Of a DNA stretch of 64,000 nucleotides, positions 1-64,000 are shown piece by piece. Origin of the DNA: a virus (taxonomy: Duplodnaviria > Caudoviricetes); IMG/VR virus record IMGVR_UViG_3300037424_001021, positions 12,161 to 76,160 of that record; one strand, written 5' to 3'. How positions within the stretch are numbered: position 1 is the first letter of the stretch; the number at the start of each line of letters is the position of its first letter. The position numbers and the translations under genes are program-made. The notes under the pieces are model-generated. The model was not told where the DNA came from. It worked only from the letters and a program-made list of their open reading frames with translations, and did not search any database.

Positions 1-1
1 T

Positions 2-1405
2 GATAGTGCCAAATCTCTAGTAGAAAGATGGACGCAAGGTGGATTATCAGGTAGCGATTGTTTACCTTGCGATCTGAGAATTAATTTTAAAGAGCAATTG
101 ACATTTGAAGCAACATGGAAAAAGTTATATCAACATTATTATGCTTATTTTACTAACGCTATTACACAAATCTTAGCGATGACAAATCTGTTAACTGGTA
201 AAGGTAAAACTACAGACATCTGTCCTTTGATTAAGTTTTTTAAAGAATTCATGTGCGTGCCTGATTTGCAAAGAATGATCGCTGCATTAACTGCATTGAT
301 TATGCAACTAGGTATCGAATTAAGTAGTTTATTTGATTTGGTTCTTCAATTGGTTGGACCATTAATGATGCCATTTTTGAATGAAATTATTAATCAAATA
401 AATCAATTTTTTCTCACAGCAATTAAGCCATTAGAATGCATTATAGGAGTTATTACTTCGCATCTTTCTAAACTAGATTATGGCGCAATTTTTTCAAATC
501 CTACTAATGCTCAAATAAAAGGTACTATTGAAACTGGTACAATTACTTTAACAAAAAGCAAAGTAGATTTAAATCCAATTGCAACAAATCAAAATCAAAA
601 AGATCACTTAGCTGTACTCAAGGCAGAAGAAAAATTAATTAAAATTAAACAAAACTCGAAAAATATAAATATTTCTAATTCATCAGATGTAATTTTACAA
701 AGACAGCAAGAACAACAGTCTCAACAAGAATATCAAGATTCTCTACGAAATAAAGATCTAACGGCAATAGGTAAAACCAATGAAGAGTTGCATAAGATCC
801 TAGAAACAACTCGCTCTGCTTTATTTAATTTAATTAAATATCTTAAAATGGTCATTGATAAATTTAATGCATTTCAAAATATACTAGTTGGAGATTTTAT
901 AAAAATGTTAAATACTCTAACAGGAGGAGGAACTGGTTTATTAATTCAACTCAATGATAAATTAGCAATAGTTCAGTTAATTACTTTAATAAAAGCTATT
1001 ATGAATGTTTACAAGAATGGACTTCAATGCGATACAGATGGAGATAAAAACAATATCATTCCAGTACTTCCTATTCGATCAAATATGGTAGTTTATGAAG
1101 ACAAAGAAGGTTATATTCATATAGATGAAAATTCCAGTGAAATAGACGCGGCAATCGATGGAGCAATCAAAGGAATAGGGCGCAATCCCGACAATTTCGA
1201 TGTAGTTGGTAATGGAGATGTAGCATACCAAAAACTAACGTCTCTTATTAAGTTAACTGGCAATGAATTGCTGGATTCTGATATTTCCAGAGTGATTGAG
1301 TCTTTAGCAAGACCTTCTCGTGTAACATTTAAATGTCCATTAGAAACGACAGTTGCTGATGCTGAAAAAGTTAATCAATGGATTTCTGAATTAAATGCGC
1401 TATGA
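2..1405 (+). CDS. Hypothetical protein, 5'-truncated by the window edge; hydrophobic helical and coiled-coil segments
   Basis: Frame is open from position 2 (DSAKSLVERWTQGGLSGSDCLPCDLRINFKEQL) into the listed 98..1405 ORF, so the TTG at 98 is probably internal. No family recognised. Confidence 0.6.
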   Translation, partial: DSAKSLVERWTQGGLSGSDCLPCDLRINFKEQLTFEATWKKLYQHYYAYFTNAITQILAMTNLLTGKGKTTDICPLIKFFKEFMCVPDLQRMIAALTALIMQLGIELSSLFDLVLQLVGPLMMPFLNEIINQINQFFLTAIKPLECIIGVITSHLSKLDYGAIFSNPTNAQIKGTIETGTITLTKSKVDLNPIATNQNQKDHLAVLKAEEKLIKIKQNSKNINISNSSDVILQRQQEQQSQQEYQDSLRNKDLTAIGKTNEELHKILETTRSALFNLIKYLKMVIDKFNAFQNILVGDFIKMLNTLTGGGTGLLIQLNDKLAIVQLITLIKAIMNVYKNGLQCDTDGDKNNIIPVLPIRSNMVVYEDKEGYIHIDENSSEIDAAIDGAIKGIGRNPDNFDVVGNGDVAYQKLTSLIKLTGNELLDSDISRVIESLARPSRVTFKCPLETTVADAEKVNQWISELNAL

Positions 1406-1413
1406 TATAAGCA

Positions 1414-3798
1414 ATGAAAACGTTTAAAAATGAAATAGAAGTAATTCATAAAACTGCAGATGCAGTTCCCGATATTTCGGTAGTAATTCCAAGTGATAAG
1501 CCAATTTCCCAACTGCCAAGAGTAGTTAATCCCGCGCTTTCATATTCAGCAACTAGAGGAAGAGGAAGAGGCAATTTTCTTGAATCCGAGTACGATTTAG
1601 CTCAAATTGGTCGCATACGCGACACAGAGAGTTATGTTAGTCAAGCGTTTGATAAAAAAGTTGCTTTAATGTTTAAAGAAGGATTTACTTTTGTAGGTAA
1701 AAATCCTAAAACAATTAAATATATTAAACAACGTTTTGCTCAAATTGCTCGCGCTAGTGGAGTTTCGACAATAGAACTATTGCGAAATTTAGGTTCTAAT
1801 TTAATTCAAAAATCTAATGCCTTTCTTGTCAAAGTTCGAAAAGAAGAAGCTTCCGGTGGAAAAATCCATAGAGATTTTATTTTCAATAAAGAGCTAAAAC
1901 CAATTGCCGGTTATTTCCCTATTCCTGCTGAAACTATGAATGTCGATCAAGAAGGTTATAAAATTCGCAAATGGGAACAGAAATTACCAGATGGCTATTA
2001 TAAAGATTTCATGCCAGAAGATATTATTCATATTCATTTTAATCGCAAAGATGGATTTATTTTTGGAACGCCAACTTTAATTCCAGTAATTGATGATATT
2101 AGGGCATTACGTAAAATTGAAGAAAATATAGAATTACTGATTTATCAAAACTTATTTCCTCTTTTTCAGTTCAAAGTAGGCACCGATGCCAGACCAGCCG
2201 GTTTAACAGAAACAGGCGAAAGAGAAATTGATGTTATTCGTCGAGAGATTCAGTATATGCCTTCAGAAGGTGGCATTGTTACAGATCATCGTTCGGATAT
2301 TCAAGTGATAGGTGCCGAAGGTAGAGCACTGAGAGCTGAAAAATATCTAGAACACTTTAAACGAAGAGTTATTGCAGGTTTAGGCATTTCATCTGTAGAC
2401 CTAGGTGATGGAGATACGTCTAACAGGTCTACAGCTGATAATATGAGTCGCAATCTGATTGATTCAGTCAAAGATTTTCAGCAAATTTTAGAAAGTTGTG
2501 TTGACCAATTAATTATCAACGAATTACTGCTTGAATCTACTTTCAAAGAAGATGTACTCAATGAAGATAATCAAGTTCATTTAAAATTTAAAGAAATTGA
2601 TATCACTACTCAAATTAAAAAAGAAGCTCACTACGCAGATCAGTTCAATAAAGATATCTTATATCACGACGAAGCTCGTATCTCTATGGGTCGAGAACCT
2701 ATAGTCATTCCCTCACAAGAAGAACAGGAAAAAGACTTAGATTGGGCAAGTAAATATCCAGAATGGGCAAAAATGCGCTGGAAAATGTTTAAAGAACCTG
2801 AACTTCTTATTCAAAGTATTGACGAACCATATTCTCTTGCTGCAAAAGCTGCATTATCTAATCGAAGTGTAGGAATGACTCAAACTGAAGGGACTCGATC
2901 AACAAAAGAAACTGCTGCTGCTGAAAAAGCTAAACGTCCTTCTTCAGCTGCTGGAATTCCTACAAGAACTAAACTAACTAAAAAAGTTTTAAATAAAGAC
3001 GCCTTTTTATCTGAACATTTTAATTCTATACAAAATGGAATTATCACATATTTAAATTATAGACAAGTTTATGACAAAAATTGGATTGACAAGTTATTAC
3101 AAATTAATTCCGCCCAAATAGCAGAACATATGACTGCCTTGCAGATGTCTTATTTTAGAAATTCGTATTTAGCTGTAAAAGATAAAATTGATTCAAATTA
3201 TTTTAGTGCAACTAGAAAAGCTAAAATTCAGTTTGAACAAAGAAGTAATTTTTATCTTAAAAAGTTAATCAAAGATACAACAGATATCTTGCAAAGACAT
3301 CTACAAAATGAAACTGAAGTTTCTATTTTAGGAACAAAAGCGCGAGAAATTTTCGATACATTGCAATTTAGAATTTCTGCAATAGAAGACGTAGAAGTAT
3401 TAAAAGCTAAAAATTTAGGCACAGTTTTAGCATTACTAAATCAAGGAGAGAAAGAAGTTTTTGTTTTATCTACAGATAAAGGATGTTTAACTTGTAAAAA
3501 TAGATATAATCAATCTGTTTTATTAGATAATATCTTAATGGAAGATATTCCGCCTTTTCACAACAAATGCGAATGTAGTTTGTCTCGAATACCTAAAATT
3601 AAAGACACCCTTGAAAATCAACAAGATATGTTACAATTAAAACCAGAAGATAAAAAACAAGATTCTTCTGAGGAATGCAAACAAAAACTGATTTTAAAAT
3701 TAAAAACAAAACATCCAGATTGGAAGCAAAAGAAAATAGAATCTCAAGCTGAATTACTATGTGAAGCAATGAAATTATCGGAGGACGAGGAGGAATAA
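1414..3798 (+). CDS. Portal protein with C-terminal MuF/SPP1 gp7-like head morphogenesis domain
   Basis: Portal-type segments (PEDIIHIHFNRKDGFIFGTPTLIPV; ALRAEKYLEHFKRRVIAGLG), position before the protease, and C-terminal CLTC...IPPFHNKCECSL resembling the MuF PPxHPNCRC motif. Confidence 0.85.
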   Translation: MKTFKNEIEVIHKTADAVPDISVVIPSDKPISQLPRVVNPALSYSATRGRGRGNFLESEYDLAQIGRIRDTESYVSQAFDKKVALMFKEGFTFVGKNPKTIKYIKQRFAQIARASGVSTIELLRNLGSNLIQKSNAFLVKVRKEEASGGKIHRDFIFNKELKPIAGYFPIPAETMNVDQEGYKIRKWEQKLPDGYYKDFMPEDIIHIHFNRKDGFIFGTPTLIPVIDDIRALRKIEENIELLIYQNLFPLFQFKVGTDARPAGLTETGEREIDVIRREIQYMPSEGGIVTDHRSDIQVIGAEGRALRAEKYLEHFKRRVIAGLGISSVDLGDGDTSNRSTADNMSRNLIDSVKDFQQILESCVDQLIINELLLESTFKEDVLNEDNQVHLKFKEIDITTQIKKEAHYADQFNKDILYHDEARISMGREPIVIPSQEEQEKDLDWASKYPEWAKMRWKMFKEPELLIQSIDEPYSLAAKAALSNRSVGMTQTEGTRSTKETAAAEKAKRPSSAAGIPTRTKLTKKVLNKDAFLSEHFNSIQNGIITYLNYRQVYDKNWIDKLLQINSAQIAEHMTALQMSYFRNSYLAVKDKIDSNYFSATRKAKIQFEQRSNFYLKKLIKDTTDILQRHLQNETEVSILGTKAREIFDTLQFRISAIEDVEVLKAKNLGTVLALLNQGEKEVFVLSTDKGCLTCKNRYNQSVLLDNILMEDIPPFHNKCECSLSRIPKIKDTLENQQDMLQLKPEDKKQDSSEECKQKLILKLKTKHPDWKQKKIESQAELLCEAMKLSEDEEE

Positions 3799-5877
3799 AT
3801 GCCTTTTATTATTCAAGATGATTATAAATTGACTTTTTCTGATAAAGAAATTCAGAGAGTTAAAGACACTTATGTAGCAAATCCTTCTAATGGAATTTTC
3901 GTTAGAATTCAGGCAACACATGCGGGATTAGTCAATCGCAATAATTTTTTCTATCTTCCTGATAAGATGAAAGATAGTGTAGGTTCATTTTTAACTCCTT
4001 TTGCCAAACCAATTCTTGTTAACCATAACGAAGAAGGTGAACCTATTGGCAGAGTTGTTGCTGCTAAATATGTAGATACTTCTTTATCTTTAAAAGATGG
4101 AGTTAGCGAATTAGTCGATAAATTTAGTTTAGTTGATAAAGAATTTCGTAATTTTATTACTGGAGAAATGTCTTTAGATGATCAAGTAAAATATATTAGC
4201 GATACACTTTACGACAAGATGTTGAGTGATCCTAATTTTACAGGTTTAGGTTATGCTGAAATTGTCGCGCATATCACAGATGCTGCCGCCATTGAAAAAT
4301 TCCTTGATGGGCGGTATTTGACTGGCTCTGTATCTGCAAGCACAGATAAAGCAATTTGTTCAGTATGTAAAGAAGATTGGTCAGAAGGGCGATGTGACCA
4401 TTCTCCTGGCAAGTTATATGACAAAAAGAAAATGTTTTTGATTGCTGGAAAATTTGGTTATGAACATTGGGCAGTTGTGAATACTCCCGCAGATGGTCAT
4501 TCTAAAGCTACTGAAGTTTCAAGTGTTCCATTGAACGATGCGGTAGATACTGCTCAATATACACTTCAAGATATTAGTGTAGAATTATTAAATAGTTATT
4601 CCGAAGAGGGAGAGACAGAAATGAAGATTGAAGATTCAGAAAAAACAGTACAAAATAATCAAGTAACTTCAGAACTTGTTCCAGAACAAATTCCTGAAGT
4701 TCAAGTACAAGATGAATCTTTTGATGACTTTTTAACTCGTGTTTTAGACAAAACATCTAAATTAACAGATGAAGATTTAGAAAAAGTCTACCAACTAATG
4801 CTAGATGCAATGAAAGAAATTGAATTAGAAGAACAGGTCATTGCAGATGCAAAATTAACAACCGAAAAACGGAAAAGTCTGGCAAAATCAACTTTCTGTG
4901 GCCCTGGCAAAAGTTTTCCAGTCCCAGATTGTGCGCATGTAGTAGCAGCTCGTAAACTGATTGGGCGTTACAAAGGTCCAGGAGACAAAGAAGCAATTCT
5001 TGCCTGCGTGTCTCGTAAAGCAAAGTCAATGGGCTGTGATAAAGAAAAAATGAAAGATGCCATTCAAGAACCAACTCAAGCAGAGATTCTTCAAACTCAA
5101 ACTCAAGATGGAATGACGCATGTCAATGTACTTTCTCAACTTCTTGAAATAGTCAGAAGTCAACAATGGGCATCAATGGAACATAAACCTTTAACTGAAG
5201 AACAAATGGGAATGCTCCAGGAATTGATTTCTGCAATAGCTCAATTGGCAACAGTAGAAGAAGTTGCCGATGCTGTTCTTTCCGAAAAAGGTGGATTATC
5301 TCAGATCCTTTCAGATAAACTAGAATCATCGTTATTAGATGAAGTAGTAAAATTAGAAACTTCTCTTGGAGAAGTTAGAGATGAATTTGAAAAATCCAAA
5401 GTAGAGGTAGAAACTTTAAAAGATGAAATAAAAGTAATTTCACAAGAAACAGAAATTCTTAGAGATTCTACTGTTCAAGCTAAAACTCAGTATCGAGAAA
5501 TACGAGCTGATTATTTAACTCTTCTTAGATCTCTTAAAGATCATTCTCTTATCAAAAGAGAAGATCTTATGAATCTTGAAGATAGTGCATTAAACTCAGA
5601 ACTCGATTCCTTGGTTAAAGAATTAGATTTATTGAAAATAGTAGAAAAACTTGACGATGGAATGGCAAGAAATCCAACAGGTACTGTAGAAAATCCTATT
5701 CAAATAGTTGACAATTCTAAAGAAAATGCGACGATTACAGTGGAAGGAGTTGCAAAAGAACTCCGACATATAGAGGAAACTTTTATAGCAATGTCTCTCA
5801 AAAATTCCATATCTGCTAATAATTATCTTGCAAAAGAAATGGCAAGAATGAAAAAAGAAGGAAAGTTACCTAATTAA
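3799..5877 (+). CDS. Prohead protease with C-terminal coiled-coil scaffold region
   Basis: ATHAGLVNRN, KPILVNHN..PIGRV, RYLTGSVS, CSVC..CDH and EHWAVVNTPAD are typical of HK97-type maturation proteases; acidic linker and heptad-rich C-terminus follow. Confidence 0.82.
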   Translation: MPFIIQDDYKLTFSDKEIQRVKDTYVANPSNGIFVRIQATHAGLVNRNNFFYLPDKMKDSVGSFLTPFAKPILVNHNEEGEPIGRVVAAKYVDTSLSLKDGVSELVDKFSLVDKEFRNFITGEMSLDDQVKYISDTLYDKMLSDPNFTGLGYAEIVAHITDAAAIEKFLDGRYLTGSVSASTDKAICSVCKEDWSEGRCDHSPGKLYDKKKMFLIAGKFGYEHWAVVNTPADGHSKATEVSSVPLNDAVDTAQYTLQDISVELLNSYSEEGETEMKIEDSEKTVQNNQVTSELVPEQIPEVQVQDESFDDFLTRVLDKTSKLTDEDLEKVYQLMLDAMKEIELEEQVIADAKLTTEKRKSLAKSTFCGPGKSFPVPDCAHVVAARKLIGRYKGPGDKEAILACVSRKAKSMGCDKEKMKDAIQEPTQAEILQTQTQDGMTHVNVLSQLLEIVRSQQWASMEHKPLTEEQMGMLQELISAIAQLATVEEVADAVLSEKGGLSQILSDKLESSLLDEVVKLETSLGEVRDEFEKSKVEVETLKDEIKVISQETEILRDSTVQAKTQYREIRADYLTLLRSLKDHSLIKREDLMNLEDSALNSELDSLVKELDLLKIVEKLDDGMARNPTGTVENPIQIVDNSKENATITVEGVAKELRHIEETFIAMSLKNSISANNYLAKEMARMKKEGKLPN

Positions 5878-5906
5878 GGTTAATAACATAGGAGGAATGC
5901 TTAAAA

Positions 5907-7139
5907 ATGAGTTTTAATAGCGTTGGCCAATATTCGGCAAATCATAAAGGATGGGATCATGTAGGAAATTTAATCCCAGATGTAGAGCACAGCGAAGGTA
6001 TTCGTCCTGCGAGTGGATTTCGTCCAGCAGCTTGGCTTCCAGTTCAGTTTTATGAGAAATCTTACGAAAACTGGATTGTTGTCATGCCTGGTAAATCAAT
6101 TTGTTTTGACAATGATGGCCGAATTGTTCCTACTCAATATGGATTAAGTGGAGCAACTATCACTTACACGGCAAGCGATTTAGCTGCTGGAGTTATTGAT
6201 GTTCGAACGGGTGTCGCTCTAGTAGCTGGTGGCGTTGGGACTTTCAATGTTTCCGCTGTAACTGACTTCATGGGTCGCGGAGTAGAAGCTCTTGCTCTTA
6301 GCAAGCATGTGGGTGTTCTTTCTTATCCAGCTCTTCAATGGGCTGGCGATGGCAGTGCTGACGATGATGGTTACAACCCTGCAGCTCTACGTCAACATAA
6401 CTATATTATGCAAACTGGAACTGCGATTCTTTGCGACTATGTTTTACAGTTACCATTAATGCCAGCAACTACTTCTGCTGAAAGTCTTACACAAGATAGC
6501 CATGTTGGTCAAGTTCAGACTTTCACAGCTTTAAGTAATCTTCCTGTAGCTACCAATACAATGCGCACTCCATTAACATTTGCTGATGGAACTTTAACTG
6601 ATTCTGCAACTCGTTTTGTGAATCAAGTAACAGATTCAACTGAAATTCTTGCGCTAGGAGACTGGACTATTGATTACGCAACTGGCGTTATTCAATGTTG
6701 GGCTGATGCACCTTTAGGTGTTGGTAATCTCTATGCTCTTACTTATAGTCATTATGCTTCAGCTCCAACTGGTTCAAGCGTGAGCAAATTTGCTTGCGTT
6801 CTTGGTGATGTTACTCCTGGTGATTTTCTTAAAGTTAATGCAGATTCTAACTTGGTAAAGGCCACTCCAAAGACTTACGGAGATGGCGTAACTGATAATT
6901 TTGATACTTTTGCTGATATTGTTGGTCAAGTATTAGCAGTTCTTACTGAACCTGTTGATTTACTAGATAGAGTTCGTACTGCTTATGATTCTTTAAACTC
7001 ATCGGCTGCTGGCGCATATCCTGGTTATGCTGGTCAAATGGATCAAATGCCAGGTTCTGCAACTGGTGGAGTTGGGGCTCTTGTTCATTATGCAGGTGCA
7101 GCTGATAAATTAGTAATCGTTAATCTAATTTCACGATAA
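5907..7139 (+). CDS. Putative capsid decoration/cement protein
   Basis: Lies between protease and major capsid, strong RBS (AGGAGG), Gly/Ala/Thr-rich, codon usage visibly like the capsid gene. Confidence 0.55.
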   Translation: MSFNSVGQYSANHKGWDHVGNLIPDVEHSEGIRPASGFRPAAWLPVQFYEKSYENWIVVMPGKSICFDNDGRIVPTQYGLSGATITYTASDLAAGVIDVRTGVALVAGGVGTFNVSAVTDFMGRGVEALALSKHVGVLSYPALQWAGDGSADDDGYNPAALRQHNYIMQTGTAILCDYVLQLPLMPATTSAESLTQDSHVGQVQTFTALSNLPVATNTMRTPLTFADGTLTDSATRFVNQVTDSTEILALGDWTIDYATGVIQCWADAPLGVGNLYALTYSHYASAPTGSSVSKFACVLGDVTPGDFLKVNADSNLVKATPKTYGDGVTDNFDTFADIVGQVLAVLTEPVDLLDRVRTAYDSLNSSAAGAYPGYAGQMDQMPGSATGGVGALVHYAGAADKLVIVNLISR

Positions 7140-7173
7140 GTGGCACGAATATAAGGAGGTTTTAAATAAACAA

Positions 7174-8415
7174 ATGGCAGATATCAAATTTGAAGATGTA
7201 GCACAATATGAATGGATGTGGCGCAATAATGGATTGCATCCAGAGGATCATAAAACTCGCATTGAGTTAAAGGACGTTCTTTCTACTCAGAATGCTCCCA
7301 TGTTTATGCCAAAGGTAATCTCGAATATTGTTAAAGAAGCGGCTGAACCTTATATGATTGCTACGAGTTTACTAACTCGAATTAGTTATACTTATGGCCA
7401 GGCAATTTCTTTTCCAGCAGTTGGTGCAATCACTGTAGCCGATATGGCAGAAGGTGATGAATACCCAGAACGATCAATGTCTGCTGGTGGATCGACGGTT
7501 ACTGCAACTATCGGTAAAGTCGGTGCGGCAATTAAAATTACCGAAGAAATGATTCGTTATTCTCAATATGACATTATTGGATTACATCTTCGTGCAGCTG
7601 GTAAAGGTTTTGCTCGCCATAAGGAAGGCAAGATTTTTGCTTATATCAAGAAAATGGGAGCTTGTGTATTTGATAACTTAACTCCAACTGGTTCAGTTAA
7701 AGGTGTTACTACTGGTCGAGATCTTCAAGGTGCTGGCAACGGTTCGTTTACTATGGACGATCTTTTTGACATGTACGCTCAAGTTCTCCATCAAGGTTTT
7801 ATTCCTAATACCTTACTTTTACATCCTCTGTCTTGGGTCATGTTTATTAAAGATCCCACTCTTCGCGCATTTGCTCTTGCAAATGGCGGTGGAACTATGT
7901 TTGCAGGTTGGAATGGCTCTCCTGCAGGTCAAGCTCCTTGGCAGAATGGAGCCCAAGGTAAGCTAGGTATGGGCGTAGGTCAAAATATCGTACCTGGTGG
8001 TGCAGCATCTGGCGATGCAGCTACTGCTCTTACTGGTTACTCTCAAATGATTAGTTCGTCTCCAATGATTCCCAGTTATTTTAATGTGCCTTTCCGTATC
8101 CTTGTATCTCCTCTGGTTCCATTTGATCCACGTCGTAAACTAACCGATATCTATATGTTCGACGCCTCTGAATTAGGCGCTCTCATTGTAGATGAAGAAC
8201 TCTCAACTGAAGAATGGACAGATCCAGCTCGGGATATTCGAAAGATTAAGATGCGTGAGCGCTATGCGGTTGGCATCTTTAATGAAGGCCAAGCTATTGC
8301 TGTCGCTAAAAATGTACATGTTGTGCCAAATCAAGTTGTTCTGCCTGCTCAGGCTCATCTTGATGCATCTGGTTCTCTTGCTGAAATTGATCCATTAGCT
8401 AGTGTTCTTTCGTAA
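7174..8415 (+). CDS. Major capsid protein (HK97 fold)
   Basis: Size and position; MAEGDEYPE, KVGAAIKITEEMI, PNTLLLHP and KMRERYAVGIFNEGQAIAVAKNV fit HK97-fold capsids; AAGGAGG RBS; followed by a terminator. Confidence 0.9.
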   Translation: MADIKFEDVAQYEWMWRNNGLHPEDHKTRIELKDVLSTQNAPMFMPKVISNIVKEAAEPYMIATSLLTRISYTYGQAISFPAVGAITVADMAEGDEYPERSMSAGGSTVTATIGKVGAAIKITEEMIRYSQYDIIGLHLRAAGKGFARHKEGKIFAYIKKMGACVFDNLTPTGSVKGVTTGRDLQGAGNGSFTMDDLFDMYAQVLHQGFIPNTLLLHPLSWVMFIKDPTLRAFALANGGGTMFAGWNGSPAGQAPWQNGAQGKLGMGVGQNIVPGGAASGDAATALTGYSQMISSSPMIPSYFNVPFRILVSPLVPFDPRRKLTDIYMFDASELGALIVDEELSTEEWTDPARDIRKIKMRERYAVGIFNEGQAIAVAKNVHVVPNQVVLPAQAHLDASGSLAEIDPLASVLS

Positions 8416-8440
8416 GCTATTCACGTTATAAATAGTCTAT

Positions 8441-8474
8441 AAAAAAGGAACCGACTTGGCGGTTCCTTTTTTTT
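8441..8474 (+). terminator. Rho-independent terminator after the capsid gene, likely bidirectional
   Basis: AAAAAAGGAACCG-ACTTGG-CGGTTCCTTTTTT perfect inverted repeat with T-tract 3' and A-tract 5'. Confidence 0.9.
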
Positions 8475-8482
8475 CTCTTTAA

Positions 8483-8491
8483 TGTTATAAT
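8483..8491 (+). promoter_or_regulatory. Extended -10 sigma70-like promoter element
   Basis: TGtTATAAT just after the terminator and upstream of GAAAGGGG RBS and ATG 8515. Confidence 0.55.
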
Positions 8492-8514
8492 CAAGCATAT
8501 AGAAAGGGGCTATA

Positions 8515-9105
8515 ATGCTTGAAATTTCATTAAATAATCCAGATTTATATCCAATATGGAATCTGTTAGGTACAGATATCTTTTTAACGTATGAGAATTC
8601 TAAGCCTTATAAAATTGACGAAACTAAGTTAACTTATCAACAAAAATATAATTTAGCTCAGGCTATTAAATCTAATATTATCAAAGTCCATAACCGTGAT
8701 GTTATAGGATCTAATACTTTTAAATCTCAAACTCAATTAATTGAAGAAACAAGGTTTAATAAAATTCAAAAAATGCGGGATTTTCTTAATCAGCAATTAA
8801 AACTACTTAAGTCAGAAATAAAAAATCAAACCATTAGTGATTTGCATCTTTTATTAGACGAAGAAAAACAAGGAAAAGCTCGTAAAAGTGTTATTGAGAT
8901 TATTCAAAAAAGTATCTCTAAACATCAGAAGGATGTATTTGAACAATTAAACCAAAATATTCAAGATATTCCAGATAAAGATTTAGAATTACAAGAATTA
9001 CAAGCTTTTTTAGGTAAAGCAGAATATACTGATCGTATTAAATTTGATTTAGAAGATGACAAGGATCATAAAATCATAATCACATATGGAGTGAATGAAG
9101 ATTAA
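8515..9105 (+). CDS. Hypothetical protein (helical, charged)
   Basis: 196-aa ORF with RBS; contains LLLDEEKQGKARKSVIEII; function not recognised. Confidence 0.6.
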   Translation: MLEISLNNPDLYPIWNLLGTDIFLTYENSKPYKIDETKLTYQQKYNLAQAIKSNIIKVHNRDVIGSNTFKSQTQLIEETRFNKIQKMRDFLNQQLKLLKSEIKNQTISDLHLLLDEEKQGKARKSVIEIIQKSISKHQKDVFEQLNQNIQDIPDKDLELQELQAFLGKAEYTDRIKFDLEDDKDHKIIITYGVNED

Positions 9106-9866
9106 TGGCAACAATCTCTGAAATTATTGATAACTATTATCCTGCCGAAGGAGATGTTTCAGTCCCATTGCTTGCTGATATATCTATTCTTTTTGACAGA
9201 GAGATGGATGAAGACAATCTCGAAGAAAATATATTCATTAGCGGACCAGATACAGATCAGTTTGTTGGGATCGATTTAGAATTATTAGTAGATCCTGCAA
9301 ATATCTCTCAAGGAGATGATTTTCTGACATCACCAAGTCATACAGGTATCATGACTGGAACCTATACTTTTACTAAAATTGATATGATAGATGAAACCTT
9401 AGAAGTCGCAGTAGCCCCTTATAGGACTAAGTTAACTATTGCTCCTACAAGAGCAATGTCTGCTTTGACTTCCTATACTTTACACATGCCTGAAGTTAAA
9501 GGATTAGATGGAACTATTTATGAAGGATATTATACATTCAGTTGGACAACTGGTACTGGATCTATTCAAGCTTTGCCAAGTAGTGGATCTACTTCTGTAT
9601 TAGGTATAACTGGTTCAGTTGATACAACTGAATTAACCGTATTAAAGACAACTCCCGCCGATCACGGAATTCAAATTAAACCAATAACTAAAGATATTAC
9701 TATCGAATTTTCAGCACGTTTAGATTCTAGTACTGTTACTGAAGATAAATTTATCATTACTGCAGAACCTGCAACTGATCATCCAAGTGCTGGAGTTACA
9801 TATTCAGAAAATGAATTGGTTAAATCTCTTACTATTGATGATAATAAAGTAATAATTCATATTTAA
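9105..9866 (+). CDS. Virion protein with Ig-like (Big_5/SbsA-type) domains; second domain incomplete
   Basis: YYPAEGDVSVP..ISILFDREMD...YTFSWTTG and TTPADHG..ITIEFSARLDSSTV match Big_5-like signatures; TAATG coupling to the upstream gene. Confidence 0.7.
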   Translation: MATISEIIDNYYPAEGDVSVPLLADISILFDREMDEDNLEENIFISGPDTDQFVGIDLELLVDPANISQGDDFLTSPSHTGIMTGTYTFTKIDMIDETLEVAVAPYRTKLTIAPTRAMSALTSYTLHMPEVKGLDGTIYEGYYTFSWTTGTGSIQALPSSGSTSVLGITGSVDTTELTVLKTTPADHGIQIKPITKDITIEFSARLDSSTVTEDKFIITAEPATDHPSAGVTYSENELVKSLTIDDNKVIIHI

Positions 9867-9920
9867 TATATGAATTAGAGGAATTCCGCCATTTTTTTCA
9901 GAAAAAGGCGGGTTATTGTT

Positions 9921-11435
9921 ATGTCAAGTAATTTAGAAATTCACAAAATAGAACATTTACAATTAGGATATAGTCTAACTGCTTCTGGAATAGAAGACAT
10001 AGTTGATGAACATATTGCAGATCTAAATATTCATTATATTCAATCAGATATTGACCATGGAACAGTTAGTGGACTGGAAGATAACGATCATCCACAGTAT
10101 TTATTAATTGAAGATATCGTAGACATAGATCATGGAACTATTAGTGGTCTTTTAGATGATGATCATTCTCAATATCTTCTTCTCGCAGGACGCACAGGAG
10201 GACAAATTGTCACTGGAGGAACCGCTTCAGGAGATGATTTAACTCTCTATTCTACTTCTCATGCAACTAAAGGAAGTATTAATATTGGAACTGATTTATC
10301 TGAAGTAACAATTATCAATCATCAATTTCCCGCAGGTGGCGATAATATAGAAATCAACGCTTTGGGAACTGGTAATAGACTGGCTTTTATAGATTTTCAC
10401 GGTGATGATACCTATACAGATTACGGTTTGCGTATAATAAGAACTAGTGCAGGAGCTAACGCTCCTTCTTCCATAGCACATAGAGGAACGGGCGAATTTT
10501 CTTTTTCTGCTCCTGAAGGAGCAAACTGGTATTTTTCAGGTGGAACCGTAGGTATAGGAACTACTGCTCCTCATGCAGGAGTTGGTTGGGCTAAATTTGC
10601 TATTGATGGAGCAGGAACCACTTCAGGAGGTGCTCATCTTCAGTTTACTACCACTTCAGATGATTATCCTTTGTTGCAGATTCTAAATTATACTCACGAT
10701 AATATTAGTCTTTTCTTTGATTCATTTTACGATGGCTCTTTTAAATCATCTGATGCTGGTAGTAACTTTTGTATCCGCAAAACTGGCGATTTATTTTCTA
10801 TTCAATATGATTCTGGCATAGCAGTAGGTAGTGTATTAACCTGGAATACTGCTGGTTTTATAATGAATACTTCTGGCAATGTAGGTATAGGTGTAAATCC
10901 TGCTTATCGGCTAGATGTAGTAACTTCTTCAGTAACCAACGTAGCCAGGTTTTTTAATGACGGTAATTCTGCGTCATACGGTGGTATTATTATTCAAGCC
11001 GGGACGGACGATGGATCAGGAACTGTGTTGTTTTTACAAGCAAACGACGGCGACGGAACAGCAACCGGTTATTTAAGATCGGTTGAAGGAGTGTTTGCTT
11101 TAATAGACGTTTCAGATGCCCGGGTTAAAGAAAATATAACTGATACAAGAATAGATGGGCTGGATATAATTAAAAATATACCAGTAAAAGCTTTTAGTTA
11201 CAAAAAACAAAAATTAAATGCAGCCAATCATTCTGCTGGTTTTATTGCACAGGATTTACAGCAAATTTTTCCAGAAGCTGTAACTGAAATAGATGGAATA
11301 CTTGGGGTAAGCAAAGATACACTTATACCTGTTTTGGTTAAAGCAGTGCAAGAATTAACTGAACAAAATAATGAATTATTAAAACGAATTGAACAATTAG
11401 AATTAAAATTGAAAAAACATGATTCAGTTATATGA
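9921..11435 (+). CDS. Trimeric fibre protein with C-terminal peptidase S74 intramolecular chaperone
   Basis: SDARVKENI...HSAGFIAQDLQQIFPEAV...LIPVLVKAVQEL plus terminal coiled coil; repeated GNVGIG/GTVGIG fibre motifs. Confidence 0.85.
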   Translation: MSSNLEIHKIEHLQLGYSLTASGIEDIVDEHIADLNIHYIQSDIDHGTVSGLEDNDHPQYLLIEDIVDIDHGTISGLLDDDHSQYLLLAGRTGGQIVTGGTASGDDLTLYSTSHATKGSINIGTDLSEVTIINHQFPAGGDNIEINALGTGNRLAFIDFHGDDTYTDYGLRIIRTSAGANAPSSIAHRGTGEFSFSAPEGANWYFSGGTVGIGTTAPHAGVGWAKFAIDGAGTTSGGAHLQFTTTSDDYPLLQILNYTHDNISLFFDSFYDGSFKSSDAGSNFCIRKTGDLFSIQYDSGIAVGSVLTWNTAGFIMNTSGNVGIGVNPAYRLDVVTSSVTNVARFFNDGNSASYGGIIIQAGTDDGSGTVLFLQANDGDGTATGYLRSVEGVFALIDVSDARVKENITDTRIDGLDIIKNIPVKAFSYKKQKLNAANHSAGFIAQDLQQIFPEAVTEIDGILGVSKDTLIPVLVKAVQELTEQNNELLKRIEQLELKLKKHDSVI

Positions 11436-11455
11436 TTAGTTGATTAGGAGAAATC

Positions 11456-12430
11456 ATGGCTAGAAGTGTGCAAGCTGGAGACTCGATTGCTTTAAGAACT
11501 CAGTTTCTTGACGATCAAGGGCATGTAAAACAGCCATCTCCAGTAAGTATTTTTCTTTTTGAACCAGATATAGATACTACAGACCTATCTTTAGCCTTAG
11601 TTAGCGGAGAGCCCTCGTATTTAGGGAATGGCATTTGCGAGTATATCTATACTCCAGTTAACGATGTCATTGCAGGAGAATGGGCAGATAGATGGCAAGG
11701 TACAATTAACGGACAAGTATTAGATACAACTTTTAGTTTTACAGTTACTAATTCTGGAGAAATTTTAGATTTGCCAGATCAGTTATTTCGCAATAATATC
11801 ATTGAAATTACTATAGCGTCTGGTATTCAAGGTATAGATGGTTCTGTAATGACAGAACCATATACTTTTACTTTTATGACAGAAACTTTTCCAAGTTATT
11901 CTAATATCAGAAAAATTCGTTTAGAATATGGCGGATATATTCCAAATATAGAAGATGATACGATTCAATTGGCAATTCTGGAAGCGTCTTTAAGCGCAGA
12001 TGATTTAGTTTTTTCACAAACAAAGAATACAAAATTTTTGAGTGCTATTAAGCGAGAATGGGTCACTTGTAAAGTGGCTTTAACTTTAGTGCATAATTTA
12101 TCTCATTCCTTGATTAAATCTAAGTCATTAGCAGATTTTTCAGTATCATATGACACTAATACTTTGAGAGATGCAATGGCAAAAGCCTATAGCTGTTTAG
12201 AAAGATGGGAGCCACAACTAATGGCAGGTGGTTACGCCATTGATGCTCAACAAGCCCGTGGAGTAGTCAAAGGAGAGTTGGATCCTGATAGACCAAAAAT
12301 TGGCAGAACTTGGTTTGATGCGGGAGAAATAAATAGTGATTCAAGATTACCTGCTGCCAATACAAAAGATCTTGCAACAACTCAAAGGCGTTACAAATCG
12401 ATGCATAGTAGACGCAAAAGGAGTTGGTAA
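11456..12430 (+). CDS. Head-tail adaptor (connector) protein with extra N-terminal beta domain
   Basis: C-terminal half (IQLAILEASLSAD...IKSKSLADFSVSY) resembles SPP1 gp15/HK97 gp6-type adaptors; first gene of the neck cluster. Confidence 0.6.
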   Translation: MARSVQAGDSIALRTQFLDDQGHVKQPSPVSIFLFEPDIDTTDLSLALVSGEPSYLGNGICEYIYTPVNDVIAGEWADRWQGTINGQVLDTTFSFTVTNSGEILDLPDQLFRNNIIEITIASGIQGIDGSVMTEPYTFTFMTETFPSYSNIRKIRLEYGGYIPNIEDDTIQLAILEASLSADDLVFSQTKNTKFLSAIKREWVTCKVALTLVHNLSHSLIKSKSLADFSVSYDTNTLRDAMAKAYSCLERWEPQLMAGGYAIDAQQARGVVKGELDPDRPKIGRTWFDAGEINSDSRLPAANTKDLATTQRRYKSMHSRRKRSW

Positions 12431-12990
12431 TGGGAAAATGGCAACCATATCCAAGACGTTCTGAAATAGATTTAAGAACAGAAATGGACAATACTTTATC
12501 AGGAGTTTTTCCTGAAATTTCTAAAACTCAAAAAGTAGTTTTACGAAAAATGCGAAGAGATAATGATGGGAATTTGATTAAATGCGCTTGCGTAGACGAA
12601 GTTACTAGAGAACCTGATCTTGATAGTTTTTGCCCACTTTGTAATGGATCAGGAAACTATTGGGATGAAATCTTTGTAGATGTTTATCGTTCATCAAGTT
12701 TGGAATCTCCATCTACTCAAGCCTTATCTGATAAGTTATATGCCACTGGATTACATAATATTCCATTGGTAGTTTTTTATACCAGATATACAGAAGATAT
12801 AACAGAAGATGACAAGATTATTGAATTAGTTTTAAACAAAGAAGGGGAAATTATTCAACCGCCTCGAAGACGAAGATTATTTAGAATTGTCAGAGCGACA
12901 GATTATAGACTCGAAAATGGCAGGCTAGAGTTTTGGGGTTTACATTGTTTTCAAGAAGAAATAAGATTTTTGAATGGATTTAACGGATAA
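12430..12990 (+). CDS. Putative head-closure (stopper) protein with Zn-binding motif
   Basis: KCAC...FCPLCNGSG; follows the adaptor; TAATG coupling makes ATG 12430 the likely start. Confidence 0.55.
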   Translation: MGKWQPYPRRSEIDLRTEMDNTLSGVFPEISKTQKVVLRKMRRDNDGNLIKCACVDEVTREPDLDSFCPLCNGSGNYWDEIFVDVYRSSSLESPSTQALSDKLYATGLHNIPLVVFYTRYTEDITEDDKIIELVLNKEGEIIQPPRRRRLFRIVRATDYRLENGRLEFWGLHCFQEEIRFLNGFNG

Positions 12991-13701
12991 ATGAGTATAT
13001 TACAAGATCTCCTTAGCGAAGAGTTAACTGAAAATAATGTCAGAATGCATGTTCAATATGTATATGATAATTTACTTGAACGATCAACTCATATTACCGA
13101 TGAAAGAGTTAGAAGTCCTAAACCTGCAAAATCCTTAATTGAAGTTTATAGTCTAATAAAGAATGTTATCGATAATTATCAAGAACGTGCAAGTATTCCT
13201 GCAAGTCATAAAGTAATTTTTACAGAAGAAGAACCGGATGCCAAAGCTCAACAGGAAATGATTACGTATTCATTAGTTAGAAGAGAACCTGGAGCAATGG
13301 GACAAGGTTCTCCTTTTCAATCTAATGTTCATAATCTAAAATCGAGATTCCGAGAAGAGTACGATGATGCAGAGAATCCGGGTTATCGTACTATGGTATC
13401 AGGTTATTGGCATGATAATTTAATTCGTTTAACCTGCTGGGCAAGAACTAATAAAGCTGCTAATGCTAGAGCTCAATGGCTAGAAGATATGCTTGAAGAA
13501 TATTCATGGTTCTTTAAAGCAGAGGGAGTGGATAGATTTATTTATTGGGAACAACAAGCGGATATGTCGTTAGATATTCAAGGGAATAAATGGTATGGGC
13601 GTCCTTTAGATTATTTTATTCGCACAGAAACTATCCGCACTTTTTCAGAAAAAAAGATTGAAGAAATTATCATTAAATTGTCAACGAAATTGACTCCTTA
13701 A
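12991..13701 (+). CDS. Putative tail terminator/neck protein
   Basis: Directly before the sheath; IRLTCWARTNKAANARAQWLEDML alpha/beta pattern typical of tail-completion proteins. Confidence 0.5.
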   Translation: MSILQDLLSEELTENNVRMHVQYVYDNLLERSTHITDERVRSPKPAKSLIEVYSLIKNVIDNYQERASIPASHKVIFTEEEPDAKAQQEMITYSLVRREPGAMGQGSPFQSNVHNLKSRFREEYDDAENPGYRTMVSGYWHDNLIRLTCWARTNKAANARAQWLEDMLEEYSWFFKAEGVDRFIYWEQQADMSLDIQGNKWYGRPLDYFIRTETIRTFSEKKIEEIIIKLSTKLTP

Positions 13702-13802
13702 TCATCTAAAAAGATGACAAGATTGGGTCTTGTTGTATTATTACTATTGAATGAGTAGTAATATGCATACTCGAATTTTATAGTTTTATGGAGGAATAAA
13801 CG

Positions 13803-15701
13803 ATGCCTTTTGAAAATCTCCCAGGAATTTTTAGTACCAAATTAGACGGTAATTTATCAGTCGTGCCAGTGAATACGAATCCAGTTACTCTTGTAATCGG
13901 AACTGCAACCAAGGGCGATACTGAAACTTTATATCGAGTAGATCGGACTTCTGATGCAGTCAAAACATATGGTAAAACTGGAAGTCTCATTCGTGGTATG
14001 TTTGAGGTGGCTATCGGTGGAGCGATTAATATCAATTTATTTCGCATTGGCGCCACCTCTGCGTTGTTAGAAGATATTGGTAGTACAGGCGGCTTAACTC
14101 TTGAAACTGTTCGTAAAGACGATTCAGCTGGTACAGATTATAAGGTGTTTTTTGATGCAACCACACAGCGATTACGAGTTTATCGAGTTTCTGATGATGA
14201 AGTTGTATGGGATAACAATCCAGCTTATCCAACTGAATCTATCGACTTAGGTGAAGTTTCAGTTACAGGTACTACAGATGGTAGCGCTGGAGATATTGGT
14301 TCCCTAGCGACACCAATCACAATGGCTGCAGCTGACGGCATTAGCGGAGCTAATTATACCGCTGGAACTGACGGAACGAGTCTTTCTCGTATGAAACTTT
14401 ACGAGCATTTATACACTGCATATGAATTACTTAGTGATCAACTTCTTGATTTTGTCGTTCCTATGAATGTCTATTTAGATGATTTAAATGTTATGGATGT
14501 TTCAGCTGCTACAGTTTCTAGTTTGGGTTTAGCAACGTTATCTGATTATCCAACTGCTGGAGCTGACGATGATGCGTTGGGCAAGTTATTTGTTCAAGAG
14601 TATGAAGGTAAAAACCATTTTTGGTGGTGGTTGCCCAGTGATCCAGCTGCAGATGTCGATACAACCTTTACTTCGGATTCTGGAGCTAATATTTTCCCAT
14701 CAGTAGGACTTGCAGATGCTACCCATGATGCAGATGGCAACGTTTTAACCGGAAGTAGCTTTCATGAAGTAAATTTTGCTTATCAATTAGCAGATTTCTG
14801 TTATCGGCAAAGTAATCAAAATACAGAAATGGTAGGATTTATTGGCACTCTTCCTCCCGAATCACGTTCACTAAAAGATGTTACTATTTGGATCGGAAAA
14901 TTACCAGTTACTACCGAAGATGCTAATGGCAATCTGACCGTTGTTACAAATGGCACTGGTCTACTTGGAAATAAGTTCATGAGTGGCAGAGTAACTGCAG
15001 GCGGAGTATTAGGATGGACCGTTGGAGGTATTGCCGCATTATATAATGGAGGTTTAATTGCCACTGACGATGGTTGGCTAGACAGCGCTCAACAACAGGA
15101 TGATAATGATCATTATATCGATATAGGCAAATATGTTTCTATCGTTCCAGTATATCCTATCTTAAGTAATCCAGCTGTAACCACTTCTTATTCAGCAAGT
15201 GGTGCTCCTACTTATGCAGGATTTGTGTCAACTCTGCCTCCTGCGAGTGCGCCTACGAATAAAGTATTACGTTCGGTAGTGCTTCCATATCGCATTGGAA
15301 CTGCAAAATTAGATCTTCTTGCAGGTCAACGCTTCGTATTTTTCCATCAAAAAGCTAAAGGGGTTGTCGTTTCTGATGCTCCAACTGCCGCTCGTCCAGA
15401 TTCAGATTATCGTAGACTCTCAACTGTTCTAATTGTCAAAAATGTAATTAACAAGATTCGCGCAGTTGGAGAACCTTTCCTTGGCGAATCAATCACAGGG
15501 GCTCGCTTGGCAGCACTTGATACAGCTATTGAAAAAGAACTTTCAACTTCTGTTCGCGATCAAGAGTTGACACGATACGAACATCGTTTAGTTGCTACTC
15601 CTGCAATGAAAGTTCTTGGACAAGCGACTGTCGAACTCAAACTAGTACCTGCTTTCGAATTAAGACAGATTAGCATTATCGTTGGACTTTCAGCATCGTA
15701 A
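13803..15701 (+). CDS. Contractile tail sheath protein
   Basis: N-terminal LPGIFS..VTLVIGTATKG and C-terminal SDYRRLSTVLIVKNV..IRAVGEPFLGE..LKLVPAFELRQISIIVGL sheath signatures; GGAGG RBS. Confidence 0.9.
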   Translation: MPFENLPGIFSTKLDGNLSVVPVNTNPVTLVIGTATKGDTETLYRVDRTSDAVKTYGKTGSLIRGMFEVAIGGAININLFRIGATSALLEDIGSTGGLTLETVRKDDSAGTDYKVFFDATTQRLRVYRVSDDEVVWDNNPAYPTESIDLGEVSVTGTTDGSAGDIGSLATPITMAAADGISGANYTAGTDGTSLSRMKLYEHLYTAYELLSDQLLDFVVPMNVYLDDLNVMDVSAATVSSLGLATLSDYPTAGADDDALGKLFVQEYEGKNHFWWWLPSDPAADVDTTFTSDSGANIFPSVGLADATHDADGNVLTGSSFHEVNFAYQLADFCYRQSNQNTEMVGFIGTLPPESRSLKDVTIWIGKLPVTTEDANGNLTVVTNGTGLLGNKFMSGRVTAGGVLGWTVGGIAALYNGGLIATDDGWLDSAQQQDDNDHYIDIGKYVSIVPVYPILSNPAVTTSYSASGAPTYAGFVSTLPPASAPTNKVLRSVVLPYRIGTAKLDLLAGQRFVFFHQKAKGVVVSDAPTAARPDSDYRRLSTVLIVKNVINKIRAVGEPFLGESITGARLAALDTAIEKELSTSVRDQELTRYEHRLVATPAMKVLGQATVELKLVPAFELRQISIIVGLSAS

Positions 15702-15729
15702 TAAGGATTATTAGGAGGAATAGATAAAT

Positions 15730-16398
15730 ATGACGACTCAATCTCAATATGGAAAAGGATATAATAGCTTTTCTGGTGTAGACATTAAAGGTGTTTTCGC
15801 TAGCAAGGTTATTGCAGAACTTCAGGCGATTTCTTGGTCAATTACTCGTGAAAAAGCCCCCATTTATACAATGGGAAGTGCTGATCCTCGGTCGTTTTCC
15901 CGAGGAAAACGCGGTATCGCAGGCACTCTTATTTTTATCGTATTTGATCGACATGTTCTCTTAGGTAATTTAGGTATGTTTGCAGCTCAAGATCCAGGTC
16001 TGTATTTCTTATCAGACAAAGATGATGTTAAGCCTGCTGATGCATCTCAACACGATCTTGCTACTGCTAATTTATCGTCTGCATTAAGTGGAACAGCTAG
16101 CGCTACGGTTCAAGCTCAAGAATCAGAACTATTAACTTCAATCGAAGATGATCAAGAAGGTTCTCTTGCCTGGTATGCAGATCAAATTCCTCCAATTGAC
16201 GTTACCCTTGCAGCTGCTAATGAATATGGAAGTCTTGCTGTAATGAGAATCTTTGGTGTTGAAATCATGAATGAAGGTTGTGGAGTTTCTATCGATGATA
16301 TCGTAACTGAACAACAACATACTTATGTAGCTCGCACCATCATTGGTTGGCGTCCAGTTAAGTATATCGATCCGGCTACAAAAATCTCTACTACTTAA
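15730..16398 (+). CDS. Major tail tube protein
   Basis: Immediately after sheath, strong RBS; SFSGVDIK..ELQAISWSITREKAPIYTMG..RGKRGIAGTLIF tube-fold pattern. Confidence 0.82.
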   Translation: MTTQSQYGKGYNSFSGVDIKGVFASKVIAELQAISWSITREKAPIYTMGSADPRSFSRGKRGIAGTLIFIVFDRHVLLGNLGMFAAQDPGLYFLSDKDDVKPADASQHDLATANLSSALSGTASATVQAQESELLTSIEDDQEGSLAWYADQIPPIDVTLAAANEYGSLAVMRIFGVEIMNEGCGVSIDDIVTEQQHTYVARTIIGWRPVKYIDPATKISTT

Positions 16399-16432
16399 AA
16401 GTAGGAAGGATGCTAGTTAGCATCATTATAAC

Positions 16433-17569
16433 ATGGCAAAAATAGTTCCCTCTATTATAGGAAATAATCCTCCTGAGCATCAAGATTATTATTCGCCCAA
16501 TTTATTGCAAGAACAACAGTCAAATCAAGCAACTGCTAATCGTCCAATTTCTCGAAATAAGAACGATAATCAAATCAACTGGCTAGGTTCTTCTTATTCT
16601 GGTGCGGATATTAAAGTAGTTGCGCATTTATATACCACTCCTCAAGAAACAGACGAAATAGTTCGATTACAACAAGAACTTGAAGAAGTACGTTCATCTT
16701 CAACTGCTTGCCGAATGGCATCTCAAGGTCTTCCGACTGATTTAACTGGATTGTCTAGATTAACCGGACAAGATAGTGCAACACAAATTGCAAGACTTGG
16801 AGGAGTTCAGCCAGATAGTCCAGCTGGAATGCTTTTGATTTCTATCTTTAGAGCTGCTCCAAGAAGCGGTAACTGGACTTCTATGCGTTCTCATCTAATG
16901 CAAGCTTATGTTTCTCAGGCTGTAACTCTTCAATTAGTAGGAGATGCCTTACAATTAAAAATAAACTCATTAAACGAAATACGACAAAAATCTACCAATA
17001 CTATAGTTCTTGGAACTTTGCAAACTATTAGTGTTCAAACTTATCGAGAAAAAGTTGCAGTTAGAGCATTAGGTCATTCCTATCCAAAAGGAATGTGTCG
17101 AGGTAATCGTACAATTGCTGGTAGTATGATTTTTACTTTATTTAATGAACATTCGCTTGCTCAATTGATTCGTTCGATGTCTGCAACTGGATCAATTTAT
17201 GGCGAAATGAACAATGATTTATCTGCTTATATTGCAGATCAATTGCCTCCTTTTGATCTAACAATTATATTTGCTAACGAATATGGGTCACTATCTCAAA
17301 TGAGCATTTATGGAGTAGAATTTATTTCTGATGGCATGACTTTATCTATCGAAGATTTATTAACAGAACAAGTTTTGCAGTTTATAGCAAGAGACATAGA
17401 TATTATGACTTCTCAAGGGAATATTCGTCTTTCTCGTGCACAACGAGGAATGCATTTCAGTGACGAAGGGCAAGAAATAAAAGCTTCTGATTTGCCTTTT
17501 ACAAGTAAAGAAGCATATTCCAAATATTTAGAGAGATTGGGAATTAGACGTAAAAGGACTCAATGGTAA
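16433..17569 (+). CDS. Tail-tube paralogue with large helical insertion (tube initiator/hub-like)
   Basis: Aligns by eye with 15730 (SYSGADIK, REKVAVRALG, RGNRTIAGSMIF, ADQLPPFD, ANEYGSL, SIEDLLTEQ). Confidence 0.75.
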   Translation: MAKIVPSIIGNNPPEHQDYYSPNLLQEQQSNQATANRPISRNKNDNQINWLGSSYSGADIKVVAHLYTTPQETDEIVRLQQELEEVRSSSTACRMASQGLPTDLTGLSRLTGQDSATQIARLGGVQPDSPAGMLLISIFRAAPRSGNWTSMRSHLMQAYVSQAVTLQLVGDALQLKINSLNEIRQKSTNTIVLGTLQTISVQTYREKVAVRALGHSYPKGMCRGNRTIAGSMIFTLFNEHSLAQLIRSMSATGSIYGEMNNDLSAYIADQLPPFDLTIIFANEYGSLSQMSIYGVEFISDGMTLSIEDLLTEQVLQFIARDIDIMTSQGNIRLSRAQRGMHFSDEGQEIKASDLPFTSKEAYSKYLERLGIRRKRTQW

Positions 17570-18390
17570 TGGCAAATCCAGCTAATCCACTTCCTCCTGC
17601 TCCTCCAACTCCTCCTCCTATTCCAACGGAGGGATTTTCAAGTGGAATTTATAATTTCGACTATTTTATGTCTTCTCAAGTTGCATGTTATATAGGTTCT
17701 ACTTGGATTGATGAAATAACTAGTATTGCTTTTGAAGTTTCTCATCAAAAAATGCCGTTATATGGTTATGCAGATAAATATTTTCGCACAGTCACCAAAG
17801 GTCAAGTATTGGTTCAAGGTATGTTTACTATTAATTTTAAAGAAGCTGGTTATTTATGGCTGGCATTAAATCAATATCATGGAGAATTAGGAAAATCTAC
17901 TCCATTGAATCCTTTTAAAGATTCTGCGACTATCCAAAGTCAAAATCTTGAAAAGATTATTCAGTATAACAATATAGACGATGAAGAATATATCAAACAT
18001 CGCAATGAAGCAGTTAATACAATGGCTGAATTTTGGTCAAAAGAAAATGCATACAATTCTCTTGCTGGATATCCAGGAGGAGGAAGAACTTCAGATGGGA
18101 AAAAGATGGGTAATGCCGAAAACTTATTTGAACAATTTGAAGATGCAATTTGGTCATCAAAAGGCGGGAAGTATATTCCTTCAGATGAACTAGATAGAGA
18201 TCCTGCTAATTCAGAACTTAATGGTTTTGATATTTATATATCATATGGTGATTTTATTGGAGATAATAAACTTAATCATACAATTAGAAAATTAAATAAT
18301 GTTCATATTTTAAGTTGGGGCCAACAAGTTGCTCCAGATGGTCAAAATATACAAGAAAAATATTCTTTTCTTTGTAGGAATGCGGTCTAA
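17563..18390 (+). CDS. Divergent tail-tube paralogue with Pro-rich N-terminus
   Basis: WIDEITSIAFEVSHQKMPLYGY..KGQVLVQGMFTINF tube-like strands; start may be ATG 17569 (TAATG coupling). Confidence 0.62.
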   Translation: MVMANPANPLPPAPPTPPPIPTEGFSSGIYNFDYFMSSQVACYIGSTWIDEITSIAFEVSHQKMPLYGYADKYFRTVTKGQVLVQGMFTINFKEAGYLWLALNQYHGELGKSTPLNPFKDSATIQSQNLEKIIQYNNIDDEEYIKHRNEAVNTMAEFWSKENAYNSLAGYPGGGRTSDGKKMGNAENLFEQFEDAIWSSKGGKYIPSDELDRDPANSELNGFDIYISYGDFIGDNKLNHTIRKLNNVHILSWGQQVAPDGQNIQEKYSFLCRNAV

Positions 18391-18399
18391 ATAAAAAGA

Positions 18400-18428
18400 T
18401 TGCTTTTTAAAATTTAAATCAGTATAAT
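18400..18428 (+). promoter_or_regulatory. Sigma70-like promoter upstream of tail assembly chaperone
   Basis: TTGCTT (18400-18405), 17-nt spacer, TATAAT (18423-18428); AAAGGAGG RBS downstream. Confidence 0.7.
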
Positions 18429-18456
18429 TAAATTTCCAAAGGAGGACATTAGAAAA

Positions 18457-18882
18457 ATGTCTAAAGTTACAGAAACTGAAGAAGTAAAAGAAGTAGAAGA
18501 AAGTGGACCACCTAATCTTCCTTCTATGTTGAAGAAACTTGAAGGCCACCCTTCTGATGAACAGATTGAAACTTGGAAGCAGCAATATGGAGAAGTATTT
18601 GTTTCTGGTTTTTCGGAAACAGAGTTGTTTGTATTTCGTCCACTTTCTTGGAAAGAACATAAAGACCTAACAAAAGCTCTTTCCACTCCAGTCGAGGAAG
18701 GCGAAGAACCAAAAACTGAGTTTGATTTACAAGAACTTGTAGTTGATACCTGCTTGCTATGGACTTCAGTTCCAGAATTTCACAAAAAAGGCGGAACTAT
18801 TCCAACATTGTTTGAGCAAACGATGGCGAACTCAAATTTCGTAGCCCCTCAAATTGCGTTGTCGTTTGTAGCTAAATTATAA
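18457..18882 (+). CDS. Tail assembly chaperone
   Basis: IETWKQQYGEVFV..FVFRPLSWKEH..ELVVDTCLLW pattern, size and position between tube and tape-measure slot. Confidence 0.7.
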   Translation: MSKVTETEEVKEVEESGPPNLPSMLKKLEGHPSDEQIETWKQQYGEVFVSGFSETELFVFRPLSWKEHKDLTKALSTPVEEGEEPKTEFDLQELVVDTCLLWTSVPEFHKKGGTIPTLFEQTMANSNFVAPQIALSFVAKL

Positions 18883-18891
18883 AGAAGAAAC

Positions 18892-19305
18892 ATGTTTAAT
18901 TTATTTCCTCTTTTTAAAAAAGAAAACAAAAAAGAAGATTATCAGTATACTTGCAGTTTTTTTTCAGGTGCAGATCTGAAGTTTTATTTAGAGTTACAAA
19001 ATGGTCAAAAAAAATACATACCAGAATTTCGAGAAATTTCTTGGAAAGAAGACTTGATCGAAAATCAAGTGAGAGGTCAATTGATTTTTATTATTTTTGA
19101 CAGAGATGCACTTGTTCCCTTTTTACAAGATGTCAAAAATATTCATTTAAAAGTTGCTACTGCAGTTAAAAGAATTAGCGAATTAAAATTTGAAAATGTA
19201 ATATTTACCGAACGTAGAGAGAGTCTATCAGTTGACGATTTAATTTCAGAAATACACTATAGTTTTACCGCTCAATCTTGCACTTCTTGGAAAAAACTTC
19301 AATAG
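18892..19305 (+). CDS. Minimal tail-tube paralogue lacking the long beta-hairpin loop
   Basis: SFFSGADLK, EFREISW, RGQLIFIIFDRDAL and LSVDDLISE match 15730, but the REKAPIYTMG..RGKR loop is absent. Confidence 0.65.
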   Translation: MFNLFPLFKKENKKEDYQYTCSFFSGADLKFYLELQNGQKKYIPEFREISWKEDLIENQVRGQLIFIIFDRDALVPFLQDVKNIHLKVATAVKRISELKFENVIFTERRESLSVDDLISEIHYSFTAQSCTSWKKLQ

Positions 19306-19316
19306 TCCAATGCAAT

Positions 19317-20210
19317 ATGAAGACCATTTCGGATTTACGTGAAGATTTCGGCGCAGTTTATATAATTGAATTATCTGATGGTCAAATAGTTCCTTTTCGT
19401 CTTTTAACAATTCAAGAATATATAAAATATGATGAAGACTTTAAACGAGGTCTTATTGCTATTCCTTCTTTAGAAGAAGAACTATTCCGCCTTTGTGTGA
19501 AAAATTCTTTTTTAATTGAGAATATCAATTTACAAAAGGCGGGGACTATCAGCTCTGTTGTATCACAGATAATGCAACAATCAGGTCCACGTAGTACCGA
19601 AGAATTCAATAGTCATCTAAATTTTAGTAGAAATAAATTAAATAATAATATCTTTCATCAAATGACTTCTTTGATTTGCACGGCTTTTCCTGCATATAAA
19701 CCAGAAGACGTAGAAGCCTTAACTTATGAAACTTTCATTTTGCGATTAGTTCAAGCAGAAGTAACCTTATTGAGAACTGGTTATTTAGAACAGCCCTTGG
19801 CGTTGATAAATAATGCAGAAGAAATTACAGAAAAACCTCGCAAAATAGAGAATACTCAATTAAAACAAGCATTTGAACAACAACAATTGAGACAACAAGC
19901 TGAACAAAAAGTTCCTCAAAGTCAACGCAGAGTTCGAGAAGATTTGACACATTACCCCAAAGAAAAAGTACAAGATGGCAGAGTGATAATCAGCAAAGAA
20001 GAATTACGAACTAAAACTTTTTCTGGTGCCGACCTAGAAGATGCCGACTTATTTGAGCACGCGATGCTTACTGAAGCTGTTGATATCTATAAAGATTATT
20101 TAGAAGATGTAAAAGCTGGTAAAAAAGTTATAATTAAATCTCCAGAAGAGAAGTTAAAAGAAAGACGAATGAAAAGCAAAACTAGAAACTCTAAATTATC
20201 CAAAAAATAG
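19317..20210 (+). CDS. Second tail assembly chaperone paralogue with C-terminal extension
   Basis: N-terminus (DLREDFGAVYII..PFRLLTIQEY..EEELFRLCV..KAGTISSV) parallels 18457; ATG 19317 preferred over the TTG at 19278. Confidence 0.6.
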   Translation: MKTISDLREDFGAVYIIELSDGQIVPFRLLTIQEYIKYDEDFKRGLIAIPSLEEELFRLCVKNSFLIENINLQKAGTISSVVSQIMQQSGPRSTEEFNSHLNFSRNKLNNNIFHQMTSLICTAFPAYKPEDVEALTYETFILRLVQAEVTLLRTGYLEQPLALINNAEEITEKPRKIENTQLKQAFEQQQLRQQAEQKVPQSQRRVREDLTHYPKEKVQDGRVIISKEELRTKTFSGADLEDADLFEHAMLTEAVDIYKDYLEDVKAGKKVIIKSPEEKLKERRMKSKTRNSKLSKK

Positions 20211-20222
20211 CAGGTAATTCAA

Positions 20223-23200
20223 TTGGCCAGATTTCCTTATGTTTATAGTTTAGCAAGCGGCAGAGTTTACTATGGTTCTGCTTTGCCTTCTAATAATCAA
20301 AATAATCAACCTCAATATTGGACAAATCAACCTCAAATTCCTGTAACTTCTAATTTTCAAGTATTAAAAAATACTGCAATTACTGGTGGAGTTTTAGGTA
20401 CAATTGGAGCAATCGGATTTCTTCCAACAAAAACAGGCAATGTTTGGGATAAATATTTGCATGGCATGCGTGCAATTGAAGAGTTTAGTCCTGGTGGAAT
20501 CCTTCGAACTTTTCAATTAAGTAATGTCTTTAGTCCATTATCTTCTACAGTTAAAAAGGCTAATTATCATATTACGCCAGAATTATTAGCGAATAATCCG
20601 ACTTATTTAGAATATCTTTCGCGATTAATTGGAGGTTCTGATACTAAATTTAAATTATATCAACAAGGAGTAACTTTTCGAGGTGGGAAATTACATTGGG
20701 GAACTGGGAATGAACTTGCATTACGTTATTCCAGTATGTTGCTTTCTGCTGGTCATGGAACTGCTCAAAGAATTGGAGCAGCATATGCAAGAAATTTAGG
20801 ATTACAGAGCAACGTTCCACTTGAACATTTTTTTGCTAATATTCAACCTCGCCCTGAATTAGCAGAATTGATCAATCCTTCAATTGAAAAAGAAGCGTTT
20901 CAAGTTATTGGAGGACAATCTCGTTTACAATCGTCATATCGTTACATAAGTGCAATTGGGACTGAACAAGTTGATAGATTTAATCGTCTTCTAAATGCTC
21001 AATCTGATATTCCAATTTTAAAAGAGGCTTTTGGAAAACTTCAAACTTCTTGGAAATCTGTTTTTGGCAAACCATTTAAATTAGGAGTAAAAGAAACTGG
21101 CGGTTTGCGTATGTTTGGCAAGCTTGGTTTTAAATATGGAGTTGGTTTAACTGCCTTAACTCTTGGATATCAGACTTTAGATTGGACAGCAAGACGCTCG
21201 GAATTATTAGATGATACAGTTTTGGATGAAGGTTTAACTGTAGCAGGAGCTACTGTAGGTATAAAAGCAAATCTTGCTATTTCTAAAATAGCAGAAAAAT
21301 TAGGTTTACACTCTTATCGAGAAAAACAAGAAGAAATTGCACCTGGATCTACTTCGTTAACTAAATTAGCTGCATTTCCTATAATGGGAGCATTAGCTCC
21401 TATTGGAGGGTTATATGCTTATAAAACTACTAAAATGGCTTCTCTTATTAGACAAGGATTAACTCCTGCTGCTGCCCGAGAAACTGCACAAGAAGCAATT
21501 AGTTCTTGGAAATCTGGACCTTTACTTGAACAAGTAGGCAATATTTTTGCGAAAAAAGGCGGATTATATTCCAACGGAGGAATATTAGATAATCTAATAA
21601 AGAAAATAGCATTTCCAGATAAAGCAGGTAATTTAATCTATAAAGGATTGGGCAAGTTAACCCCAGGTAAACTAGGTGCTGCAATGGGAGCGTCTATTGG
21701 ATTAGCAATGATTGCTCCATTTTTACCTGGAGCACTTATGCCATCTCAGCGTCCTGATGAATTAGAAGCGTTATATTCTGGTAGAAAAGAAATTGCAATT
21801 CGAAAAGGCCGAGGATGGCTTATGGGCAGAAGTAAATTTGAAGGGGAAAAACCTATTACATTTTTGCCTCATTGGTTTCCTCGGATGAGAATGAGAGCAA
21901 CAGAAAGAGGATTATGGGGACCTGAAGAAGATGAACGTAGCCCGATTTCTAAATGGTTAGCAAAAGAAACGAGTTACGAACTGGAGTTACGTCATTATTA
22001 TGATCGGCCATATGGTTTAACCGGAACTTTCGGAGAAGATTTACCATTGATAGGTCCATTAGTCGGAGCAACTATCGGAAGGCTCATTAAACCTCCGCGC
22101 CCAATGCATGAATCAGAATTTCAGGGAAAAGGCGGGGAATTTTTAGTCCCTCAACCCAGATATGGAGAAAGAATAAACACTGAAATAGGACAACAATTAC
22201 CAGGTAAACCAGTGTCTCCATATAGTCCTACTCAAGTAGCAGGTGAACAAATATATCGAATGTGTTTTACAAAAGATACTTCAATCAGAATGGCCGATAA
22301 AGCGTATAAAAAAATTAACGAAATTAAAATCAATGATGAAATTTGGCAATTAAAACAGCCTAAAAGAGTAAAAAATATATTTATACATAGCCAAACAGAA
22401 GATGAACAATTAAAAGAAATTCAAGTCTATGGAGATTGGAGAAAGTTAAAAGTTACAGATAGTCATATAGTTTTAGCCTTGCAACCGAAATTCTGTTCTG
22501 CAAAAACATATAATTGTATACCTAATGGAAGTAGAGAAAGTTCTAAATGCAAAAAATGTAAAAACAAACTGTATCAAAAATATCAATTAGAGTGGATACC
22601 TGTTAAAGAATTAAAAAAATGGGATTATCTAATTCAATATATTCCAAAAGCGAAAGATAGCAAAAAAGAGTTATACCTCCCAGATATATTGAATATGGAC
22701 AATTTTGAAATTATCGATAATCAAATATATCGACGAATACAAAAGTCGTTTGTTCGAAAATCAAATGATTATATCAATTTTAAAGGAACTGAAATACATC
22801 GTAAGGGTAATGAGTACTCAGCTGACTACATAGATAGAAATGCAAAAACACTGCCATTGTCAATTCCGCTAAATTGGGATTTTGGATGGCTATGTGGATA
22901 TTCTTTAGCCGAAGGTTCTCCAAGAGCTTACCAAGTTAGCTACGCAGCTCATATAGATGAATTAGATTCTCATTTTAAAAAATTATTCGATTTAATGAAT
23001 CTTTTTTTTAATGAAAAAGAAATACGTTGGATAGTAAAAAAAGATGGAGAACAAAAATTAACAAACGGAATTGAAGCGATTATAAATCATACCTCTCTAG
23101 CTGAACTATTGAGAAGTCTTTTGGGAATCCCTAGTCATAAAAAAATTAATTCTATTTTGTTAAATTCAAACAAAGAATTCTTATTAGGATTGCTTAATGG

Positions 23201-26200
23201 ATTTATCGATGGAGATTTTCATATCAGGGAAAAAGAACTCTCTTGCAATCAATCAAATCAAATTTTACAAGAGCAACTGCGAGATATCTTTTTTAGTTTA
23301 GGGATACAGGTTAATACAACTTATGTAGAAAAAACTAATGGTATTCCAGATAAATTATACTATGCTTATGGATTTAATTTATATCGCAATGAAATATTTA
23401 AATTAAGACAATTAGGCAAATCAGGATTTAAATTATCAAAAGATATTGCGACTGGAAAAACTAAATCTACAGAAAGCTTTTTAGAAGAATATCCTGATTA
23501 TTATATTTTATATAAAAAAATAAAATCAATTAAGAACTTGCCTTCTACCGACTTTCTTTATGATTTAGAAATAGAAGACAATCATCATTACTACGCCGAA
23601 GACTGCGTAGTACATAACTCCGAGATGGTGGGTTTGCCGGGCTTCATAGAGTCATCTATTAAAGAAAAATTAACTGGAACACAAGACTGGTTTGACCAGT
23701 TTGCTCAATTGGAAACTTCAAGAAGAATGGGGGGTTCTGAGAGAAATTACTGGGATAGAGAACTTGGAGATATTTTCGGAACCTCGGAGACTATTAGACG
23801 CTTTTTCCCGCATCGTCGAAGAGGTATAGATTTATACAATCCAATTACTAATACTCAACCTTGTCTATTGCCAGATACCGAAGTTTTAATGGCAGATGGG
23901 AAATGCAAGAGAGCCGAAGATATAAAAATTGGAGAAAAACTTATTTCTCATAAAGGAGAAGAAGTTTTTGTAGAAAATATAGGAAAATTCCCAACATCCA
24001 AAGTCGTTCATCTCTCTCTGTATGGAGATAATTTTCATAAATTAGATTTTTCTCCAAATCATCCTATTTTAACTGATGAATTAATTTTCAAAAATGCTGA
24101 AGATATCAGAAAAGGAGATTACGTAGCCTTTCCTATTCGCAATTATGAAAAAGAAATACCAACGTACAAAATAGATATTTCAAATTTTCTCAATATAAAC
24201 TGCTCAAAAACAGACAAATATTTATATTATGGAATTCAATCTTCCAATTATATGGAAAATGAAATTGCAGAAAAGTATAAATTTAAAATTAAAGAAATTC
24301 CATTAGAAATAAAACATAAATATCCAAAATTATACAAAATATGCAATTATAGATTAAATAGTAATCGGAAATCTTCGTATAAAAGAATTTTAAGAAATTG
24401 GGATATTGAAGATTTTTATTATCTTATTGGAGTTTATATTACAGAAGGTTCTGTTTTTTCGCTAAGAGATAAGTCTTTTAAACTTTCTGGTCATAAACAA
24501 GATAAATGGGAAGAAAGAATAAAAAATATTTTCAATAAATACGAGATTAAATATTCAATAGAAGACTCAATAACAGGAACAGGAAGAAATTTTCAGATTA
24601 CCAATCCTATTCTTTTTAATATTTTAAGAGATATCTCTCCAGGTCATGCAAAGGAAAAATATATTACTGAAAATATTCTTAATCATTCTAATCCTGAAAT
24701 TGCCATAAAATCACTAATTAAAGCACTGATAGATGGGGATGGTTGTTATTTTAAAACCAAAAGCAATAGAATTAGATGTCAACTAAAGACAACTTCTAAA
24801 AATTTAGCCTATCAATTTAGAAACCTTGTAATAGATGTATTTCATTTTGCTCCTTCAATTACTCATTCTGTTTTTAAAGAAAAAGAAAGTTTTCATATAT
24901 CGCTTTCAGGTTTAAATGCAAATATTTTAGCAAAAGAAATTGGATATCAAATTTTCGACTATACTCCTAAACAAAATAACAATAAACAATATTCAGATAA
25001 TTCATACATCTATATCAAAGTAAAAAAAGTCTTAACTGAAGAAAAAGATACCTATGTAATTGGTCACCAAGTTGCAGGAGACCATACTTTTTGTGTATCT
25101 TTAATAGCTACTCATAATACGTGGATGCCCGGAGCTGGAGATAAAAGTCCAGATTTTAGAACTGGTGATCCTATGGTCAAAATTCCATTTGGAGAAATGA
25201 GATTACCTGGACCTGGCATAGAAGCAAGATATCCAGAATTAGAAGGAGTTGCTCCAGAAGATTACAAACCCGCCTATCGCTATAAAATTCTATGTTTAGA
25301 TGCTAAAACTCTTGTTATCACAGATAGCGGAATGAAATCTATTCAAACTATTCTTGAAACAGATCAAGTTATCGGAGAAGATGGCCAATATCATTCAATA
25401 CTTTCAAAAATTCATAATACTAGAATAGATGATAAATATAAATTATATACATTTTATAATTTCGAACCTTTGATCTGTAGTGCGAAACATAAAATTTTAA
25501 CTTCAGATAAATCTGGAAATATAACTGAGAAAGAAGCGCAAAATATTACACAAAATGATTATTTAGTTTTTCCTAAAAGTTCTTTTGGGAATAAAAAAAA
25601 TCTATGTATAGGAGACTACTGCAACACAGATGACGTAAATATTCAATATATAAAAGGAGTGTATTCAGCCAAAGCAAAAGGTTCTCAAAATTTTATACCT
25701 TTTAACTTAGAAGTTAATTACAACTTAGGATTTATTTTTGGATTATATCTAGCAGAGGGAGGGATTTCTAGATCAACTGTAATAACTTTTACATTTAACA
25801 TCGAAGAAAAAAATACGATAGCTAAAAAAGTAGAAGAATTTTGTAATCAAATAGAACTTCCATATACTACTAGGGAAACTACCACTAATAGTTATCAAAT
25901 TATCATTAGCAATAGGCTTCTAGCAAGATTTTTAGGAGAAAATTTTGGATATACCCAATATACTCATCATATTAAATTAGATTATTTAAATTATTCAAAA
26001 GAATTTGTTCAAGGAATTTTCGATGGCCATTTTAATGGAGATGGATATATGGCTTGTACTCAAAGCACTATCAATGGTAGATCTACTTCGGTTTGTAAAG
26101 GCTTAATTGAAAATTTAAGATTAATGGGTCTAATGTTAAATATAAATGGAGCTATTAATTTAAGAAAAGGAAAGTATATTGGCCAACAAGGTTACACTTT

Positions 26201-27851
26201 TGATATCCAAAGACGAGATTTAAAGAAAATTAAGATGGATAAAATTCATTTGAATTATATTCCAAAATATAAAGAGTCTCAATCTAATAAATATAATTTT
26301 GAGAATGAAACTTTTCGTTTTGTTAGAGTTTCAAAAATAGAAATAGAAGAACAAGTTAATTGCGACTGGTATGACATTGCTATTGATGGAATAAACAATA
26401 TTCATAGATTTGTTACTTCTCAAGGACTTGTTCACAATTCTGATGTTGCGCCATATAGTGATGCTTTTAAAACTGCTAAATTAGAAGTAATGCGCGCCCG
26501 AAAAATGAAATCTTGGACAGAAAGAGATGAAGAATTATTTACTCAAGCAACTGATCAATTAAAAGAAAAGAAACAAGGACAACAATTTCAAGAATATCAA
26601 TATCTCAATGAGATGGGCGGGTTAAGTGATAGCCCAGGTAAACAGTATGCGTCTCAATTATTAACAGAAATAAATGAAACACAAAAGAAAGGTATATCTT
26701 TTAATCAGTCAACTTTAAAAAATACAATAGGAAGTTATTGGGAATTATTAAGTCATAATGCAGAAACTGCTTTAGATCAATTAACTCCAGTATCTCCAGG
26801 AGCAAAATTAGTTCATCAACGTTCAGCAATTGAATCCTATGAAAGAACTCAATTGTACGGTCAGTCTAATGCCTTTTGGCAACATCCTGTAAAAGATTTT
26901 CTTGCCCCATTTGCTCGTTCAGTCTCTCATGCATTTGGTTATGAAGGAGAAAGTCCAGGTATACGCGAAAAGAGAGATATAGAAAGTTACTTTGATGTTT
27001 TAAAATATATGAAAGCTTCACGACTTGCAAATATAGCAAGGCAAGCTAAAGACGAAGAAGCTGTAAAAGAATTTGAAACTCAAAAAGACCAAACTCTTTT
27101 TGGCATAAATCCATTTACACGTAGATATGGAGACTTATTACGAGCATTGCCAAGAGCAGAACGTGATTATCTTGGAGCATTTGAAAAAGCTGATACTTAT
27201 GACGAGCGTGCAAAAATTCTTAAAATGGTTCCTGAAAATGAAAGAGGATTGTATCTTGCTCGATGGAAGTTAACCGAAGCTGACGAAATTCGTAGAGCAC
27301 AAAAGGCGGGTATTTTATCACAAGACCAACTTAAACAAGCGGATAAAGAATTAGAACAATTTTATGGAGAAGCTAAAACAGAAGGGTTTCCATCTTCAAA
27401 AGAATTATTTGCAGAGTATTCTGCAACTCGTTCTTATAATGAAAATTACGGAGATTGGTATAGAAGAATTTATCTATTGCCGAAAATTCCTAATCTTCCA
27501 GGGTCAGACTGGGTAGGATTTACTCCCCAGGTTGATTTAGAAGATATCAAAATGAAAGTCGTCAAAGAACATGGAAAAAATATTCATGATTACAATTTAT
27601 GGGAATCCAGAGAAAAACAACTTGCCTATAAGTCGTATATCAATGAAGAAGTAATTGCTCCAATTATGAAACCTAACCAGTTATCAATAGAAGAAAGAAA
27701 AAGTCAAATCAATGACGTATTACTTGCCAATGAAATCAAAGGTAGTACATTTATTAGAAGAGACAAAACTAGTAATAATTCTATAGATATTCATATAGAA
27801 CAAAATAGAGATAAAGAAAAAGAAAAATTGATTTTAAAAGCATTGGATTAA
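20223..27851 (+). CDS. Giant tape-measure-slot protein precursor with three inteins (2542 aa; 1289 aa if spliced)
   Basis: Follows chaperones; several Gly/Ala-rich hydrophobic segments (e.g. LGAAMGASIGLAMIAPFLPGAL); three C...HN[S/T] intein blocks; TTG start with AGGT upstream. Confidence 0.75.
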   Translation: MARFPYVYSLASGRVYYGSALPSNNQNNQPQYWTNQPQIPVTSNFQVLKNTAITGGVLGTIGAIGFLPTKTGNVWDKYLHGMRAIEEFSPGGILRTFQLSNVFSPLSSTVKKANYHITPELLANNPTYLEYLSRLIGGSDTKFKLYQQGVTFRGGKLHWGTGNELALRYSSMLLSAGHGTAQRIGAAYARNLGLQSNVPLEHFFANIQPRPELAELINPSIEKEAFQVIGGQSRLQSSYRYISAIGTEQVDRFNRLLNAQSDIPILKEAFGKLQTSWKSVFGKPFKLGVKETGGLRMFGKLGFKYGVGLTALTLGYQTLDWTARRSELLDDTVLDEGLTVAGATVGIKANLAISKIAEKLGLHSYREKQEEIAPGSTSLTKLAAFPIMGALAPIGGLYAYKTTKMASLIRQGLTPAAARETAQEAISSWKSGPLLEQVGNIFAKKGGLYSNGGILDNLIKKIAFPDKAGNLIYKGLGKLTPGKLGAAMGASIGLAMIAPFLPGALMPSQRPDELEALYSGRKEIAIRKGRGWLMGRSKFEGEKPITFLPHWFPRMRMRATERGLWGPEEDERSPISKWLAKETSYELELRHYYDRPYGLTGTFGEDLPLIGPLVGATIGRLIKPPRPMHESEFQGKGGEFLVPQPRYGERINTEIGQQLPGKPVSPYSPTQVAGEQIYRMCFTKDTSIRMADKAYKKINEIKINDEIWQLKQPKRVKNIFIHSQTEDEQLKEIQVYGDWRKLKVTDSHIVLALQPKFCSAKTYNCIPNGSRESSKCKKCKNKLYQKYQLEWIPVKELKKWDYLIQYIPKAKDSKKELYLPDILNMDNFEIIDNQIYRRIQKSFVRKSNDYINFKGTEIHRKGNEYSADYIDRNAKTLPLSIPLNWDFGWLCGYSLAEGSPRAYQVSYAAHIDELDSHFKKLFDLMNLFFNEKEIRWIVKKDGEQKLTNGIEAIINHTSLAELLRSLLGIPSHKKINSILLNSNKEFLLGLLNGFIDGDFHIREKELSCNQSNQILQEQLRDIFFSLGIQVNTTYVEKTNGIPDKLYYAYGFNLYRNEIFKLRQLGKSGFKLSKDIATGKTKSTESFLEEYPDYYILYKKIKSIKNLPSTDFLYDLEIEDNHHYYAEDCVVHNSEMVGLPGFIESSIKEKLTGTQDWFDQFAQLETSRRMGGSERNYWDRELGDIFGTSETIRRFFPHRRRGIDLYNPITNTQPCLLPDTEVLMADGKCKRAEDIKIGEKLISHKGEEVFVENIGKFPTSKVVHLSLYGDNFHKLDFSPNHPILTDELIFKNAEDIRKGDYVAFPIRNYEKEIPTYKIDISNFLNINCSKTDKYLYYGIQSSNYMENEIAEKYKFKIKEIPLEIKHKYPKLYKICNYRLNSNRKSSYKRILRNWDIEDFYYLIGVYITEGSVFSLRDKSFKLSGHKQDKWEERIKNIFNKYEIKYSIEDSITGTGRNFQITNPILFNILRDISPGHAKEKYITENILNHSNPEIAIKSLIKALIDGDGCYFKTKSNRIRCQLKTTSKNLAYQFRNLVIDVFHFAPSITHSVFKEKESFHISLSGLNANILAKEIGYQIFDYTPKQNNNKQYSDNSYIYIKVKKVLTEEKDTYVIGHQVAGDHTFCVSLIATHNTWMPGAGDKSPDFRTGDPMVKIPFGEMRLPGPGIEARYPELEGVAPEDYKPAYRYKILCLDAKTLVITDSGMKSIQTILETDQVIGEDGQYHSILSKIHNTRIDDKYKLYTFYNFEPLICSAKHKILTSDKSGNITEKEAQNITQNDYLVFPKSSFGNKKNLCIGDYCNTDDVNIQYIKGVYSAKAKGSQNFIPFNLEVNYNLGFIFGLYLAEGGISRSTVITFTFNIEEKNTIAKKVEEFCNQIELPYTTRETTTNSYQIIISNRLLARFLGENFGYTQYTHHIKLDYLNYSKEFVQGIFDGHFNGDGYMACTQSTINGRSTSVCKGLIENLRLMGLMLNINGAINLRKGKYIGQQGYTFDIQRRDLKKIKMDKIHLNYIPKYKESQSNKYNFENETFRFVRVSKIEIEEQVNCDWYDIAIDGINNIHRFVTSQGLVHNSDVAPYSDAFKTAKLEVMRARKMKSWTERDEELFTQATDQLKEKKQGQQFQEYQYLNEMGGLSDSPGKQYASQLLTEINETQKKGISFNQSTLKNTIGSYWELLSHNAETALDQLTPVSPGAKLVHQRSAIESYERTQLYGQSNAFWQHPVKDFLAPFARSVSHAFGYEGESPGIREKRDIESYFDVLKYMKASRLANIARQAKDEEAVKEFETQKDQTLFGINPFTRRYGDLLRALPRAERDYLGAFEKADTYDERAKILKMVPENERGLYLARWKLTEADEIRRAQKAGILSQDQLKQADKELEQFYGEAKTEGFPSSKELFAEYSATRSYNENYGDWYRRIYLLPKIPNLPGSDWVGFTPQVDLEDIKMKVVKEHGKNIHDYNLWESREKQLAYKSYINEEVIAPIMKPNQLSIEERKSQINDVLLANEIKGSTFIRRDKTSNNSIDIHIEQNRDKEKEKLILKALD
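22263..23618 (+). mobile_element. Intein 1 (452 aa) with LAGLIDADG homing endonuclease
   Basis: Starts CFTKDTSIRMAD; block B VTDSH; LCGYSLAEGS and LLNGFIDGD; ends YDLEIEDNHHYYAEDCVVHN followed by Ser. Confidence 0.92.
23862..25118 (+). mobile_element. Intein 2 (419 aa) with LAGLIDADG homing endonuclease
   Basis: Starts CLLPDTEVLMADG; SPNHP; LIGVYITEGS and LIKALIDGDG; ends HTFCVSLIATHN followed by Thr. Confidence 0.92.
25293..26438 (+). mobile_element. Intein 3 (382 aa) with LAGLIDADG homing endonuclease
   Basis: Starts CLDAKTLVITDSG; SAKHK; IFGLYLAEGG and IFDGHFNGDG; ends WYDIAID..HRFVTSQGLVHN followed by Ser. Confidence 0.92.
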
Positions 27852-27854
27852 GAT

Positions 27855-30800
27855 ATGCCGCCGCCAAAAAAAGAAACAAATAGTGGAGATTCATTTTTAA
27901 AAGCCGCAATTAGAGTAGGCACCGCTGGTGGATTATATGCTTCGTATAGAAAAGGTAGAGATTTAAAAACAGCAAAAAATTCATTTATCGAAACAAGTCA
28001 AGCGGTTGCTAAACCTTCAGGATTTGCTAACAAAACCGAATATCTTGCTTTTCTTGAACAGCACAAGGAATTTATGCAAACTCCAGAAGGAGCAGAATTA
28101 ACAAAACAAGCTTGGTTAAGAGCAGCAGAAAATGTCTCGCCTTCGTCTAAAAATCTTCTTTCTTTTACTTCAAATTTACAAAATGCGGCGGGTACTAATG
28201 TTTATTCTGCAATTGAAGCAACAATTCAACGTAATGAATCTAAGTATATAGGACGTACTGTTTTTCAATTTAAAAGAAATTTTAATGCATTTCGTTCTCA
28301 TTATTCGTTAACTAAAACACTTCCTCAATTTACTACAGCACCTGCAACAATGGCTGGAGTAGGAGCAGGGAAAGATGTAGCAGTTAGCGCACTTCCTTCT
28401 GGGATACAAGGTTATGTGTCTCGTATGCAACAAGAACTGGGAGGTTTAGTTAAAGCTAAATTTTATACGCGAAAAGGCTGGAAAGAAACTGGACATGGAC
28501 AATATCTTTTAACTTTCGATACTCCAAAGGGTAAATTTTCTGTAAATGTTCCACTGCAATCTCAAGGAACTGTCGTGGAAGGATTAACTCAATCTTCTAC
28601 GAGAATTGGACAATCAACTCGATTATTTGACAAAACAACAAAAGGACTTATTGGGACATATACGGCTCCAGAATTTATGCTTTATGAATTAGAAAAGACA
28701 TTAATTCCCGCAATTCAGTCAGGCAAATATCAATCTGGTTATGATATTCAAAAAGTAATCAATACTATATATGAAGAAAATATTGGTAAACTTGAAGCTG
28801 TACCTAATATTCCTGCAAATTTACGGCAAAAAGGTTGGAAATCTTATACAGGAATTAAAAGTAGAGCTGTTAGATTAAGATTATTAGATCAAGCAAATCA
28901 ACAATCAATTTTTAGAATTCCTGGTTCAGAAGAAAGAATGGCATTATTAAGAAGTAATAGAGATTTAACTCCTTTTACTTCTCCAGGTAATTTAGCAGAA
29001 GCAACCTATAGTACATATGATCCTCGTGCCTTATTGCCTACTCCAGAAGCAATTGATTTTAGTCGTTCGCCTCGTCAAATGAACAGAGAATGGAAGGCAA
29101 CCGAATATGCATCAAGAGCAATAAGAAATCTTGGTAGAAGTAAATTTGAAACAGTGCAATGGCAAAGAGATATGGGAGTTGGTTCGTCTCCTTTATTGAA
29201 AGCAATTTATATAGATCCAGAACGTCATTCTGATTTACTTCAAAAATTCGGTATGGCAGAAGGCGAACATTTGTTTGCAGAAAATCCAGAAGTTCGAAGA
29301 ATGCTTCAATCTGAAAGAATTGGTTTTTCTGGTAATTTAAAAAGTATCACTCCTAATCTAGAAAAAAGAATTCGAGAAGGACGATTTACTCCAGGCGAAA
29401 TTCTTGGAATGACAACAGAAGGAGAAGCCTATAGATATCAGAAAGGAATGAATCTTCTTGGATTACAACAAGTTTCAACTAAAGGTAAAGGAGCTTTTTA
29501 TCAATTAAGTTATAAAGAAGTTTATGATTTTTCAGAAGCAGAAAAAACTTTCGGAACTAAAGGAATGGGCAAGTTTGTTAATGAATTTAATGTTCAAAAA
29601 GAAATTGCACCATTGACTCAAAATGCACAGATAACTCAAGGTTTTCAAACTGTTATTAATATGGATATACTCAAAAAAGACAGACAGCTTCATAATCAAC
29701 AAATGCTTGGTGCGCTACATGAAGCAATAGTTATTAGATTTAATCAAGGAGCTAATCTTTCTGGTTGGGAAAAACGTTTCTATGAGAATCCAGTTGGTAT
29801 AGGAAATATGTTAAGTAAACAAGCTACGACTGGAAATATATATAGTCATGAGAATTTTGTGGCTAATTTAATGAGATTAGCAACTCAAAAACTAAAAGTT
29901 AATCCAGAAGAATTTGGCGTAGCATTTGGTTCTGTTCCATATACGATGGGATTAGAATGGGCACAGCAGCAAATGGAATCATTAGCTCTCTCTCAAGCAC
30001 ATAGAATGTCTTTGTTTTCTGGAATTTCTGGAGGATTAGCAAGAACAGTATTTGCAGGTCCTCATTCAAGGAATGCAGGAACACTGGGAGCATTAGAACC
30101 CCGCGTTTTTGAACAACTAACCGCAGGACAATTTGGACCTATGGGAGATCAAATTGCAGAAGATTTATTTAATAGACTTCGGGTTACTAATCCAGAACAA
30201 TTTGAGACTTTTGAAGCTTTGACTAAATCTTTACGTTCAATGACGGGAGTAATAAAACCAGGAAAAGGAGAAGAAATTTGGGATTTATCGAATATAAACA
30301 AGATTTATGAATCTCAAGCTTTTCAAGAACAAATAGAAAAAGGAAGTTTCTGGTTACGTACTGGAAAGTTTGGGATACCAGATATATACGTTCCTGGAGT
30401 TGCCGAAGCTTCAAGGTTCGAGAGATATAAGACAGCAGGGGGCGAAGCCTTCAGAGGAGATATATCAAGTTTATACCATGATTATGCGCGAAAGGCGGGT
30501 ACTGTATACCAAGATGTTGGACAAATAAGCAAAGAAGAACTTCAGCAGTCTTTTGAAGAATTGATTTCAGGAGTTCACAAACAACAAGCTCCATTAGGAA
30601 AAGGAGCTGGAGCTTTATTCGGAGGCAAGGTTCTTGGTTCGAGATACCTGACCGCAGTATCGTCAATTGCTGGATATACTCCTCCTAATCTCAATACTGT
30701 TGGAATTAGTCCAGAATATCTAAATCAAATGATGGAGGAAATGAAAGAAACTGGACTTTACGACACAGAAACCTTAGTAAGAAATCGGAAAATTTTAGAA

Positions 30801-32204
30801 AGAGGTGGAACTATTCCTGGCATGATCAGACGAGATCCAGCAATTGGTTCTTATTCTCAACAATTAATAAATTTCCAAATGATGAAAAATGCCGAAGGTC
30901 CAGTAATTGCAGTTCCATCTCGATTGACTCAAATCGCAATTCAGGGAGAAGAAGAGTTGAATCCAGTTAAACTTGGTCCGATGTTGGGTCTTTCTGGAGA
31001 TTATGATGGAGATACAGTTGCAGCTTTTCTTCTAAATCCAAAATTAAATAAAGATATCAATCAACATTTCACATCTCTTTCATCTAATTCGGAGTATCAG
31101 CAAGCTTATATCCAACACCAGATCAGAACACAATTAATGCAAGCAAAGGGTCTTGGAGTTAAAGGCGAAGTTGGACAAACTATATTAGATAAAATGATTG
31201 CAGATGCAGAGAAATTAGGAACTACTGAGTCTTGGGTGCCTAAATTATCAAATGAATTAACTGCAATGAAAGCAGCAGTTCATAGTAAGTTATCTAGACA
31301 GACTGCGGTAAACGCCAGAGCACTTTTAGAATTTGCAGAACAAGTGCCTGTATCAGGCAAAAAACTACCAACAGGTCAAGTTCTTAACAGAACTATGGAA
31401 AGTTTATTTCAAACGATGCATCAATCAGTGCAATCTCGTGATCCTGTTGCATTTACCAATGTTATCAATCGTATGTTGGAATCAAGTGGACCAATAACAA
31501 AAAGACTATTAACAGGAGATTTAAATATAACTTTAGAAGACCAAACTCCGATAACTTTAAAAGGGATGGATCTTGAAGATACAGTAAATCAAATGATGGG
31601 AGCTTATACTCAAGCTCAAGAAAGTGGAGAAGCTCGATTTTTTAATCAATTGCGTGGACAATCTACTATGAAAGTTTCAACTTTAAGACGATATCTATCA
31701 GCAGGTTCTGAATTCTTGCAAGAAAAAACAACAGGTATTGGTTCTATGTTTAAAATGGTTTCAGCAACAATAGCTGGAGCTAATGAGTTAATGGCTGTTG
31801 GTAAAAAAATATTAACAAGTAAAAAAGTTGGATTTGGTTTTGCAGGAGCCATTGGATTGGCAATGGCATTGTCTTCTCCTAAAGATTCTATAGGGCCAGC
31901 TGTTGGATTAAATACTCAACCAAATCTAAATCCTAATAAAGGAAGTTCAAGAGTATCTCCTGACCAGATAGCTCCTTCTCAGCCATTAGGAAGTCCTACG
32001 TCTCCAGACTTGTTTAGTTCTCCGAATGCTCGTATTGCTATGACTCCTGAATCTGGTAGAATATCAATTAGAGCAACCTCAGATAGGACTGTAAATAAAC
32101 TAATGCTAGTTTCTAATATGACTGGTTCTAATAGTTCAATAAATATAAGCGACCGTTCCGAACGTTTAAATAAACATGTTTTGATAAATAAATTGCTTGG
32201 TTAA
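27855..32204 (+). CDS. Putative virion-associated single-chain two-barrel (DPBB) RNA polymerase
   Basis: GDYDGD at 30996-31013 preceded by GMIRRDPAI and LFGGKVLGSRYLTAV (beta'-like barrel); upstream PGEILG and EKTFGTKG resemble beta-subunit motifs; hydrophobic terminal segments. Confidence 0.72.
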   Translation: MPPPKKETNSGDSFLKAAIRVGTAGGLYASYRKGRDLKTAKNSFIETSQAVAKPSGFANKTEYLAFLEQHKEFMQTPEGAELTKQAWLRAAENVSPSSKNLLSFTSNLQNAAGTNVYSAIEATIQRNESKYIGRTVFQFKRNFNAFRSHYSLTKTLPQFTTAPATMAGVGAGKDVAVSALPSGIQGYVSRMQQELGGLVKAKFYTRKGWKETGHGQYLLTFDTPKGKFSVNVPLQSQGTVVEGLTQSSTRIGQSTRLFDKTTKGLIGTYTAPEFMLYELEKTLIPAIQSGKYQSGYDIQKVINTIYEENIGKLEAVPNIPANLRQKGWKSYTGIKSRAVRLRLLDQANQQSIFRIPGSEERMALLRSNRDLTPFTSPGNLAEATYSTYDPRALLPTPEAIDFSRSPRQMNREWKATEYASRAIRNLGRSKFETVQWQRDMGVGSSPLLKAIYIDPERHSDLLQKFGMAEGEHLFAENPEVRRMLQSERIGFSGNLKSITPNLEKRIREGRFTPGEILGMTTEGEAYRYQKGMNLLGLQQVSTKGKGAFYQLSYKEVYDFSEAEKTFGTKGMGKFVNEFNVQKEIAPLTQNAQITQGFQTVINMDILKKDRQLHNQQMLGALHEAIVIRFNQGANLSGWEKRFYENPVGIGNMLSKQATTGNIYSHENFVANLMRLATQKLKVNPEEFGVAFGSVPYTMGLEWAQQQMESLALSQAHRMSLFSGISGGLARTVFAGPHSRNAGTLGALEPRVFEQLTAGQFGPMGDQIAEDLFNRLRVTNPEQFETFEALTKSLRSMTGVIKPGKGEEIWDLSNINKIYESQAFQEQIEKGSFWLRTGKFGIPDIYVPGVAEASRFERYKTAGGEAFRGDISSLYHDYARKAGTVYQDVGQISKEELQQSFEELISGVHKQQAPLGKGAGALFGGKVLGSRYLTAVSSIAGYTPPNLNTVGISPEYLNQMMEEMKETGLYDTETLVRNRKILERGGTIPGMIRRDPAIGSYSQQLINFQMMKNAEGPVIAVPSRLTQIAIQGEEELNPVKLGPMLGLSGDYDGDTVAAFLLNPKLNKDINQHFTSLSSNSEYQQAYIQHQIRTQLMQAKGLGVKGEVGQTILDKMIADAEKLGTTESWVPKLSNELTAMKAAVHSKLSRQTAVNARALLEFAEQVPVSGKKLPTGQVLNRTMESLFQTMHQSVQSRDPVAFTNVINRMLESSGPITKRLLTGDLNITLEDQTPITLKGMDLEDTVNQMMGAYTQAQESGEARFFNQLRGQSTMKVSTLRRYLSAGSEFLQEKTTGIGSMFKMVSATIAGANELMAVGKKILTSKKVGFGFAGAIGLAMALSSPKDSIGPAVGLNTQPNLNPNKGSSRVSPDQIAPSQPLGSPTSPDLFSSPNARIAMTPESGRISIRATSDRTVNKLMLVSNMTGSNSSINISDRSERLNKHVLINKLLG

Positions 32205-32206
32205 TT

Positions 32207-35200
32207 ATGTCTAATTTAAATACAGACACTTCTTTCTTTCAGTTGAACGATATCTGCTTATCTATTCCACCTGAAAGCATAAGTATTCAGCATAAATTGT
32301 ACAATAATACTTGGCAGACACTGCGTACTCGTTCTTCGACTAAAGTTAAATCTGGTTTTTCTCAGATTGAGATAATTGTAAAATGTAAATTTGCAGATTT
32401 AGTTTTATTTCCAACATCAGGTGGATTACCTACCAATAGTTTTTATGAATTAAGAAATTTAGTTTCTCAATTTAGAATTACTCCATTTTGTTACGTAGAA
32501 AATCAATATTTAAGGGATAACATTTTATCCGGCGATTTGTCGGAAAATATGGCGCTTGCTTTGCGACAATTAGAGATATTTACTTCTCCAGACCAAGTAA
32601 ACGTAGTAGATGTAATTTTTCATTTTGCATGGTTTAACTATGCGCCTTTTCTGAAAAATTTTACTTTTAAACGAGACATTTTTCTACCAGATGAAGTGAA
32701 TGATCCTAAAGATTCTCGTGCATATAGATTATTATATTTAGCAGAACAACAGCGGGTTATATACGATCCTCTGTTAAGTTTAAATGGAGATGTTAATTTT
32801 CAATTTTATGAATATAAAGTTATTTCTAAAAAACAATATCAAGCTTTAAAACATGATTACGAGTTATATGAAAAATTGCAAAATACGAATCCTGATCTTG
32901 TTATTGGTCGAGATCAATTATTAAATCTTGGATTTGCAGCAAATGAAACTAACGCCACTTTACAAAATTTATTTGGAAATCAATCTTCACAAAGTCAAGA
33001 TATTACTTTAAATGACATTATCCAGTCATTAAATTCTTCAATTCAGGATCCTACATCTTTTATTTCAACAATCCAAAAAGATTGGAAAGTTGTATATCTT
33101 GGAGGAGAACAAAAGTCAGTAAAACTGCAAACTACTTTAAAAACTGACCACGAGATTGAAGAAACAGAACTTAATAAAATTACCGAAGAAGAAATGGTAC
33201 TTCTTCAAAAAAATCACGAAATTGATTTAGCAAAAGCTGGAATTGTCGTTACAGGACTTCATATTTCATTTGAAAATATATTAGCTACTATTCCTATGTT
33301 AGGTTATAGTTATCCAACTTTTCAACATATTGGTTCTACAGATGCAGTAATTTCATTGTCATTTCAAACTGATTCAGAAGCAGGAAGTCGTACTTTATCT
33401 AATATTCTTAACATCTATAATCAACAATCTTTAACTAATAGATTTATTCCACAAGGTCATCGCAATATTCATATTACTAATGATTTACTTGGAATGTGTG
33501 GATTACGAAATTTTATCATTGAAAGCAAAAGCATTCAAACTGTTCCTGGTCAACCAGGTGTATCTGTTGGAACTTTAGTTTTCCTTGATGATTCATTAAA
33601 TGAGAATACAAGTGAACAAATTATACAAGGTCAAAGTTTTACTACAAGTTTCGATATAAGAAACAAAATTGCAAAAATTCTAGAAAAAAATCTGCAATTA
33701 GTCTCTAATGTCTTTAAATTTAATGACGAAGGAGAAGCTATTTTAAATTCAGAAGCAGCTATTAGAATAGCAACTGGACAAACTGTAGCCGTTGTTGCAG
33801 GAGTTGCTGGAGTACCAGGTTCTGTTACAAATATAGCAATAACTAAATCTTCGTATTACCGATATATTGGGATAAATGATAATAATCATCAAGTCTTTAA
33901 AAAACTTTGCGAAGAATATGGTTTAAATCTTTCTATTCTCTTAGAAGAATTAGTTGAATATTTGCAAGAAAAAGAATCTTTCTTATTGCAATTAAAAAGA
34001 TTTTTTAAACACACTGAATCTGGAAGTTCTTTTTTATATCATTTTTTTGGATTAACTAATGAAGAAATTATAGGTATCAGTAAACTTCAAGAAGACATGT
34101 ATCCAGTTTTTCAGAAAAATTCTCGAAGAGACGAGTTAAGCGATAGCAGAATAAGTTCTCTAAATGAATTGCAAAAATTCTCTCGCGAACAACTAGAGCA
34201 ATTAAATGATATAGAAACAACAGGGACTCAAACAAGTCAAACTCAAGATTTATTGCTTTCCTTTATGCAAGATAAATTTACAGAATGGCAACAATTTACT
34301 TCCGCTTTTTTGGATAAAATTTTGTATTCTGGTTTAATACATTTGCCTCAATTTAAAGAAGCTACAGATTTAATTGCAAATAATGCATTAAATAGTGGAA
34401 CTGATTGTTATCCAGATTTTCCCTTACAGAATTTAGTATCCTTATTGTCTTCTTCCAAGGATAATGATTTAAATTTAGCCTTTGAAGCATTAAACCAATT
34501 ATTTCAAACTACTGATTTGGGATTTAAGAATATCTCGTTATCTTCATTGATAAATCCTGATTTTTATTTTTTCAACAGAGTGACAGATACTATTGATGAA
34601 ATTGTTCCTTCAGATATCGTCAAAAGAGCTACAGATGGAATTATCAAAGCCAGAGAAATGATGGAGCCAGCTGAAAGTGATTGGATGAAAAAAGTTTATG
34701 AAACAAATCTTTTGACAGATATAAGAAGTAAACAAATTACTGCCGATATGGCCAAACCACTAGCAGACAAAAGTTTAGAAAAAGCATTTCAAACAAAGGC
34801 AGGACAGTCTTATAGAAATCATTTACAAAGAGCAACAATTTTTGCACCAAATCAATTAGTAGGAAGTATTACCTCTGCAATTAAAGAATCTTCATATGGT
34901 AAAGATATAATTGAATTACCTGCATTTAGTTTAAGCAACAATTCTCAAAATGTATTAACTAACGAGAGACAAGCTATTAATTTAACTGTTAATTCGAGTA
35001 TTCCTGAAATAAAACATAATTTTGATACAGAAGAGGTATTAAAACCAATTAATCAACCAAATTCTCAAATTGTTTTTAACGGGACTATCGAAACTCAATT
35101 AATTGACAGTCAAGGACATAGTTTGCAAAAAGATGCCGCTATTAATTTTAAAATTATGGCAGCACAAGCAAGACAAGAAGGTATCAATTTAGTTGTTAAT

Positions 35201-37648
35201 TCAGCCTATAGGGACAATGAGTATCAAGCAATATTGTATGAAAAATATCTAGTAGAATTAGCAAAATTCAATCAAGAAGAAATCACAGAGCGTCCTGCGC
35301 CAGCAGCAGCTCCTGGTAAAAGTAAACATAATCAAGGACTTGCAGTAGATATTCAAGTTGAAGATTCTTTTGAAAGCACAGTATACATGTGGCTCGACAA
35401 GAATGCTCCAGATTATGGTTTTATTAACACAGGGAAAAACTTTAAAAGACCTGAACCTTGGCATTGGGAATTTCAACCAGATATGGTAACAAATACAGAA
35501 CAGATAAGTTCTATTGGGGCAGCAATTGACCCTAACAATGAATCTCTTTTAACTAAAAGTTTAAATCAATTACAGAAAGATATATATACTAGTCAGGGTT
35601 ATACGATGATGCGAGCATACCCTACTTTTAAATTATATTTTATTGAGTCAGATTTAGGAGAACGTAAACGATATGCTTTTGATGACTTTTTTAGTTATTC
35701 AGCAGTCAAATCTATCGAGTTGATTAGAAGCAGAAAAATCGCGGCGGATTTATTGTTACTCGAATTGACAAACATATCAGGTATTTTATCAAATAGAAAA
35801 TTTCAATCTGCATATGACCCAACAAAACCAAGAGATGCGCAATCTTCTTCAAGAGAAAATCTCAATAATAGAACAGATGTAAATACTTTAAATGAGAATC
35901 CTATCGCATCTTTAATGTTACAACCTGGAGTCCAAATACAACTTCGTTTAGGCTATTCCAATTCACCTGAAGAATTAGAAAAAGTCTTTAATGGTATTAT
36001 TACCGATGTGGAATTTTCAGAAACAGATGATTTAGTTAGTATTGTGTGTCAAAGTTTTGCTATCGAATTAGTTCAATCGATTCATGGCGAAAGTAAAAGT
36101 TGGGGTGGATGGTTCTCTGGAAATGGAAAAACATTCAAAATTTTAGAAGAAGTTTTAGCTTCTCCAGAAGTTGTCCATTTTGGCAGATGGGAAGGAGGAG
36201 ATTTTGGAAGAAATACTCAACGCTCTTTGTTAACAAAAAGATGGAAATTTATTCCTGCTCCTCAAGATGACAATATTTTTGCTCCTCAAGGAGATACAGG
36301 TATTGGTTTTATTGATTCTATAATAGGTTCTCATAAGTATACAATGTATCAAACTACTTTATGGGATGTCATTCAAGAAATGACATTGCGTCATCCTTCG
36401 TATATTGCTTCTGTTGTTCCATATGACGGGAAAGATGGACCAAGATCTACAATGTTTTTTGGAGTACCAGATCAATTGTATTTTGCAAGAGATTCTTCTT
36501 ATACAGAAGATACTGTTGCTAGTAATTTAAATTCTCAAATAGATAATTCAGAAATTTCTGCAAGAGATGCGTCAAGAGATGCCAATGTTGAGCCAATTAA
36601 CGCCTTAGCTCGCAAAGAAGAAGATTCTTTGTATAGAAAACGTTATTTTGAATTACTAAAAAAACAATATGGACTCAATCGAGGATTCATTAAGCCTTTT
36701 CGAAATTATCATATTGCTACGTCTGGAATGCATATTGTATATAACAATATTAGCGCTTCTGGACACAATACGTTCAATACAGCCACCGTTCAATATGGAA
36801 AAAGTGCCGCTGATCCAAATGAAAAAACTGGTCAATTAGATTTTGATGGTTCCAGTACGTTTACGTTGAAAGCAGATGCGGCAATTCCTGACGAAGATAT
36901 CAGAGAACTATCTGTTCAATATCCAAATTGTATTGGTGAAGAGGTTGCAAAAAATTATTGTTTAAGTTTGCTTTTTAATTCATTAAAAGATTCTTATAAA
37001 GGAAATCTTGTTTTAATAGGCAATCCGAAAATTAAACCATTTGATATTGTCTACTGTTTCGACACCTATAATGATCTTGTAGGGCCCATTGAAGTTGAGC
37101 AGGTAATTCATAAATTTTCTCAAGAAACTGGATTTATAACAGAAGTAACTCCCGATATGGTAGTACATGTTAATCAGCATTCTACCCTTTCTACAAGTGA
37201 CGCAATGGGATATATCGCAGAATATGCACTAAAAAAAATCGGTGTTACTAATAATGTTTTAACTGGTTTAAAAATTGCTGGCAATGTTGCAACTCTGCCT
37301 TTACTTCCTCTCTCTCCATTAGCTGCTATGTTTTTTAATTCAGCTGAACATACTTTGTCCACTGGTACTAATAATTCTCCTTTGGCTTTAATTGGGACTT
37401 TTGTATTTAAAAAATTAATTACACGAACTCAGTTAGCTCATCCATTTAGATTTAGTCCCTTAGTTTTACAATCTCATCCAATGATTGGAGGACTACCTAA
37501 TAGAAAGACAGATGGTGGTTTTTTTCAACCTTTCGGTGAATGGAAGAAAGACTTTAAAGACTATAGTTCTCAATATCTTGAACATCTTATGGATAAATTT
37601 AATCCAAATAATTGGCTTGATAAATCCGAAGGAGATATTAAATTTTAA
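32207..37648 (+). CDS. Baseplate hub / tail-associated protein with internal M15B (VanY-like) peptidase
   Basis: SAYR, SKHNQGLAVD and EPWHWEF zinc-peptidase motifs at about 35120-35475; C-terminal hub-like LQPGVQIQLRLGYSN..VFNGIITDVE. Confidence 0.8.
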   Translation: MSNLNTDTSFFQLNDICLSIPPESISIQHKLYNNTWQTLRTRSSTKVKSGFSQIEIIVKCKFADLVLFPTSGGLPTNSFYELRNLVSQFRITPFCYVENQYLRDNILSGDLSENMALALRQLEIFTSPDQVNVVDVIFHFAWFNYAPFLKNFTFKRDIFLPDEVNDPKDSRAYRLLYLAEQQRVIYDPLLSLNGDVNFQFYEYKVISKKQYQALKHDYELYEKLQNTNPDLVIGRDQLLNLGFAANETNATLQNLFGNQSSQSQDITLNDIIQSLNSSIQDPTSFISTIQKDWKVVYLGGEQKSVKLQTTLKTDHEIEETELNKITEEEMVLLQKNHEIDLAKAGIVVTGLHISFENILATIPMLGYSYPTFQHIGSTDAVISLSFQTDSEAGSRTLSNILNIYNQQSLTNRFIPQGHRNIHITNDLLGMCGLRNFIIESKSIQTVPGQPGVSVGTLVFLDDSLNENTSEQIIQGQSFTTSFDIRNKIAKILEKNLQLVSNVFKFNDEGEAILNSEAAIRIATGQTVAVVAGVAGVPGSVTNIAITKSSYYRYIGINDNNHQVFKKLCEEYGLNLSILLEELVEYLQEKESFLLQLKRFFKHTESGSSFLYHFFGLTNEEIIGISKLQEDMYPVFQKNSRRDELSDSRISSLNELQKFSREQLEQLNDIETTGTQTSQTQDLLLSFMQDKFTEWQQFTSAFLDKILYSGLIHLPQFKEATDLIANNALNSGTDCYPDFPLQNLVSLLSSSKDNDLNLAFEALNQLFQTTDLGFKNISLSSLINPDFYFFNRVTDTIDEIVPSDIVKRATDGIIKAREMMEPAESDWMKKVYETNLLTDIRSKQITADMAKPLADKSLEKAFQTKAGQSYRNHLQRATIFAPNQLVGSITSAIKESSYGKDIIELPAFSLSNNSQNVLTNERQAINLTVNSSIPEIKHNFDTEEVLKPINQPNSQIVFNGTIETQLIDSQGHSLQKDAAINFKIMAAQARQEGINLVVNSAYRDNEYQAILYEKYLVELAKFNQEEITERPAPAAAPGKSKHNQGLAVDIQVEDSFESTVYMWLDKNAPDYGFINTGKNFKRPEPWHWEFQPDMVTNTEQISSIGAAIDPNNESLLTKSLNQLQKDIYTSQGYTMMRAYPTFKLYFIESDLGERKRYAFDDFFSYSAVKSIELIRSRKIAADLLLLELTNISGILSNRKFQSAYDPTKPRDAQSSSRENLNNRTDVNTLNENPIASLMLQPGVQIQLRLGYSNSPEELEKVFNGIITDVEFSETDDLVSIVCQSFAIELVQSIHGESKSWGGWFSGNGKTFKILEEVLASPEVVHFGRWEGGDFGRNTQRSLLTKRWKFIPAPQDDNIFAPQGDTGIGFIDSIIGSHKYTMYQTTLWDVIQEMTLRHPSYIASVVPYDGKDGPRSTMFFGVPDQLYFARDSSYTEDTVASNLNSQIDNSEISARDASRDANVEPINALARKEEDSLYRKRYFELLKKQYGLNRGFIKPFRNYHIATSGMHIVYNNISASGHNTFNTATVQYGKSAADPNEKTGQLDFDGSSTFTLKADAAIPDEDIRELSVQYPNCIGEEVAKNYCLSLLFNSLKDSYKGNLVLIGNPKIKPFDIVYCFDTYNDLVGPIEVEQVIHKFSQETGFITEVTPDMVVHVNQHSTLSTSDAMGYIAEYALKKIGVTNNVLTGLKIAGNVATLPLLPLSPLAAMFFNSAEHTLSTGTNNSPLALIGTFVFKKLITRTQLAHPFRFSPLVLQSHPMIGGLPNRKTDGGFFQPFGEWKKDFKDYSSQYLEHLMDKFNPNNWLDKSEGDIKF

Positions 37649-38067
37649 TGAACAATCAGTCGTCAGCTCCTAAAAATGCACTTCAGCAAGGATTTACTAG
37701 TTTAAATAATATTGCTAGTCAGCCTCCTGATGATATTGAACGTATTAGTTATGGAGTCATTGCCGAAGTTCATGAAGAATCATATCAAGTAAAAGTAAAT
37801 TTTCTAAAAGCAGATAAAACTCTAGGAGAAGCAATTTCTGATGGATTCCTTCCATTGTTAAATTCTTTAAGTCAAATTCATTTACTATATGGAGCTTTGC
37901 GTCCTGGATTGTTGGTCAGAATATATTGGCGTGGTAAAATAAAACCGAATACGGCGATTATAGAAGTTATAGGAGATGAGGATTCGTCATTTTTACAAAA
38001 AGAAATTGAAGTTAACGAAATTGAAACTGGTCCATGGATGCTTTTATCTGGTGGATTAGCAGTATAA
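37648..38067 (+). CDS. Baseplate spike N-terminal OB-fold protein (P2 gpV/T4 gp5 N-domain-like)
   Basis: YGVIAEVHEESYQVKVNF..GFLPL..LRPGLLVRIYWRG; directly after the hub. Confidence 0.6.
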   Translation: MNNQSSAPKNALQQGFTSLNNIASQPPDDIERISYGVIAEVHEESYQVKVNFLKADKTLGEAISDGFLPLLNSLSQIHLLYGALRPGLLVRIYWRGKIKPNTAIIEVIGDEDSSFLQKEIEVNEIETGPWMLLSGGLAV

Positions 38068-38078
38068 AAAGGGATATC

Positions 38079-38405
38079 ATGGCAAATAAAACAAGAGTAT
38101 GGCGTGTAAGTGCTAATGCAAAAGCAGGGATGCAAATATCAGAAGATACTGCAATTATGGCAGCTAATACAAAGAATTTTATAGCAGTAGGCCAAACTGG
38201 AACTGCTATTGCTGGTCCAGTGAATTTCATGACCACTTCTGAAAATATCAGAAGTGGTGGACTATTTATTCAAATGAATGATTTTATTAAAATGATTCCT
38301 GGCACTATAGTTACTCCAATACCTCAAGAAATTCCTTTCCCTCCTGTAGCGATGTTTGCATATGTAGCAAAAGTTCTACCGAGTTTACTAGCTTTAATTA
38401 CATAA
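38079..38405 (+). CDS. Putative spike beta-strand/tip protein
   Basis: Short alternating beta-strand pattern (AGMQISEDTAIM..NFIAVGQTGTAIAGPVNF); ATG 38079 has an AAAGGG RBS. Confidence 0.45.
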   Translation: MANKTRVWRVSANAKAGMQISEDTAIMAANTKNFIAVGQTGTAIAGPVNFMTTSENIRSGGLFIQMNDFIKMIPGTIVTPIPQEIPFPPVAMFAYVAKVLPSLLALIT

Positions 38406-38418
38406 ATAGGAGAACATT

Positions 38419-38895
38419 TTGGGTTTGTTTGATGCCAATGATATAGATTTTTCCTGGGATGGAGATTTTTTAATAGATTCGACTGGTTCGCTGGCAGATA
38501 CTTCAGACGACTGGTTGCGTTCACTTGTTAACCAAGTTCGAGATTTAGTAAAATCTGAACAAGGTGATTGGGAAAGCGATCCAAATTTTGCGGCTGATTT
38601 GTCGGAATTTATTGGAGAAGCAAATACTCGGGAAATGGGGAAAAAGATTGAACAACGTATTCGTTCAAGAATTGTCAATATTGGATTAGTTCCTACTCAA
38701 GATTTAAATATTCGAGTAGTTCCTATTCATGTAAATCAATTAGCCGTTTTTATTAAAATAAGTTGCACTCCTACTGCTAATAATAAATTAGTTCTTGGAG
38801 AACCCGTAATCGTAACATTCGTGTTTGACACCATGGAGCATTCGATTTTCTTTACTCTCTCTAATACGAGTACGACAGATCCCTTTACAAGTTAA
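38419..38895 (+). CDS. Baseplate wedge / sheath initiator (T4 gp25/P2 gpW/XkdS-like)
   Basis: DIDFSWDGDFLID..KSEQGDWESDPNFAADLSEFIGE..IEQRI pattern; AGGAG RBS with TTG start. Confidence 0.72.
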   Translation: MGLFDANDIDFSWDGDFLIDSTGSLADTSDDWLRSLVNQVRDLVKSEQGDWESDPNFAADLSEFIGEANTREMGKKIEQRIRSRIVNIGLVPTQDLNIRVVPIHVNQLAVFIKISCTPTANNKLVLGEPVIVTFVFDTMEHSIFFTLSNTSTTDPFTS

Positions 38896-38913
38896 GATCT
38901 ATCCAAGTAAAAA

Positions 38914-39960
38914 TTAGGAATTTCCATTTCCTTCTACAAGAGGTTCATGCCCGAACCCAACAATTTCAATATTCTTAGCAGCATTGACATCTCTTTGATG
39001 TTCAACTCTGCAATCAGAACATTTCCATTGTCTTATTTCAAGACCCTTCAATCCTTTCGGACCGCTAATGCAACCGCAATTAGAACAGGTCTGAGTAGTG
39101 AAATTTTCATTGACAACTTTGAACTCTGCTGATGCCCAACGGCTTTTATACTCAAGCATTGTTTTGAACATTCCCCAACCAGCATCAAGAACTGATTTAG
39201 CCATTCTTGTTTGTGCCAATTTGAGGCTATTTACATTGCCAACTGCTATTTTTCCATAACTATTAACTAACCGCCGCGACTCTTTATGTAATGCATCTTT
39301 TCTCCTATTTTTTATTTTAAGATGAATACGTTTTACTCTATCTTTTTTATTTGCTCTTTGAGCAATTGCTAATTTCTTTTCTTCATTACGATACCAATGT
39401 CCACCACTAAAAACTTCTCCATTTGAGAAGGTAGCAAGTGCTTTTAATCCTAAATCAATACCAATAGATCTAGTTTTATTTAATTTTGTTGGTTCAAATT
39501 TAACAGCAACATTTAAAAACCAATTACCTTTTGAATCTTGTGAAAAATTGCCAGCTCTTAATTCGTAGTTTTTAAGTCCATATGAATCCCAAACTTTATA
39601 TTTAGTTCCATTGAATTTAATTAATCCATTTTTAAAAGATACTTGTTTTATTTTAAAAGGAATCCATCCAAGTTTTTTGTTAGTTCTCCATTTTAATTTA
39701 GAACGTTTCACTTGCTGCCTTCGTATAAAATGATCTTCATTGACAGCTTGAATAGTTGCACTTCCAATACTTAGTTCTTTAGAAGTTCCAACCGTGTATT
39801 GATGCAAATCGTAATGAGTTAACCATTTTTTTCTTTGTTTCCAAGATTTAGCAGTTAATTCATTAATATAATTCCATACAAAATTCACATCTTTAGACAT
39901 CTTAACAAGAGATTTAGTGTTCTTACTTTTCAATCTTATGTGAAGTGTTTTAGTTTCCAT
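38914..39960 (-). CDS. tnpB: TnpB RNA-guided endonuclease (IS200/IS605/IS607-type), solo, rearranged RuvC-II
   Basis: IGIDLG (D169), CSNCG/CSDC zinc ribbon, RDVNAAKNI (D324); canonical Glu replaced by G241 (IAVGNV), alternative E285 (VNENFTT); no tnpA adjacent. Confidence 0.93.
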   Translation of the reverse strand: METKTLHIRLKSKNTKSLVKMSKDVNFVWNYINELTAKSWKQRKKWLTHYDLHQYTVGTSKELSIGSATIQAVNEDHFIRRQQVKRSKLKWRTNKKLGWIPFKIKQVSFKNGLIKFNGTKYKVWDSYGLKNYELRAGNFSQDSKGNWFLNVAVKFEPTKLNKTRSIGIDLGLKALATFSNGEVFSGGHWYRNEEKKLAIAQRANKKDRVKRIHLKIKNRRKDALHKESRRLVNSYGKIAVGNVNSLKLAQTRMAKSVLDAGWGMFKTMLEYKSRWASAEFKVVNENFTTQTCSNCGCISGPKGLKGLEIRQWKCSDCRVEHQRDVNAAKNIEIVGFGHEPLVEGNGNS

Positions 39961-39966
39961 AAGATT

Positions 39967-39994
39967 ATTATAATTGATATTAATAATTAATCAA
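39967..39994 (-). promoter_or_regulatory. Sigma70-like promoter for leaderless tnpB transcript
   Basis: Minus strand TTGATT-16 nt-TATAAT followed 6 nt later by the ATG; no SD. Confidence 0.6.
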
Positions 39995-40001
39995 GTATAA
40001 T
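39974..40001 (+). promoter_or_regulatory. Sigma70-like promoter facing baseplate J
   Basis: TTGATA (39974-39979)-16 nt-TATAAT (39996-40001); GAGGT RBS before ATG 40048. Confidence 0.6.
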
Positions 40002-40047
40002 CATTTTATATAGTAAAATGTTAGATCCTTTTTTGAGGTAAAAAATA

Positions 40048-41268
40048 ATGTCTCTTTTCGCTTTATCTGAAAGCAATTTGTTTTCTGAAATTTTAACTGA
40101 TATAGTTGATAACACGAATCTTACTCGTGCATCTCCTGGTTCTAAAACCCGCGCGATTTCGAAAACATTATCAACTCAATTGGGGAACGCTTACAAGAAG
40201 TTCGATGTCAACATTGCTCAAGCATTCGTAGATGGAGCAACTGGAAAGTACCTTGAATTCATTGGAGAATTGCTAAACGTCTCTCGCTTGGGTGCGCAAA
40301 CTGCACAAGTTGGAGTCGTTGATAAAACAGTTCGCTTTTATGTAGATACTGGGACATTTGGAAACATAAACGGCGGGAATTCTATTCTTCTAACAACTGG
40401 AACTAAAATTACTACAGGTTCAGATAATTCAGGTATAGTCTATACCATTCCATATAATGTCGTTCTTTCAGCAAGTGCGTCAGAAGCCTTTGTTCCTGCT
40501 CAGGCAAATTCATCTGGTAGTTTTAATAATGTTGGTAAAAAACAATTAATTTTCCACGATTTTATCAATTACACAGATAATACAAATGATACTTTAAAAG
40601 TCACCAATGATGCAGAAGTTGTTAGTGGTCAAGATGTAGAACCAGAAGCAAACTATCGCTATCGTATAGTCAATAAAATTCTATCATCAGAAGCGGCAAA
40701 TCAAACTTCTATCAGATTGGCGGCTTTATCTGTTCCTGGAGTGGCAGATGTAGTAATTCTTCCTTATCACAAGGGTGTAGGTTCCTTTGAATTACTAATT
40801 AAATCTACTACTCCAAGTGTATCGTCTGGACTAATCGCCGCCGTTCAGGAAATTGTTGACAATACAAAGTCTCTTGGAATTCTCGCCAATGTTCGAGGAC
40901 CAAAAGAAACTGGTATATCTCTAACTGTCACTTTAACTTTACATAAAAGACTTAACAATGCAGAAAAATCAAATCTAATTCAATCTGTAACTAATAACCT
41001 AATTGACTATATAAATAGTCTCGATATCGGCGAATCATTTATTCAGAACGAAGCAATTGAAAGAGTAATGTCTACATCTGCGGAAATCAAAAATATGGGC
41101 ACTGCTACCAATCCATTTGATAGTAAATATATCTATAGAAGTTCAAGACTATCAGACAATAAGGTTCGAAATACTCTTATTGGAGATTTCGATCCGGCTA
41201 TCGATGAGAGATTAACGGTCGAGCTGTCATACGCAGGCGATCAGCCTATCCTCGTGAGGATTGTATAA
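40048..41268 (+). CDS. Baseplate J-like wedge protein
   Basis: DGATGKYLEFIGELLNVSR, SGQDVEPEANYRYRI, AALSVPGVADVVI are gpJ/gp47 family hallmarks. Confidence 0.88.
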   Translation: MSLFALSESNLFSEILTDIVDNTNLTRASPGSKTRAISKTLSTQLGNAYKKFDVNIAQAFVDGATGKYLEFIGELLNVSRLGAQTAQVGVVDKTVRFYVDTGTFGNINGGNSILLTTGTKITTGSDNSGIVYTIPYNVVLSASASEAFVPAQANSSGSFNNVGKKQLIFHDFINYTDNTNDTLKVTNDAEVVSGQDVEPEANYRYRIVNKILSSEAANQTSIRLAALSVPGVADVVILPYHKGVGSFELLIKSTTPSVSSGLIAAVQEIVDNTKSLGILANVRGPKETGISLTVTLTLHKRLNNAEKSNLIQSVTNNLIDYINSLDIGESFIQNEAIERVMSTSAEIKNMGTATNPFDSKYIYRSSRLSDNKVRNTLIGDFDPAIDERLTVELSYAGDQPILVRIV

Positions 41269-41280
41269 CGAGAAGAATTT

Positions 41281-42885
41281 GTGAAGAATTCTAACAAAAC
41301 AAAACAACTGACAGCTTCGTTCCCCGAATGGGCGAAGATTCGAGATGAGCAAAGCATTGGATACACTTTTCTCAATGTCCTTGCTCAACCTCTTGAAGAA
41401 CTAGACAAGCAATTAGAAAAAATGTTGAGAAATCAATACATTCCATCTTTTAATTTAGATGAAATCGACTTGACTTACAAAGTAGAATTACCCTCAACTT
41501 TTTCTTTTACATTAGATTTAACAGACCCAACCAACCCAGTGAAGGTTGCTCCAACTTTGCAAGGCTTAGTAATCAATGATGTTATATCGGGATATGTAGA
41601 TGTCGATATAGCTGAAGATAATGATTTAAAAACTTTTTGGTATGACTCATTACCTAATCGAGTTACCTATGGCGAAGTAGCAAGTGGAGAATATGTCTTA
41701 CTTACATTGTCTAATGATGAGGTTACCTGGTCAGGAGAAATGACCCACCATTTAGCCGATGAATCTTCTGGAGGCGGAAGTCTCTGGATTGAAGTAGCTG
41801 ATGGGACTCCATATATTCGTAAAAATGAAACTCTCAATAGAATTGAAAGATCACAAGTCAGAATAGAAGGAGTGACTCGTAAAGGAACAGAAGACGAAGA
41901 AACGTTCGCATTTGGTTGGGATGAAAAGCAAAAATCTCTCAAAGAATGGCGGCGGATAAATAAAATTGACATCTCACATATGAATACAGGAACTACAATT
42001 CAATTACGTTCTGGAGATTTCAATGAAGGACCTTATTGGTCATTTTGGAATAACAGATTTGCAGATAGTAAAAAGAAGATAGATGAGTTTTTCGATTTAG
42101 GGACTACTATAGCAGGAAATTCTACTCTTGAATATATCAGTCATATATCAGATGATTTCCGTTTACTGATACAGGGTTTTGACGACAAGGAAGTTAAAAA
42201 AAGTTGGGAACTATTAGACGAAGACGATAATACATTAAACTTAGTAGACTTAACAGTTCAACCATTTACAGATAGAATTTGGACAGTTACTTCAGATGGA
42301 CAGCTTTTATGTTATGATTCAAGAGAAGATATGATTGAAAATTTTGAATTCTTAAAAGATAAAACAAGTGGAGCAAACGTTCAATTACAATTCGATTATA
42401 CAAACATTTTATTAGGAGAAGACTTTGTATTTCGGCCTTTACATTTGAGAATAGAACAGGAAATTCTGAAGTATAGAGTATGGTGGACAGACCCAGATGG
42501 AACAGAATATTTTCATACTGATGATGATTGGCTTTTTCCAACTCAAACATTGAGATTATTAGGTGAAGATTTTACAGTAACTCCCGCAATTCGCGGGGAA
42601 TGGTTATTTAATGTTGAAACAGTATTTATTGATGAAACAGAACAAACAGACAAAAGAATAGGAGTCGTAACATATAAAAATCCATTGGTTACTCTTGACT
42701 TATCAAGTATCATTAGCCAACCCATTGTTGGACTTGATTTTGATAATGACCAGCAATTGTGGGTATTAACAGATGACGATTTTTACCATCGTATTGATTT
42801 TCATACAGATATTGCTTTAGTTGATTACAATAACAAGGTAATATATCTAAAAGAAAATTATACAGATTTAAAGGTTACAGTGTAA
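41281..42885 (+). CDS. Putative baseplate structural protein
   Basis: Follows gpJ; acidic, beta-rich; GTG start. Confidence 0.55.
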   Translation: MKNSNKTKQLTASFPEWAKIRDEQSIGYTFLNVLAQPLEELDKQLEKMLRNQYIPSFNLDEIDLTYKVELPSTFSFTLDLTDPTNPVKVAPTLQGLVINDVISGYVDVDIAEDNDLKTFWYDSLPNRVTYGEVASGEYVLLTLSNDEVTWSGEMTHHLADESSGGGSLWIEVADGTPYIRKNETLNRIERSQVRIEGVTRKGTEDEETFAFGWDEKQKSLKEWRRINKIDISHMNTGTTIQLRSGDFNEGPYWSFWNNRFADSKKKIDEFFDLGTTIAGNSTLEYISHISDDFRLLIQGFDDKEVKKSWELLDEDDNTLNLVDLTVQPFTDRIWTVTSDGQLLCYDSREDMIENFEFLKDKTSGANVQLQFDYTNILLGEDFVFRPLHLRIEQEILKYRVWWTDPDGTEYFHTDDDWLFPTQTLRLLGEDFTVTPAIRGEWLFNVETVFIDETEQTDKRIGVVTYKNPLVTLDLSSIISQPIVGLDFDNDQQLWVLTDDDFYHRIDFHTDIALVDYNNKVIYLKENYTDLKVTV

Positions 42886-43788
42886 ATGGCCACTACAAGT
42901 TTTACTCCTTCTTCCTGGCAAGTGCACAACGAGCTAGACTCATTGGGATTACTACTTGGAACTCCCCGCCTTGAAGAAGAAAGAAATATGGAATACAAAC
43001 AACGTCTTTTAGATGTGTTTGTTCATCGTTCGAATTCTACTTATTTAGGTTTGATTTACGGAATTACAAGAGAATTAGGATTGAATATTGCTGAAGTTAT
43101 TAGATTACAACCTGTTATGAATGGTGAAGTCTCATTGGGAAATAATCCCGCCGTTTTGTTTGAAAATACTAAGTGTTACGTTTATAGCGATATCACTGAT
43201 GACGAAAATGGATTAGTTGAGACTTTTGATAGATTTGACGTTTCAAAAGGCGCATTTACTTTGACGCAGTTAGTCGAGAAAATCAACGCAACTGGATATT
43301 TTACAGCAGTTCTTCAAAATAATATCAATGGTAACTTGAGAGCAATGACAATCTATGACCAAGCCAGCACTATATTAGTTCCAAGCGAAAGTATTTCGGG
43401 AGCGGGCGGGATTATTTCTTTAGCCAACCAAAATTTAATTAGTAATACTATAGTTATTAGTTCTTTAAATTTAACAGAAAGAGTTTCAACTTCAGAATTA
43501 TTGGTTAAACAAAATCAATATTATATTGATACTGTAAACGGAATATTATATACTGGTTCAGTGCCAGAACCTGGTTCTCTTATTAGATATAAATACAGAG
43601 ATGATGATTATTATATAAAATCTTCTCCTGTAATTTTACATAATTTACAATCCACCGACTTTAAAACAAAAATGTTTCAACAAGTTCTACAGTTAGATGG
43701 AACAACTGAAAATAGTTTACCAACAGTTCTGGGAACAGAACTTTTAAATGAGCTTTTTAGCGTTTATAACGGATTTTTAGGACCCTAA
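42886..43788 (+). CDS. Putative baseplate wedge protein (gpI-like N-terminus)
   Basis: LDSLGLLLGTPRLEEERNMEYKQRLL resembles the wedge-protein LDxxGxxxGxxRxxxExxxxYRxRL motif. Confidence 0.55.
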   Translation: MATTSFTPSSWQVHNELDSLGLLLGTPRLEEERNMEYKQRLLDVFVHRSNSTYLGLIYGITRELGLNIAEVIRLQPVMNGEVSLGNNPAVLFENTKCYVYSDITDDENGLVETFDRFDVSKGAFTLTQLVEKINATGYFTAVLQNNINGNLRAMTIYDQASTILVPSESISGAGGIISLANQNLISNTIVISSLNLTERVSTSELLVKQNQYYIDTVNGILYTGSVPEPGSLIRYKYRDDDYYIKSSPVILHNLQSTDFKTKMFQQVLQLDGTTENSLPTVLGTELLNELFSVYNGFLGP

Positions 43789-44931
43789 ATGGCTTATATT
43801 ACTGAGAATATCGATACTATATTCGTAATTTTCAATACGGAGGCGGATAAAAATACCGCTTTTGGGTTCGATTCGATCTATACGTCTACAGAGCATCCTA
43901 GTACAGGTAATAAAATAGCAGGATGGAAATGGGATGAAAACTTATGGGCTCAACCAGAAGATTTAGATAGTGAAGAATTTATACCATCAATCTTTGATGC
44001 TACAGAATCTGGTTTACAAGTAACTGATTTCATTTGCGGTATTGGCGATAATGACGATCTAAAATTAGAAAGAGTAACAAAACAAATTATTGACAATACA
44101 GAGTATTGGACCCCATTTATCAATCACGGTTATTATTATATAAACAATCAAGAATCTTACTTATTTAGTGACACTTATCAAGCAGAAATTATTAGACATA
44201 ATAACGTTTATTCGGGTCTTCAGTATATAGATTTTATCTATAATCCAAAACCAACTGTTCCAATTATGATTAGAAGTTTCACTTGGAATCATAACTTGCA
44301 ACGATATGAGATTGCGCAAAATTTCCGAAAAAAGGCGGAATTTACTGGAATTTATACAAGTGGAGAAGAATTAAGTACTTTCAACAATGAAGATTTGTTT
44401 GAATTAGCGAATATAGATATCACTAATCCAGAATTTATGCTAACTGGAGCTATAGAAAGTGGAGTAGGATTAACCGCCTATTTAAATAAGAATTATTCTG
44501 AATGGATAGGAGATGAAAGTTCTTTTTCTAATTTAGAATATTTATATGCAGTCGAAAGTGGAGAATATCATACAAAATATTCTCCACTTGATTTAACAAG
44601 TGGAATGGATGTTTGGGTAGACTCTGGAACTTATACTCCAGAAGAATGGACACGGATTGATTTGGAAACTAATTTCACTCCTGGCCCTGCTAAAGAATAC
44701 AAAGTAGATGAGATACTAGGATTGGTATTATTTGGAGATTACACAAGTTTAAATGCAGGAGGTTCAGGTTTAGAACCAGCACCTTCTTATATAGTTGGTG
44801 CAGCGTATTGTAAAACCGCATTACTTGAATATGAACCAGAAAAGACAATAGATATCATTGAGTTAAGAGATATAAATATCAATTCGTTATATAATGAATC
44901 TTCAAATGGGTTTATAAAGGTTAAGTTGTAA
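43789..44931 (+). CDS. Putative baseplate structural protein
   Basis: Coupled to neighbours; acidic, aromatic, beta-rich; YKVDEILGLVLFG module. Confidence 0.5.
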   Translation: MAYITENIDTIFVIFNTEADKNTAFGFDSIYTSTEHPSTGNKIAGWKWDENLWAQPEDLDSEEFIPSIFDATESGLQVTDFICGIGDNDDLKLERVTKQIIDNTEYWTPFINHGYYYINNQESYLFSDTYQAEIIRHNNVYSGLQYIDFIYNPKPTVPIMIRSFTWNHNLQRYEIAQNFRKKAEFTGIYTSGEELSTFNNEDLFELANIDITNPEFMLTGAIESGVGLTAYLNKNYSEWIGDESSFSNLEYLYAVESGEYHTKYSPLDLTSGMDVWVDSGTYTPEEWTRIDLETNFTPGPAKEYKVDEILGLVLFGDYTSLNAGGSGLEPAPSYIVGAAYCKTALLEYEPEKTIDIIELRDININSLYNESSNGFIKVKL

Positions 44932-44933
44932 TC

Positions 44934-47096
44934 ATGACAACTGTTATTCAAGATACCGATATTTTTGTTAATATTTTTCGACGACGAGAAGTAGCTGAAT
45001 TTACTAATGAATTAACCAAAGATTCAGTCAATATCAGTTATATCGAAAATGAAGAATCAACAAGTGTTAATACTTTAAATATCTTCGATAAATCTTTGAA
45101 TTTAAGTGAAAATACCTCTTTTATTAATACTTCTACAGGCACTTTTCAGACAATAGCATTTTACTTGACAGCTAAGAATGCACTGTTTACATCGATATAT
45201 GCGACATCAGATGGAATTTATCAAGATCAAAATAGTTTACCACTCTTTAGATTTCATTTAATTGATCCATATCATTTGACTCGCGTTGATTTTCAAGACT
45301 GGTCATATATCGATAGCGATCTCACTATAGATGCAAGCAATTCTTTGATTGATATTCAAATCTTAGATCAAAATTTTCAACCTATTCAACTTACCGAACA
45401 ATGGATTGACTGGAATAAGGGCATTATTTATTTAAATTTATACAATCATCTTGATAAATCTACTCAAGTATGTACATTGTATTATATTCAATATACAGTA
45501 CAAACTAACACATCGAATATTACGTATATTGATCTTTTGGATAGTCATCCTTATTATGGAGATCAGGATAGTCAGTATGAAAGCGCAAGAAGATTGGCTA
45601 CGTACCATCGCACAGACGTACCTCTTGTAGGTAATTATTATGAATTTAGCACTATGCAATTTTATAGTATAAAAATTTTAGCTATCCCATTACAAATACA
45701 GTCAATAGATTTGCAACCCAATACAGCCCCATGGTTTCTTAATTGTTCTAAAGGAGGATTTTTCAGGGCTGGACTTAAATATGAAGGCATAGTTTATGAT
45801 TTACAGTATATAGGCTCGCAATCTGCAACGATTCTAACTAATAATTTGATATATACTCCTTTTCCTCTGATGTTCTATCAGGAAACTTGGGCTAACGGAA
45901 GAATTAACATTGAAATCAATGATATCAACAACAAGGCAATTGCTGCTTTTACAAACAGTTCCACTATCGAAGGCACTATTGCTACCAATGGTAGTATTTA
46001 TCAAAAATGGAATACAGCAACTTTAACTGGCATCCAATCAATAGATACATTTAATGGAATTATTCAATTAGCTGGAATTGTATTATTTGATACAGATCAA
46101 GTTTATGTAGATTACGCTATAGGACTAGATAGTGAATATTTCATACAAGATATCGAAGATGGAATAGTCGCTATAGAAAACTTTAATCCATTTATGATTC
46201 CAGAATTAAAAGAGCAAATGGTCGTTATAGCAGTAGAACCTACGCTGTATGATAATTATCAAATCCCGATTTTTTTTATTATTAATAAATATGGTCAAAT
46301 TATTCGTTCTTCGTGGGCTAAGTTTGATAATACTACGCAACGTGTCTCGACATTAGTTTCATTACCTAGTCACACTCGTGACAAATCTCTATATTATTCA
46401 TCTATTCCATCAAATATAACCAATGCAGTATGCTATATAGACGAATTTACAGTTGAAGGTGTGAATAGTTATTCCTTTAAACATTTAGTTCTTGGAGAAG
46501 TGACTTTTAATCCAGTTGGATCTCCTGAAACTATAAAATATAAAGATGTTAGAGTTCGAGGAGGAGGAATACCTTCTATTCAACATGATAATCTTTTATT
46601 AAAAAACCAAGAGATTAGCAATTATACTGACATTGGTTTTTGGGATGGAACTCCTTATCCTGGCAATGGCACTTTTTTGGTAGAAATACCCGCCGATTTG
46701 TTAGAAAATTTTGGGGGGAATTTTAGTCATGAAGCATTAAAAGAAATAATTAGTAACCATATAGCTGTAGGAATCTATCCAATAATTCGAACTTATTGGG
46801 CGGATATAAATATCACAGTTGTCAATCCTTCGTTAAGTCAAATTGATTTACAATGGGAAACTTACAACAATATTATCGAAGTAAGATATAATGTTTATTT
46901 AGCAGATAAAAATAATGGACCTTGGACTAAATTCAATATTTCAGAATTAACAAGTAAAAGTTATTCTTTTACCAATCTATTCGCAAATACTTTATATTAT
47001 ATTAAAATTGAACCAGCGTATCTTAATGAAAATAACGAATGGATAGCAATGCGAAATTCTACAGAAAAGATAATTGAAGTAAAAACTCTTAAATAA
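44934..47096 (+). CDS. Baseplate/tail protein with C-terminal fibronectin type III domain
   Basis: C-terminal SQIDLQWE..RYNVYL..SYSFTNLFANTLYYIKIEP FN3 pattern; DVRVRGGG..WDGTPYPGNG segment. Confidence 0.6.
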   Translation: MTTVIQDTDIFVNIFRRREVAEFTNELTKDSVNISYIENEESTSVNTLNIFDKSLNLSENTSFINTSTGTFQTIAFYLTAKNALFTSIYATSDGIYQDQNSLPLFRFHLIDPYHLTRVDFQDWSYIDSDLTIDASNSLIDIQILDQNFQPIQLTEQWIDWNKGIIYLNLYNHLDKSTQVCTLYYIQYTVQTNTSNITYIDLLDSHPYYGDQDSQYESARRLATYHRTDVPLVGNYYEFSTMQFYSIKILAIPLQIQSIDLQPNTAPWFLNCSKGGFFRAGLKYEGIVYDLQYIGSQSATILTNNLIYTPFPLMFYQETWANGRINIEINDINNKAIAAFTNSSTIEGTIATNGSIYQKWNTATLTGIQSIDTFNGIIQLAGIVLFDTDQVYVDYAIGLDSEYFIQDIEDGIVAIENFNPFMIPELKEQMVVIAVEPTLYDNYQIPIFFIINKYGQIIRSSWAKFDNTTQRVSTLVSLPSHTRDKSLYYSSIPSNITNAVCYIDEFTVEGVNSYSFKHLVLGEVTFNPVGSPETIKYKDVRVRGGGIPSIQHDNLLLKNQEISNYTDIGFWDGTPYPGNGTFLVEIPADLLENFGGNFSHEALKEIISNHIAVGIYPIIRTYWADINITVVNPSLSQIDLQWETYNNIIEVRYNVYLADKNNGPWTKFNISELTSKSYSFTNLFANTLYYIKIEPAYLNENNEWIAMRNSTEKIIEVKTLK

Positions 47097-47097
47097 A

Positions 47098-49074
47098 ATG
47101 GCAAGTTATATTGATAAATATAAAGACACAATAAAACCTAAACAAATAGAACAGGTTTTAAAAGTTCTGAATAGGCAAAAAGATGACGGAGAAATTCGTT
47201 CATTAGAAGAGTTTACCCAAAAGTTAGATTCTTTAGTTAGAGAATTAACTCAAGCCACTTTAACTCCAACACTGAAAATTTTGCAACCAGAACAGAAAAC
47301 AGATTCTGAAATTCATAATTTTATGCTTGATAGAGTTGAAGACGATTTAACCGTCGTTTTTGATGAAGCCCAAAATTTAGAAGTAGTCCAAACCGCTCAT
47401 CATCAAATTATTGTTAATAATACTTTAAAAAAATTGCGGGATAATCTTGCTATTTTAAATACGAAAATGGATGTATACGAGTTTATTGCCAATAATACTT
47501 ATGGATTTGATAGTGCAATATTTTCGGTATTTGGCACATCTAAAAATGACCAACTTCAAAAAAATGAATTAACAAAAAGTCTATTTATAGATCCCAAAAC
47601 TGGGAAAGAATTTCCTGAAACAGAAATCGCTCATTTAGGTTTAGACGATAAAGAGTTAACACTTAGAACTGCAATTAAAAATTATTTTAATATCATTTCT
47701 GTAATAGAAAATATCGATGAAATTGATATTGGAATATTTGATACAACTTATTTTCCATTAGAAAATGCGATAGACAATGATGACCAAACTTTTGCAAGCA
47801 AAGAAATTATCAGTTTAGATAGTGTAGAATACAAAACATTGGTATTAGAATTAAGTTTAGAAGGTATTAAGTCAATTAATTTTCTTGAATTGTCAATTCC
47901 AGAAAGCAAAGATAACTTGAGACTATATAGTATCAAATATTTAGATAATGATAACGTCATTCAGACTATTTCTATTCCAGACGTAAGATTGACTGCCCAT
48001 GAAGTATTTAGATTTTTAACAGTTTCAGCTCAAAGAATTTATCTTGAATTTAGAAACTATAGTGGAACATATTTTGAAAATAAATTTGAAAAAGAAATTC
48101 AATGGAACAATATACCGATTGAAACTAACGTATATAAGCTATTAAAAGATAATATTAGTTCAAATTTCATAAATGCTAATGCTTTACCACAAATTACCAT
48201 TCAAGAAGAAACTATCAAAGGCTGGAAATATCTTTTTAATTTTATTTCCATAAAATGTGGATTTATAAAATATGAACCTAAGACTTGTTATATAAGTCAA
48301 CCCTTCGAAATAGAAGATGTAATGAATATAGGATTAAAAACTGACTATCAAATACCTTTAAAGGGAACTGATGGAGTATTTTTATACGACAAAAATGAAA
48401 TCAAAAATAACTTACTACCTACTACTCAACAATATCTTGGGAATATAGAGTATTGGATCGTCAAAGAAGATCTAGACGATCATGACAATAAGCTATCTAA
48501 TTTAATCTTTAGAATTCTACCATTAAATAAAACCATATTCGAAGATCTAATTTTTCTAACTTGGAATCCCATCAGTTTGCTGTCTTATGGTTATTATATG
48601 TTTTTGGCTACAAGAGTAAGCAACTCAGTATTGCGATTAAATTCTATCAATTTAACCTATCCAACTGACTACTCTTTTCTTATAGAATATAAACCGCCAA
48701 ATGATAATAAAGAATTAAGTCGCATTCGGATTTATGATATTAAAAATTCTGATGGCTATTCAACACTTAGCGACATCTGTACTTTATGGAATACTTTTCA
48801 AGTATCAAGTACAGTTGCCTTGCCTCGCTTTGTTCTTTATGATCCTCCTTATAATCCATTCTCAGTTTCAGATCTTGCTGGAGATTTGTCAATTCGATGG
48901 AACTGGAATAACGTCATTGGAATTGAAAAATTTAATCCTAAAATACGCAAATATAGATTTTATTTAATGATTATATTGCGACAAACATTTAATAATCAAT
49001 CCGTAACTCCTATAGTAAATAACTACAAGCTATTTTTTGGAAAAATAGAACAAGATAAGTTTAAAGGTATCTAA
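47098..49074 (+). CDS. Baseplate/fibre-network protein, paralogue 1
   Basis: Shares N-terminal DLxxLxxE helix and C-terminal TPxxxxY motif with the next two genes. Confidence 0.55.
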   Translation: MASYIDKYKDTIKPKQIEQVLKVLNRQKDDGEIRSLEEFTQKLDSLVRELTQATLTPTLKILQPEQKTDSEIHNFMLDRVEDDLTVVFDEAQNLEVVQTAHHQIIVNNTLKKLRDNLAILNTKMDVYEFIANNTYGFDSAIFSVFGTSKNDQLQKNELTKSLFIDPKTGKEFPETEIAHLGLDDKELTLRTAIKNYFNIISVIENIDEIDIGIFDTTYFPLENAIDNDDQTFASKEIISLDSVEYKTLVLELSLEGIKSINFLELSIPESKDNLRLYSIKYLDNDNVIQTISIPDVRLTAHEVFRFLTVSAQRIYLEFRNYSGTYFENKFEKEIQWNNIPIETNVYKLLKDNISSNFINANALPQITIQEETIKGWKYLFNFISIKCGFIKYEPKTCYISQPFEIEDVMNIGLKTDYQIPLKGTDGVFLYDKNEIKNNLLPTTQQYLGNIEYWIVKEDLDDHDNKLSNLIFRILPLNKTIFEDLIFLTWNPISLLSYGYYMFLATRVSNSVLRLNSINLTYPTDYSFLIEYKPPNDNKELSRIRIYDIKNSDGYSTLSDICTLWNTFQVSSTVALPRFVLYDPPYNPFSVSDLAGDLSIRWNWNNVIGIEKFNPKIRKYRFYLMIILRQTFNNQSVTPIVNNYKLFFGKIEQDKFKGI

Positions 49075-52000
49075 ATGAGCAATAAATATTTAATTGAAAA
49101 TAAAAGTACTCTAATTAAAGAAAAATTGCTGTCTCTTGCTGATAAACTAACAGGAGGTTATTCTCCTCGTAATTTTCAAACAAAAGAACAGTTAATGCAA
49201 GAAATTGTAAGTATTTTAACTATCTTTGCTAAAACTTTAAATAAACCAATTTTTACTGCGCCTGTGTTTCTTACAGGGGATATCGCTGATCCCAATTATT
49301 ATAATCAAGTTTTTAATAATATTTTGAAAGACTTAACTATTCTATTCACAGAAATAGAAAACCTAGAATCTGTAATAGTGAATAATTTTAATACAGGTAT
49401 AGTTGAGTCAAATCGGTTAACTGCTCGTCTTAAAACTATAGCGTCTTTGCTATCTGATTACATTTTGTATTCGAAAATTTCGACGAAAGATATTCAATAT
49501 TTTAGCGATAGTTTTAATGACTTATCTAAAATTGAAATCGAATCTGAACTTGCGAGAGCAGAGTATTGCTATGTGAATCACGACGAAGGCGTTGTTACTT
49601 TGCCTGTTGATCTAGAAAAAGAATCTCGAATAACTACAAGTTATGCTCCAGTTATAAACTCAAATTCAACAGGAATTATTGGAAATAATCAAGAATTGGA
49701 TGCAGATTATCACGGGAATATTCGAGATGTATTAGATAATAATCCTGACACTTGGTTTGAATATGAAAAAATCGTTTCAACAACAGATACAAATATTGAA
49801 CCTTTAATTTTAGACTTAACCATCAATCTAGATAAAGAACAAATTATCAACTTTATTAGAATTAACCCAAATAATTTCAATAATAAAACCGTTCTTCAGA
49901 TTGATAAAATTGAAATATCAACAGATGGAAAAATTTTCACAAGTATTAAAGAAGATATCCCAATTTCAAATTTTATCGATGATAATGAAGATACTACCTT
50001 TATCTTATCTTCATCTTCTTCGAAATATAATGGACAAGGACTTTACACATTTACTCCTAGACAAGTGAAGTTTATTCATTGCGTTTTTAGACAAGAACAA
50101 TCCTACCCAATTCAAACTTCATCTGGTGAAAAATTAAGATACGCAATAGGAATTAGAGATATCGATTTAAGAAATTTCACTTATAAAGAAGCAGGCGAAT
50201 TGATTTCTATTTTATTCTCTATGGAAGAAGAAATTAAAAAAGTTACTTTAGAAGTTAATCAAAATCCTGTTATTAATTCGGATTTAGTTACAATAGATTA
50301 TCTAATATCGCCTGATAATGGGCAGACTTGGAATACTATTTTACCTAATAGTGCCGATATATTGAATTACAATAGTTATGAAACTACTGCTATTCAAACT
50401 TCTGTTCCAGTTTATTCGTTAAGATTAAAAGCATTATTGTCTCGCAATAACGATGCTTTTAAAGAGGGTTCTTCGTTTTTCGCTAAAACTCAAATTCCGT
50501 TTACAGAATTATTTTCTATTTCAGATGATACTCCTATCGAACTAGAATTAAATAAATTCCCAATTCCACAAACTATGCAAGTTATAGACGCTCTTTACGG
50601 AAGCAGAGGCAAGAAAGATAATCAATATGTCATTGGAAAAGGAAAAACTGCTTATAGAATACCTTTTACTTTGCCTCGGGAATTTAAAAAAACAACAATC
50701 AGTGGTACGCCGAATCAATATAAAACTCGTCTTCTTCCGCAAGGAGAACAAATGCATGTTTTCGTAGGAGGCGAAGAATGGGCGCATACAGAAAATCTGT
50801 TATCAGATTATGCTGCAAATTATTCAACAGCAAGCCAATTTCGACTTTTTGCATTTGATGCATCTTCAGGAGTTTTATCTTTTGGCAATGGACTTAATAC
50901 AATGAGTCCTCCTAATGATGCTGAAGTTTCTTTTTATTTCGAAGAAGAGCATTTATTCCCATCTGCAGTTCAAAATATGCATAATGCCAAATTAGTTTTC
51001 CCATGTGGAGGCAATAAAGATCGGACAATTTTAAGATATTACGAAGAACCTGCATATATAATAGAAAAACTTCCTGAATTACAAACTGCTATATTGTTAC
51101 AGCATGGTCTGATTACTGATACAAGTCGCATAACGACCAGTTTAATTGCAAACGGATACATAACTCCACAAAATTATATCAATGGCATTGACGAACTTGT
51201 TACAGATACGGATTGGTCATTAGATAGCGAAAACGGAATATTGTATCTTCATACTGGTATTCCAGATGGAACAATTATTACAATCGATTATCTTTATCAA
51301 CCTGTAAAAGTAATTGACTCTAAGTTATGGAATTTCACCGATACTAATGAATTAGTGCAAGAAATTATTATTACCGAAGAAGGGTGGCAAACTACACAGG
51401 TAGAATATCAAGAAATTAGCGCAACTAACGCAACCCATATCAGAGAATTAGAACATTTTAATATCGTAAAAGGAAGTTTAGAATTTCTTTTACGAGATGC
51501 ATCGACTGAAACAGAAGTTGACGCCGATGAAGATCCTTTTTTAAAAGAAATCGATTTTATTGACGGTAAGACAGAGTTAGGACTCAATGTTAAAATGCAA
51601 TTACAAGCTATTGGATATGTAACTCCAGTAGATGGTATCATAGCCTTTCAATTAAAAAGTCCGATTTTAGAAGATCCACAATATGGAGTTAATTTTACTC
51701 CTGATAGTTTTAGAGAGTATTTTGAAACTGCAGACAATGATATTCCAACTTTAGATGGTCATTATTTCATAGATAGAGATCCTGATAGCAATACGTATGG
51801 AATGGTGTATCTTAAAAAGACTTTAACTTTTAATCAATGGGATAGTATAGCAAAATATGCAAAAGTAATGTATTTTACTGCAGTTAAACCAAAACCTGAC
51901 CAAGGATTATATTCAGTTGATTACCACAAAGGGATAGTTTACTCTCAACGTCCTATCCCAACAGGTAGCTGGATTTTATCTGCTAAATATCAGTATACAG

Positions 52001-52266
52001 ATTATAGATTAGAATATGATATAGCAAGATTAATTCCATCAACCGACTGGGTATACAATCAAGAAGATAACAAAATTGAAATTCAAGCTAATGAGATTTT
52101 AAATCAAAAATTATCTAATAAATTGGATGATCAAAAGTTATTTTATCAAGTAAATTATAAATATGTGGGAGAAACAGCAGAATCTATTGAATCTTTAAGA
52201 GACTATTTTACACCAGTGTTAAAAGATTATATTATAAAAGTGATTACAAAAGATAGGTTGATATAA
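49075..52266 (+). CDS. Large baseplate/fibre-network protein, paralogue 2
   Basis: Same N-terminal and C-terminal motifs; multiple [YWF]x[IV]DxxxG[IV] modules. Confidence 0.55.
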   Translation: MSNKYLIENKSTLIKEKLLSLADKLTGGYSPRNFQTKEQLMQEIVSILTIFAKTLNKPIFTAPVFLTGDIADPNYYNQVFNNILKDLTILFTEIENLESVIVNNFNTGIVESNRLTARLKTIASLLSDYILYSKISTKDIQYFSDSFNDLSKIEIESELARAEYCYVNHDEGVVTLPVDLEKESRITTSYAPVINSNSTGIIGNNQELDADYHGNIRDVLDNNPDTWFEYEKIVSTTDTNIEPLILDLTINLDKEQIINFIRINPNNFNNKTVLQIDKIEISTDGKIFTSIKEDIPISNFIDDNEDTTFILSSSSSKYNGQGLYTFTPRQVKFIHCVFRQEQSYPIQTSSGEKLRYAIGIRDIDLRNFTYKEAGELISILFSMEEEIKKVTLEVNQNPVINSDLVTIDYLISPDNGQTWNTILPNSADILNYNSYETTAIQTSVPVYSLRLKALLSRNNDAFKEGSSFFAKTQIPFTELFSISDDTPIELELNKFPIPQTMQVIDALYGSRGKKDNQYVIGKGKTAYRIPFTLPREFKKTTISGTPNQYKTRLLPQGEQMHVFVGGEEWAHTENLLSDYAANYSTASQFRLFAFDASSGVLSFGNGLNTMSPPNDAEVSFYFEEEHLFPSAVQNMHNAKLVFPCGGNKDRTILRYYEEPAYIIEKLPELQTAILLQHGLITDTSRITTSLIANGYITPQNYINGIDELVTDTDWSLDSENGILYLHTGIPDGTIITIDYLYQPVKVIDSKLWNFTDTNELVQEIIITEEGWQTTQVEYQEISATNATHIRELEHFNIVKGSLEFLLRDASTETEVDADEDPFLKEIDFIDGKTELGLNVKMQLQAIGYVTPVDGIIAFQLKSPILEDPQYGVNFTPDSFREYFETADNDIPTLDGHYFIDRDPDSNTYGMVYLKKTLTFNQWDSIAKYAKVMYFTAVKPKPDQGLYSVDYHKGIVYSQRPIPTGSWILSAKYQYTDYRLEYDIARLIPSTDWVYNQEDNKIEIQANEILNQKLSNKLDDQKLFYQVNYKYVGETAESIESLRDYFTPVLKDYIIKVITKDRLI

Positions 52267-52267
52267 A

Positions 52268-54520
52268 ATGAGTATTGCTGAAATTTATAAAAATTTATTA
52301 GTAAAAAAGCTAGTCAAAGAAAAACTAGAAAATAGCGAAACTTCTAATATCGACACTATTCAAGAAGAAATAACAAATGATATCGATACATTAGATTTAA
52401 CTAAACCTCAATTTATTGCAAATGATTATCATATAGCAATGAATGAAACTTCTTCTGCTAGTAAATTGAATGATACATTTGATTTTATTCAACAAGATCT
52501 AGAAGTACTCTATAAAGAATTAGAAATTTTAGGTCTACATTCCACAACTGCGTTTAATAAATGGCAACTTGAAATCGAAGGGTTAGAAAAACAAATTATC
52601 GATTTAGAAAGTAGAATTACGGAATTAAGATCTTTGATGCAAAAGAAAGATTACTATTTTACATTTTTAGATAATCTTTCAGATAACACGTATATAGATT
52701 ATGATAATACTACTGCTTTCTATAACTATAACTCAAGTTTTGTATCGTTAACCCCTTCTTCTTCGTCTAGAATTTATTTAGACAATTTAAATGAAAACAC
52801 AGATATATCTTTTAAATTAAGTTCAACTGTTAATTTTGTTAGTAGAATTGATGCTTTAAATAGTAAATTAATCAATCCATTTAAACAACAACAGATTGCT
52901 TGGTGGACAAGAATATCTATGTCTAAAAATATCCCTGTTACTGGAGAATTATGGATTAAATTAGGAGATGAGATAGTTGAATTAAATCATATATTTTTAT
53001 CTCTCATTGATTCAGCGAAGTCCTCGACTATTCAAATTACTCCAATGTATTCTGTTGATAATTATAATTATTTTCAATTACCCACGAATACATATACTCA
53101 AGAAGTGCGTTCAATCTGTACGTTCCAATGTGAAACAATCGAAGCGAAATATTTAAAATTTTATTTTACAAAAATTGGGGCAGACAGTATTACCGATAAA
53201 ACGTTTATATTCGAGTTTGGATTAAAAGAGATTGTTTTATATAATGATATCTATACTATAGATACGCCTGAAATTTTTATGTCAGATGTATTAATGTTCG
53301 AAGAAACAGTAGCAAGCGGAGAGTTACAACATTTTAACGAAGTAAGTTTAGAAACTTGCGAACGTATTGAAGTTGATACTTCGATACAATATGCAATAGC
53401 TGTAAGTGAGAACTCTATTATAGATCCCGAAACAGCAATTTGGCATCCAATTTCACCTAAAAATCACAATACGTTAGATGCCGCAAGTCGTTTAGTTTTT
53501 AATGAATTACCGTCGTTTGAAACAACAAGTGGAGAAATATCTCATTTACAGCCAGGAGAAGTATTTAATACATATCAAAATTTTACAGAAACTAATTATG
53601 GAACTCATTATAGTTTAATTCAAATTGACAATACTGATACAATTTTTAAAGAAGTAATAGAAAATATTTATCCTAGATATAATTTCATGAACTCTAATGA
53701 TCGAATTTTAAATTATCAAATCAAGTTATCAGCTAATAGTTTAGCTTGCGGTACAGGCAATCCATTGAAATTAGATGAACATAATATCGTTATTTATAGG
53801 AATTTAGGAGAAAAGGGTTTAAATCTCAATCTTGAGACTGCGTTAGTTAGAGGAGTTTCAAGAGGATGGGCTTTTAAAGAACCTTATTACAGTTGTATCA
53901 TCTATATTGCACAAGAAGAAGGTCTGACACTTTATATTGGAAGTCAGCCTATGATAGTAGATAATCGTTCATATACTGGCGTTGTTCCTGCAACTGTATT
54001 AACTGGAAAAACAAGTTTAACTAGTGGGTTACATACTGTTAAAGTGCATAAGAACAACTGGAAATATGTAACTATAGGTGCAACAGATATTGAAGAATTA
54101 CAGTCGTTTGATTCGCTTTATCCATATAATCATAAACTTTTAATAGAAGGATATAGTTATGACGCTGGATATCCAGCAGAGGATGAAAAAGTCTATATAG
54201 GTACTACTTTATTTGCCGAATATATAATGAAGAAAGTTAGTATTTATGATTTGTTTCATAACGTACCTGTAAATGGATATCGTTATTATGCATTAGAAAT
54301 AGGCGAACATGGGACTGACGCAGTTGATAGAGATTATTTTATTGTAACAAAAATAGACGAAAGTAATCCAGACTTTCAGAATGAACAGTTTATGGTAAAA
54401 TTATACGGAACCAATGTTAATTATACTGGATTACGTTATCTAAGATTGAAAGCAGAATTAGAAACAAGTAATGAATTAGTAACTCCAATCCTTGATTCTT
54501 ATAAGGTAATTTTGAGGTAA
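52268..54520 (+). CDS. Baseplate/fibre-network protein, paralogue 3
   Basis: KLNDTFDFIQQDLEVLYKE; ends YLRLKAELETSNELVTPILDSYKVILR. Confidence 0.55.
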   Translation: MSIAEIYKNLLVKKLVKEKLENSETSNIDTIQEEITNDIDTLDLTKPQFIANDYHIAMNETSSASKLNDTFDFIQQDLEVLYKELEILGLHSTTAFNKWQLEIEGLEKQIIDLESRITELRSLMQKKDYYFTFLDNLSDNTYIDYDNTTAFYNYNSSFVSLTPSSSSRIYLDNLNENTDISFKLSSTVNFVSRIDALNSKLINPFKQQQIAWWTRISMSKNIPVTGELWIKLGDEIVELNHIFLSLIDSAKSSTIQITPMYSVDNYNYFQLPTNTYTQEVRSICTFQCETIEAKYLKFYFTKIGADSITDKTFIFEFGLKEIVLYNDIYTIDTPEIFMSDVLMFEETVASGELQHFNEVSLETCERIEVDTSIQYAIAVSENSIIDPETAIWHPISPKNHNTLDAASRLVFNELPSFETTSGEISHLQPGEVFNTYQNFTETNYGTHYSLIQIDNTDTIFKEVIENIYPRYNFMNSNDRILNYQIKLSANSLACGTGNPLKLDEHNIVIYRNLGEKGLNLNLETALVRGVSRGWAFKEPYYSCIIYIAQEEGLTLYIGSQPMIVDNRSYTGVVPATVLTGKTSLTSGLHTVKVHKNNWKYVTIGATDIEELQSFDSLYPYNHKLLIEGYSYDAGYPAEDEKVYIGTTLFAEYIMKKVSIYDLFHNVPVNGYRYYALEIGEHGTDAVDRDYFIVTKIDESNPDFQNEQFMVKLYGTNVNYTGLRYLRLKAELETSNELVTPILDSYKVILR

Positions 54521-54523
54521 AAA

Positions 54524-55222
54524 GTGGCAGATACAAGATTAAGTAGTTTGACTCTCTCTTATATGCTTCGCAATATGCGCAAAAGAGCAGGTTTGTCATC
54601 AGACAAAATTAATGATTCTTTCACTGAAATTGGTCAAGACTTAAGCCAGTTATCTTCAGAATGGAATTCTTTTTTAATTCCACTTCTTTCTACTATTCCA
54701 GATGGAACGGATGATACAGATATTGATGCTTTTACCGAGGGATTGTCTGGAAAAACTATATACGTAGATGATACAGCGACTGCTATTCTGAATAGTGATT
54801 ATTACAATACCACTCTTTCTCGTCCAAATACTTGTCTTGAACAATTCAATGCAGTTTACGATTACGTAGACGAACAAGTTGCAGCCTCAGAACAATATAC
54901 TACAGTTGCTAAAACTGCATCCGATAACATTCTATCTACTCAAAGTGATACTGTTTTTTATAATTCTGGAATAGTTAAGCCAACTTTAACTCTACCATCT
55001 GGATCAGATGGAGAAGGGTTAAGTTATCTCTTTTATGTTACGAGTGCGACGGGATTACGTATTTCTGCACTGGCGGGGGATACAATAGCTCTTGGAGCAG
55101 ATACATCAGCAATAGCAGGCTATATCGAATCAACTACAGTGGGGAGTTCTGTTAGGTTAATAAATATTGCAGCAAATCAGTGGATTGCTATTTACTATAC
55201 AGGAAGCTGGTCAGTTGTATAA
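54524..55222 (+). CDS. Short fibre/tip protein
   Basis: N-terminal SSDKINDSF..DLSQL helix shared with upstream paralogues; C-terminal TLTLPSG..DTI..SVRLINIAANQWIAI beta domain typical of fibre tips. Confidence 0.5.
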   Translation: MADTRLSSLTLSYMLRNMRKRAGLSSDKINDSFTEIGQDLSQLSSEWNSFLIPLLSTIPDGTDDTDIDAFTEGLSGKTIYVDDTATAILNSDYYNTTLSRPNTCLEQFNAVYDYVDEQVAASEQYTTVAKTASDNILSTQSDTVFYNSGIVKPTLTLPSGSDGEGLSYLFYVTSATGLRISALAGDTIALGADTSAIAGYIESTTVGSSVRLINIAANQWIAIYYTGSWSVV

Positions 55223-55243
55223 TTACATTTAGTGGAGATTTAA

Positions 55244-55636
55244 ATGGCAAAAATCACAAAGAAAGTAGACCGCAATATTCCTGTTAGTTTACGTAGTCAG
55301 GAATTTTTAGATACAGATGCAGTTGAAGGAGATGTTCTTATGGTACAGGACTCTCTTGGCAAATATGCCTCTCAAGCAACTATCCGAGCAGTCGGAGGTT
55401 CTCTAAAAGTTAGATTCAATGTTTATCAAACAGTCTATCCTCGTCGTCAAAATGACTCTCTTCATGCCGAATATGCATTGAATTTAGCCAGTGGTCAAGA
55501 ATATAAAGTTGCCGGTGGAAGTACTGGAGATTTCATTGTCGAAACCAATACTACTCGTGAAGTAAATAGACGCTTTCCAATTAAAGATATTGAATTAGTC
55601 ACAGTATCAGGAAATTGGGACTTATTCGTTAGTTAA
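55244..55636 (+). CDS. Hypothetical beta-rich protein (last gene of the structural block)
   Basis: GGAG RBS; no family recognised. Confidence 0.55.
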   Translation: MAKITKKVDRNIPVSLRSQEFLDTDAVEGDVLMVQDSLGKYASQATIRAVGGSLKVRFNVYQTVYPRRQNDSLHAEYALNLASGQEYKVAGGSTGDFIVETNTTREVNRRFPIKDIELVTVSGNWDLFVS

Positions 55637-55679
55637 TTTCTCTTTCTTTTTTTTAAAAAAGAATATACAATACTTTTGA

Positions 55680-56747
55680 ATGGCAAAACTTCGTTTAAAC
55701 GAGAATGGAGTGCTAGTGTCCGACAATAGATTAAAAACTTTTTCAGTTTCACAAGCAAATCTTCATCCTCCAAAAAGAATTAAACAAATTGAAGCATTGA
55801 TTAAAACTCAACATCCTTCTATCTGTGTCATTAGAGGAGAAGGAATTGGAGATGTTTTAATGACAACTCCAACTATTCGAGCTTTATATCAAAAATTTCA
55901 TGGAAATATTTCAATTACTTATGCTACCAATCCGAAATATTTAGATGGAGCATTACTTAAAGTCCTTCAAGATAATCCTTATATTGAAAAAGTTATTGAT
56001 AGAGAAAATTTAAACGAAGAAGATTATGATGCAGTTGTGAATTTACACTGTCCCGCTATTGCTCACGAAAAACCAATGGCTCCTCCTGTTAATAGAATCG
56101 ATTTATTTGCGCAACACGCGGGAGTATATCCCTTAGCAGATACATCTTTAACCTATACAGTAACAGAAGAAGAAAAAACAGAAGCCAATGCTTTCTTAAA
56201 TAGTTTAGGATTAAATCCTGTCATGCAAACTATTATCATGATAAATCTATTTTCTTCATCCACTACTCGTTCGTTAGATAAACAAGTTGTATTAGATAGT
56301 TTAAAACAATTATCCAGTTTAAATATGAAATTATTACTTATTACTCATGATTCGGATTCTAATACCGCCTCTTCATTTAAAAATATTGCAAATTTACATA
56401 CTGTAAAAGGGAAAGATATCAGAGAGTTATCAGCTATTTTGACCCAAATTAATTTATTACTGTGTCCAGATTCTGCCTTATTACATGCAGCAGGAGCATT
56501 AAATATTCCAACTGTTGCATTGTTTGCCCCAACAGACCCAAGAGCAAGAGTAAATTACTATCCGAATGCTAAAGCAATTTGGGGAGGAGAAGGTTTAAAT
56601 GGGCATCCTCACTGGTATGAGGCTTGTCCATTTGGAGATATCTGCTGGAAAAGAATCAAAGTTGAAGATATCGTAAAAGCAGTAATGGAGAAATTAAATT
56701 CAATTCCAGTAAAAAATCAATCTATTATTTCAACAGATTTGGTTTAG
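55680..56747 (+). CDS. Glycosyltransferase family 9 (heptosyltransferase-like)
   Basis: RGEGIGDVLMTTPTIRAL, LLLCPDSALLHAAGALNIPTVALFAPTDP and C..IKVEDIV are GT9 signatures. Confidence 0.88.
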   Translation: MAKLRLNENGVLVSDNRLKTFSVSQANLHPPKRIKQIEALIKTQHPSICVIRGEGIGDVLMTTPTIRALYQKFHGNISITYATNPKYLDGALLKVLQDNPYIEKVIDRENLNEEDYDAVVNLHCPAIAHEKPMAPPVNRIDLFAQHAGVYPLADTSLTYTVTEEEKTEANAFLNSLGLNPVMQTIIMINLFSSSTTRSLDKQVVLDSLKQLSSLNMKLLLITHDSDSNTASSFKNIANLHTVKGKDIRELSAILTQINLLLCPDSALLHAAGALNIPTVALFAPTDPRARVNYYPNAKAIWGGEGLNGHPHWYEACPFGDICWKRIKVEDIVKAVMEKLNSIPVKNQSIISTDLV

Positions 56748-56758
56748 GAAGAAAAATC

Positions 56759-58015
56759 ATGCAAAATAAACTTAAGGTTCTTTTATGGGCTGATGCTCCA
56801 ATTACATTTACAGGTTATGGATTGGTCTGTAAAAATATTTGGCAACCTTTGCATCAAACAGAAAAATACGATATCAATCAGATTGCTATCAATTATCATG
56901 GAGCATTTTTTGATACAAAAGATTGTCCTTGGCAGTTAGTTCCTGCCAAATTAGGAAATCCTCAAGACCCTTATGGAACACAGATGTTCTTAGATTCTGT
57001 GCATAAAAATGATTATGATTTAATTTGGATTATAAATGATTCATTTATAGCAGCCAAAGCTACCGAAGGTTTAAAAGAAATTTTTGCAAAAAGGCGGGAA
57101 AGTAATAAAAAGATTCCTAAAATAATCTATTATTACCCAGTAGATTGTAGACTTAAAAAAGAACATTGCAGTATGATTGAATTCGCAGATATGTCAATTG
57201 CTTATGCTAAATACGGATATGAGGAAACTATAAAAGTATTACCTGAATTAAAAGATAAAATCAAAATCATTCATCATGGGGTCAATACTTCAAAATACTT
57301 TCCATACAGTAAATCTATAATTGCAAAATTAAAAAAAGAACTTTTTTCTTTAGAAGAAAATGACTATCTTATTGTGAATGTAAATCGAAATACGATGAGA
57401 AAACAACTCTTTAGAACCCTATTGGCTTTTGCAGAATTTCGAAAAAAAGTACCAAAGTCTTTTCTATATCTGCATACAAATCCAATAGATAGAGGAATCA
57501 ATCTATTAGAATGCATGGAACATCTAGATTTAAAATTAAATAAAGATGTTTTCTTTCCTCCAAATTATTCTCCTACTAATGGATATCCAGATGAAACCTT
57601 AAATCAACTAATGAATTGTGGAGATTTATTTCTCACGACTTCTGTAGGCGAAGGAGCTGGACTAGGAGATCTTCAAGCAATGGCTTGTGGAATTCCATTT
57701 GTCGGACCAGATGATTCTGTTAGACCAGAATTTTTTGGAACCAAAAGAGGATATTTGTATCCAACTAAAGAGCAGACGTATATAGATCTTTCTGGCCTCC
57801 GCAAGATTGGTTTGATTTCTGATATAGTAGAACAGATGTTAAAAGTATATAATAATGGTTGGAAACACGATGATCCAAAAGTTATCACAGCACGTAAATG
57901 GATTGAAGCAAACGACTGGTCTATTATTCATAAGCAATGGGAAGATGTTATAGAAAAGACACTAATGAATTCAGACGAGTATATCAAGTCTATGGTATTA
58001 GGAGAAATGCTATGA
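56759..58015 (+). CDS. Glycosyltransferase family 4 (GT-B)
   Basis: FTGYGLV, IIHHGVN, VNRNTMRKQ, DLFLTTSVGEGAGLGDLQAMACGIP. Confidence 0.88.
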   Translation: MQNKLKVLLWADAPITFTGYGLVCKNIWQPLHQTEKYDINQIAINYHGAFFDTKDCPWQLVPAKLGNPQDPYGTQMFLDSVHKNDYDLIWIINDSFIAAKATEGLKEIFAKRRESNKKIPKIIYYYPVDCRLKKEHCSMIEFADMSIAYAKYGYEETIKVLPELKDKIKIIHHGVNTSKYFPYSKSIIAKLKKELFSLEENDYLIVNVNRNTMRKQLFRTLLAFAEFRKKVPKSFLYLHTNPIDRGINLLECMEHLDLKLNKDVFFPPNYSPTNGYPDETLNQLMNCGDLFLTTSVGEGAGLGDLQAMACGIPFVGPDDSVRPEFFGTKRGYLYPTKEQTYIDLSGLRKIGLISDIVEQMLKVYNNGWKHDDPKVITARKWIEANDWSIIHKQWEDVIEKTLMNSDEYIKSMVLGEML

Positions 58016-59124
58016 AAGTAAGTTATATCTCGGCATTAGCTGATGTCTCTGGATACGCAGAAGCAGCAAGAAATTATGTAGCAGCTCTGTTATCTGTTGG
58101 TGTTAATATTGAAACTGTTCCTATTAGTTTTGAAAACTTCAAGTTAGATTTAGGATCATTAGGAAATAAAATCAAGAAACTTGCTGTTCAAAATCCTACT
58201 GGAGATATAAATCTTATTCATACGACCCCGCCTGTTTTTAAAAAATATATTAATAAATCAAAAATAAATATTGGATTTACGACTTGGGAAACTTCAAGTT
58301 TACCTAAAAGTTGGGTTACTGAAATTAATGAGTTAGATGCAGTTATAGTTCCCTGTTCTTATAATGTAGAAGTATTTAAAAGTTCAGGAGTGACTATTCC
58401 TATTCATCGTATTCCTCATACTTTTGACGATAAACTAATTACTGAAAATCCTTTAACTCTTCAACATCTCAATCCAGATGATTATGTTTTTTATGCAATT
58501 AGTCAATGGACTGTAAGAAAAAACTTTTTATCAACATTAAAAGCATATTTAACAGAATTTAAACAAGAAGAAAAAGTCGCACTTATTGTTAAAACCTATT
58601 TAACAACTCCAGGTTCTCAAACAGAAAAAGAAAAATTAAAACAAGCAATTCAAGATGTAAAAGCTAAACTTTATCTTCCCTCTTATCCTAAAATCCTTCT
58701 CGTTTCCGAAATGCTTTCTCGTCAACAAATGATTCAACTTCATCGAAGAGGAAATTGTTGTCTTTCTTTTCATGCATCTGAAGGGTTCGGTTTATCAATG
58801 GCAGAAGCTATGCTTGCAGGCAATCCTGTTATTGCAACAAACTATGGTGGTTCAACTGACTTTTTAACTAAAGATACTGGTTTTCCTATTGCCTATCAAT
58901 TGACTCCAGTGTTTGGAATGCCTTGGGAAAACTACAAAGGAACTGACAACTGGGCAGATATAAATATCATTGACGCCAAAGAAAAAATGCGGTATTGTTT
59001 TGAACATCAACAAGAAGCAAAGCAAATTGGATTCCAAGGAAAAGAATTTATACACAAGAATTTTTCATATGAAGTAGTTGGTAATCAATTTAAACAAGTT
59101 TTAGAACAAGTAAGAAAAAAGTAA
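58012..59124 (+). CDS. Glycosyltransferase family 4 (GT-B)
   Basis: SGYAEAAR, FTTWET, RKN, HASEGFGLSMAEAMLAGNPVIATNYGG; ATGA overlap puts the start at 58012. Confidence 0.88.
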   Translation: MKVSYISALADVSGYAEAARNYVAALLSVGVNIETVPISFENFKLDLGSLGNKIKKLAVQNPTGDINLIHTTPPVFKKYINKSKINIGFTTWETSSLPKSWVTEINELDAVIVPCSYNVEVFKSSGVTIPIHRIPHTFDDKLITENPLTLQHLNPDDYVFYAISQWTVRKNFLSTLKAYLTEFKQEEKVALIVKTYLTTPGSQTEKEKLKQAIQDVKAKLYLPSYPKILLVSEMLSRQQMIQLHRRGNCCLSFHASEGFGLSMAEAMLAGNPVIATNYGGSTDFLTKDTGFPIAYQLTPVFGMPWENYKGTDNWADINIIDAKEKMRYCFEHQQEAKQIGFQGKEFIHKNFSYEVVGNQFKQVLEQVRKK

Positions 59125-59125
59125 A

Positions 59126-59674
59126 ATGGCAAAGTTTAATTTCCTAAATAATCAACAGCCTTCTGAGTTTTTTAAAAGATTGTTAGTAGAACAACCTAAA
59201 TTAAATTTAGGAAGTAATAAAGATTTTAGAGAAAATTTTCTAGATATTGATATATTAGATTTCGAAGATTTAGATATTCAAGCAGATATTGCAAATCTGT
59301 ATTTTATTCCAGATGACTCTATTGAAGAAATTTTAGCATATGACGTCCTTGAACATTTTTCTTTTACACAAACTTCTAAAATCTTACATCATTGGTTTTC
59401 TAAACTAAAATCAAAAGGGAAGATAATTATTAGAGTGCCAGATTTGAAATTAATTTCTCAAAAATTAATTCATCAAGAATTGCCAGTTTTCGAAGCACAA
59501 CGTCTTATTTATGGAGGACAAGATTATATATATAATTTTCATTCAGCAGGTTTTACAGGAGATTCTCTCGAAGGACTATTAAGAGGTGTAGGATTTTCAG
59601 AAATTATTCAACGAATTTATGGTGAAAATGAAATTCCTATAAGTCATAATGTAACTTTAGTAGCTTTAAAATGA
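59126..59674 (+). CDS. Class I SAM-dependent methyltransferase (minimal, Methyltransf_11-like)
   Basis: KLNLGSN, DIQADI, SIEEILAYDVLEH, LKSKGKIIIRVPD. Confidence 0.75.
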   Translation: MAKFNFLNNQQPSEFFKRLLVEQPKLNLGSNKDFRENFLDIDILDFEDLDIQADIANLYFIPDDSIEEILAYDVLEHFSFTQTSKILHHWFSKLKSKGKIIIRVPDLKLISQKLIHQELPVFEAQRLIYGGQDYIYNFHSAGFTGDSLEGLLRGVGFSEIIQRIYGENEIPISHNVTLVALK

Positions 59675-60273
59675 AAACAATTAGCTTATGCACGTTTGGT
59701 AAAAACGAAGAAAACTGTCTTGGTTACATGATAGAATCTGTAAAGGACTATATTGATGAAATCGTATATATTGATACAGGCAGTACAGATGCCTCGATCG
59801 ATATAGCCAAGAGTTATAATGCGCGTATTTATGAAATAGGTTTTTCTGATTTTGGAAAAATTAGAACCATTACATCGCATTTATCAAGATGCGATTATAC
59901 GTTAATGTTAGATTGTGATGAAACTTTAGAAAATGGAAACTTATTAGAGTTTTTAACTTCTATAGAAAAAAATGATGCTTATGCTTTTCCAAGAAAAAGA
60001 TGGGCAAATTTAGAAAAAACGAAACAATTGGAAATTGAAGCATTTCCAGATCTTCAAGTTCGATTATTTAAAAATAATATTAATTATTCTTGGAAAAGAG
60101 AATTACACGAATTTTTTGACGGAGCAACTGTAACGCACGTTTTAGACGGACCAATTATTCATCATTTTCATGATGTTTTTAAATCTCCCGAAAGATTAAA
60201 AGAAAGACAGAAATTATATACCCGCCTTTCTGAAAAAGCAGGCGTTTCCGTAGAGGGCGGGAAAGTCTTATGA
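59671..60273 (+). CDS. Glycosyltransferase family 2
   Basis: ISLCTFGKNEE, IVYIDTGSTD, TLMLDCDE (DxD), PDLQVRLF. Confidence 0.85.
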   Translation: MKTISLCTFGKNEENCLGYMIESVKDYIDEIVYIDTGSTDASIDIAKSYNARIYEIGFSDFGKIRTITSHLSRCDYTLMLDCDETLENGNLLEFLTSIEKNDAYAFPRKRWANLEKTKQLEIEAFPDLQVRLFKNNINYSWKRELHEFFDGATVTHVLDGPIIHHFHDVFKSPERLKERQKLYTRLSEKAGVSVEGGKVL

Positions 60274-60989
60274 AACTGTCAGCAATTACACTTATTAGTT
60301 CTGGAGAAAAACTAAAGTATCCATACAAAGAATGTATAGCTAATTTGTGTGAACAAGTAGATGAAGTAATCTTAAATGTAGATTTAAATAGCGATGACGA
60401 AACTATCGAGGAAGTTGAAAAACTATATCATCAATATAATAATCTTTTCTTAATTTTTACTACTTGGAATTTTAAAAATACTGGTAATGGTTCTGAACTA
60501 GCCAAACAAGCAAACATTTGTCTTGAACAAGTTACTGGAGATTGGATTATCTATTTACAAGCTGATGAATTCTTACATGAAAAAGATATTGAACCAATTA
60601 GAGATTTATTATCTGGACTAGAAAGAGCTTATTCTCAAATTGAATTATGGCGTACTTATTTCTGGAAAGATTTACAAACCCGCGATTTTTCAAAAGAATT
60701 ATATTTAGGACGCATTTTCAAAAAAGGAACTCATCAAGTCGGCGGGGATGGAATGTTCCTAATACGCAAAGAAGGAGAAGTATGGAGAACTAATTATCCA
60801 ATATTTCATTATTCAAGAATGGGAACAGAAGAAGAAATTACTCAAAGAGTAAGACAATTAGATAAAATGTTTCATGAAAAAGAAATTGTTGACTCTTTTA
60901 AAAATTTTTCCTATAATGAAATCGTTAAAGAAATAAAATACAAAGGACCACATCCAAAAAGGATTAAGGAGTATTATAATGGAATTTAG
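60270..60989 (+). CDS. GT-A fold glycosyltransferase (GT2-like)
   Basis: YPYKECIANL..VDEVIL, GDWIIYLQADEFLHE (DxD-like), IFHYS. Confidence 0.78.
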   Translation: MKLSAITLISSGEKLKYPYKECIANLCEQVDEVILNVDLNSDDETIEEVEKLYHQYNNLFLIFTTWNFKNTGNGSELAKQANICLEQVTGDWIIYLQADEFLHEKDIEPIRDLLSGLERAYSQIELWRTYFWKDLQTRDFSKELYLGRIFKKGTHQVGGDGMFLIRKEGEVWRTNYPIFHYSRMGTEEEITQRVRQLDKMFHEKEIVDSFKNFSYNEIVKEIKYKGPHPKRIKEYYNGI

Positions 60990-61569
60990 ATGGAATGAAT
61001 TACAAAGAAAAGAAGATGGAAAATTACTTCTCCTCTGGCGTCATCAAAGGGTATTAGAAGAAGATTTTTTTTCACAAGTTAAGTCAGTTTTAGATGTTGG
61101 GGGCGAAGGATTTCTGGCATTAGCTTGCGTAGAAGAAGGTAAACAGGTAGAAGTTCTCAATTTACTAGAAGCAAAAGATTATGGAATGCAAGATAGAACA
61201 GAATTTTCATGGAGAGTTGATAATATTTTAGATCCAAAAGAACAATTAAGTTGCTATGATTTAATTACTTGCTGTGAAATGTTAGAACATGCCAAAGATG
61301 CAGAATTAGCACTAAAACAAATGGCTTCTTTATTAACCGAAAATGGTTGGTTAGTAGGTACAGTGCCAATTCCAGGTGCAGTTCACGCTGTTGATGATCC
61401 AGAAGTTGTCTTTCTTGAACCTAAAAAAATGAAAGCTTTATTGAAAAAAGCCGGATTACAAAAAATCGAGATAGAAGAAACTCCATCAGTTAATAAAACT
61501 GATACGAAAATGTGTAGTTATTATTTCAAAGCTCAAAAAGGTACTTCTAAAAAGAAAGTAAAAGAATAA
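60979..61569 (+). CDS. Class I SAM-dependent methyltransferase
   Basis: SVLDVGG, YDLITCCEMLEH, LLTENGWLVGTVP. Confidence 0.75.
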   Translation: MEFRWNELQRKEDGKLLLLWRHQRVLEEDFFSQVKSVLDVGGEGFLALACVEEGKQVEVLNLLEAKDYGMQDRTEFSWRVDNILDPKEQLSCYDLITCCEMLEHAKDAELALKQMASLLTENGWLVGTVPIPGAVHAVDDPEVVFLEPKKMKALLKKAGLQKIEIEETPSVNKTDTKMCSYYFKAQKGTSKKKVKE

Positions 61570-61571
61570 GA

Positions 61572-62513
61572 ATGAAGAATCTGCTAATAACAGGCATTTC
61601 AGGTTTTGTGGGTTCTGCATCAGCCGAATACTTTCTTAAAAAAGGTTATCACATAGTTGGACTTGTTAAAGATAGAAATCTCAAAACGCGACCAGAAATT
61701 TTAAATAAATGTTCCATTGTTAATGGAGATATTCGAGATAAAGACTGTATACAATATATTCTTTCCAAATATGAAATAGACGAAGTGCTGCATTTAGCAG
61801 CACAACCTATTGTTCGAATTTGCAATAATGATCCTTATACTGCGTATATGACTAACGTTGTTGGAACTTTAAACTTACTTGAAAGTATTAGAATTTTAAA
61901 GAAAAAACCCAATAAAATTATATGCATGACTTCGGACAAATCATATGGAGCAGCTCCTGTTCCATATAAAGAAGATACTCCTTTAGTTGCTGCTGATTCA
62001 TATTGCACTTCAAAGCTTTGTCAGGATTCCATTGCAAGATCATATGCCTTAACATATGATTTGCCAGTTTGCATTGTACGCGCAGGAAATCTCTACGGGA
62101 AAGGCGATTTGAACTTATCACGATTGATTCCTAATAATGTACTTAAACTTTTAAAAGGAGAAAATGCAACCTTATATTCTGGAGTAGCTAATTACAAAAG
62201 AGAGTTTATCTATATAGATAATATTGTTAACGCTTATGAAGTTTTATTAGAAAAAGGAGTACCTGGTGAAGCCTATAATGTAGGAGATAATAGACCTTAT
62301 AAGATTTTAGATGTTATAACAATGCTTAAAGATAAAATAAATCCCGCCCTTTCTGTTGAAATTTTGGAAAAAGATTTCGATGAAATCGAAGAACAATATC
62401 TAGATGCCAGTAAATTAAAGGCACTTGGTTGGACTAATTTTGTACCATTATCAGAAGGACTTGATAAAACCATTGAATGGTTAAAAAATTATAAAATTTT
62501 TGGAAATCAATAA
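61572..62513 (+). CDS. NAD-dependent nucleotide-sugar 4,6-dehydratase/epimerase (CDP-glucose 4,6-dehydratase RfbG-like)
   Basis: GISGFVG, HLAAQP, TSDKSYG, YCTSK (YxxxK), RAGNLYG. Confidence 0.88.
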   Translation: MKNLLITGISGFVGSASAEYFLKKGYHIVGLVKDRNLKTRPEILNKCSIVNGDIRDKDCIQYILSKYEIDEVLHLAAQPIVRICNNDPYTAYMTNVVGTLNLLESIRILKKKPNKIICMTSDKSYGAAPVPYKEDTPLVAADSYCTSKLCQDSIARSYALTYDLPVCIVRAGNLYGKGDLNLSRLIPNNVLKLLKGENATLYSGVANYKREFIYIDNIVNAYEVLLEKGVPGEAYNVGDNRPYKILDVITMLKDKINPALSVEILEKDFDEIEEQYLDASKLKALGWTNFVPLSEGLDKTIEWLKNYKIFGNQ

Positions 62514-63478
62514 TGAACTATCTTATAGTTGGAGGAACTGGAAGTCTTGGTAAAGTCCTTATAGGACATTTATTAAAAGACAATCACGATATCTCTGTTA
62601 TGTCGAGAGATGAAAGTAAACATGTTAATATAAAAAAGATGTATCCAACTGTTCATTCGTATATTGGAGACATTAGAGATAGAGATGCGTTAATTAATTG
62701 CATTCTAAGAGTACAACCAGATGTTATTATTAATGCAGCTGCTTTAAAAAATGTTCCTGAAGTTGAAGAAGTTCCAATGGAAGGAGTTAAAACAAATTTA
62801 CTTGGAACAGATAATCTAATTCATGCGGCGCGTCATTATTCTTTATTTATCGATAAGCCATTAAAAGTATTATCAATTTCAACAGATAAGGCGACAAGTC
62901 CCGTAAATGCCTATGGTATGGCAAAAGCACTTCAAGAAAGAGTCCATTTACGAGCTAATTCTTCTGAATTAATTTGTAATGCGGTACGTTATGGCAATGT
63001 TCTTGAATCTCGTGGTTCTCTTATTCCGATTATTAAAGAACGATTTAGAAATGATCAGCCAGTATATTTAACTCATCCAGAAATGACTCGTTTTTTTTTA
63101 ACACTTGATGAGTCTGTTGCTCTTATTAAACGAGCACTTCTTGATAATCAAGGAGGTCAATTATTTATTCCAATCATTCGTTCAGCGAAAATCGCGGATA
63201 TTCTTGAAATTTTTTGCGAAGTATTTAAAAAAGATAAATCATTTATTCAATCAACGTCTATTCGTCCAGGCGAAAAATTACATGAAAGTCTTATTTCAAT
63301 AGAGGAAACTAGACGAACTCGCAAAAGTGACGAGGTATTTATTATCGATGATATATTGAGTGTTATTAAATATAACGACATTACAAAAGAATACACTAGT
63401 AATGATCCAGATGTTCTAATGAACAAAGAAGAATTACGTAATTTTCTGGAAAAAAATGGAATTTTTAATGATATTTAA
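62513..63478 (+). CDS. UDP-GlcNAc 4,6-dehydratase, PseB/FlaA1/CapE-like
   Basis: GGTGSLG, AALKNVP, STDKA, PVNAYGMAK, RYGNVLESRGS, THPEMTRF, IRPGEKLHE. Confidence 0.9.
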   Translation: MNYLIVGGTGSLGKVLIGHLLKDNHDISVMSRDESKHVNIKKMYPTVHSYIGDIRDRDALINCILRVQPDVIINAAALKNVPEVEEVPMEGVKTNLLGTDNLIHAARHYSLFIDKPLKVLSISTDKATSPVNAYGMAKALQERVHLRANSSELICNAVRYGNVLESRGSLIPIIKERFRNDQPVYLTHPEMTRFFLTLDESVALIKRALLDNQGGQLFIPIIRSAKIADILEIFCEVFKKDKSFIQSTSIRPGEKLHESLISIEETRRTRKSDEVFIIDDILSVIKYNDITKEYTSNDPDVLMNKEELRNFLEKNGIFNDI

Positions 63479-63980
63479 TTTTAGACTTTTACAACAAAGA
63501 GATTTAGAATGGGCACGTTGCCTTCATAATGATCCAGAAGTTCTTGATAATTTAACTGATCCTACTATTGTTAGTATAGAACAACAAACCAAATGGTGGT
63601 ATAAACTTAATGAAAGTAAAACATCAGAACGATGGGTAGTTGAAAATGAAAAGCAAGAACGAATAGGACTAATTAGATTAGATAATATTGATCTTCATAA
63701 TTATTCCATTTGTGTTGGAATGGATATTGAAAAAAACTTTCGAGGAAAGGGATTAGCAAAATTTATTTATAAGCAATTAATCGATTTATTATTTACTAGA
63801 TACAATCGAATATGGCTATTAGTTGCAGAATATAATAAAAGAGCTTTTCATATTTATCAACAATTAGGTTTTGAAGAAGAAGGGCGGCATAGACAGGGAC
63901 TTTTTAAAAATGGACGATATTATGATTATATCTTAATGGGATTACTGAAATCAGAATATCATAGAATTGATTTATTATAA
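63456..63980 (+). CDS. GNAT N-acetyltransferase, RimJ/PseH-like
   Basis: FRGKGLAK, RIWLLVAEYNKRAFHIYQQLGFEEEG; alternative start ATG 63468. Another ORF begins at 63981 and runs off the window. Confidence 0.85.
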   Translation: MEFLMIFNFRLLQQRDLEWARCLHNDPEVLDNLTDPTIVSIEQQTKWWYKLNESKTSERWVVENEKQERIGLIRLDNIDLHNYSICVGMDIEKNFRGKGLAKFIYKQLIDLLFTRYNRIWLLVAEYNKRAFHIYQQLGFEEEGRHRQGLFKNGRYYDYILMGLLKSEYHRIDLL

Positions 63981-64000
63981 ATGTGTAACCTGATAACTTC

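What the first reader, a model, noticed from the sequence alone, without database searches (positions are those of the whole stretch)
20223..32204. Tape-measure slot filled by two giant membrane-segment proteins: possible ejected genome-entry plus transcription machine
Seen: between the chaperones and the hub there is no ordinary repeat-rich tape measure. Instead there are two adjacent proteins (1289 aa after splicing, and the 1449-aa RNAP candidate), both with Gly/Ala-rich hydrophobic helices and separated by 3 nt. Established: T7 and N4 use transcription for genome internalisation or early expression, N4 with an injected RNAP. Inference: the pair may be packaged in the tail lumen, form a membrane conduit, and deliver an RNAP that transcribes and possibly pulls in DNA.
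Basis: inference. Interest (0 to 1): 0.8.

Follow-up and report, generated by a model that had tools for sequence, protein, structure and literature searches.

The report
RNA polymerase in a phage tape-measure slot
In this large contractile-tailed phage, the gene that normally encodes the tail-length ruler encodes a complete single-chain RNA polymerase with a ruler-like tail end, so the phage probably injects its own transcription enzyme through the tail, as so far shown only for one unrelated long-tailed Thermus phage.

Summary
Between a gp143-like tail chaperonin and the baseplate hub lie two giant genes 3 nt apart. One is a 2542-aa ORF with three inteins, giving a 1289-aa extein. The other is a 1449-aa protein. 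Neither has repeats, and both have Gly/Ala-rich hydrophobic segments.

The 1449-aa protein is a two-barrel RNA polymerase. The AF2 model has pLDDT 91. Its N half matches RNAP beta subunits (Z 11-14.5), its C half matches beta'/Rpb1 (Z about 10), and the whole matches QDE-1 (Z 11). DxDxD is invariant in every full-length relative.

Its last ~70 residues are homologous to the C-terminus of 0305phi8-36 gp146, a mass-spectrometry-confirmed virion protein assigned as tape measure and sitting in the same slot. The family has 181 clusters, and Bacillus phage KLEB27-3 and Acinetobacter phage ME3 have counterparts.

The 1289-aa partner is gp145-like. gp145 is a virion protein. The partner is confidently folded, helical and of unassigned fold.

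Tail delivery, a membrane conduit and DNA pulling remain inference. The concept is already known from Thermus phage P23-45 gp96 (2024). This is a new family and a new architecture in myoviruses. Other first readers of this scan noted the same stretch, and nothing was found on other DNA.

The parts
18457..18882 (+). gp143-like tail chaperonin (141 aa)
   Evidence: BLASTP to ME3_33 'putative tail chaperonin' E 7e-12 and to 0305phi8-36 gp143 E 2e-7.
19278..20210 (+). 310-aa conserved protein in the gp144 (second chaperonin) slot. Function not shown.
   Evidence: Homologue at the same place in L004, E 1e-44. No Pfam hit.
20223..27851 (+). P0001: gp145-like giant protein precursor, 2542 aa, 1289 aa after splicing
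   Evidence: N-extein matches ME3_35 (E 1e-17) and 0305phi8-36 gp145 (E 2e-11). 66 relatives.
20223..22262 (+). N-extein (aa 1-680), with hydrophobic Gly/Ala-rich segments at nt 20373-20423, 21366-21416 and 21690-21740
   Evidence: In the AF2 model of the intein-free homologue, the last two segments form a helical hairpin that resembles transmembrane hairpins only weakly (Z at most 5.6).
22263..23618 (+). Intein 1 (452 aa)
   Evidence: Hint/Vint Pfam hits at aa 678-762. Begins with Cys, ends HisAsn followed by Ser.
23619..23861 (+). Extein 2 (81 aa)
   Evidence: Highly conserved in intein-free relatives.
23862..25118 (+). Intein 2 (419 aa, LAGLIDADG)
   Evidence: PF05203 at aa 1216-1250 and PF14528 at aa 1497-1536. 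Boundaries.
25119..25292 (+). Extein 3 (58 aa)
25293..26438 (+). Intein 3 (382 aa)
   Evidence: PF14890 at aa 1722-2072. Boundaries.
26439..27848 (+). C-extein (470 aa), helical. Ends in an alternating h-D/N-h-x-h ... DR motif.
27855..32204 (+). P0002: single-chain two-barrel RNA polymerase with a tape-measure-like C-terminal tail (1449 aa, 160 kDa)
28455..30083 (+). Beta-like half (aa 201-743), with invariant K564 and K569 (nt 29544-29561)
   Evidence: VIA-align: AR9 nvRNAP 7s00_C (beta-side chain) Z 14.5 (281 aligned, rmsd 4.2), phiKZ 7ogp_C Z 13.4, Pol I second-largest subunit 4c2m_B Z 11.9. Invariant columns.
30243..31754 (+). Beta'-like half (aa 797-1300)
   Evidence: VIA-align: Pol II Rpb1 9mu7_A Z 10.6, Pol I 7ob9_A Z 10.5, M. 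tuberculosis beta' 6edt_D Z 9.1. DPBB domains match model 728-873 at Z 7-8.6. Foldseek gives 114 PDB hits at E<=1e-3; the 50 rows shown are RNAP largest subunits, QDE-1 or AR9 RNAP.
30831..31013 (+). Catalytic signature: R993-x-P995 ... D1049-Y-D1051-G-D1053
   Evidence: R, P and the three Asp are invariant in a 61-sequence alignment. DxDxD is present at the same place in every full-length relative. The signature fits the [RK]xPx{20,100}DxDxD filter of PMC10770324.
31827..31877 (+). Hydrophobic Gly/Ala-rich segment (aa 1325-1341)
   Evidence: Kyte-Doolittle 1.64 over 17 aa, the only such segment in P0002. Conserved in the family consensus.
31992..32201 (+). C-terminal tail (about 70 aa) shared with tape-measure-slot proteins of related phages
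   Evidence: The family profile matches only this part of 0305phi8-36 gp146 (E 4e-9). It is the only hit in the whole 219-kb genome (E 4.7e-7). It also matches KLEB27-3 gp034 (1e-5) and Moorella CDS0031 (2.6e-5).
32207..37648 (+). Baseplate hub protein (1813 aa) with a VanY peptidase domain
   Evidence: PF02557 at aa 971-1091, E 1e-20. aa 1109-1696 are homologous to the gp147/ME3_37 hubs.

Best explanation
P0002 (27855-32204) is a catalytically competent single-chain two-barrel (double-psi beta-barrel) DNA-dependent RNA polymerase. It has taken the tape-measure gene's place in the tail operon of a jumbo myovirus of the 0305phi8-36 / ME3 lineage. It is made late with the tail proteins. It is built into the tail through its C-terminal part, a hydrophobic segment plus a conserved ~70-aa tail that it shares with the tape-measure-slot proteins of related phages. 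It is expelled into the host on sheath contraction and transcribes the first phage genes, independently of host RNA polymerase. P0001, the 1289-aa gp145-like partner, is a co-inherited virion protein that is expelled with it. Its buried hydrophobic helical hairpin may insert into the cytoplasmic membrane. Shown here: the RNAP fold, the conserved active site, the slot, the shared C-tail, the inteins and the family. Inferred: virion and tail location in this phage, ejection, early transcription, any membrane channel, and which of the two proteins sets tail length.
For: Fold. AF2 of aa 201-1300 gives pLDDT 90.8 and pTM 0.90. Foldseek finds 114 PDB hits at E<=1e-3; the 50 rows shown are RNAP beta', QDE-1 or AR9 RNAP. 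In VIA-align the N half matches beta subunits at Z 11-14.5 and the C half matches beta'/Rpb1 at Z 9-10.6. The whole matches QDE-1 at Z 11.1, RDR2 at 10.5, P74-26 gp62 at 9.2 and P23-45 gp96 at 7.4.

Active site. D1049, D1051, D1053, R993, P995, K564 and K569 are invariant.

Family. There are 181 clusters at 50% identity. The 119 full-length members have a median length of 1478 aa.

Slot. The order sheath, tube, tube paralogues, chaperonin, P0001-like, P0002-like, hub, J-like is the same in this window, L004, L005, ME3 and 0305phi8-36.

Virion link. The C-tail is homologous to that of gp146, which was found in virions by mass spectrometry. gp145 was also found in virions. KLEB27-3 gp034, annotated 'structural protein', carries NRYPT...ADYDGD and three collinear profile matches. 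ME3_36 matches by fold in BFVD at E 1e-8, and another BFVD match is annotated 'minor tail protein'.

Precedent. P23-45 gp96 is a tape measure fused to an active virion RNAP (PMC10770324).

Other polymerases. No other RNAP (PF00623, PF00940, second family copy) and no sigma region 2 was found in the complete 188.6-kb relative or in ME3.
Against: There are no virion proteomics, RNA data or micrographs for this phage or its close relatives. The RNAP core models as a large globular protein that cannot fit folded in a tail-tube lumen, so tail storage needs an unfolded or metastable state, or a place in the hub or head. 0305phi8-36 gp146, the only slot-2 protein with proteomic evidence, lacks the RNAP motif and shares only the C-tail. 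0305phi8-36 encodes its YonO-like RNAP elsewhere (PMC7824862). No repeated promoter-like motif was found in the complete relative. Equivalence of K564/K569 with the catalytic lysines of beta was not checked on coordinates.
Confidence: 0.62

Rival explanations
1. P0002 is a virion RNA polymerase, but it is carried in the capsid (as in N4, crAss-like and phiKZ-like phages) or in the baseplate cavity rather than the tube lumen. P0001, or an unseen protein, is the true length ruler.
For: The RNAP core is globular with high confidence. All virion RNAPs other than P23-45 gp96 are head-packaged (background knowledge; PMC10770324 discussion). The P0001 family also has a very narrow length range of 1228-1348 aa.
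Against: The gene sits in the tape-measure slot in every relative. Its C-tail is homologous to that of the assigned tape measure gp146. P0001 models as a folded helical protein, not an extended coil.
Confidence: 0.17
2. P0002 is a non-virion RNA polymerase that merely happens to be encoded in the tail operon. It acts late in the same infection and is not delivered to the next host.
For: It is the only RNAP detected in the complete relative, so it might serve middle or late transcription.
Against: It is a tightly conserved position inside a structural operon, 3 nt after a virion-protein gene. It has a hydrophobic segment and a tape-measure-type C-tail that a soluble transcription enzyme does not need. 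Late-expressed phage RNAPs known so far are the packaged ones (background knowledge).
Confidence: 0.1
3. P0002 is primarily a structural tape measure or ejection protein whose polymerase fold has another use, such as priming or RNA-templated synthesis like QDE-1, or is a relic.
For: The best whole-length structural matches include the RNA-dependent polymerases QDE-1 and RDR2. Some slot-2 proteins (gp146, Moorella CDS0027) do without the motif.
Against: The three Asp, R-x-P and two Lys are invariant across relatives of only 20-40% identity, which argues for retained catalysis. QDE-1 itself also uses DNA templates (title of 7y7s).
Confidence: 0.08

Closest known systems
Thermus phage P23-45 gp96: tape measure protein fused to a two-barrel virion RNA polymerase (Chaban et al., Nat Commun 2024, PMC10770324; PDB 8h2m/8h2n)
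   Same: A two-barrel RNAP with [RK]xP...DxDxD is encoded in the tape-measure gene position, together with hydrophobic membrane-type segments. Both are proposed to be delivered through the tail to transcribe the first genes. There is structural similarity: Z 7.4, 320 aligned, rmsd 4.2.
   Different: gp96 belongs to a siphovirus and is 5002 aa, with the RNAP at the N-terminus of a long ruler that also carries a metallopeptidase. P0002 belongs to a contractile-tailed jumbo phage and is 1449 aa. The RNAP fills about 75% of it, only about 150 aa of tape-measure-like tail follow, and the peptidase sits in the hub. P0002 matches AR9/phiKZ beta, QDE-1 and cellular subunits better than it matches gp96, and there is no sequence similarity, so this is a separate family. 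P23-45 has a second, non-virion RNAP, and none was found here.
Bacillus phage 0305phi8-36 gp145 / gp146 / gp147 (virion protein, hypothetical tape measure, hub; Hardies et al. 2007, PMC2147016)
   Same: Same lineage and same gene order. P0001 is homologous to gp145. The hub is homologous to gp147. The P0002 C-terminal ~70 aa are homologous to the end of gp146.
   Different: gp146 is 2537 aa, has no DxDxD or R-x-P signature and gives no profile match outside the tail. 0305phi8-36 encodes a YonO-like RNAP at another locus (PMC7824862).
Single-chain two-barrel RNAPs: B. subtilis SPbeta YonO, Neurospora QDE-1 and plant RDR2, crAss-like phi14:2 gp66
   Same: Both DPBB domains lie in one polypeptide, beta-like first and beta'-like second, with a DxDxD triad. 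QDE-1 Z 11.1 (464 aligned), RDR2 Z 10.5, gp66 Z 5.5.
   Different: None of these is encoded in a tail operon or carries a tape-measure-type tail. gp66 is head-packaged. No sequence-level similarity was found.
Acinetobacter phage vB_AbaM_ME3 gp36 and Bacillus phage vB_BauM_KLEB27-3 gp034
   Same: They sit in the same slot between the gp145-like protein and the hub. KLEB27-3 gp034 has NRYPT...ADYDGD and three collinear profile matches, including the C-tail. ME3_36 has REPAQG...GGDHDQD and a BFVD fold match at E 1e-8.
   Different: They are annotated only as 'hypothetical' or 'structural' protein. gp034 is 2434 aa, about 1000 aa longer. ME3_36 is not significant by sequence profile.

Membership tests
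Two-barrel (double-psi beta-barrel) RNA polymerase superfamily | Beta'-type DPBB carrying the metal-binding DxDxD triad | tested here: met
   DYDGD at aa 1049-1053. The three Asp are invariant in 61 aligned relatives and present in every full-length hit. Model residues 728-873 align to isolated DPBB domains at Z 7-8.6 and to beta'/Rpb1 at Z 9-10.6.
Two-barrel (double-psi beta-barrel) RNA polymerase superfamily | Second, beta-type DPBB supplying two basic residues to the active site | tested here: inconclusive
   The fold is met: aa 201-743 match beta/second-largest subunits at Z 11-14.5. K564 and K569 are invariant.
Two-barrel (double-psi beta-barrel) RNA polymerase superfamily | [RK]xP motif 20-100 residues before DxDxD (filter used in PMC10770324) | tested here: met
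   R993-D-P995 lies 53 residues upstream, and R and P are invariant.
Two-barrel (double-psi beta-barrel) RNA polymerase superfamily | Template-dependent RNA synthesis | not testable with these tools
   Needs a biochemical assay.
Phage tail tape measure protein | Gene between the tail assembly chaperones and the baseplate hub | tested here: met
   P0001 lies between the chaperonin genes and P0002, as gp145 does in 0305phi8-36.
Phage tail tape measure protein | Long, mostly extended helical or coiled-coil, fast-evolving sequence, often with repeats | tested here: not met
   Both proteins give confident globular models, with pTM 0.90 and 0.78. There are no repeats. Both families are well conserved.
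Phage tail tape measure protein | Protein length proportional to tail length | not testable with these tools
   No micrographs exist for this phage. The ME3 paper gives no tail length. Lengths are narrow within each family.
Phage tail tape measure protein | Homology to a recognised tape measure | tested here: inconclusive
   Only the last ~70 aa match 0305phi8-36 gp146 (E 4e-9 and 4.7e-7). gp146 itself was assigned by tail-length correlation only (PMC2147016).
P23-45 gp96-type tape-measure-fused virion RNAP | RNAP domain followed in the same chain by a long ruler with membrane and peptidase domains | tested here: not met
   Only about 150 aa follow the RNAP core, with one hydrophobic segment and no peptidase. 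The VanY domain is in the hub.
P23-45 gp96-type tape-measure-fused virion RNAP | Presence in virions and transcription of pre-early genes | not testable with these tools
   Needs proteomics and infection experiments.
Inteins (in P0001) | Hint splicing domain with N-terminal Cys and C-terminal HisAsn followed by Ser/Thr/Cys, plus a homing endonuclease | tested here: met
   There are three copies. Intein-free relatives have the predicted spliced length.

The most novel reading that the evidence does not exclude
The RNA polymerase polypeptide is itself the tail-lumen ruler or plug of these myoviruses. It is stored unfolded or metastable in the tube, anchored in the hub by its C-tail, and expelled on contraction. 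It refolds at the inner membrane next to a channel made by the gp145-like partner, so that transcription starts on, and helps draw in, the entering genome. The rest of the lineage (0305phi8-36) shows the ancestral state, with ruler and polymerase as separate genes.
Probability: 0.25. Interest if true: 0.9.

Novelty: new variant of a known kind. Interest (0 to 1): 0.7.

Why it matters
A tape-measure-linked virion RNA polymerase has been shown only once, in the Thermus siphovirus P23-45, where it looked like an oddity of an 800-nm tail. This is a second case: a family without sequence similarity to gp96, with a different architecture, in contractile-tailed jumbo phages. It has at least 181 sequence clusters, and two cultured phages have likely counterparts: ME3 on Acinetobacter and KLEB27-3 on Bacillus. 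This suggests that delivering a polymerase through the tail is a recurrent strategy.

It also makes two questions testable in tractable hosts. How can a 160-kDa enzyme be stored in or behind a tail tube and regain activity after ejection? What measures tail length when the ruler gene encodes an enzyme?

It adds a new family to the two-barrel polymerases that Pfam, PHROGs and sequence searches of the PDB do not detect. It also corrects 'hypothetical' and 'structural protein' annotations in published phage genomes.

Tried and rejected
Sequence searches that found nothing for P0002:
- Pfam and PHROGs gave no hit.
- phmmer and the family profile against PDB sequences gave no RNAP. The only hit was a weak calmodulin-like match at E 0.001, taken as chance.
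- tblastn against 50,697 phage records gave no match.
- The ESM Atlas gave nothing usable.

Tools and locus searches:
- The search for related loci failed with the wide alignment and with the single protein. It worked with a narrower alignment.

P0001 family:
- Foldseek PDB gave no hit at E<=1e-3.
- VIA-align best Z was 5.7, so the fold is left unassigned.
- Pfam on the single exteins found nothing.

C-terminal motif shared by P0001 and P0002: hhalign of the last 80 aa gave only P 0.016. This is kept as a lead, not a finding.

ME3_36: sequence-profile membership is not significant. It was accepted only on motif plus the BFVD fold match.

Second polymerase:
- No second family copy, Rpb1 domain 2, T7-type RNAP or sigma region 2 was found in the own contig, two relatives or ME3. 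The T7-type control rang nowhere, so that search is uninformative.
- The motif scan of the complete relative found only the P0002 homologue plus one likely chance hit.
- A 798-aa ME3 ORF that may be the second BFVD hit has no acidic triad and no relative in G000/G001.

Promoters: k-mer counting in the intergenic DNA of the complete relative gave no repeated motif.

Other:
- A DNA pattern scan of ME3 was badly designed and found nothing.
- Paralogy between the small upstream proteins, as with gp143/gp144, was not seen.
- Complex prediction was not run. The full pair exceeds its size limit and there was no specific contact hypothesis.

Full report
**Context.** The window is the structural module of a tailed phage. 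It holds a portal, a major capsid protein, a fibre, a tail sheath (13803-15701), a tube and tube paralogues, then three giant genes, then a J-like baseplate wedge and further virion proteins. The contig has 76,160 bases and is estimated at about 37% of a genome. tblastn of the flanking giants places it in the lineage of Bacillus phage 0305phi8-36, Acinetobacter phage ME3, Moorella phage MTATph1 and Bacillus phages WH1, Edson and KLEB27-3.

The annotated maps of 0305phi8-36 and ME3 show the same gene order: sheath, tube, tube paralogues, two 'tail chaperonins', gp145 (virion protein), gp146 ('hypothetical tape measure'), gp147 (hub), V-like, J-like. In the window these genes correspond as follows:
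- 16433 is homologous to gp141.
- 17563 is homologous to gp142.
- 18457 is homologous to gp143 and ME3_33.
- P0001 is homologous to gp145 and ME3_35.
- The hub is homologous to gp147.
- 38419 is homologous to gp150.

Two IMG/VR relatives have the identical order. L004 lies on a 126-kb contig. L005 lies on a complete 188,653-bp genome.

**Observation.**
- The 2542-aa ORF has three Hint/LAGLIDADG inteins with canonical junctions.
- Removing the inteins leaves 680+81+58+470 = 1289 aa.
- 57 intein-free relatives are 1228-1348 aa, and eight carry one insert.
- The stop codon and the next ATG are 3 nt apart.
- There are no DNA or protein repeats.
- Hydrophobic Gly/Ala-rich segments occur in both proteins.

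**P0002 is an RNA polymerase.** Sequence libraries are blind to it. An exhaustive HMMER search with aa 301-1200 found 181 clusters, and 119 of the listed members are full length with a median of 1478 aa. Every full-length member has DxDxD at the equivalent place.

In a 61-sequence alignment at 20-54% identity, these columns are invariant or nearly so:
- the three Asp;
- R993-x-P995, which resembles the NRxPxLH element of beta';
- K564 and K569;
- an E-P-R motif.

AlphaFold2 of aa 201-1300 gave pLDDT 90.8 and pTM 0.90. Foldseek returned 114 PDB hits at E<=1e-3; the 50 rows shown are RNAP largest subunits, QDE-1 or AR9 RNAP.

Exhaustive VIA-align split the model cleanly:
- aa 201-743 match beta/second-largest subunits: AR9 Z 14.5, phiKZ 13.4, Pol I 11.9.
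- aa 797-1300 match beta'/Rpb1 at Z 9-10.6.
- Single-chain enzymes align over the whole length: QDE-1 Z 11.1 with 464 residues, RDR2 10.5, P74-26 gp62 9.2, P23-45 gp96 7.4, crAss gp66 5.5.

This is a single-chain two-barrel polymerase with an intact active-site signature.

**Why it is probably delivered through the tail.**
- The gene holds the tape-measure slot in all relatives.
- The family profile matches 0305phi8-36 gp146 only in its last ~70 residues (E 4e-9). That is the only match in the whole 219-kb genome (E 4.7e-7).
- gp146 and gp145 were both found in virions by mass spectrometry (record notes). gp146 was assigned as tape measure from its length (PMC2147016). That paper also noted that only the last 60 residues are conserved with the prophage homologue.
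- The same tail is found at the end of KLEB27-3 gp034 and of Moorella CDS0031.
- KLEB27-3 gp034, annotated 'structural protein', carries NRYPT...ADYDGD and collinear matches to the family profile.
- ME3_36 carries REPAQG...GGDHDQD. Its BFVD model, in two pieces of 801 and 802 residues, matches at E 1e-8 and 2e-4.
- Another strong BFVD match is annotated 'minor tail protein'.

The mechanism has a precedent. P23-45 gp96 is a 5002-aa tape measure whose N-terminal part is an active two-barrel virion RNAP that transcribes pre-early genes (PMC10770324). In the library searched, that paper is the only one linking such a polymerase with a tape measure. Its survey table lists only viruses with two RNAPs and does not contain ME3 or KLEB27-3.

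**What differs from P23-45.** The host phage is a myovirus. The protein is short, and the polymerase fills most of it. Only a hydrophobic segment, a Pro-rich linker and the conserved tail follow. The peptidase (VanY) is in the hub.

The fold is closer to AR9/phiKZ, cellular and QDE-1 enzymes than to gp96. No second polymerase, sigma region 2 or Rpb1 domain was found in the complete relative or in ME3. 0305phi8-36 keeps a long gp146 without the motif and has a YonO-like RNAP elsewhere (PMC7824862). The polymerase body of the slot-2 protein is therefore variable within the lineage, while the C-tail is constant.

**P0001.** The family is unusually conserved for a tail-lumen protein, with mean column identity of 41%. 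AF2 of the intein-free homologue (L004, aa 101-1300) gave pLDDT 83 and pTM 0.78. The model is a folded, mostly helical protein.

It has no match in the PDB: Foldseek found nothing at E<=1e-3, and the best VIA Z was 5.7. Only the hairpin formed by the two hydrophobic segments resembles transmembrane hairpins, and only weakly. Its function is therefore open. A role as a membrane-inserting ejection partner is inference.

The C-terminal motifs of the two families look alike (IDIEIEQDRS versus VNVNIRDNRSS; gp145 INMNIAHDRR, gp146 NANISDDRS). The profile comparison is weak, at P 0.016.

**Limits.** No proteomic, transcript or imaging data exist for this phage. A folded 125-kDa core cannot sit in a tube lumen. 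By my own estimate, not a tool result, three copies of both proteins would fill under half of the volume of a 200-nm by 4-nm lumen, but only if they are unfolded. No promoter motif was found. Which protein sets tail length cannot be decided here.

**Verdict.** The RNAP identity is very likely, at about 0.93. Tail-linked virion delivery is likely, at about 0.6-0.7. The conduit and DNA-pulling ideas are untested. It is a new family and architecture of a kind first described in 2024.

Noticed in passing
window 38914-39960 (-): A TnpB/IS200-605-type transposase gene (phrog_506, E 1e-69) is the only minus-strand gene in the tail and baseplate operon. It lies between the gp150-like gene and the J-like wedge gene.
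   Followed up: no
L003:7714-10842 (contig bases before the window): A 1042-aa protein upstream of the portal also carries a LAGLIDADG intein. The complete relative G001 has inteins in DNA Pol III alpha, an AAA ATPase and ribonucleotide reductase, so the lineage is intein-rich.
   Followed up: partly
window 32207-37648: The hub protein carries a VanY D-Ala-D-Ala carboxypeptidase domain (aa 971-1091). Its N-terminal 470 aa match a giant 'endolysin' PHROG, so the cell-wall enzymes are in the hub rather than in the tape-measure-slot proteins.
   Followed up: partly
Acinetobacter phage ME3 (KU935715.1), about 224453-226849 (-): BFVD lists a second ME3 protein of 798 aa (A0A172Q0S6) with the same polymerase fold (E 8e-8). 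The only 798-aa ORF I found has no acidic triad and no relative in G000/G001. It may be an inactive paralogue or a non-virion enzyme, or my ORF assignment may be wrong.
   Followed up: partly
L020 (Moorella phage MTATph1) 10513-17869: The slot-2 gene appears split by a transposase insertion. CDS0027 (1309 aa) lacks the polymerase motif, and CDS0031 (313 aa) carries the conserved C-tail.
   Followed up: partly
BFVD hits: Uncharacterised proteins of Microcystis phages MaMV-DC (E 2e-5) and, more weakly, Ma-LMM01 match the P0002 model. These myoviruses may also carry an unrecognised two-barrel polymerase.
   Followed up: no
window 31600-31850 (P0002 aa ~1250-1330): The family profile gives a weak match to calmodulin EF-hand pairs (E 0.001 against PDB sequences). 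This is probably chance.
   Followed up: no
window 56759-63478: A run of glycosyltransferase, methyltransferase and nucleotide-sugar epimerase genes follows the structural module.
   Followed up: no
window 18892-19305: The 137-aa protein between the chaperonin-like gene and the 310-aa gene matches the tube-family PHROG 9206 (E 4e-6). It may be a further tube paralogue rather than a chaperone.
   Followed up: no

Follow-up and report, generated by a model that had tools for sequence, protein, structure and literature searches.

Few systems are known in which a phage delivers an RNA polymerase into the cell together with its DNA: N4, jumbo phages of the phiKZ/AR9 type, crAss-like phages, and Thermus phage P23-45. 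Of these, P23-45 alone couples the polymerase to its tail tape measure. There, the N-terminal portion of tape measure protein gp96 is an active two-barrel virion RNA polymerase (RNAP) that transcribes the pre-early genes (PMC10770324). Proteins of the gp96 type are also found in P74-26, G20c, and TSP4 (PDB 8H2M/8H2N; Chaban et al., 2024; PMC10770324). P23-45 gp96 holds polymerase, tape measure, membrane segments, and metallopeptidase on one polypeptide.

A two-barrel RNAP is, by definition, one whose two double-psi beta-barrels (DPBBs) differ in what they supply, one carrying an Asp triad and the other contributing two basic residues (PMC7824862). The non-virion RNAPs of the jumbo phages AR9 and phiKZ are split into beta and beta' parts, making four or five separate subunits, whose beta and beta' modules are still recognizable from their sequences. 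YonO of the Bacillus prophage SPbeta and gp66 of phi14:2, a crAss-like phage, carry both barrels on a single chain; YonO is not known to be a virion protein. In a podovirus-type particle, gp66 travels as cargo of the capsid or muzzle, and its gene is not in a tape-measure slot. Virion carriage and injection of gp66 are cited in PMC10770324.

The candidate polymerase described here, P0001, lies in the window, a 64,000-nucleotide stretch of a Caudoviricetes virus record (IMGVR_UViG_3300037424_001021); its features and those of its neighbours are collected in Table 1. Unlike the AR9 and phiKZ enzymes, and like gp66 and YonO, P0001 is predicted to have both barrels on one chain, and Pfam RNA_pol_Rpb1_2 matches nothing in P0001-related genomes. 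Its ATG lies 3 nt past the upstream gene's stop, while 2 nt separate its own stop from the ATG of the hub gene. The contig from which the window is taken is a 76-kb fragment without the early region.

Table 1. Features of the P0001 locus, in window coordinates; residue numbers are those of the encoded protein.
Feature	Position	Strand	Basis
Tail sheath gene	13803..15701	+	phrog_16991 tail sheath, E 2e-77
Upstream partner X, 2542 aa, three inteins; extein of ~1290 aa highly conserved	20223..27851	+	Pfam intein domains
Whole gene P0001, 1449 aa, single-chain two-barrel RNA polymerase candidate in tape-measure slot	27855..32204	+	Open ORF and translation
N-terminal Gly/Ala-rich hydrophobic segment SFLKAAIRVGTAGGLYASY, residues 13-31	27891..27947	+	Kind conserved across family
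Beta-like module including DPBB-B, residues 400-744	29052..30086	+	VIA-align onto beta-type chains
EKTFGTKG hairpin, residues 563-570; K564 and K569, candidate two basic residues of DPBB-B	29541..29564	+	Conservation
Beta'-like module, residues 794-1290: DPBB-A and subsequent long helices (candidate bridge helix, trigger loop)	30234..31724	+	VIA-align onto beta'-type chains
DPBB-A barrel proper, residues 928-1073	30636..31073	+	Isolated DPBB domains align here
GMIRRDPAIG, residues 989-998; RxPxxGxxS motif (R993, P995, G998, then S1001)	30819..30848	+	Conservation
GDYDGD, residues 1048-1053; metal-binding Asp triad D1049/D1051/D1053	30996..31013	+	Invariant in 130 sequences
EQVPVSGKK loop with invariant K1169, candidate trigger-loop element	31338..31364	+	Assignment by inference
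C-terminal Gly/Ala-rich hydrophobic segment KVGFGFAGAIGLAMALSS, residues 1324-1341	31824..31877	+	Conserved as KPLALGFAAALGxAAxLSxP
C-terminal module, ~residues 1399-1443 (ISIRAT...INISDRSERLN), common to 0305phi8-36 "tape measure" gp146	32049..32183	+	Profile matches
Downstream partner Y, 1813 aa, baseplate hub with cell-wall peptidase	32207..37648	+	VanY domain, residues 971-1091

Pfam and PHROGs searches of P0001 gave zero matches, and a profile search of the PDB gave nothing relevant. The family is too diverged for sequence methods to connect it with known RNAP families. A template-free AlphaFold2 model was made of residues 400-1290 (pLDDT 91.2, pTM 0.89). When this was compared by Foldseek with the PDB, the best 50 matches were all RNAP beta' or beta'-like chains (E from 4e-5, probability 1.0). 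The entire model aligns with the single-chain QDE-1, RDR2, P74-26 gp62, and P23-45 gp96, and its alignments with beta'-type chains and QDE-1 extend to model residue 891. QDE-1 and RDR2, which are eukaryotic RNA-silencing polymerases, and the non-virion RNAPs P74-26 gp62 and P23-45 gp64 have 9-13% identity to P0001 over the aligned residues; they are cellular or non-virion enzymes with an entirely different biology, and they lack its hydrophobic ends and tail-type C-terminal module. Phi14:2 gp66 and YonO are absent among the fold-search matches listed, which says nothing against kinship.

A preliminary description of this DNA had proposed a beta-like barrel followed, on the same chain, by a beta'-like barrel with the Asp triad. 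AlphaFold2, Foldseek, and VIA-align support this arrangement. As to membership in the two-barrel superfamily, DPBB-A is present with its metal-binding DxDxD triad; DxDxD occurs exactly once in P0001, against 0.03 occurrences expected from its Asp content. The motif strings quoted in that description were all found in place when checked against the translation, including, besides those in Table 1, GMAEGEHLF (residues 466-474), PGEILG (513-518), VINMDIL (600-606), LFGGKVLGSRYLTAV (921-935), and VGISPEYL (949-956). The beta-side motifs fall within the beta-aligning part of the model, in the same order as the beta motifs GxNxEDxI, GDILVG, GDKxxxRHGxKG, and IVLNP. K564 and K569 sit in a strand-turn-strand (model residues 163-176). 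On the beta' side, GMIRRDPAIG would, from its place in the barrel, parallel NRxPxLH. A 36-residue helix (1110-1145) is followed in the model by the loop that holds K1169; this helix and the EQxPxSGKH loop are candidates for bridge helix and trigger loop. P0001 is predicted, with high confidence, to be a single-polypeptide form of the cellular RNA polymerase core in which the catalytic residues are preserved.

Conservation was followed in 130 representative homologues sharing 19-57% identity. D1049, D1051, and D1053 are invariant in alignments of 12, 28, and 130 homologues, so the expected conservation of the triad is borne out; the Gly of DxDGD is not part of what is conserved, being often Ala, Lys, Glu, or Asp among 28 homologues. 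The two lysines, K564 and K569, belong to a set that is at least 90% conserved in the 130 sequences (with R993, P995, S1001, K608, E748-P749-R750, and G928/S929); P847 and K1169 do not vary there at all. Among 59 sequences, R993 is always kept; E1162 and K1169 are likewise invariant, and the position after K1169 is His in at least 90% of the 59. Because these motifs are conserved among homologues, they are more than chance. At 50% identity (E 1e-3 or better), the family forms 299 clusters, nearly all of proteins of 1400-1600 aa.

P0001 is found among tail genes. Sheath and tube genes lie upstream of it and, because a sheath gene is present, the tail is contractile. The two overlapping ORFs in chaperone position (18892-19305 and 19278-20210) are followed directly by X, not by P0001. 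X, whose intein-free relatives have 1131-1350 aa, is homologous to gp035 of Acinetobacter phage ME3 (hhalign probability 100%, E 3e-85), a protein described in the ME3 record as homologous to 0305phi8-36 gp145. P0001 stands directly 5' of the hub gene. In the hub protein Y, residues 1109-1696 match gp147, the hub protein of 0305phi8-36, as well as that of ME3 and related proteins from other large myophages; in relatives of Y, Peptidase_M23 replaces VanY. The order X, P0001-family gene, hub, three small genes, and baseplate J-like gene recurs in all 16 IMG/VR loci, and ME3 has X, a probable polymerase-family gene, and hub as gp035-gp036-gp037. The tape-measure slot is common to two proteins, X and P0001. 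The gene had been placed between the chaperones/tape-measure slot and the hub; the hub does adjoin it, and P0001 itself lies in the slot, rather than merely beside it.

The enzyme of P23-45 has replaced YonO and the crAss-like enzymes, the precedents first proposed, as the closest one, being a virion RNAP fused to a tape measure (PMC10770324). P0001 is organized differently. The polymerase has a 1449-aa gene to itself, the gene that follows encodes the peptidase (of VanY type in this phage and M23 type in relatives), and P0001 has only a short C-terminal module in common with a tape-measure-position protein.

That protein is gp146 of Bacillus phage 0305phi8-36, a "hypothetical tape measure protein" in the same place, between the gp145-like protein and the hub. 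The family's C-terminal profile finds gp146 by hmmsearch (29 bits and E 8e-11 with two sequences searched) and by hhalign (probability 88%, E 3e-6). When EF583821 was searched independently in six frames, the match at 59976-60185 had E 2.3e-6. By these profile comparisons, the last ~80 residues of P0001 are homologous to the gp146 C-terminus. Like P0001, gp146 has a hydrophobic segment ahead of this module; unlike P0001, it has 2537 aa and no DxDxD. In the 0305phi8-36 GenBank record, gp145 and gp146 are marked as virion proteins by mass spectrometry. Since gp146 has nothing but the C-terminal module in common with P0001, this ties P0001 to the virion indirectly.

Hydrophobic ends had been noted as well. 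Both are conserved, the N-terminal one with the family consensus SFLxxAxxxPxxxGxGxG. The C-terminal one is no textbook membrane helix, since its Kyte-Doolittle 19-residue mean stays below 1.5, under the usual transmembrane threshold.

We consider it likely that P0001 is a diverged single-chain two-barrel DNA-dependent RNA polymerase that is carried in the tail, injected, and transcribes the first phage genes. Its beta-like half (~400-744) would supply the barrel with the lysines K564 and K569, and its beta'-like half (~794-1290) the barrel with the Mg-binding triad; this core would be flanked by the short Gly/Ala-rich hydrophobic segments, the chain ending in the gp146-type module. Against this reading count the frequent replacement of the Gly of DxDGD, the failure of sequence methods to connect P0001 with known RNAP families, and a search of a complete relative for a conserved promoter-like motif, which found none.

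Might P0001 instead be mainly a tape measure or ejection protein? Here, the polymerase-like core would have been repurposed (for QDE-1-like RNA-dependent synthesis, as a DNA-pulling motor, or for some other nucleotidyl transfer), or would be a dead component of a plug or channel. Its place in the slot and the module in common with gp146 speak for this, as does the tight length of the family, which is what one expects of a ruler. So does QDE-1 as the best match among single-chain enzymes, an enzyme which, in the account given in PMC9508822, has both RNA- and DNA-templated activity. A classical tape measure is mostly extended and helical, whereas residues 400-1290 are predicted to be compact, globular alpha/beta structure with two barrels, and the structural match spans both barrels and the helices that follow. 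Even among homologues at only 19-30% identity, the triad never varies, and the paired basic residues and RxPxxGxxS hardly do, a pattern that marks selection on catalysis; in a dead relic, these features would be gone. We regard this explanation as unlikely.

Improbable too, in our judgment, is a genuine two-barrel polymerase that never enters the particle, being made with the late genes to act in the cell, in late transcription or in the priming of replication. The location among tail genes would then be irrelevant to delivery. Consistent with this, similarity between the polymerase core and the virion protein gp146 was not found. Further, the five related virus records (one complete, 188.6 kb) each hold one copy of the P0001 family and no other polymerase by PF00623, and a D-x-D-[GA]-D scan of the complete one finds only its P0001-family gene. 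With a second recognizable RNAP absent from the complete relative, an enzyme of the P0001 type, made in the cell, could serve all phage-specific transcription. The absence of another polymerase in relatives also speaks for the tail-carried enzyme that we favour. Against a non-virion enzyme, a late structural operon cannot supply an early enzyme unless the particle carries it. The position between X and hub is invariant in the 16 loci and ME3, the C-terminal module is common to a virion protein in the same slot, and hydrophobic segments are kept at both ends across the family. The precedent of P23-45 also favours carriage in the virion.

DxDxD-type loops are also found in calcium-binding structural proteins, and sequence-profile methods give no link to RNAPs; even so, that P0001 is an ordinary structural tail protein with chance look-alike motifs and no polymerase fold is very improbable.

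The phage, then, probably carries P0001 in its tail and injects the polymerase to start its own transcription. P0001 would be made late, and its C-terminal module would serve to build it into the tail, either inside the lumen of the tube or at the hub. Contraction of the sheath would expel it into the host, where it would transcribe the first genes of the incoming DNA without the host polymerase, as the tape-measure-fused RNAP of P23-45 does. The motifs with their invariance, the predicted fold, the synteny, and the C-terminal homology are established here, whereas catalysis, presence in the virion, ejection, and template are what we infer for P0001.

A more specific form of this tail-carried polymerase is possible, and we hold it only tentatively. 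Here, the polymerase itself would fill the tail lumen, where it would lie next to X in an unfolded or extended state, tethered to the hub by the C-terminal module that it has in common with true tape measures. Contraction of the sheath would fire it through the envelope; the hydrophobic segments would function as anchors at the membrane; and the protein would refold, transcribe, and perhaps pull in DNA. It may then be the sole polymerase encoded by the phage, without a second, non-virion enzyme of the P23-45 type. If so, tail-delivered two-barrel RNAPs would be widespread in large myophages (~300 clusters), and not a curiosity of a few Thermus siphophages.

P0001 represents a large unannotated family in which phages with contractile tails have a cellular-type polymerase core in the same tail slot as in P23-45. 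Should the enzyme prove active and be injected, early transcription independent of the host would be common to an entire lineage of large myophages from the environment, two-barrel polymerases would be more diverse than is now known, and a compact single-chain polymerase would be at hand for studying how a folded enzyme passes through a tail tube. ME3 gp036 is a probable distant relative of P0001 in a cultured phage and, if it is one, the idea becomes testable at the bench.

The preliminary description took the polymerase ORF, an open reading frame of 1449 amino acids, to encode an active single-chain RNA polymerase (RNAP) of the two-barrel type that is a component of the virion. This reading is, as a whole, supported by the predicted fold of the protein, by its conservation, by the synteny of its gene, and by homology at its C-terminus. 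The window itself is, by the annotated order of its genes, the structural region of a contractile-tailed phage (see the table). Here, three very large genes are packed tightly together: X, the upstream partner, then the polymerase ORF in the middle, then Y, the baseplate hub downstream. The ATG of the polymerase ORF comes 3 nt past the stop of X, and its own stop comes 2 nt ahead of the ATG of Y. Minus-strand ORFs within it are short (63-71 aa) and without support. The two ORFs just upstream of X, which lie in different frames and overlap by 28 nt, are arranged in a way that recalls a frameshifted pair of tail assembly chaperone genes; a search for family matches found none for either. The transposase gene is the sole convincing minus-strand gene of the structural block.

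Features of the structural region and of what follows it, in window coordinates
Feature	Position (strand)	Remarks
Portal	1414-3798	
Major capsid protein	7174-8415	
Tail fibre	9921-11435	
Tail sheath	13803-15701	phrog_16991, E 2e-77
Tube-like proteins	15730-17569	
Small ORFs, chaperone position	between tube-like proteins and X	
Overlapping ORF pair	18892-19305 and 19278-20210 (+)	just 5' of X, in the chaperone position
X, upstream partner	20223-27851 (+)	2542 aa
Polymerase ORF	27855-32204 (+)	1449 aa
Y, baseplate hub	32207-37648 (+)	1813 aa
Transposase	38914-39960 (-)	phrog_506, E 1e-69; between small baseplate genes and the wedge gene
Baseplate wedge gene	40048-41268	more virion proteins besides
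Glycosyltransferase, methyltransferase, nucleotide-sugar epimerase	55680-63478 (+)	a run of genes after the structural block (PHROG matches)

Homologues of the polymerase ORF were found on 16 IMG/VR contigs (36-189 kb). All 16 have the same order: X (1131-2123 aa), the polymerase homologue (1416-1548 aa), Y (1878-2035 aa), three small genes, and a baseplate J-like gene of about 407 aa. Y carries a cell-wall peptidase domain, VanY in the window and M23 in relatives. In its C-terminal part, it shares homology with the hub proteins of two cultured phages, Bacillus phage 0305phi8-36 (gp147) and Acinetobacter phage ME3, and with related proteins in other large myophages. The extein of X is highly conserved, with identities of 40-63% among the relatives found, far above the conservation of the polymerase, and X matches ME3 gp035 in hhalign with a probability of 100% (E 3e-85). 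The ME3 record labels gp035 a homologue of 0305phi8-36 gp145, which is, according to the 0305phi8-36 record, a virion protein by mass spectrometry. In the window, X holds three inteins (Hint, LAGLIDADG and intein-splicing domains), and inteins occupy many other sites of X in relatives (loci L002, L006, L007, L008 and L014). A model of X, folded as an intein-free relative, is mostly helical (pLDDT 83.5), and its comparison with the PDB gave no informative fold match.

The X and polymerase families end alike over about 23 residues (window 27702-27851 and 32049-32183), with [VI]N[VI]x[IV]xxDR and then a short stretch resembling a helix. The hhalign match between the two is weak (E 0.013 over 23 columns). 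The shared motif may be a signal for incorporation into the tail.

In both cultured phages, the same three-gene layout lies 3' of the tail chaperonin genes: gp145, gp146 and gp147 in 0305phi8-36, and gp035, gp036 and gp037 in ME3. The middle gene of 0305phi8-36 encodes gp146 (2537 aa), a virion protein by mass spectrometry that carries the annotation "hypothetical tape measure protein" (GenBank record). Homology links the C-terminus of gp146 to the final ~80 residues of the polymerase family, both in hmmsearch (two-sequence search, 29 bits, E 8e-11) and in hhalign (probability 88%, E 3e-6). An independent six-frame search of the genome recovered the same match (E 2.3e-6, EF583821 59976-60185), and the full-family profile concurs. 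In both proteins, a hydrophobic segment rich in glycine and alanine precedes this C-terminal module. The likeness is one of gene position and C-terminal module; unlike the polymerase ORF, gp146 has no DxDxD, and it is dissimilar to the polymerase core, whose profile aligned to gp146 and to gp145 with hhalign probabilities below 1%. The C-terminal end of tape measures is generally held at the tail tip, as in lambda gpH and T4 gp29.

The polymerase ORF had been described as lying between the chaperones or tape-measure slot and the hub. Mere adjacency is too narrow a description. Because of its position in the three-gene layout and the C-terminal end that it shares with gp146, the polymerase ORF is the positional counterpart of gp146, the protein named as tape measure in the best-studied relative, and not just a neighbour of that slot.

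One alternative reading is that the protein serves as a tape measure or in ejection, and that its polymerase-like core has some other catalytic role or none. Here, conservation bears on the question. Every motif string quoted in the preliminary description was confirmed at the residue assigned to it, and DxDxD occurs once in the polymerase ORF, where 0.03 occurrences are expected from its aspartate content. Metagenomes contain homologues equal to it in length; a profile search gave 299 clusters at 50% identity, nearly all of 1400-1600 aa, 227 of them at E <= 1e-30. In an alignment of 130 homologues (19-57% identity to the query), P847, K1169 and the triad of GDYDGD, D1049, D1051 and D1053, are invariant. 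At least 90% conserved are K564, K569, K608, E748-P749-R750, G928/S929, R993, P995 and S1001. In the triad loop, the fourth position may be G, A, K, E or D, and the motif of the family is therefore DxDxD, not strictly DxDGD. The triad and its partner residues remain invariant at 19-30% overall identity, which argues against a dead relic; a core with some other role, or none, is considered unlikely.

A second alternative is an active polymerase that works inside the cell and is not packaged. The unchanging gene order, the segments at either end and a C-terminus of the gp146 type speak against such an enzyme, and we consider it improbable.

Neither Pfam nor PHROGs placed the polymerase ORF in a family (the sole Pfam line was DUF2561, E 0.077), and its protein had no tblastn match among 50,697 GenBank phage records. 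When a profile built from 12 homologues was run against PDB sequences, only chance matches came back (urease, BRE1; E > 0.7). The fold of the core (residues 400-1290) was predicted by AlphaFold2 from an alignment of 59 sequences, with no templates (mean pLDDT 91.2, pTM 0.89). The best 50 Foldseek matches in the PDB are all RNA polymerase beta' or beta'-like chains (E from 4e-5, probability 1.0), whether from bacteria, from plastids or from the non-virion enzymes of AR9 and phiKZ. Aligned by VIA-align with 48,161 representative chains, the core model falls into two halves; along the chain, therefore, a beta-like barrel precedes a beta'-like one, and the latter bears the triad. This bears out the order of beta, then beta', on a single chain that had been proposed. 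The beta side had been called the weaker; structurally, it is not. Phi14:2 gp66, YonO and PolD are absent among the matches listed in the fold searches, which shows nothing either way.

Within the model, K564 and K569 are candidates for the two basic residues of DPBB-B (DPBB, double-psi beta-barrel), helix 1110-1145 for the bridge helix, and the EQxPxSGKH loop, with the invariant K1169, for the trigger loop. The product almost certainly has the two-barrel RNAP fold, and very probably is an active enzyme; chance resemblance is excluded by the fold evidence and deserves next to no weight. Its fold and active-site signature place it in the two-barrel RNAP superfamily, outside all the families of that superfamily that are defined by sequence.

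A gene in a late structural operon can have a role in early transcription only if the particle carries the polymerase. That the product is indeed carried in the virion and injected is probable. The protein would be built into the tail, along with X, by its C-terminal module. Contraction of the sheath would expel it through the hub, whose peptidase would open the wall; the hydrophobic segments may hold it at the membrane. It would transcribe the first DNA to enter the host.

This manner of tail delivery has been demonstrated for gp96 of Thermus phage P23-45, the only case in which the literature was found to link a tape measure with an RNAP. There, residues 327-1124, near the N-terminus of a 5002-aa tape measure, form an active two-barrel RNAP that is present in virions and is on pre-early genes 5 min after infection (PMC10770324). 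Judged by its proposed role, the polymerase ORF would be closest in function to gp96. It nevertheless fails the architecture that defines the gp96 type, since it is a chain separate from both ruler and peptidase, which gp96 joins to its polymerase; since its fold matches gp96 more poorly than it matches QDE-1 or gp62; and since its phage, unlike P23-45, has a contractile tail.

In ME3, the corresponding slot is held by gp036 (1603 aa), which contains REPAQGTMSSQ...GGDHDQD and KFFSVGSK in the right order. Its profile similarity is marginal: 8 bits in hmmsearch, E 0.011 in hhalign with the core profile and this over the beta-like hairpin region only, and no candidate in a six-frame search of ME3. 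The second-best viral fold match of the core model is BFVD A0A172Q021_2, an ME3 protein fragment of 802 aa (E 1e-9), taken to be the second half of gp036 on grounds of length (802 is half of 1603). From synteny, motifs and this fold match, we infer that gp036 is a distant member of the family. A comparative survey of jumbo phages, which assigned ME3 to group 2.2, reported two-barrel RNAPs for group 1 and for two phages of group 3, and for no others (PMC7824862).

ME3 also appears to carry, in two parts, a second RNAP-like gene of the two-barrel type (NC_041884.1 222116-226849 (-), loci L040-L041). A 798-aa ORF that contains GLKAVTKGKPYLGK and ends ...GLHVRNPS is followed by a 254-aa zinc-finger ORF, which may be a homing endonuclease, and then by an ORF with GAEHSDVDGDHSP. 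A 798-aa ME3 protein is also a BFVD fold match of the core model (E 7.6e-6). By tblastn, this second gene has no homologue in G001, a complete related virus record of 188.6 kb, or in G000, the source contig of the window.

The polymerase family is single-copy in each of five related virus records, of which G001 is the complete one. PF00623, the Pfam beta' family, has no match in the five, and a motif scan of G001 found only the polymerase-family gene. PF00940 had no match either, a negative that carries no weight, since its control gave no signal anywhere. The phage may therefore, unlike P23-45, have no second polymerase. Counts of k-mers 5' of the G001 genes, made in search of a repeated promoter motif, returned the Shine-Dalgarno sequence only. 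The "terminal repeat" of G001, at just 54 bp, points to a circular assembly and leaves the ends of the genome undefined. G000 is a fragment of 76,160 bp with no terminal repeat, and the early region is missing from it. Upstream of the window, at 7714-10842 of G000 (L018), lies a 1042-aa ORF with matches to terminase large-subunit and primase/helicase-annotated families, a combination suggestive of a terminase split by an intein or other insertion.
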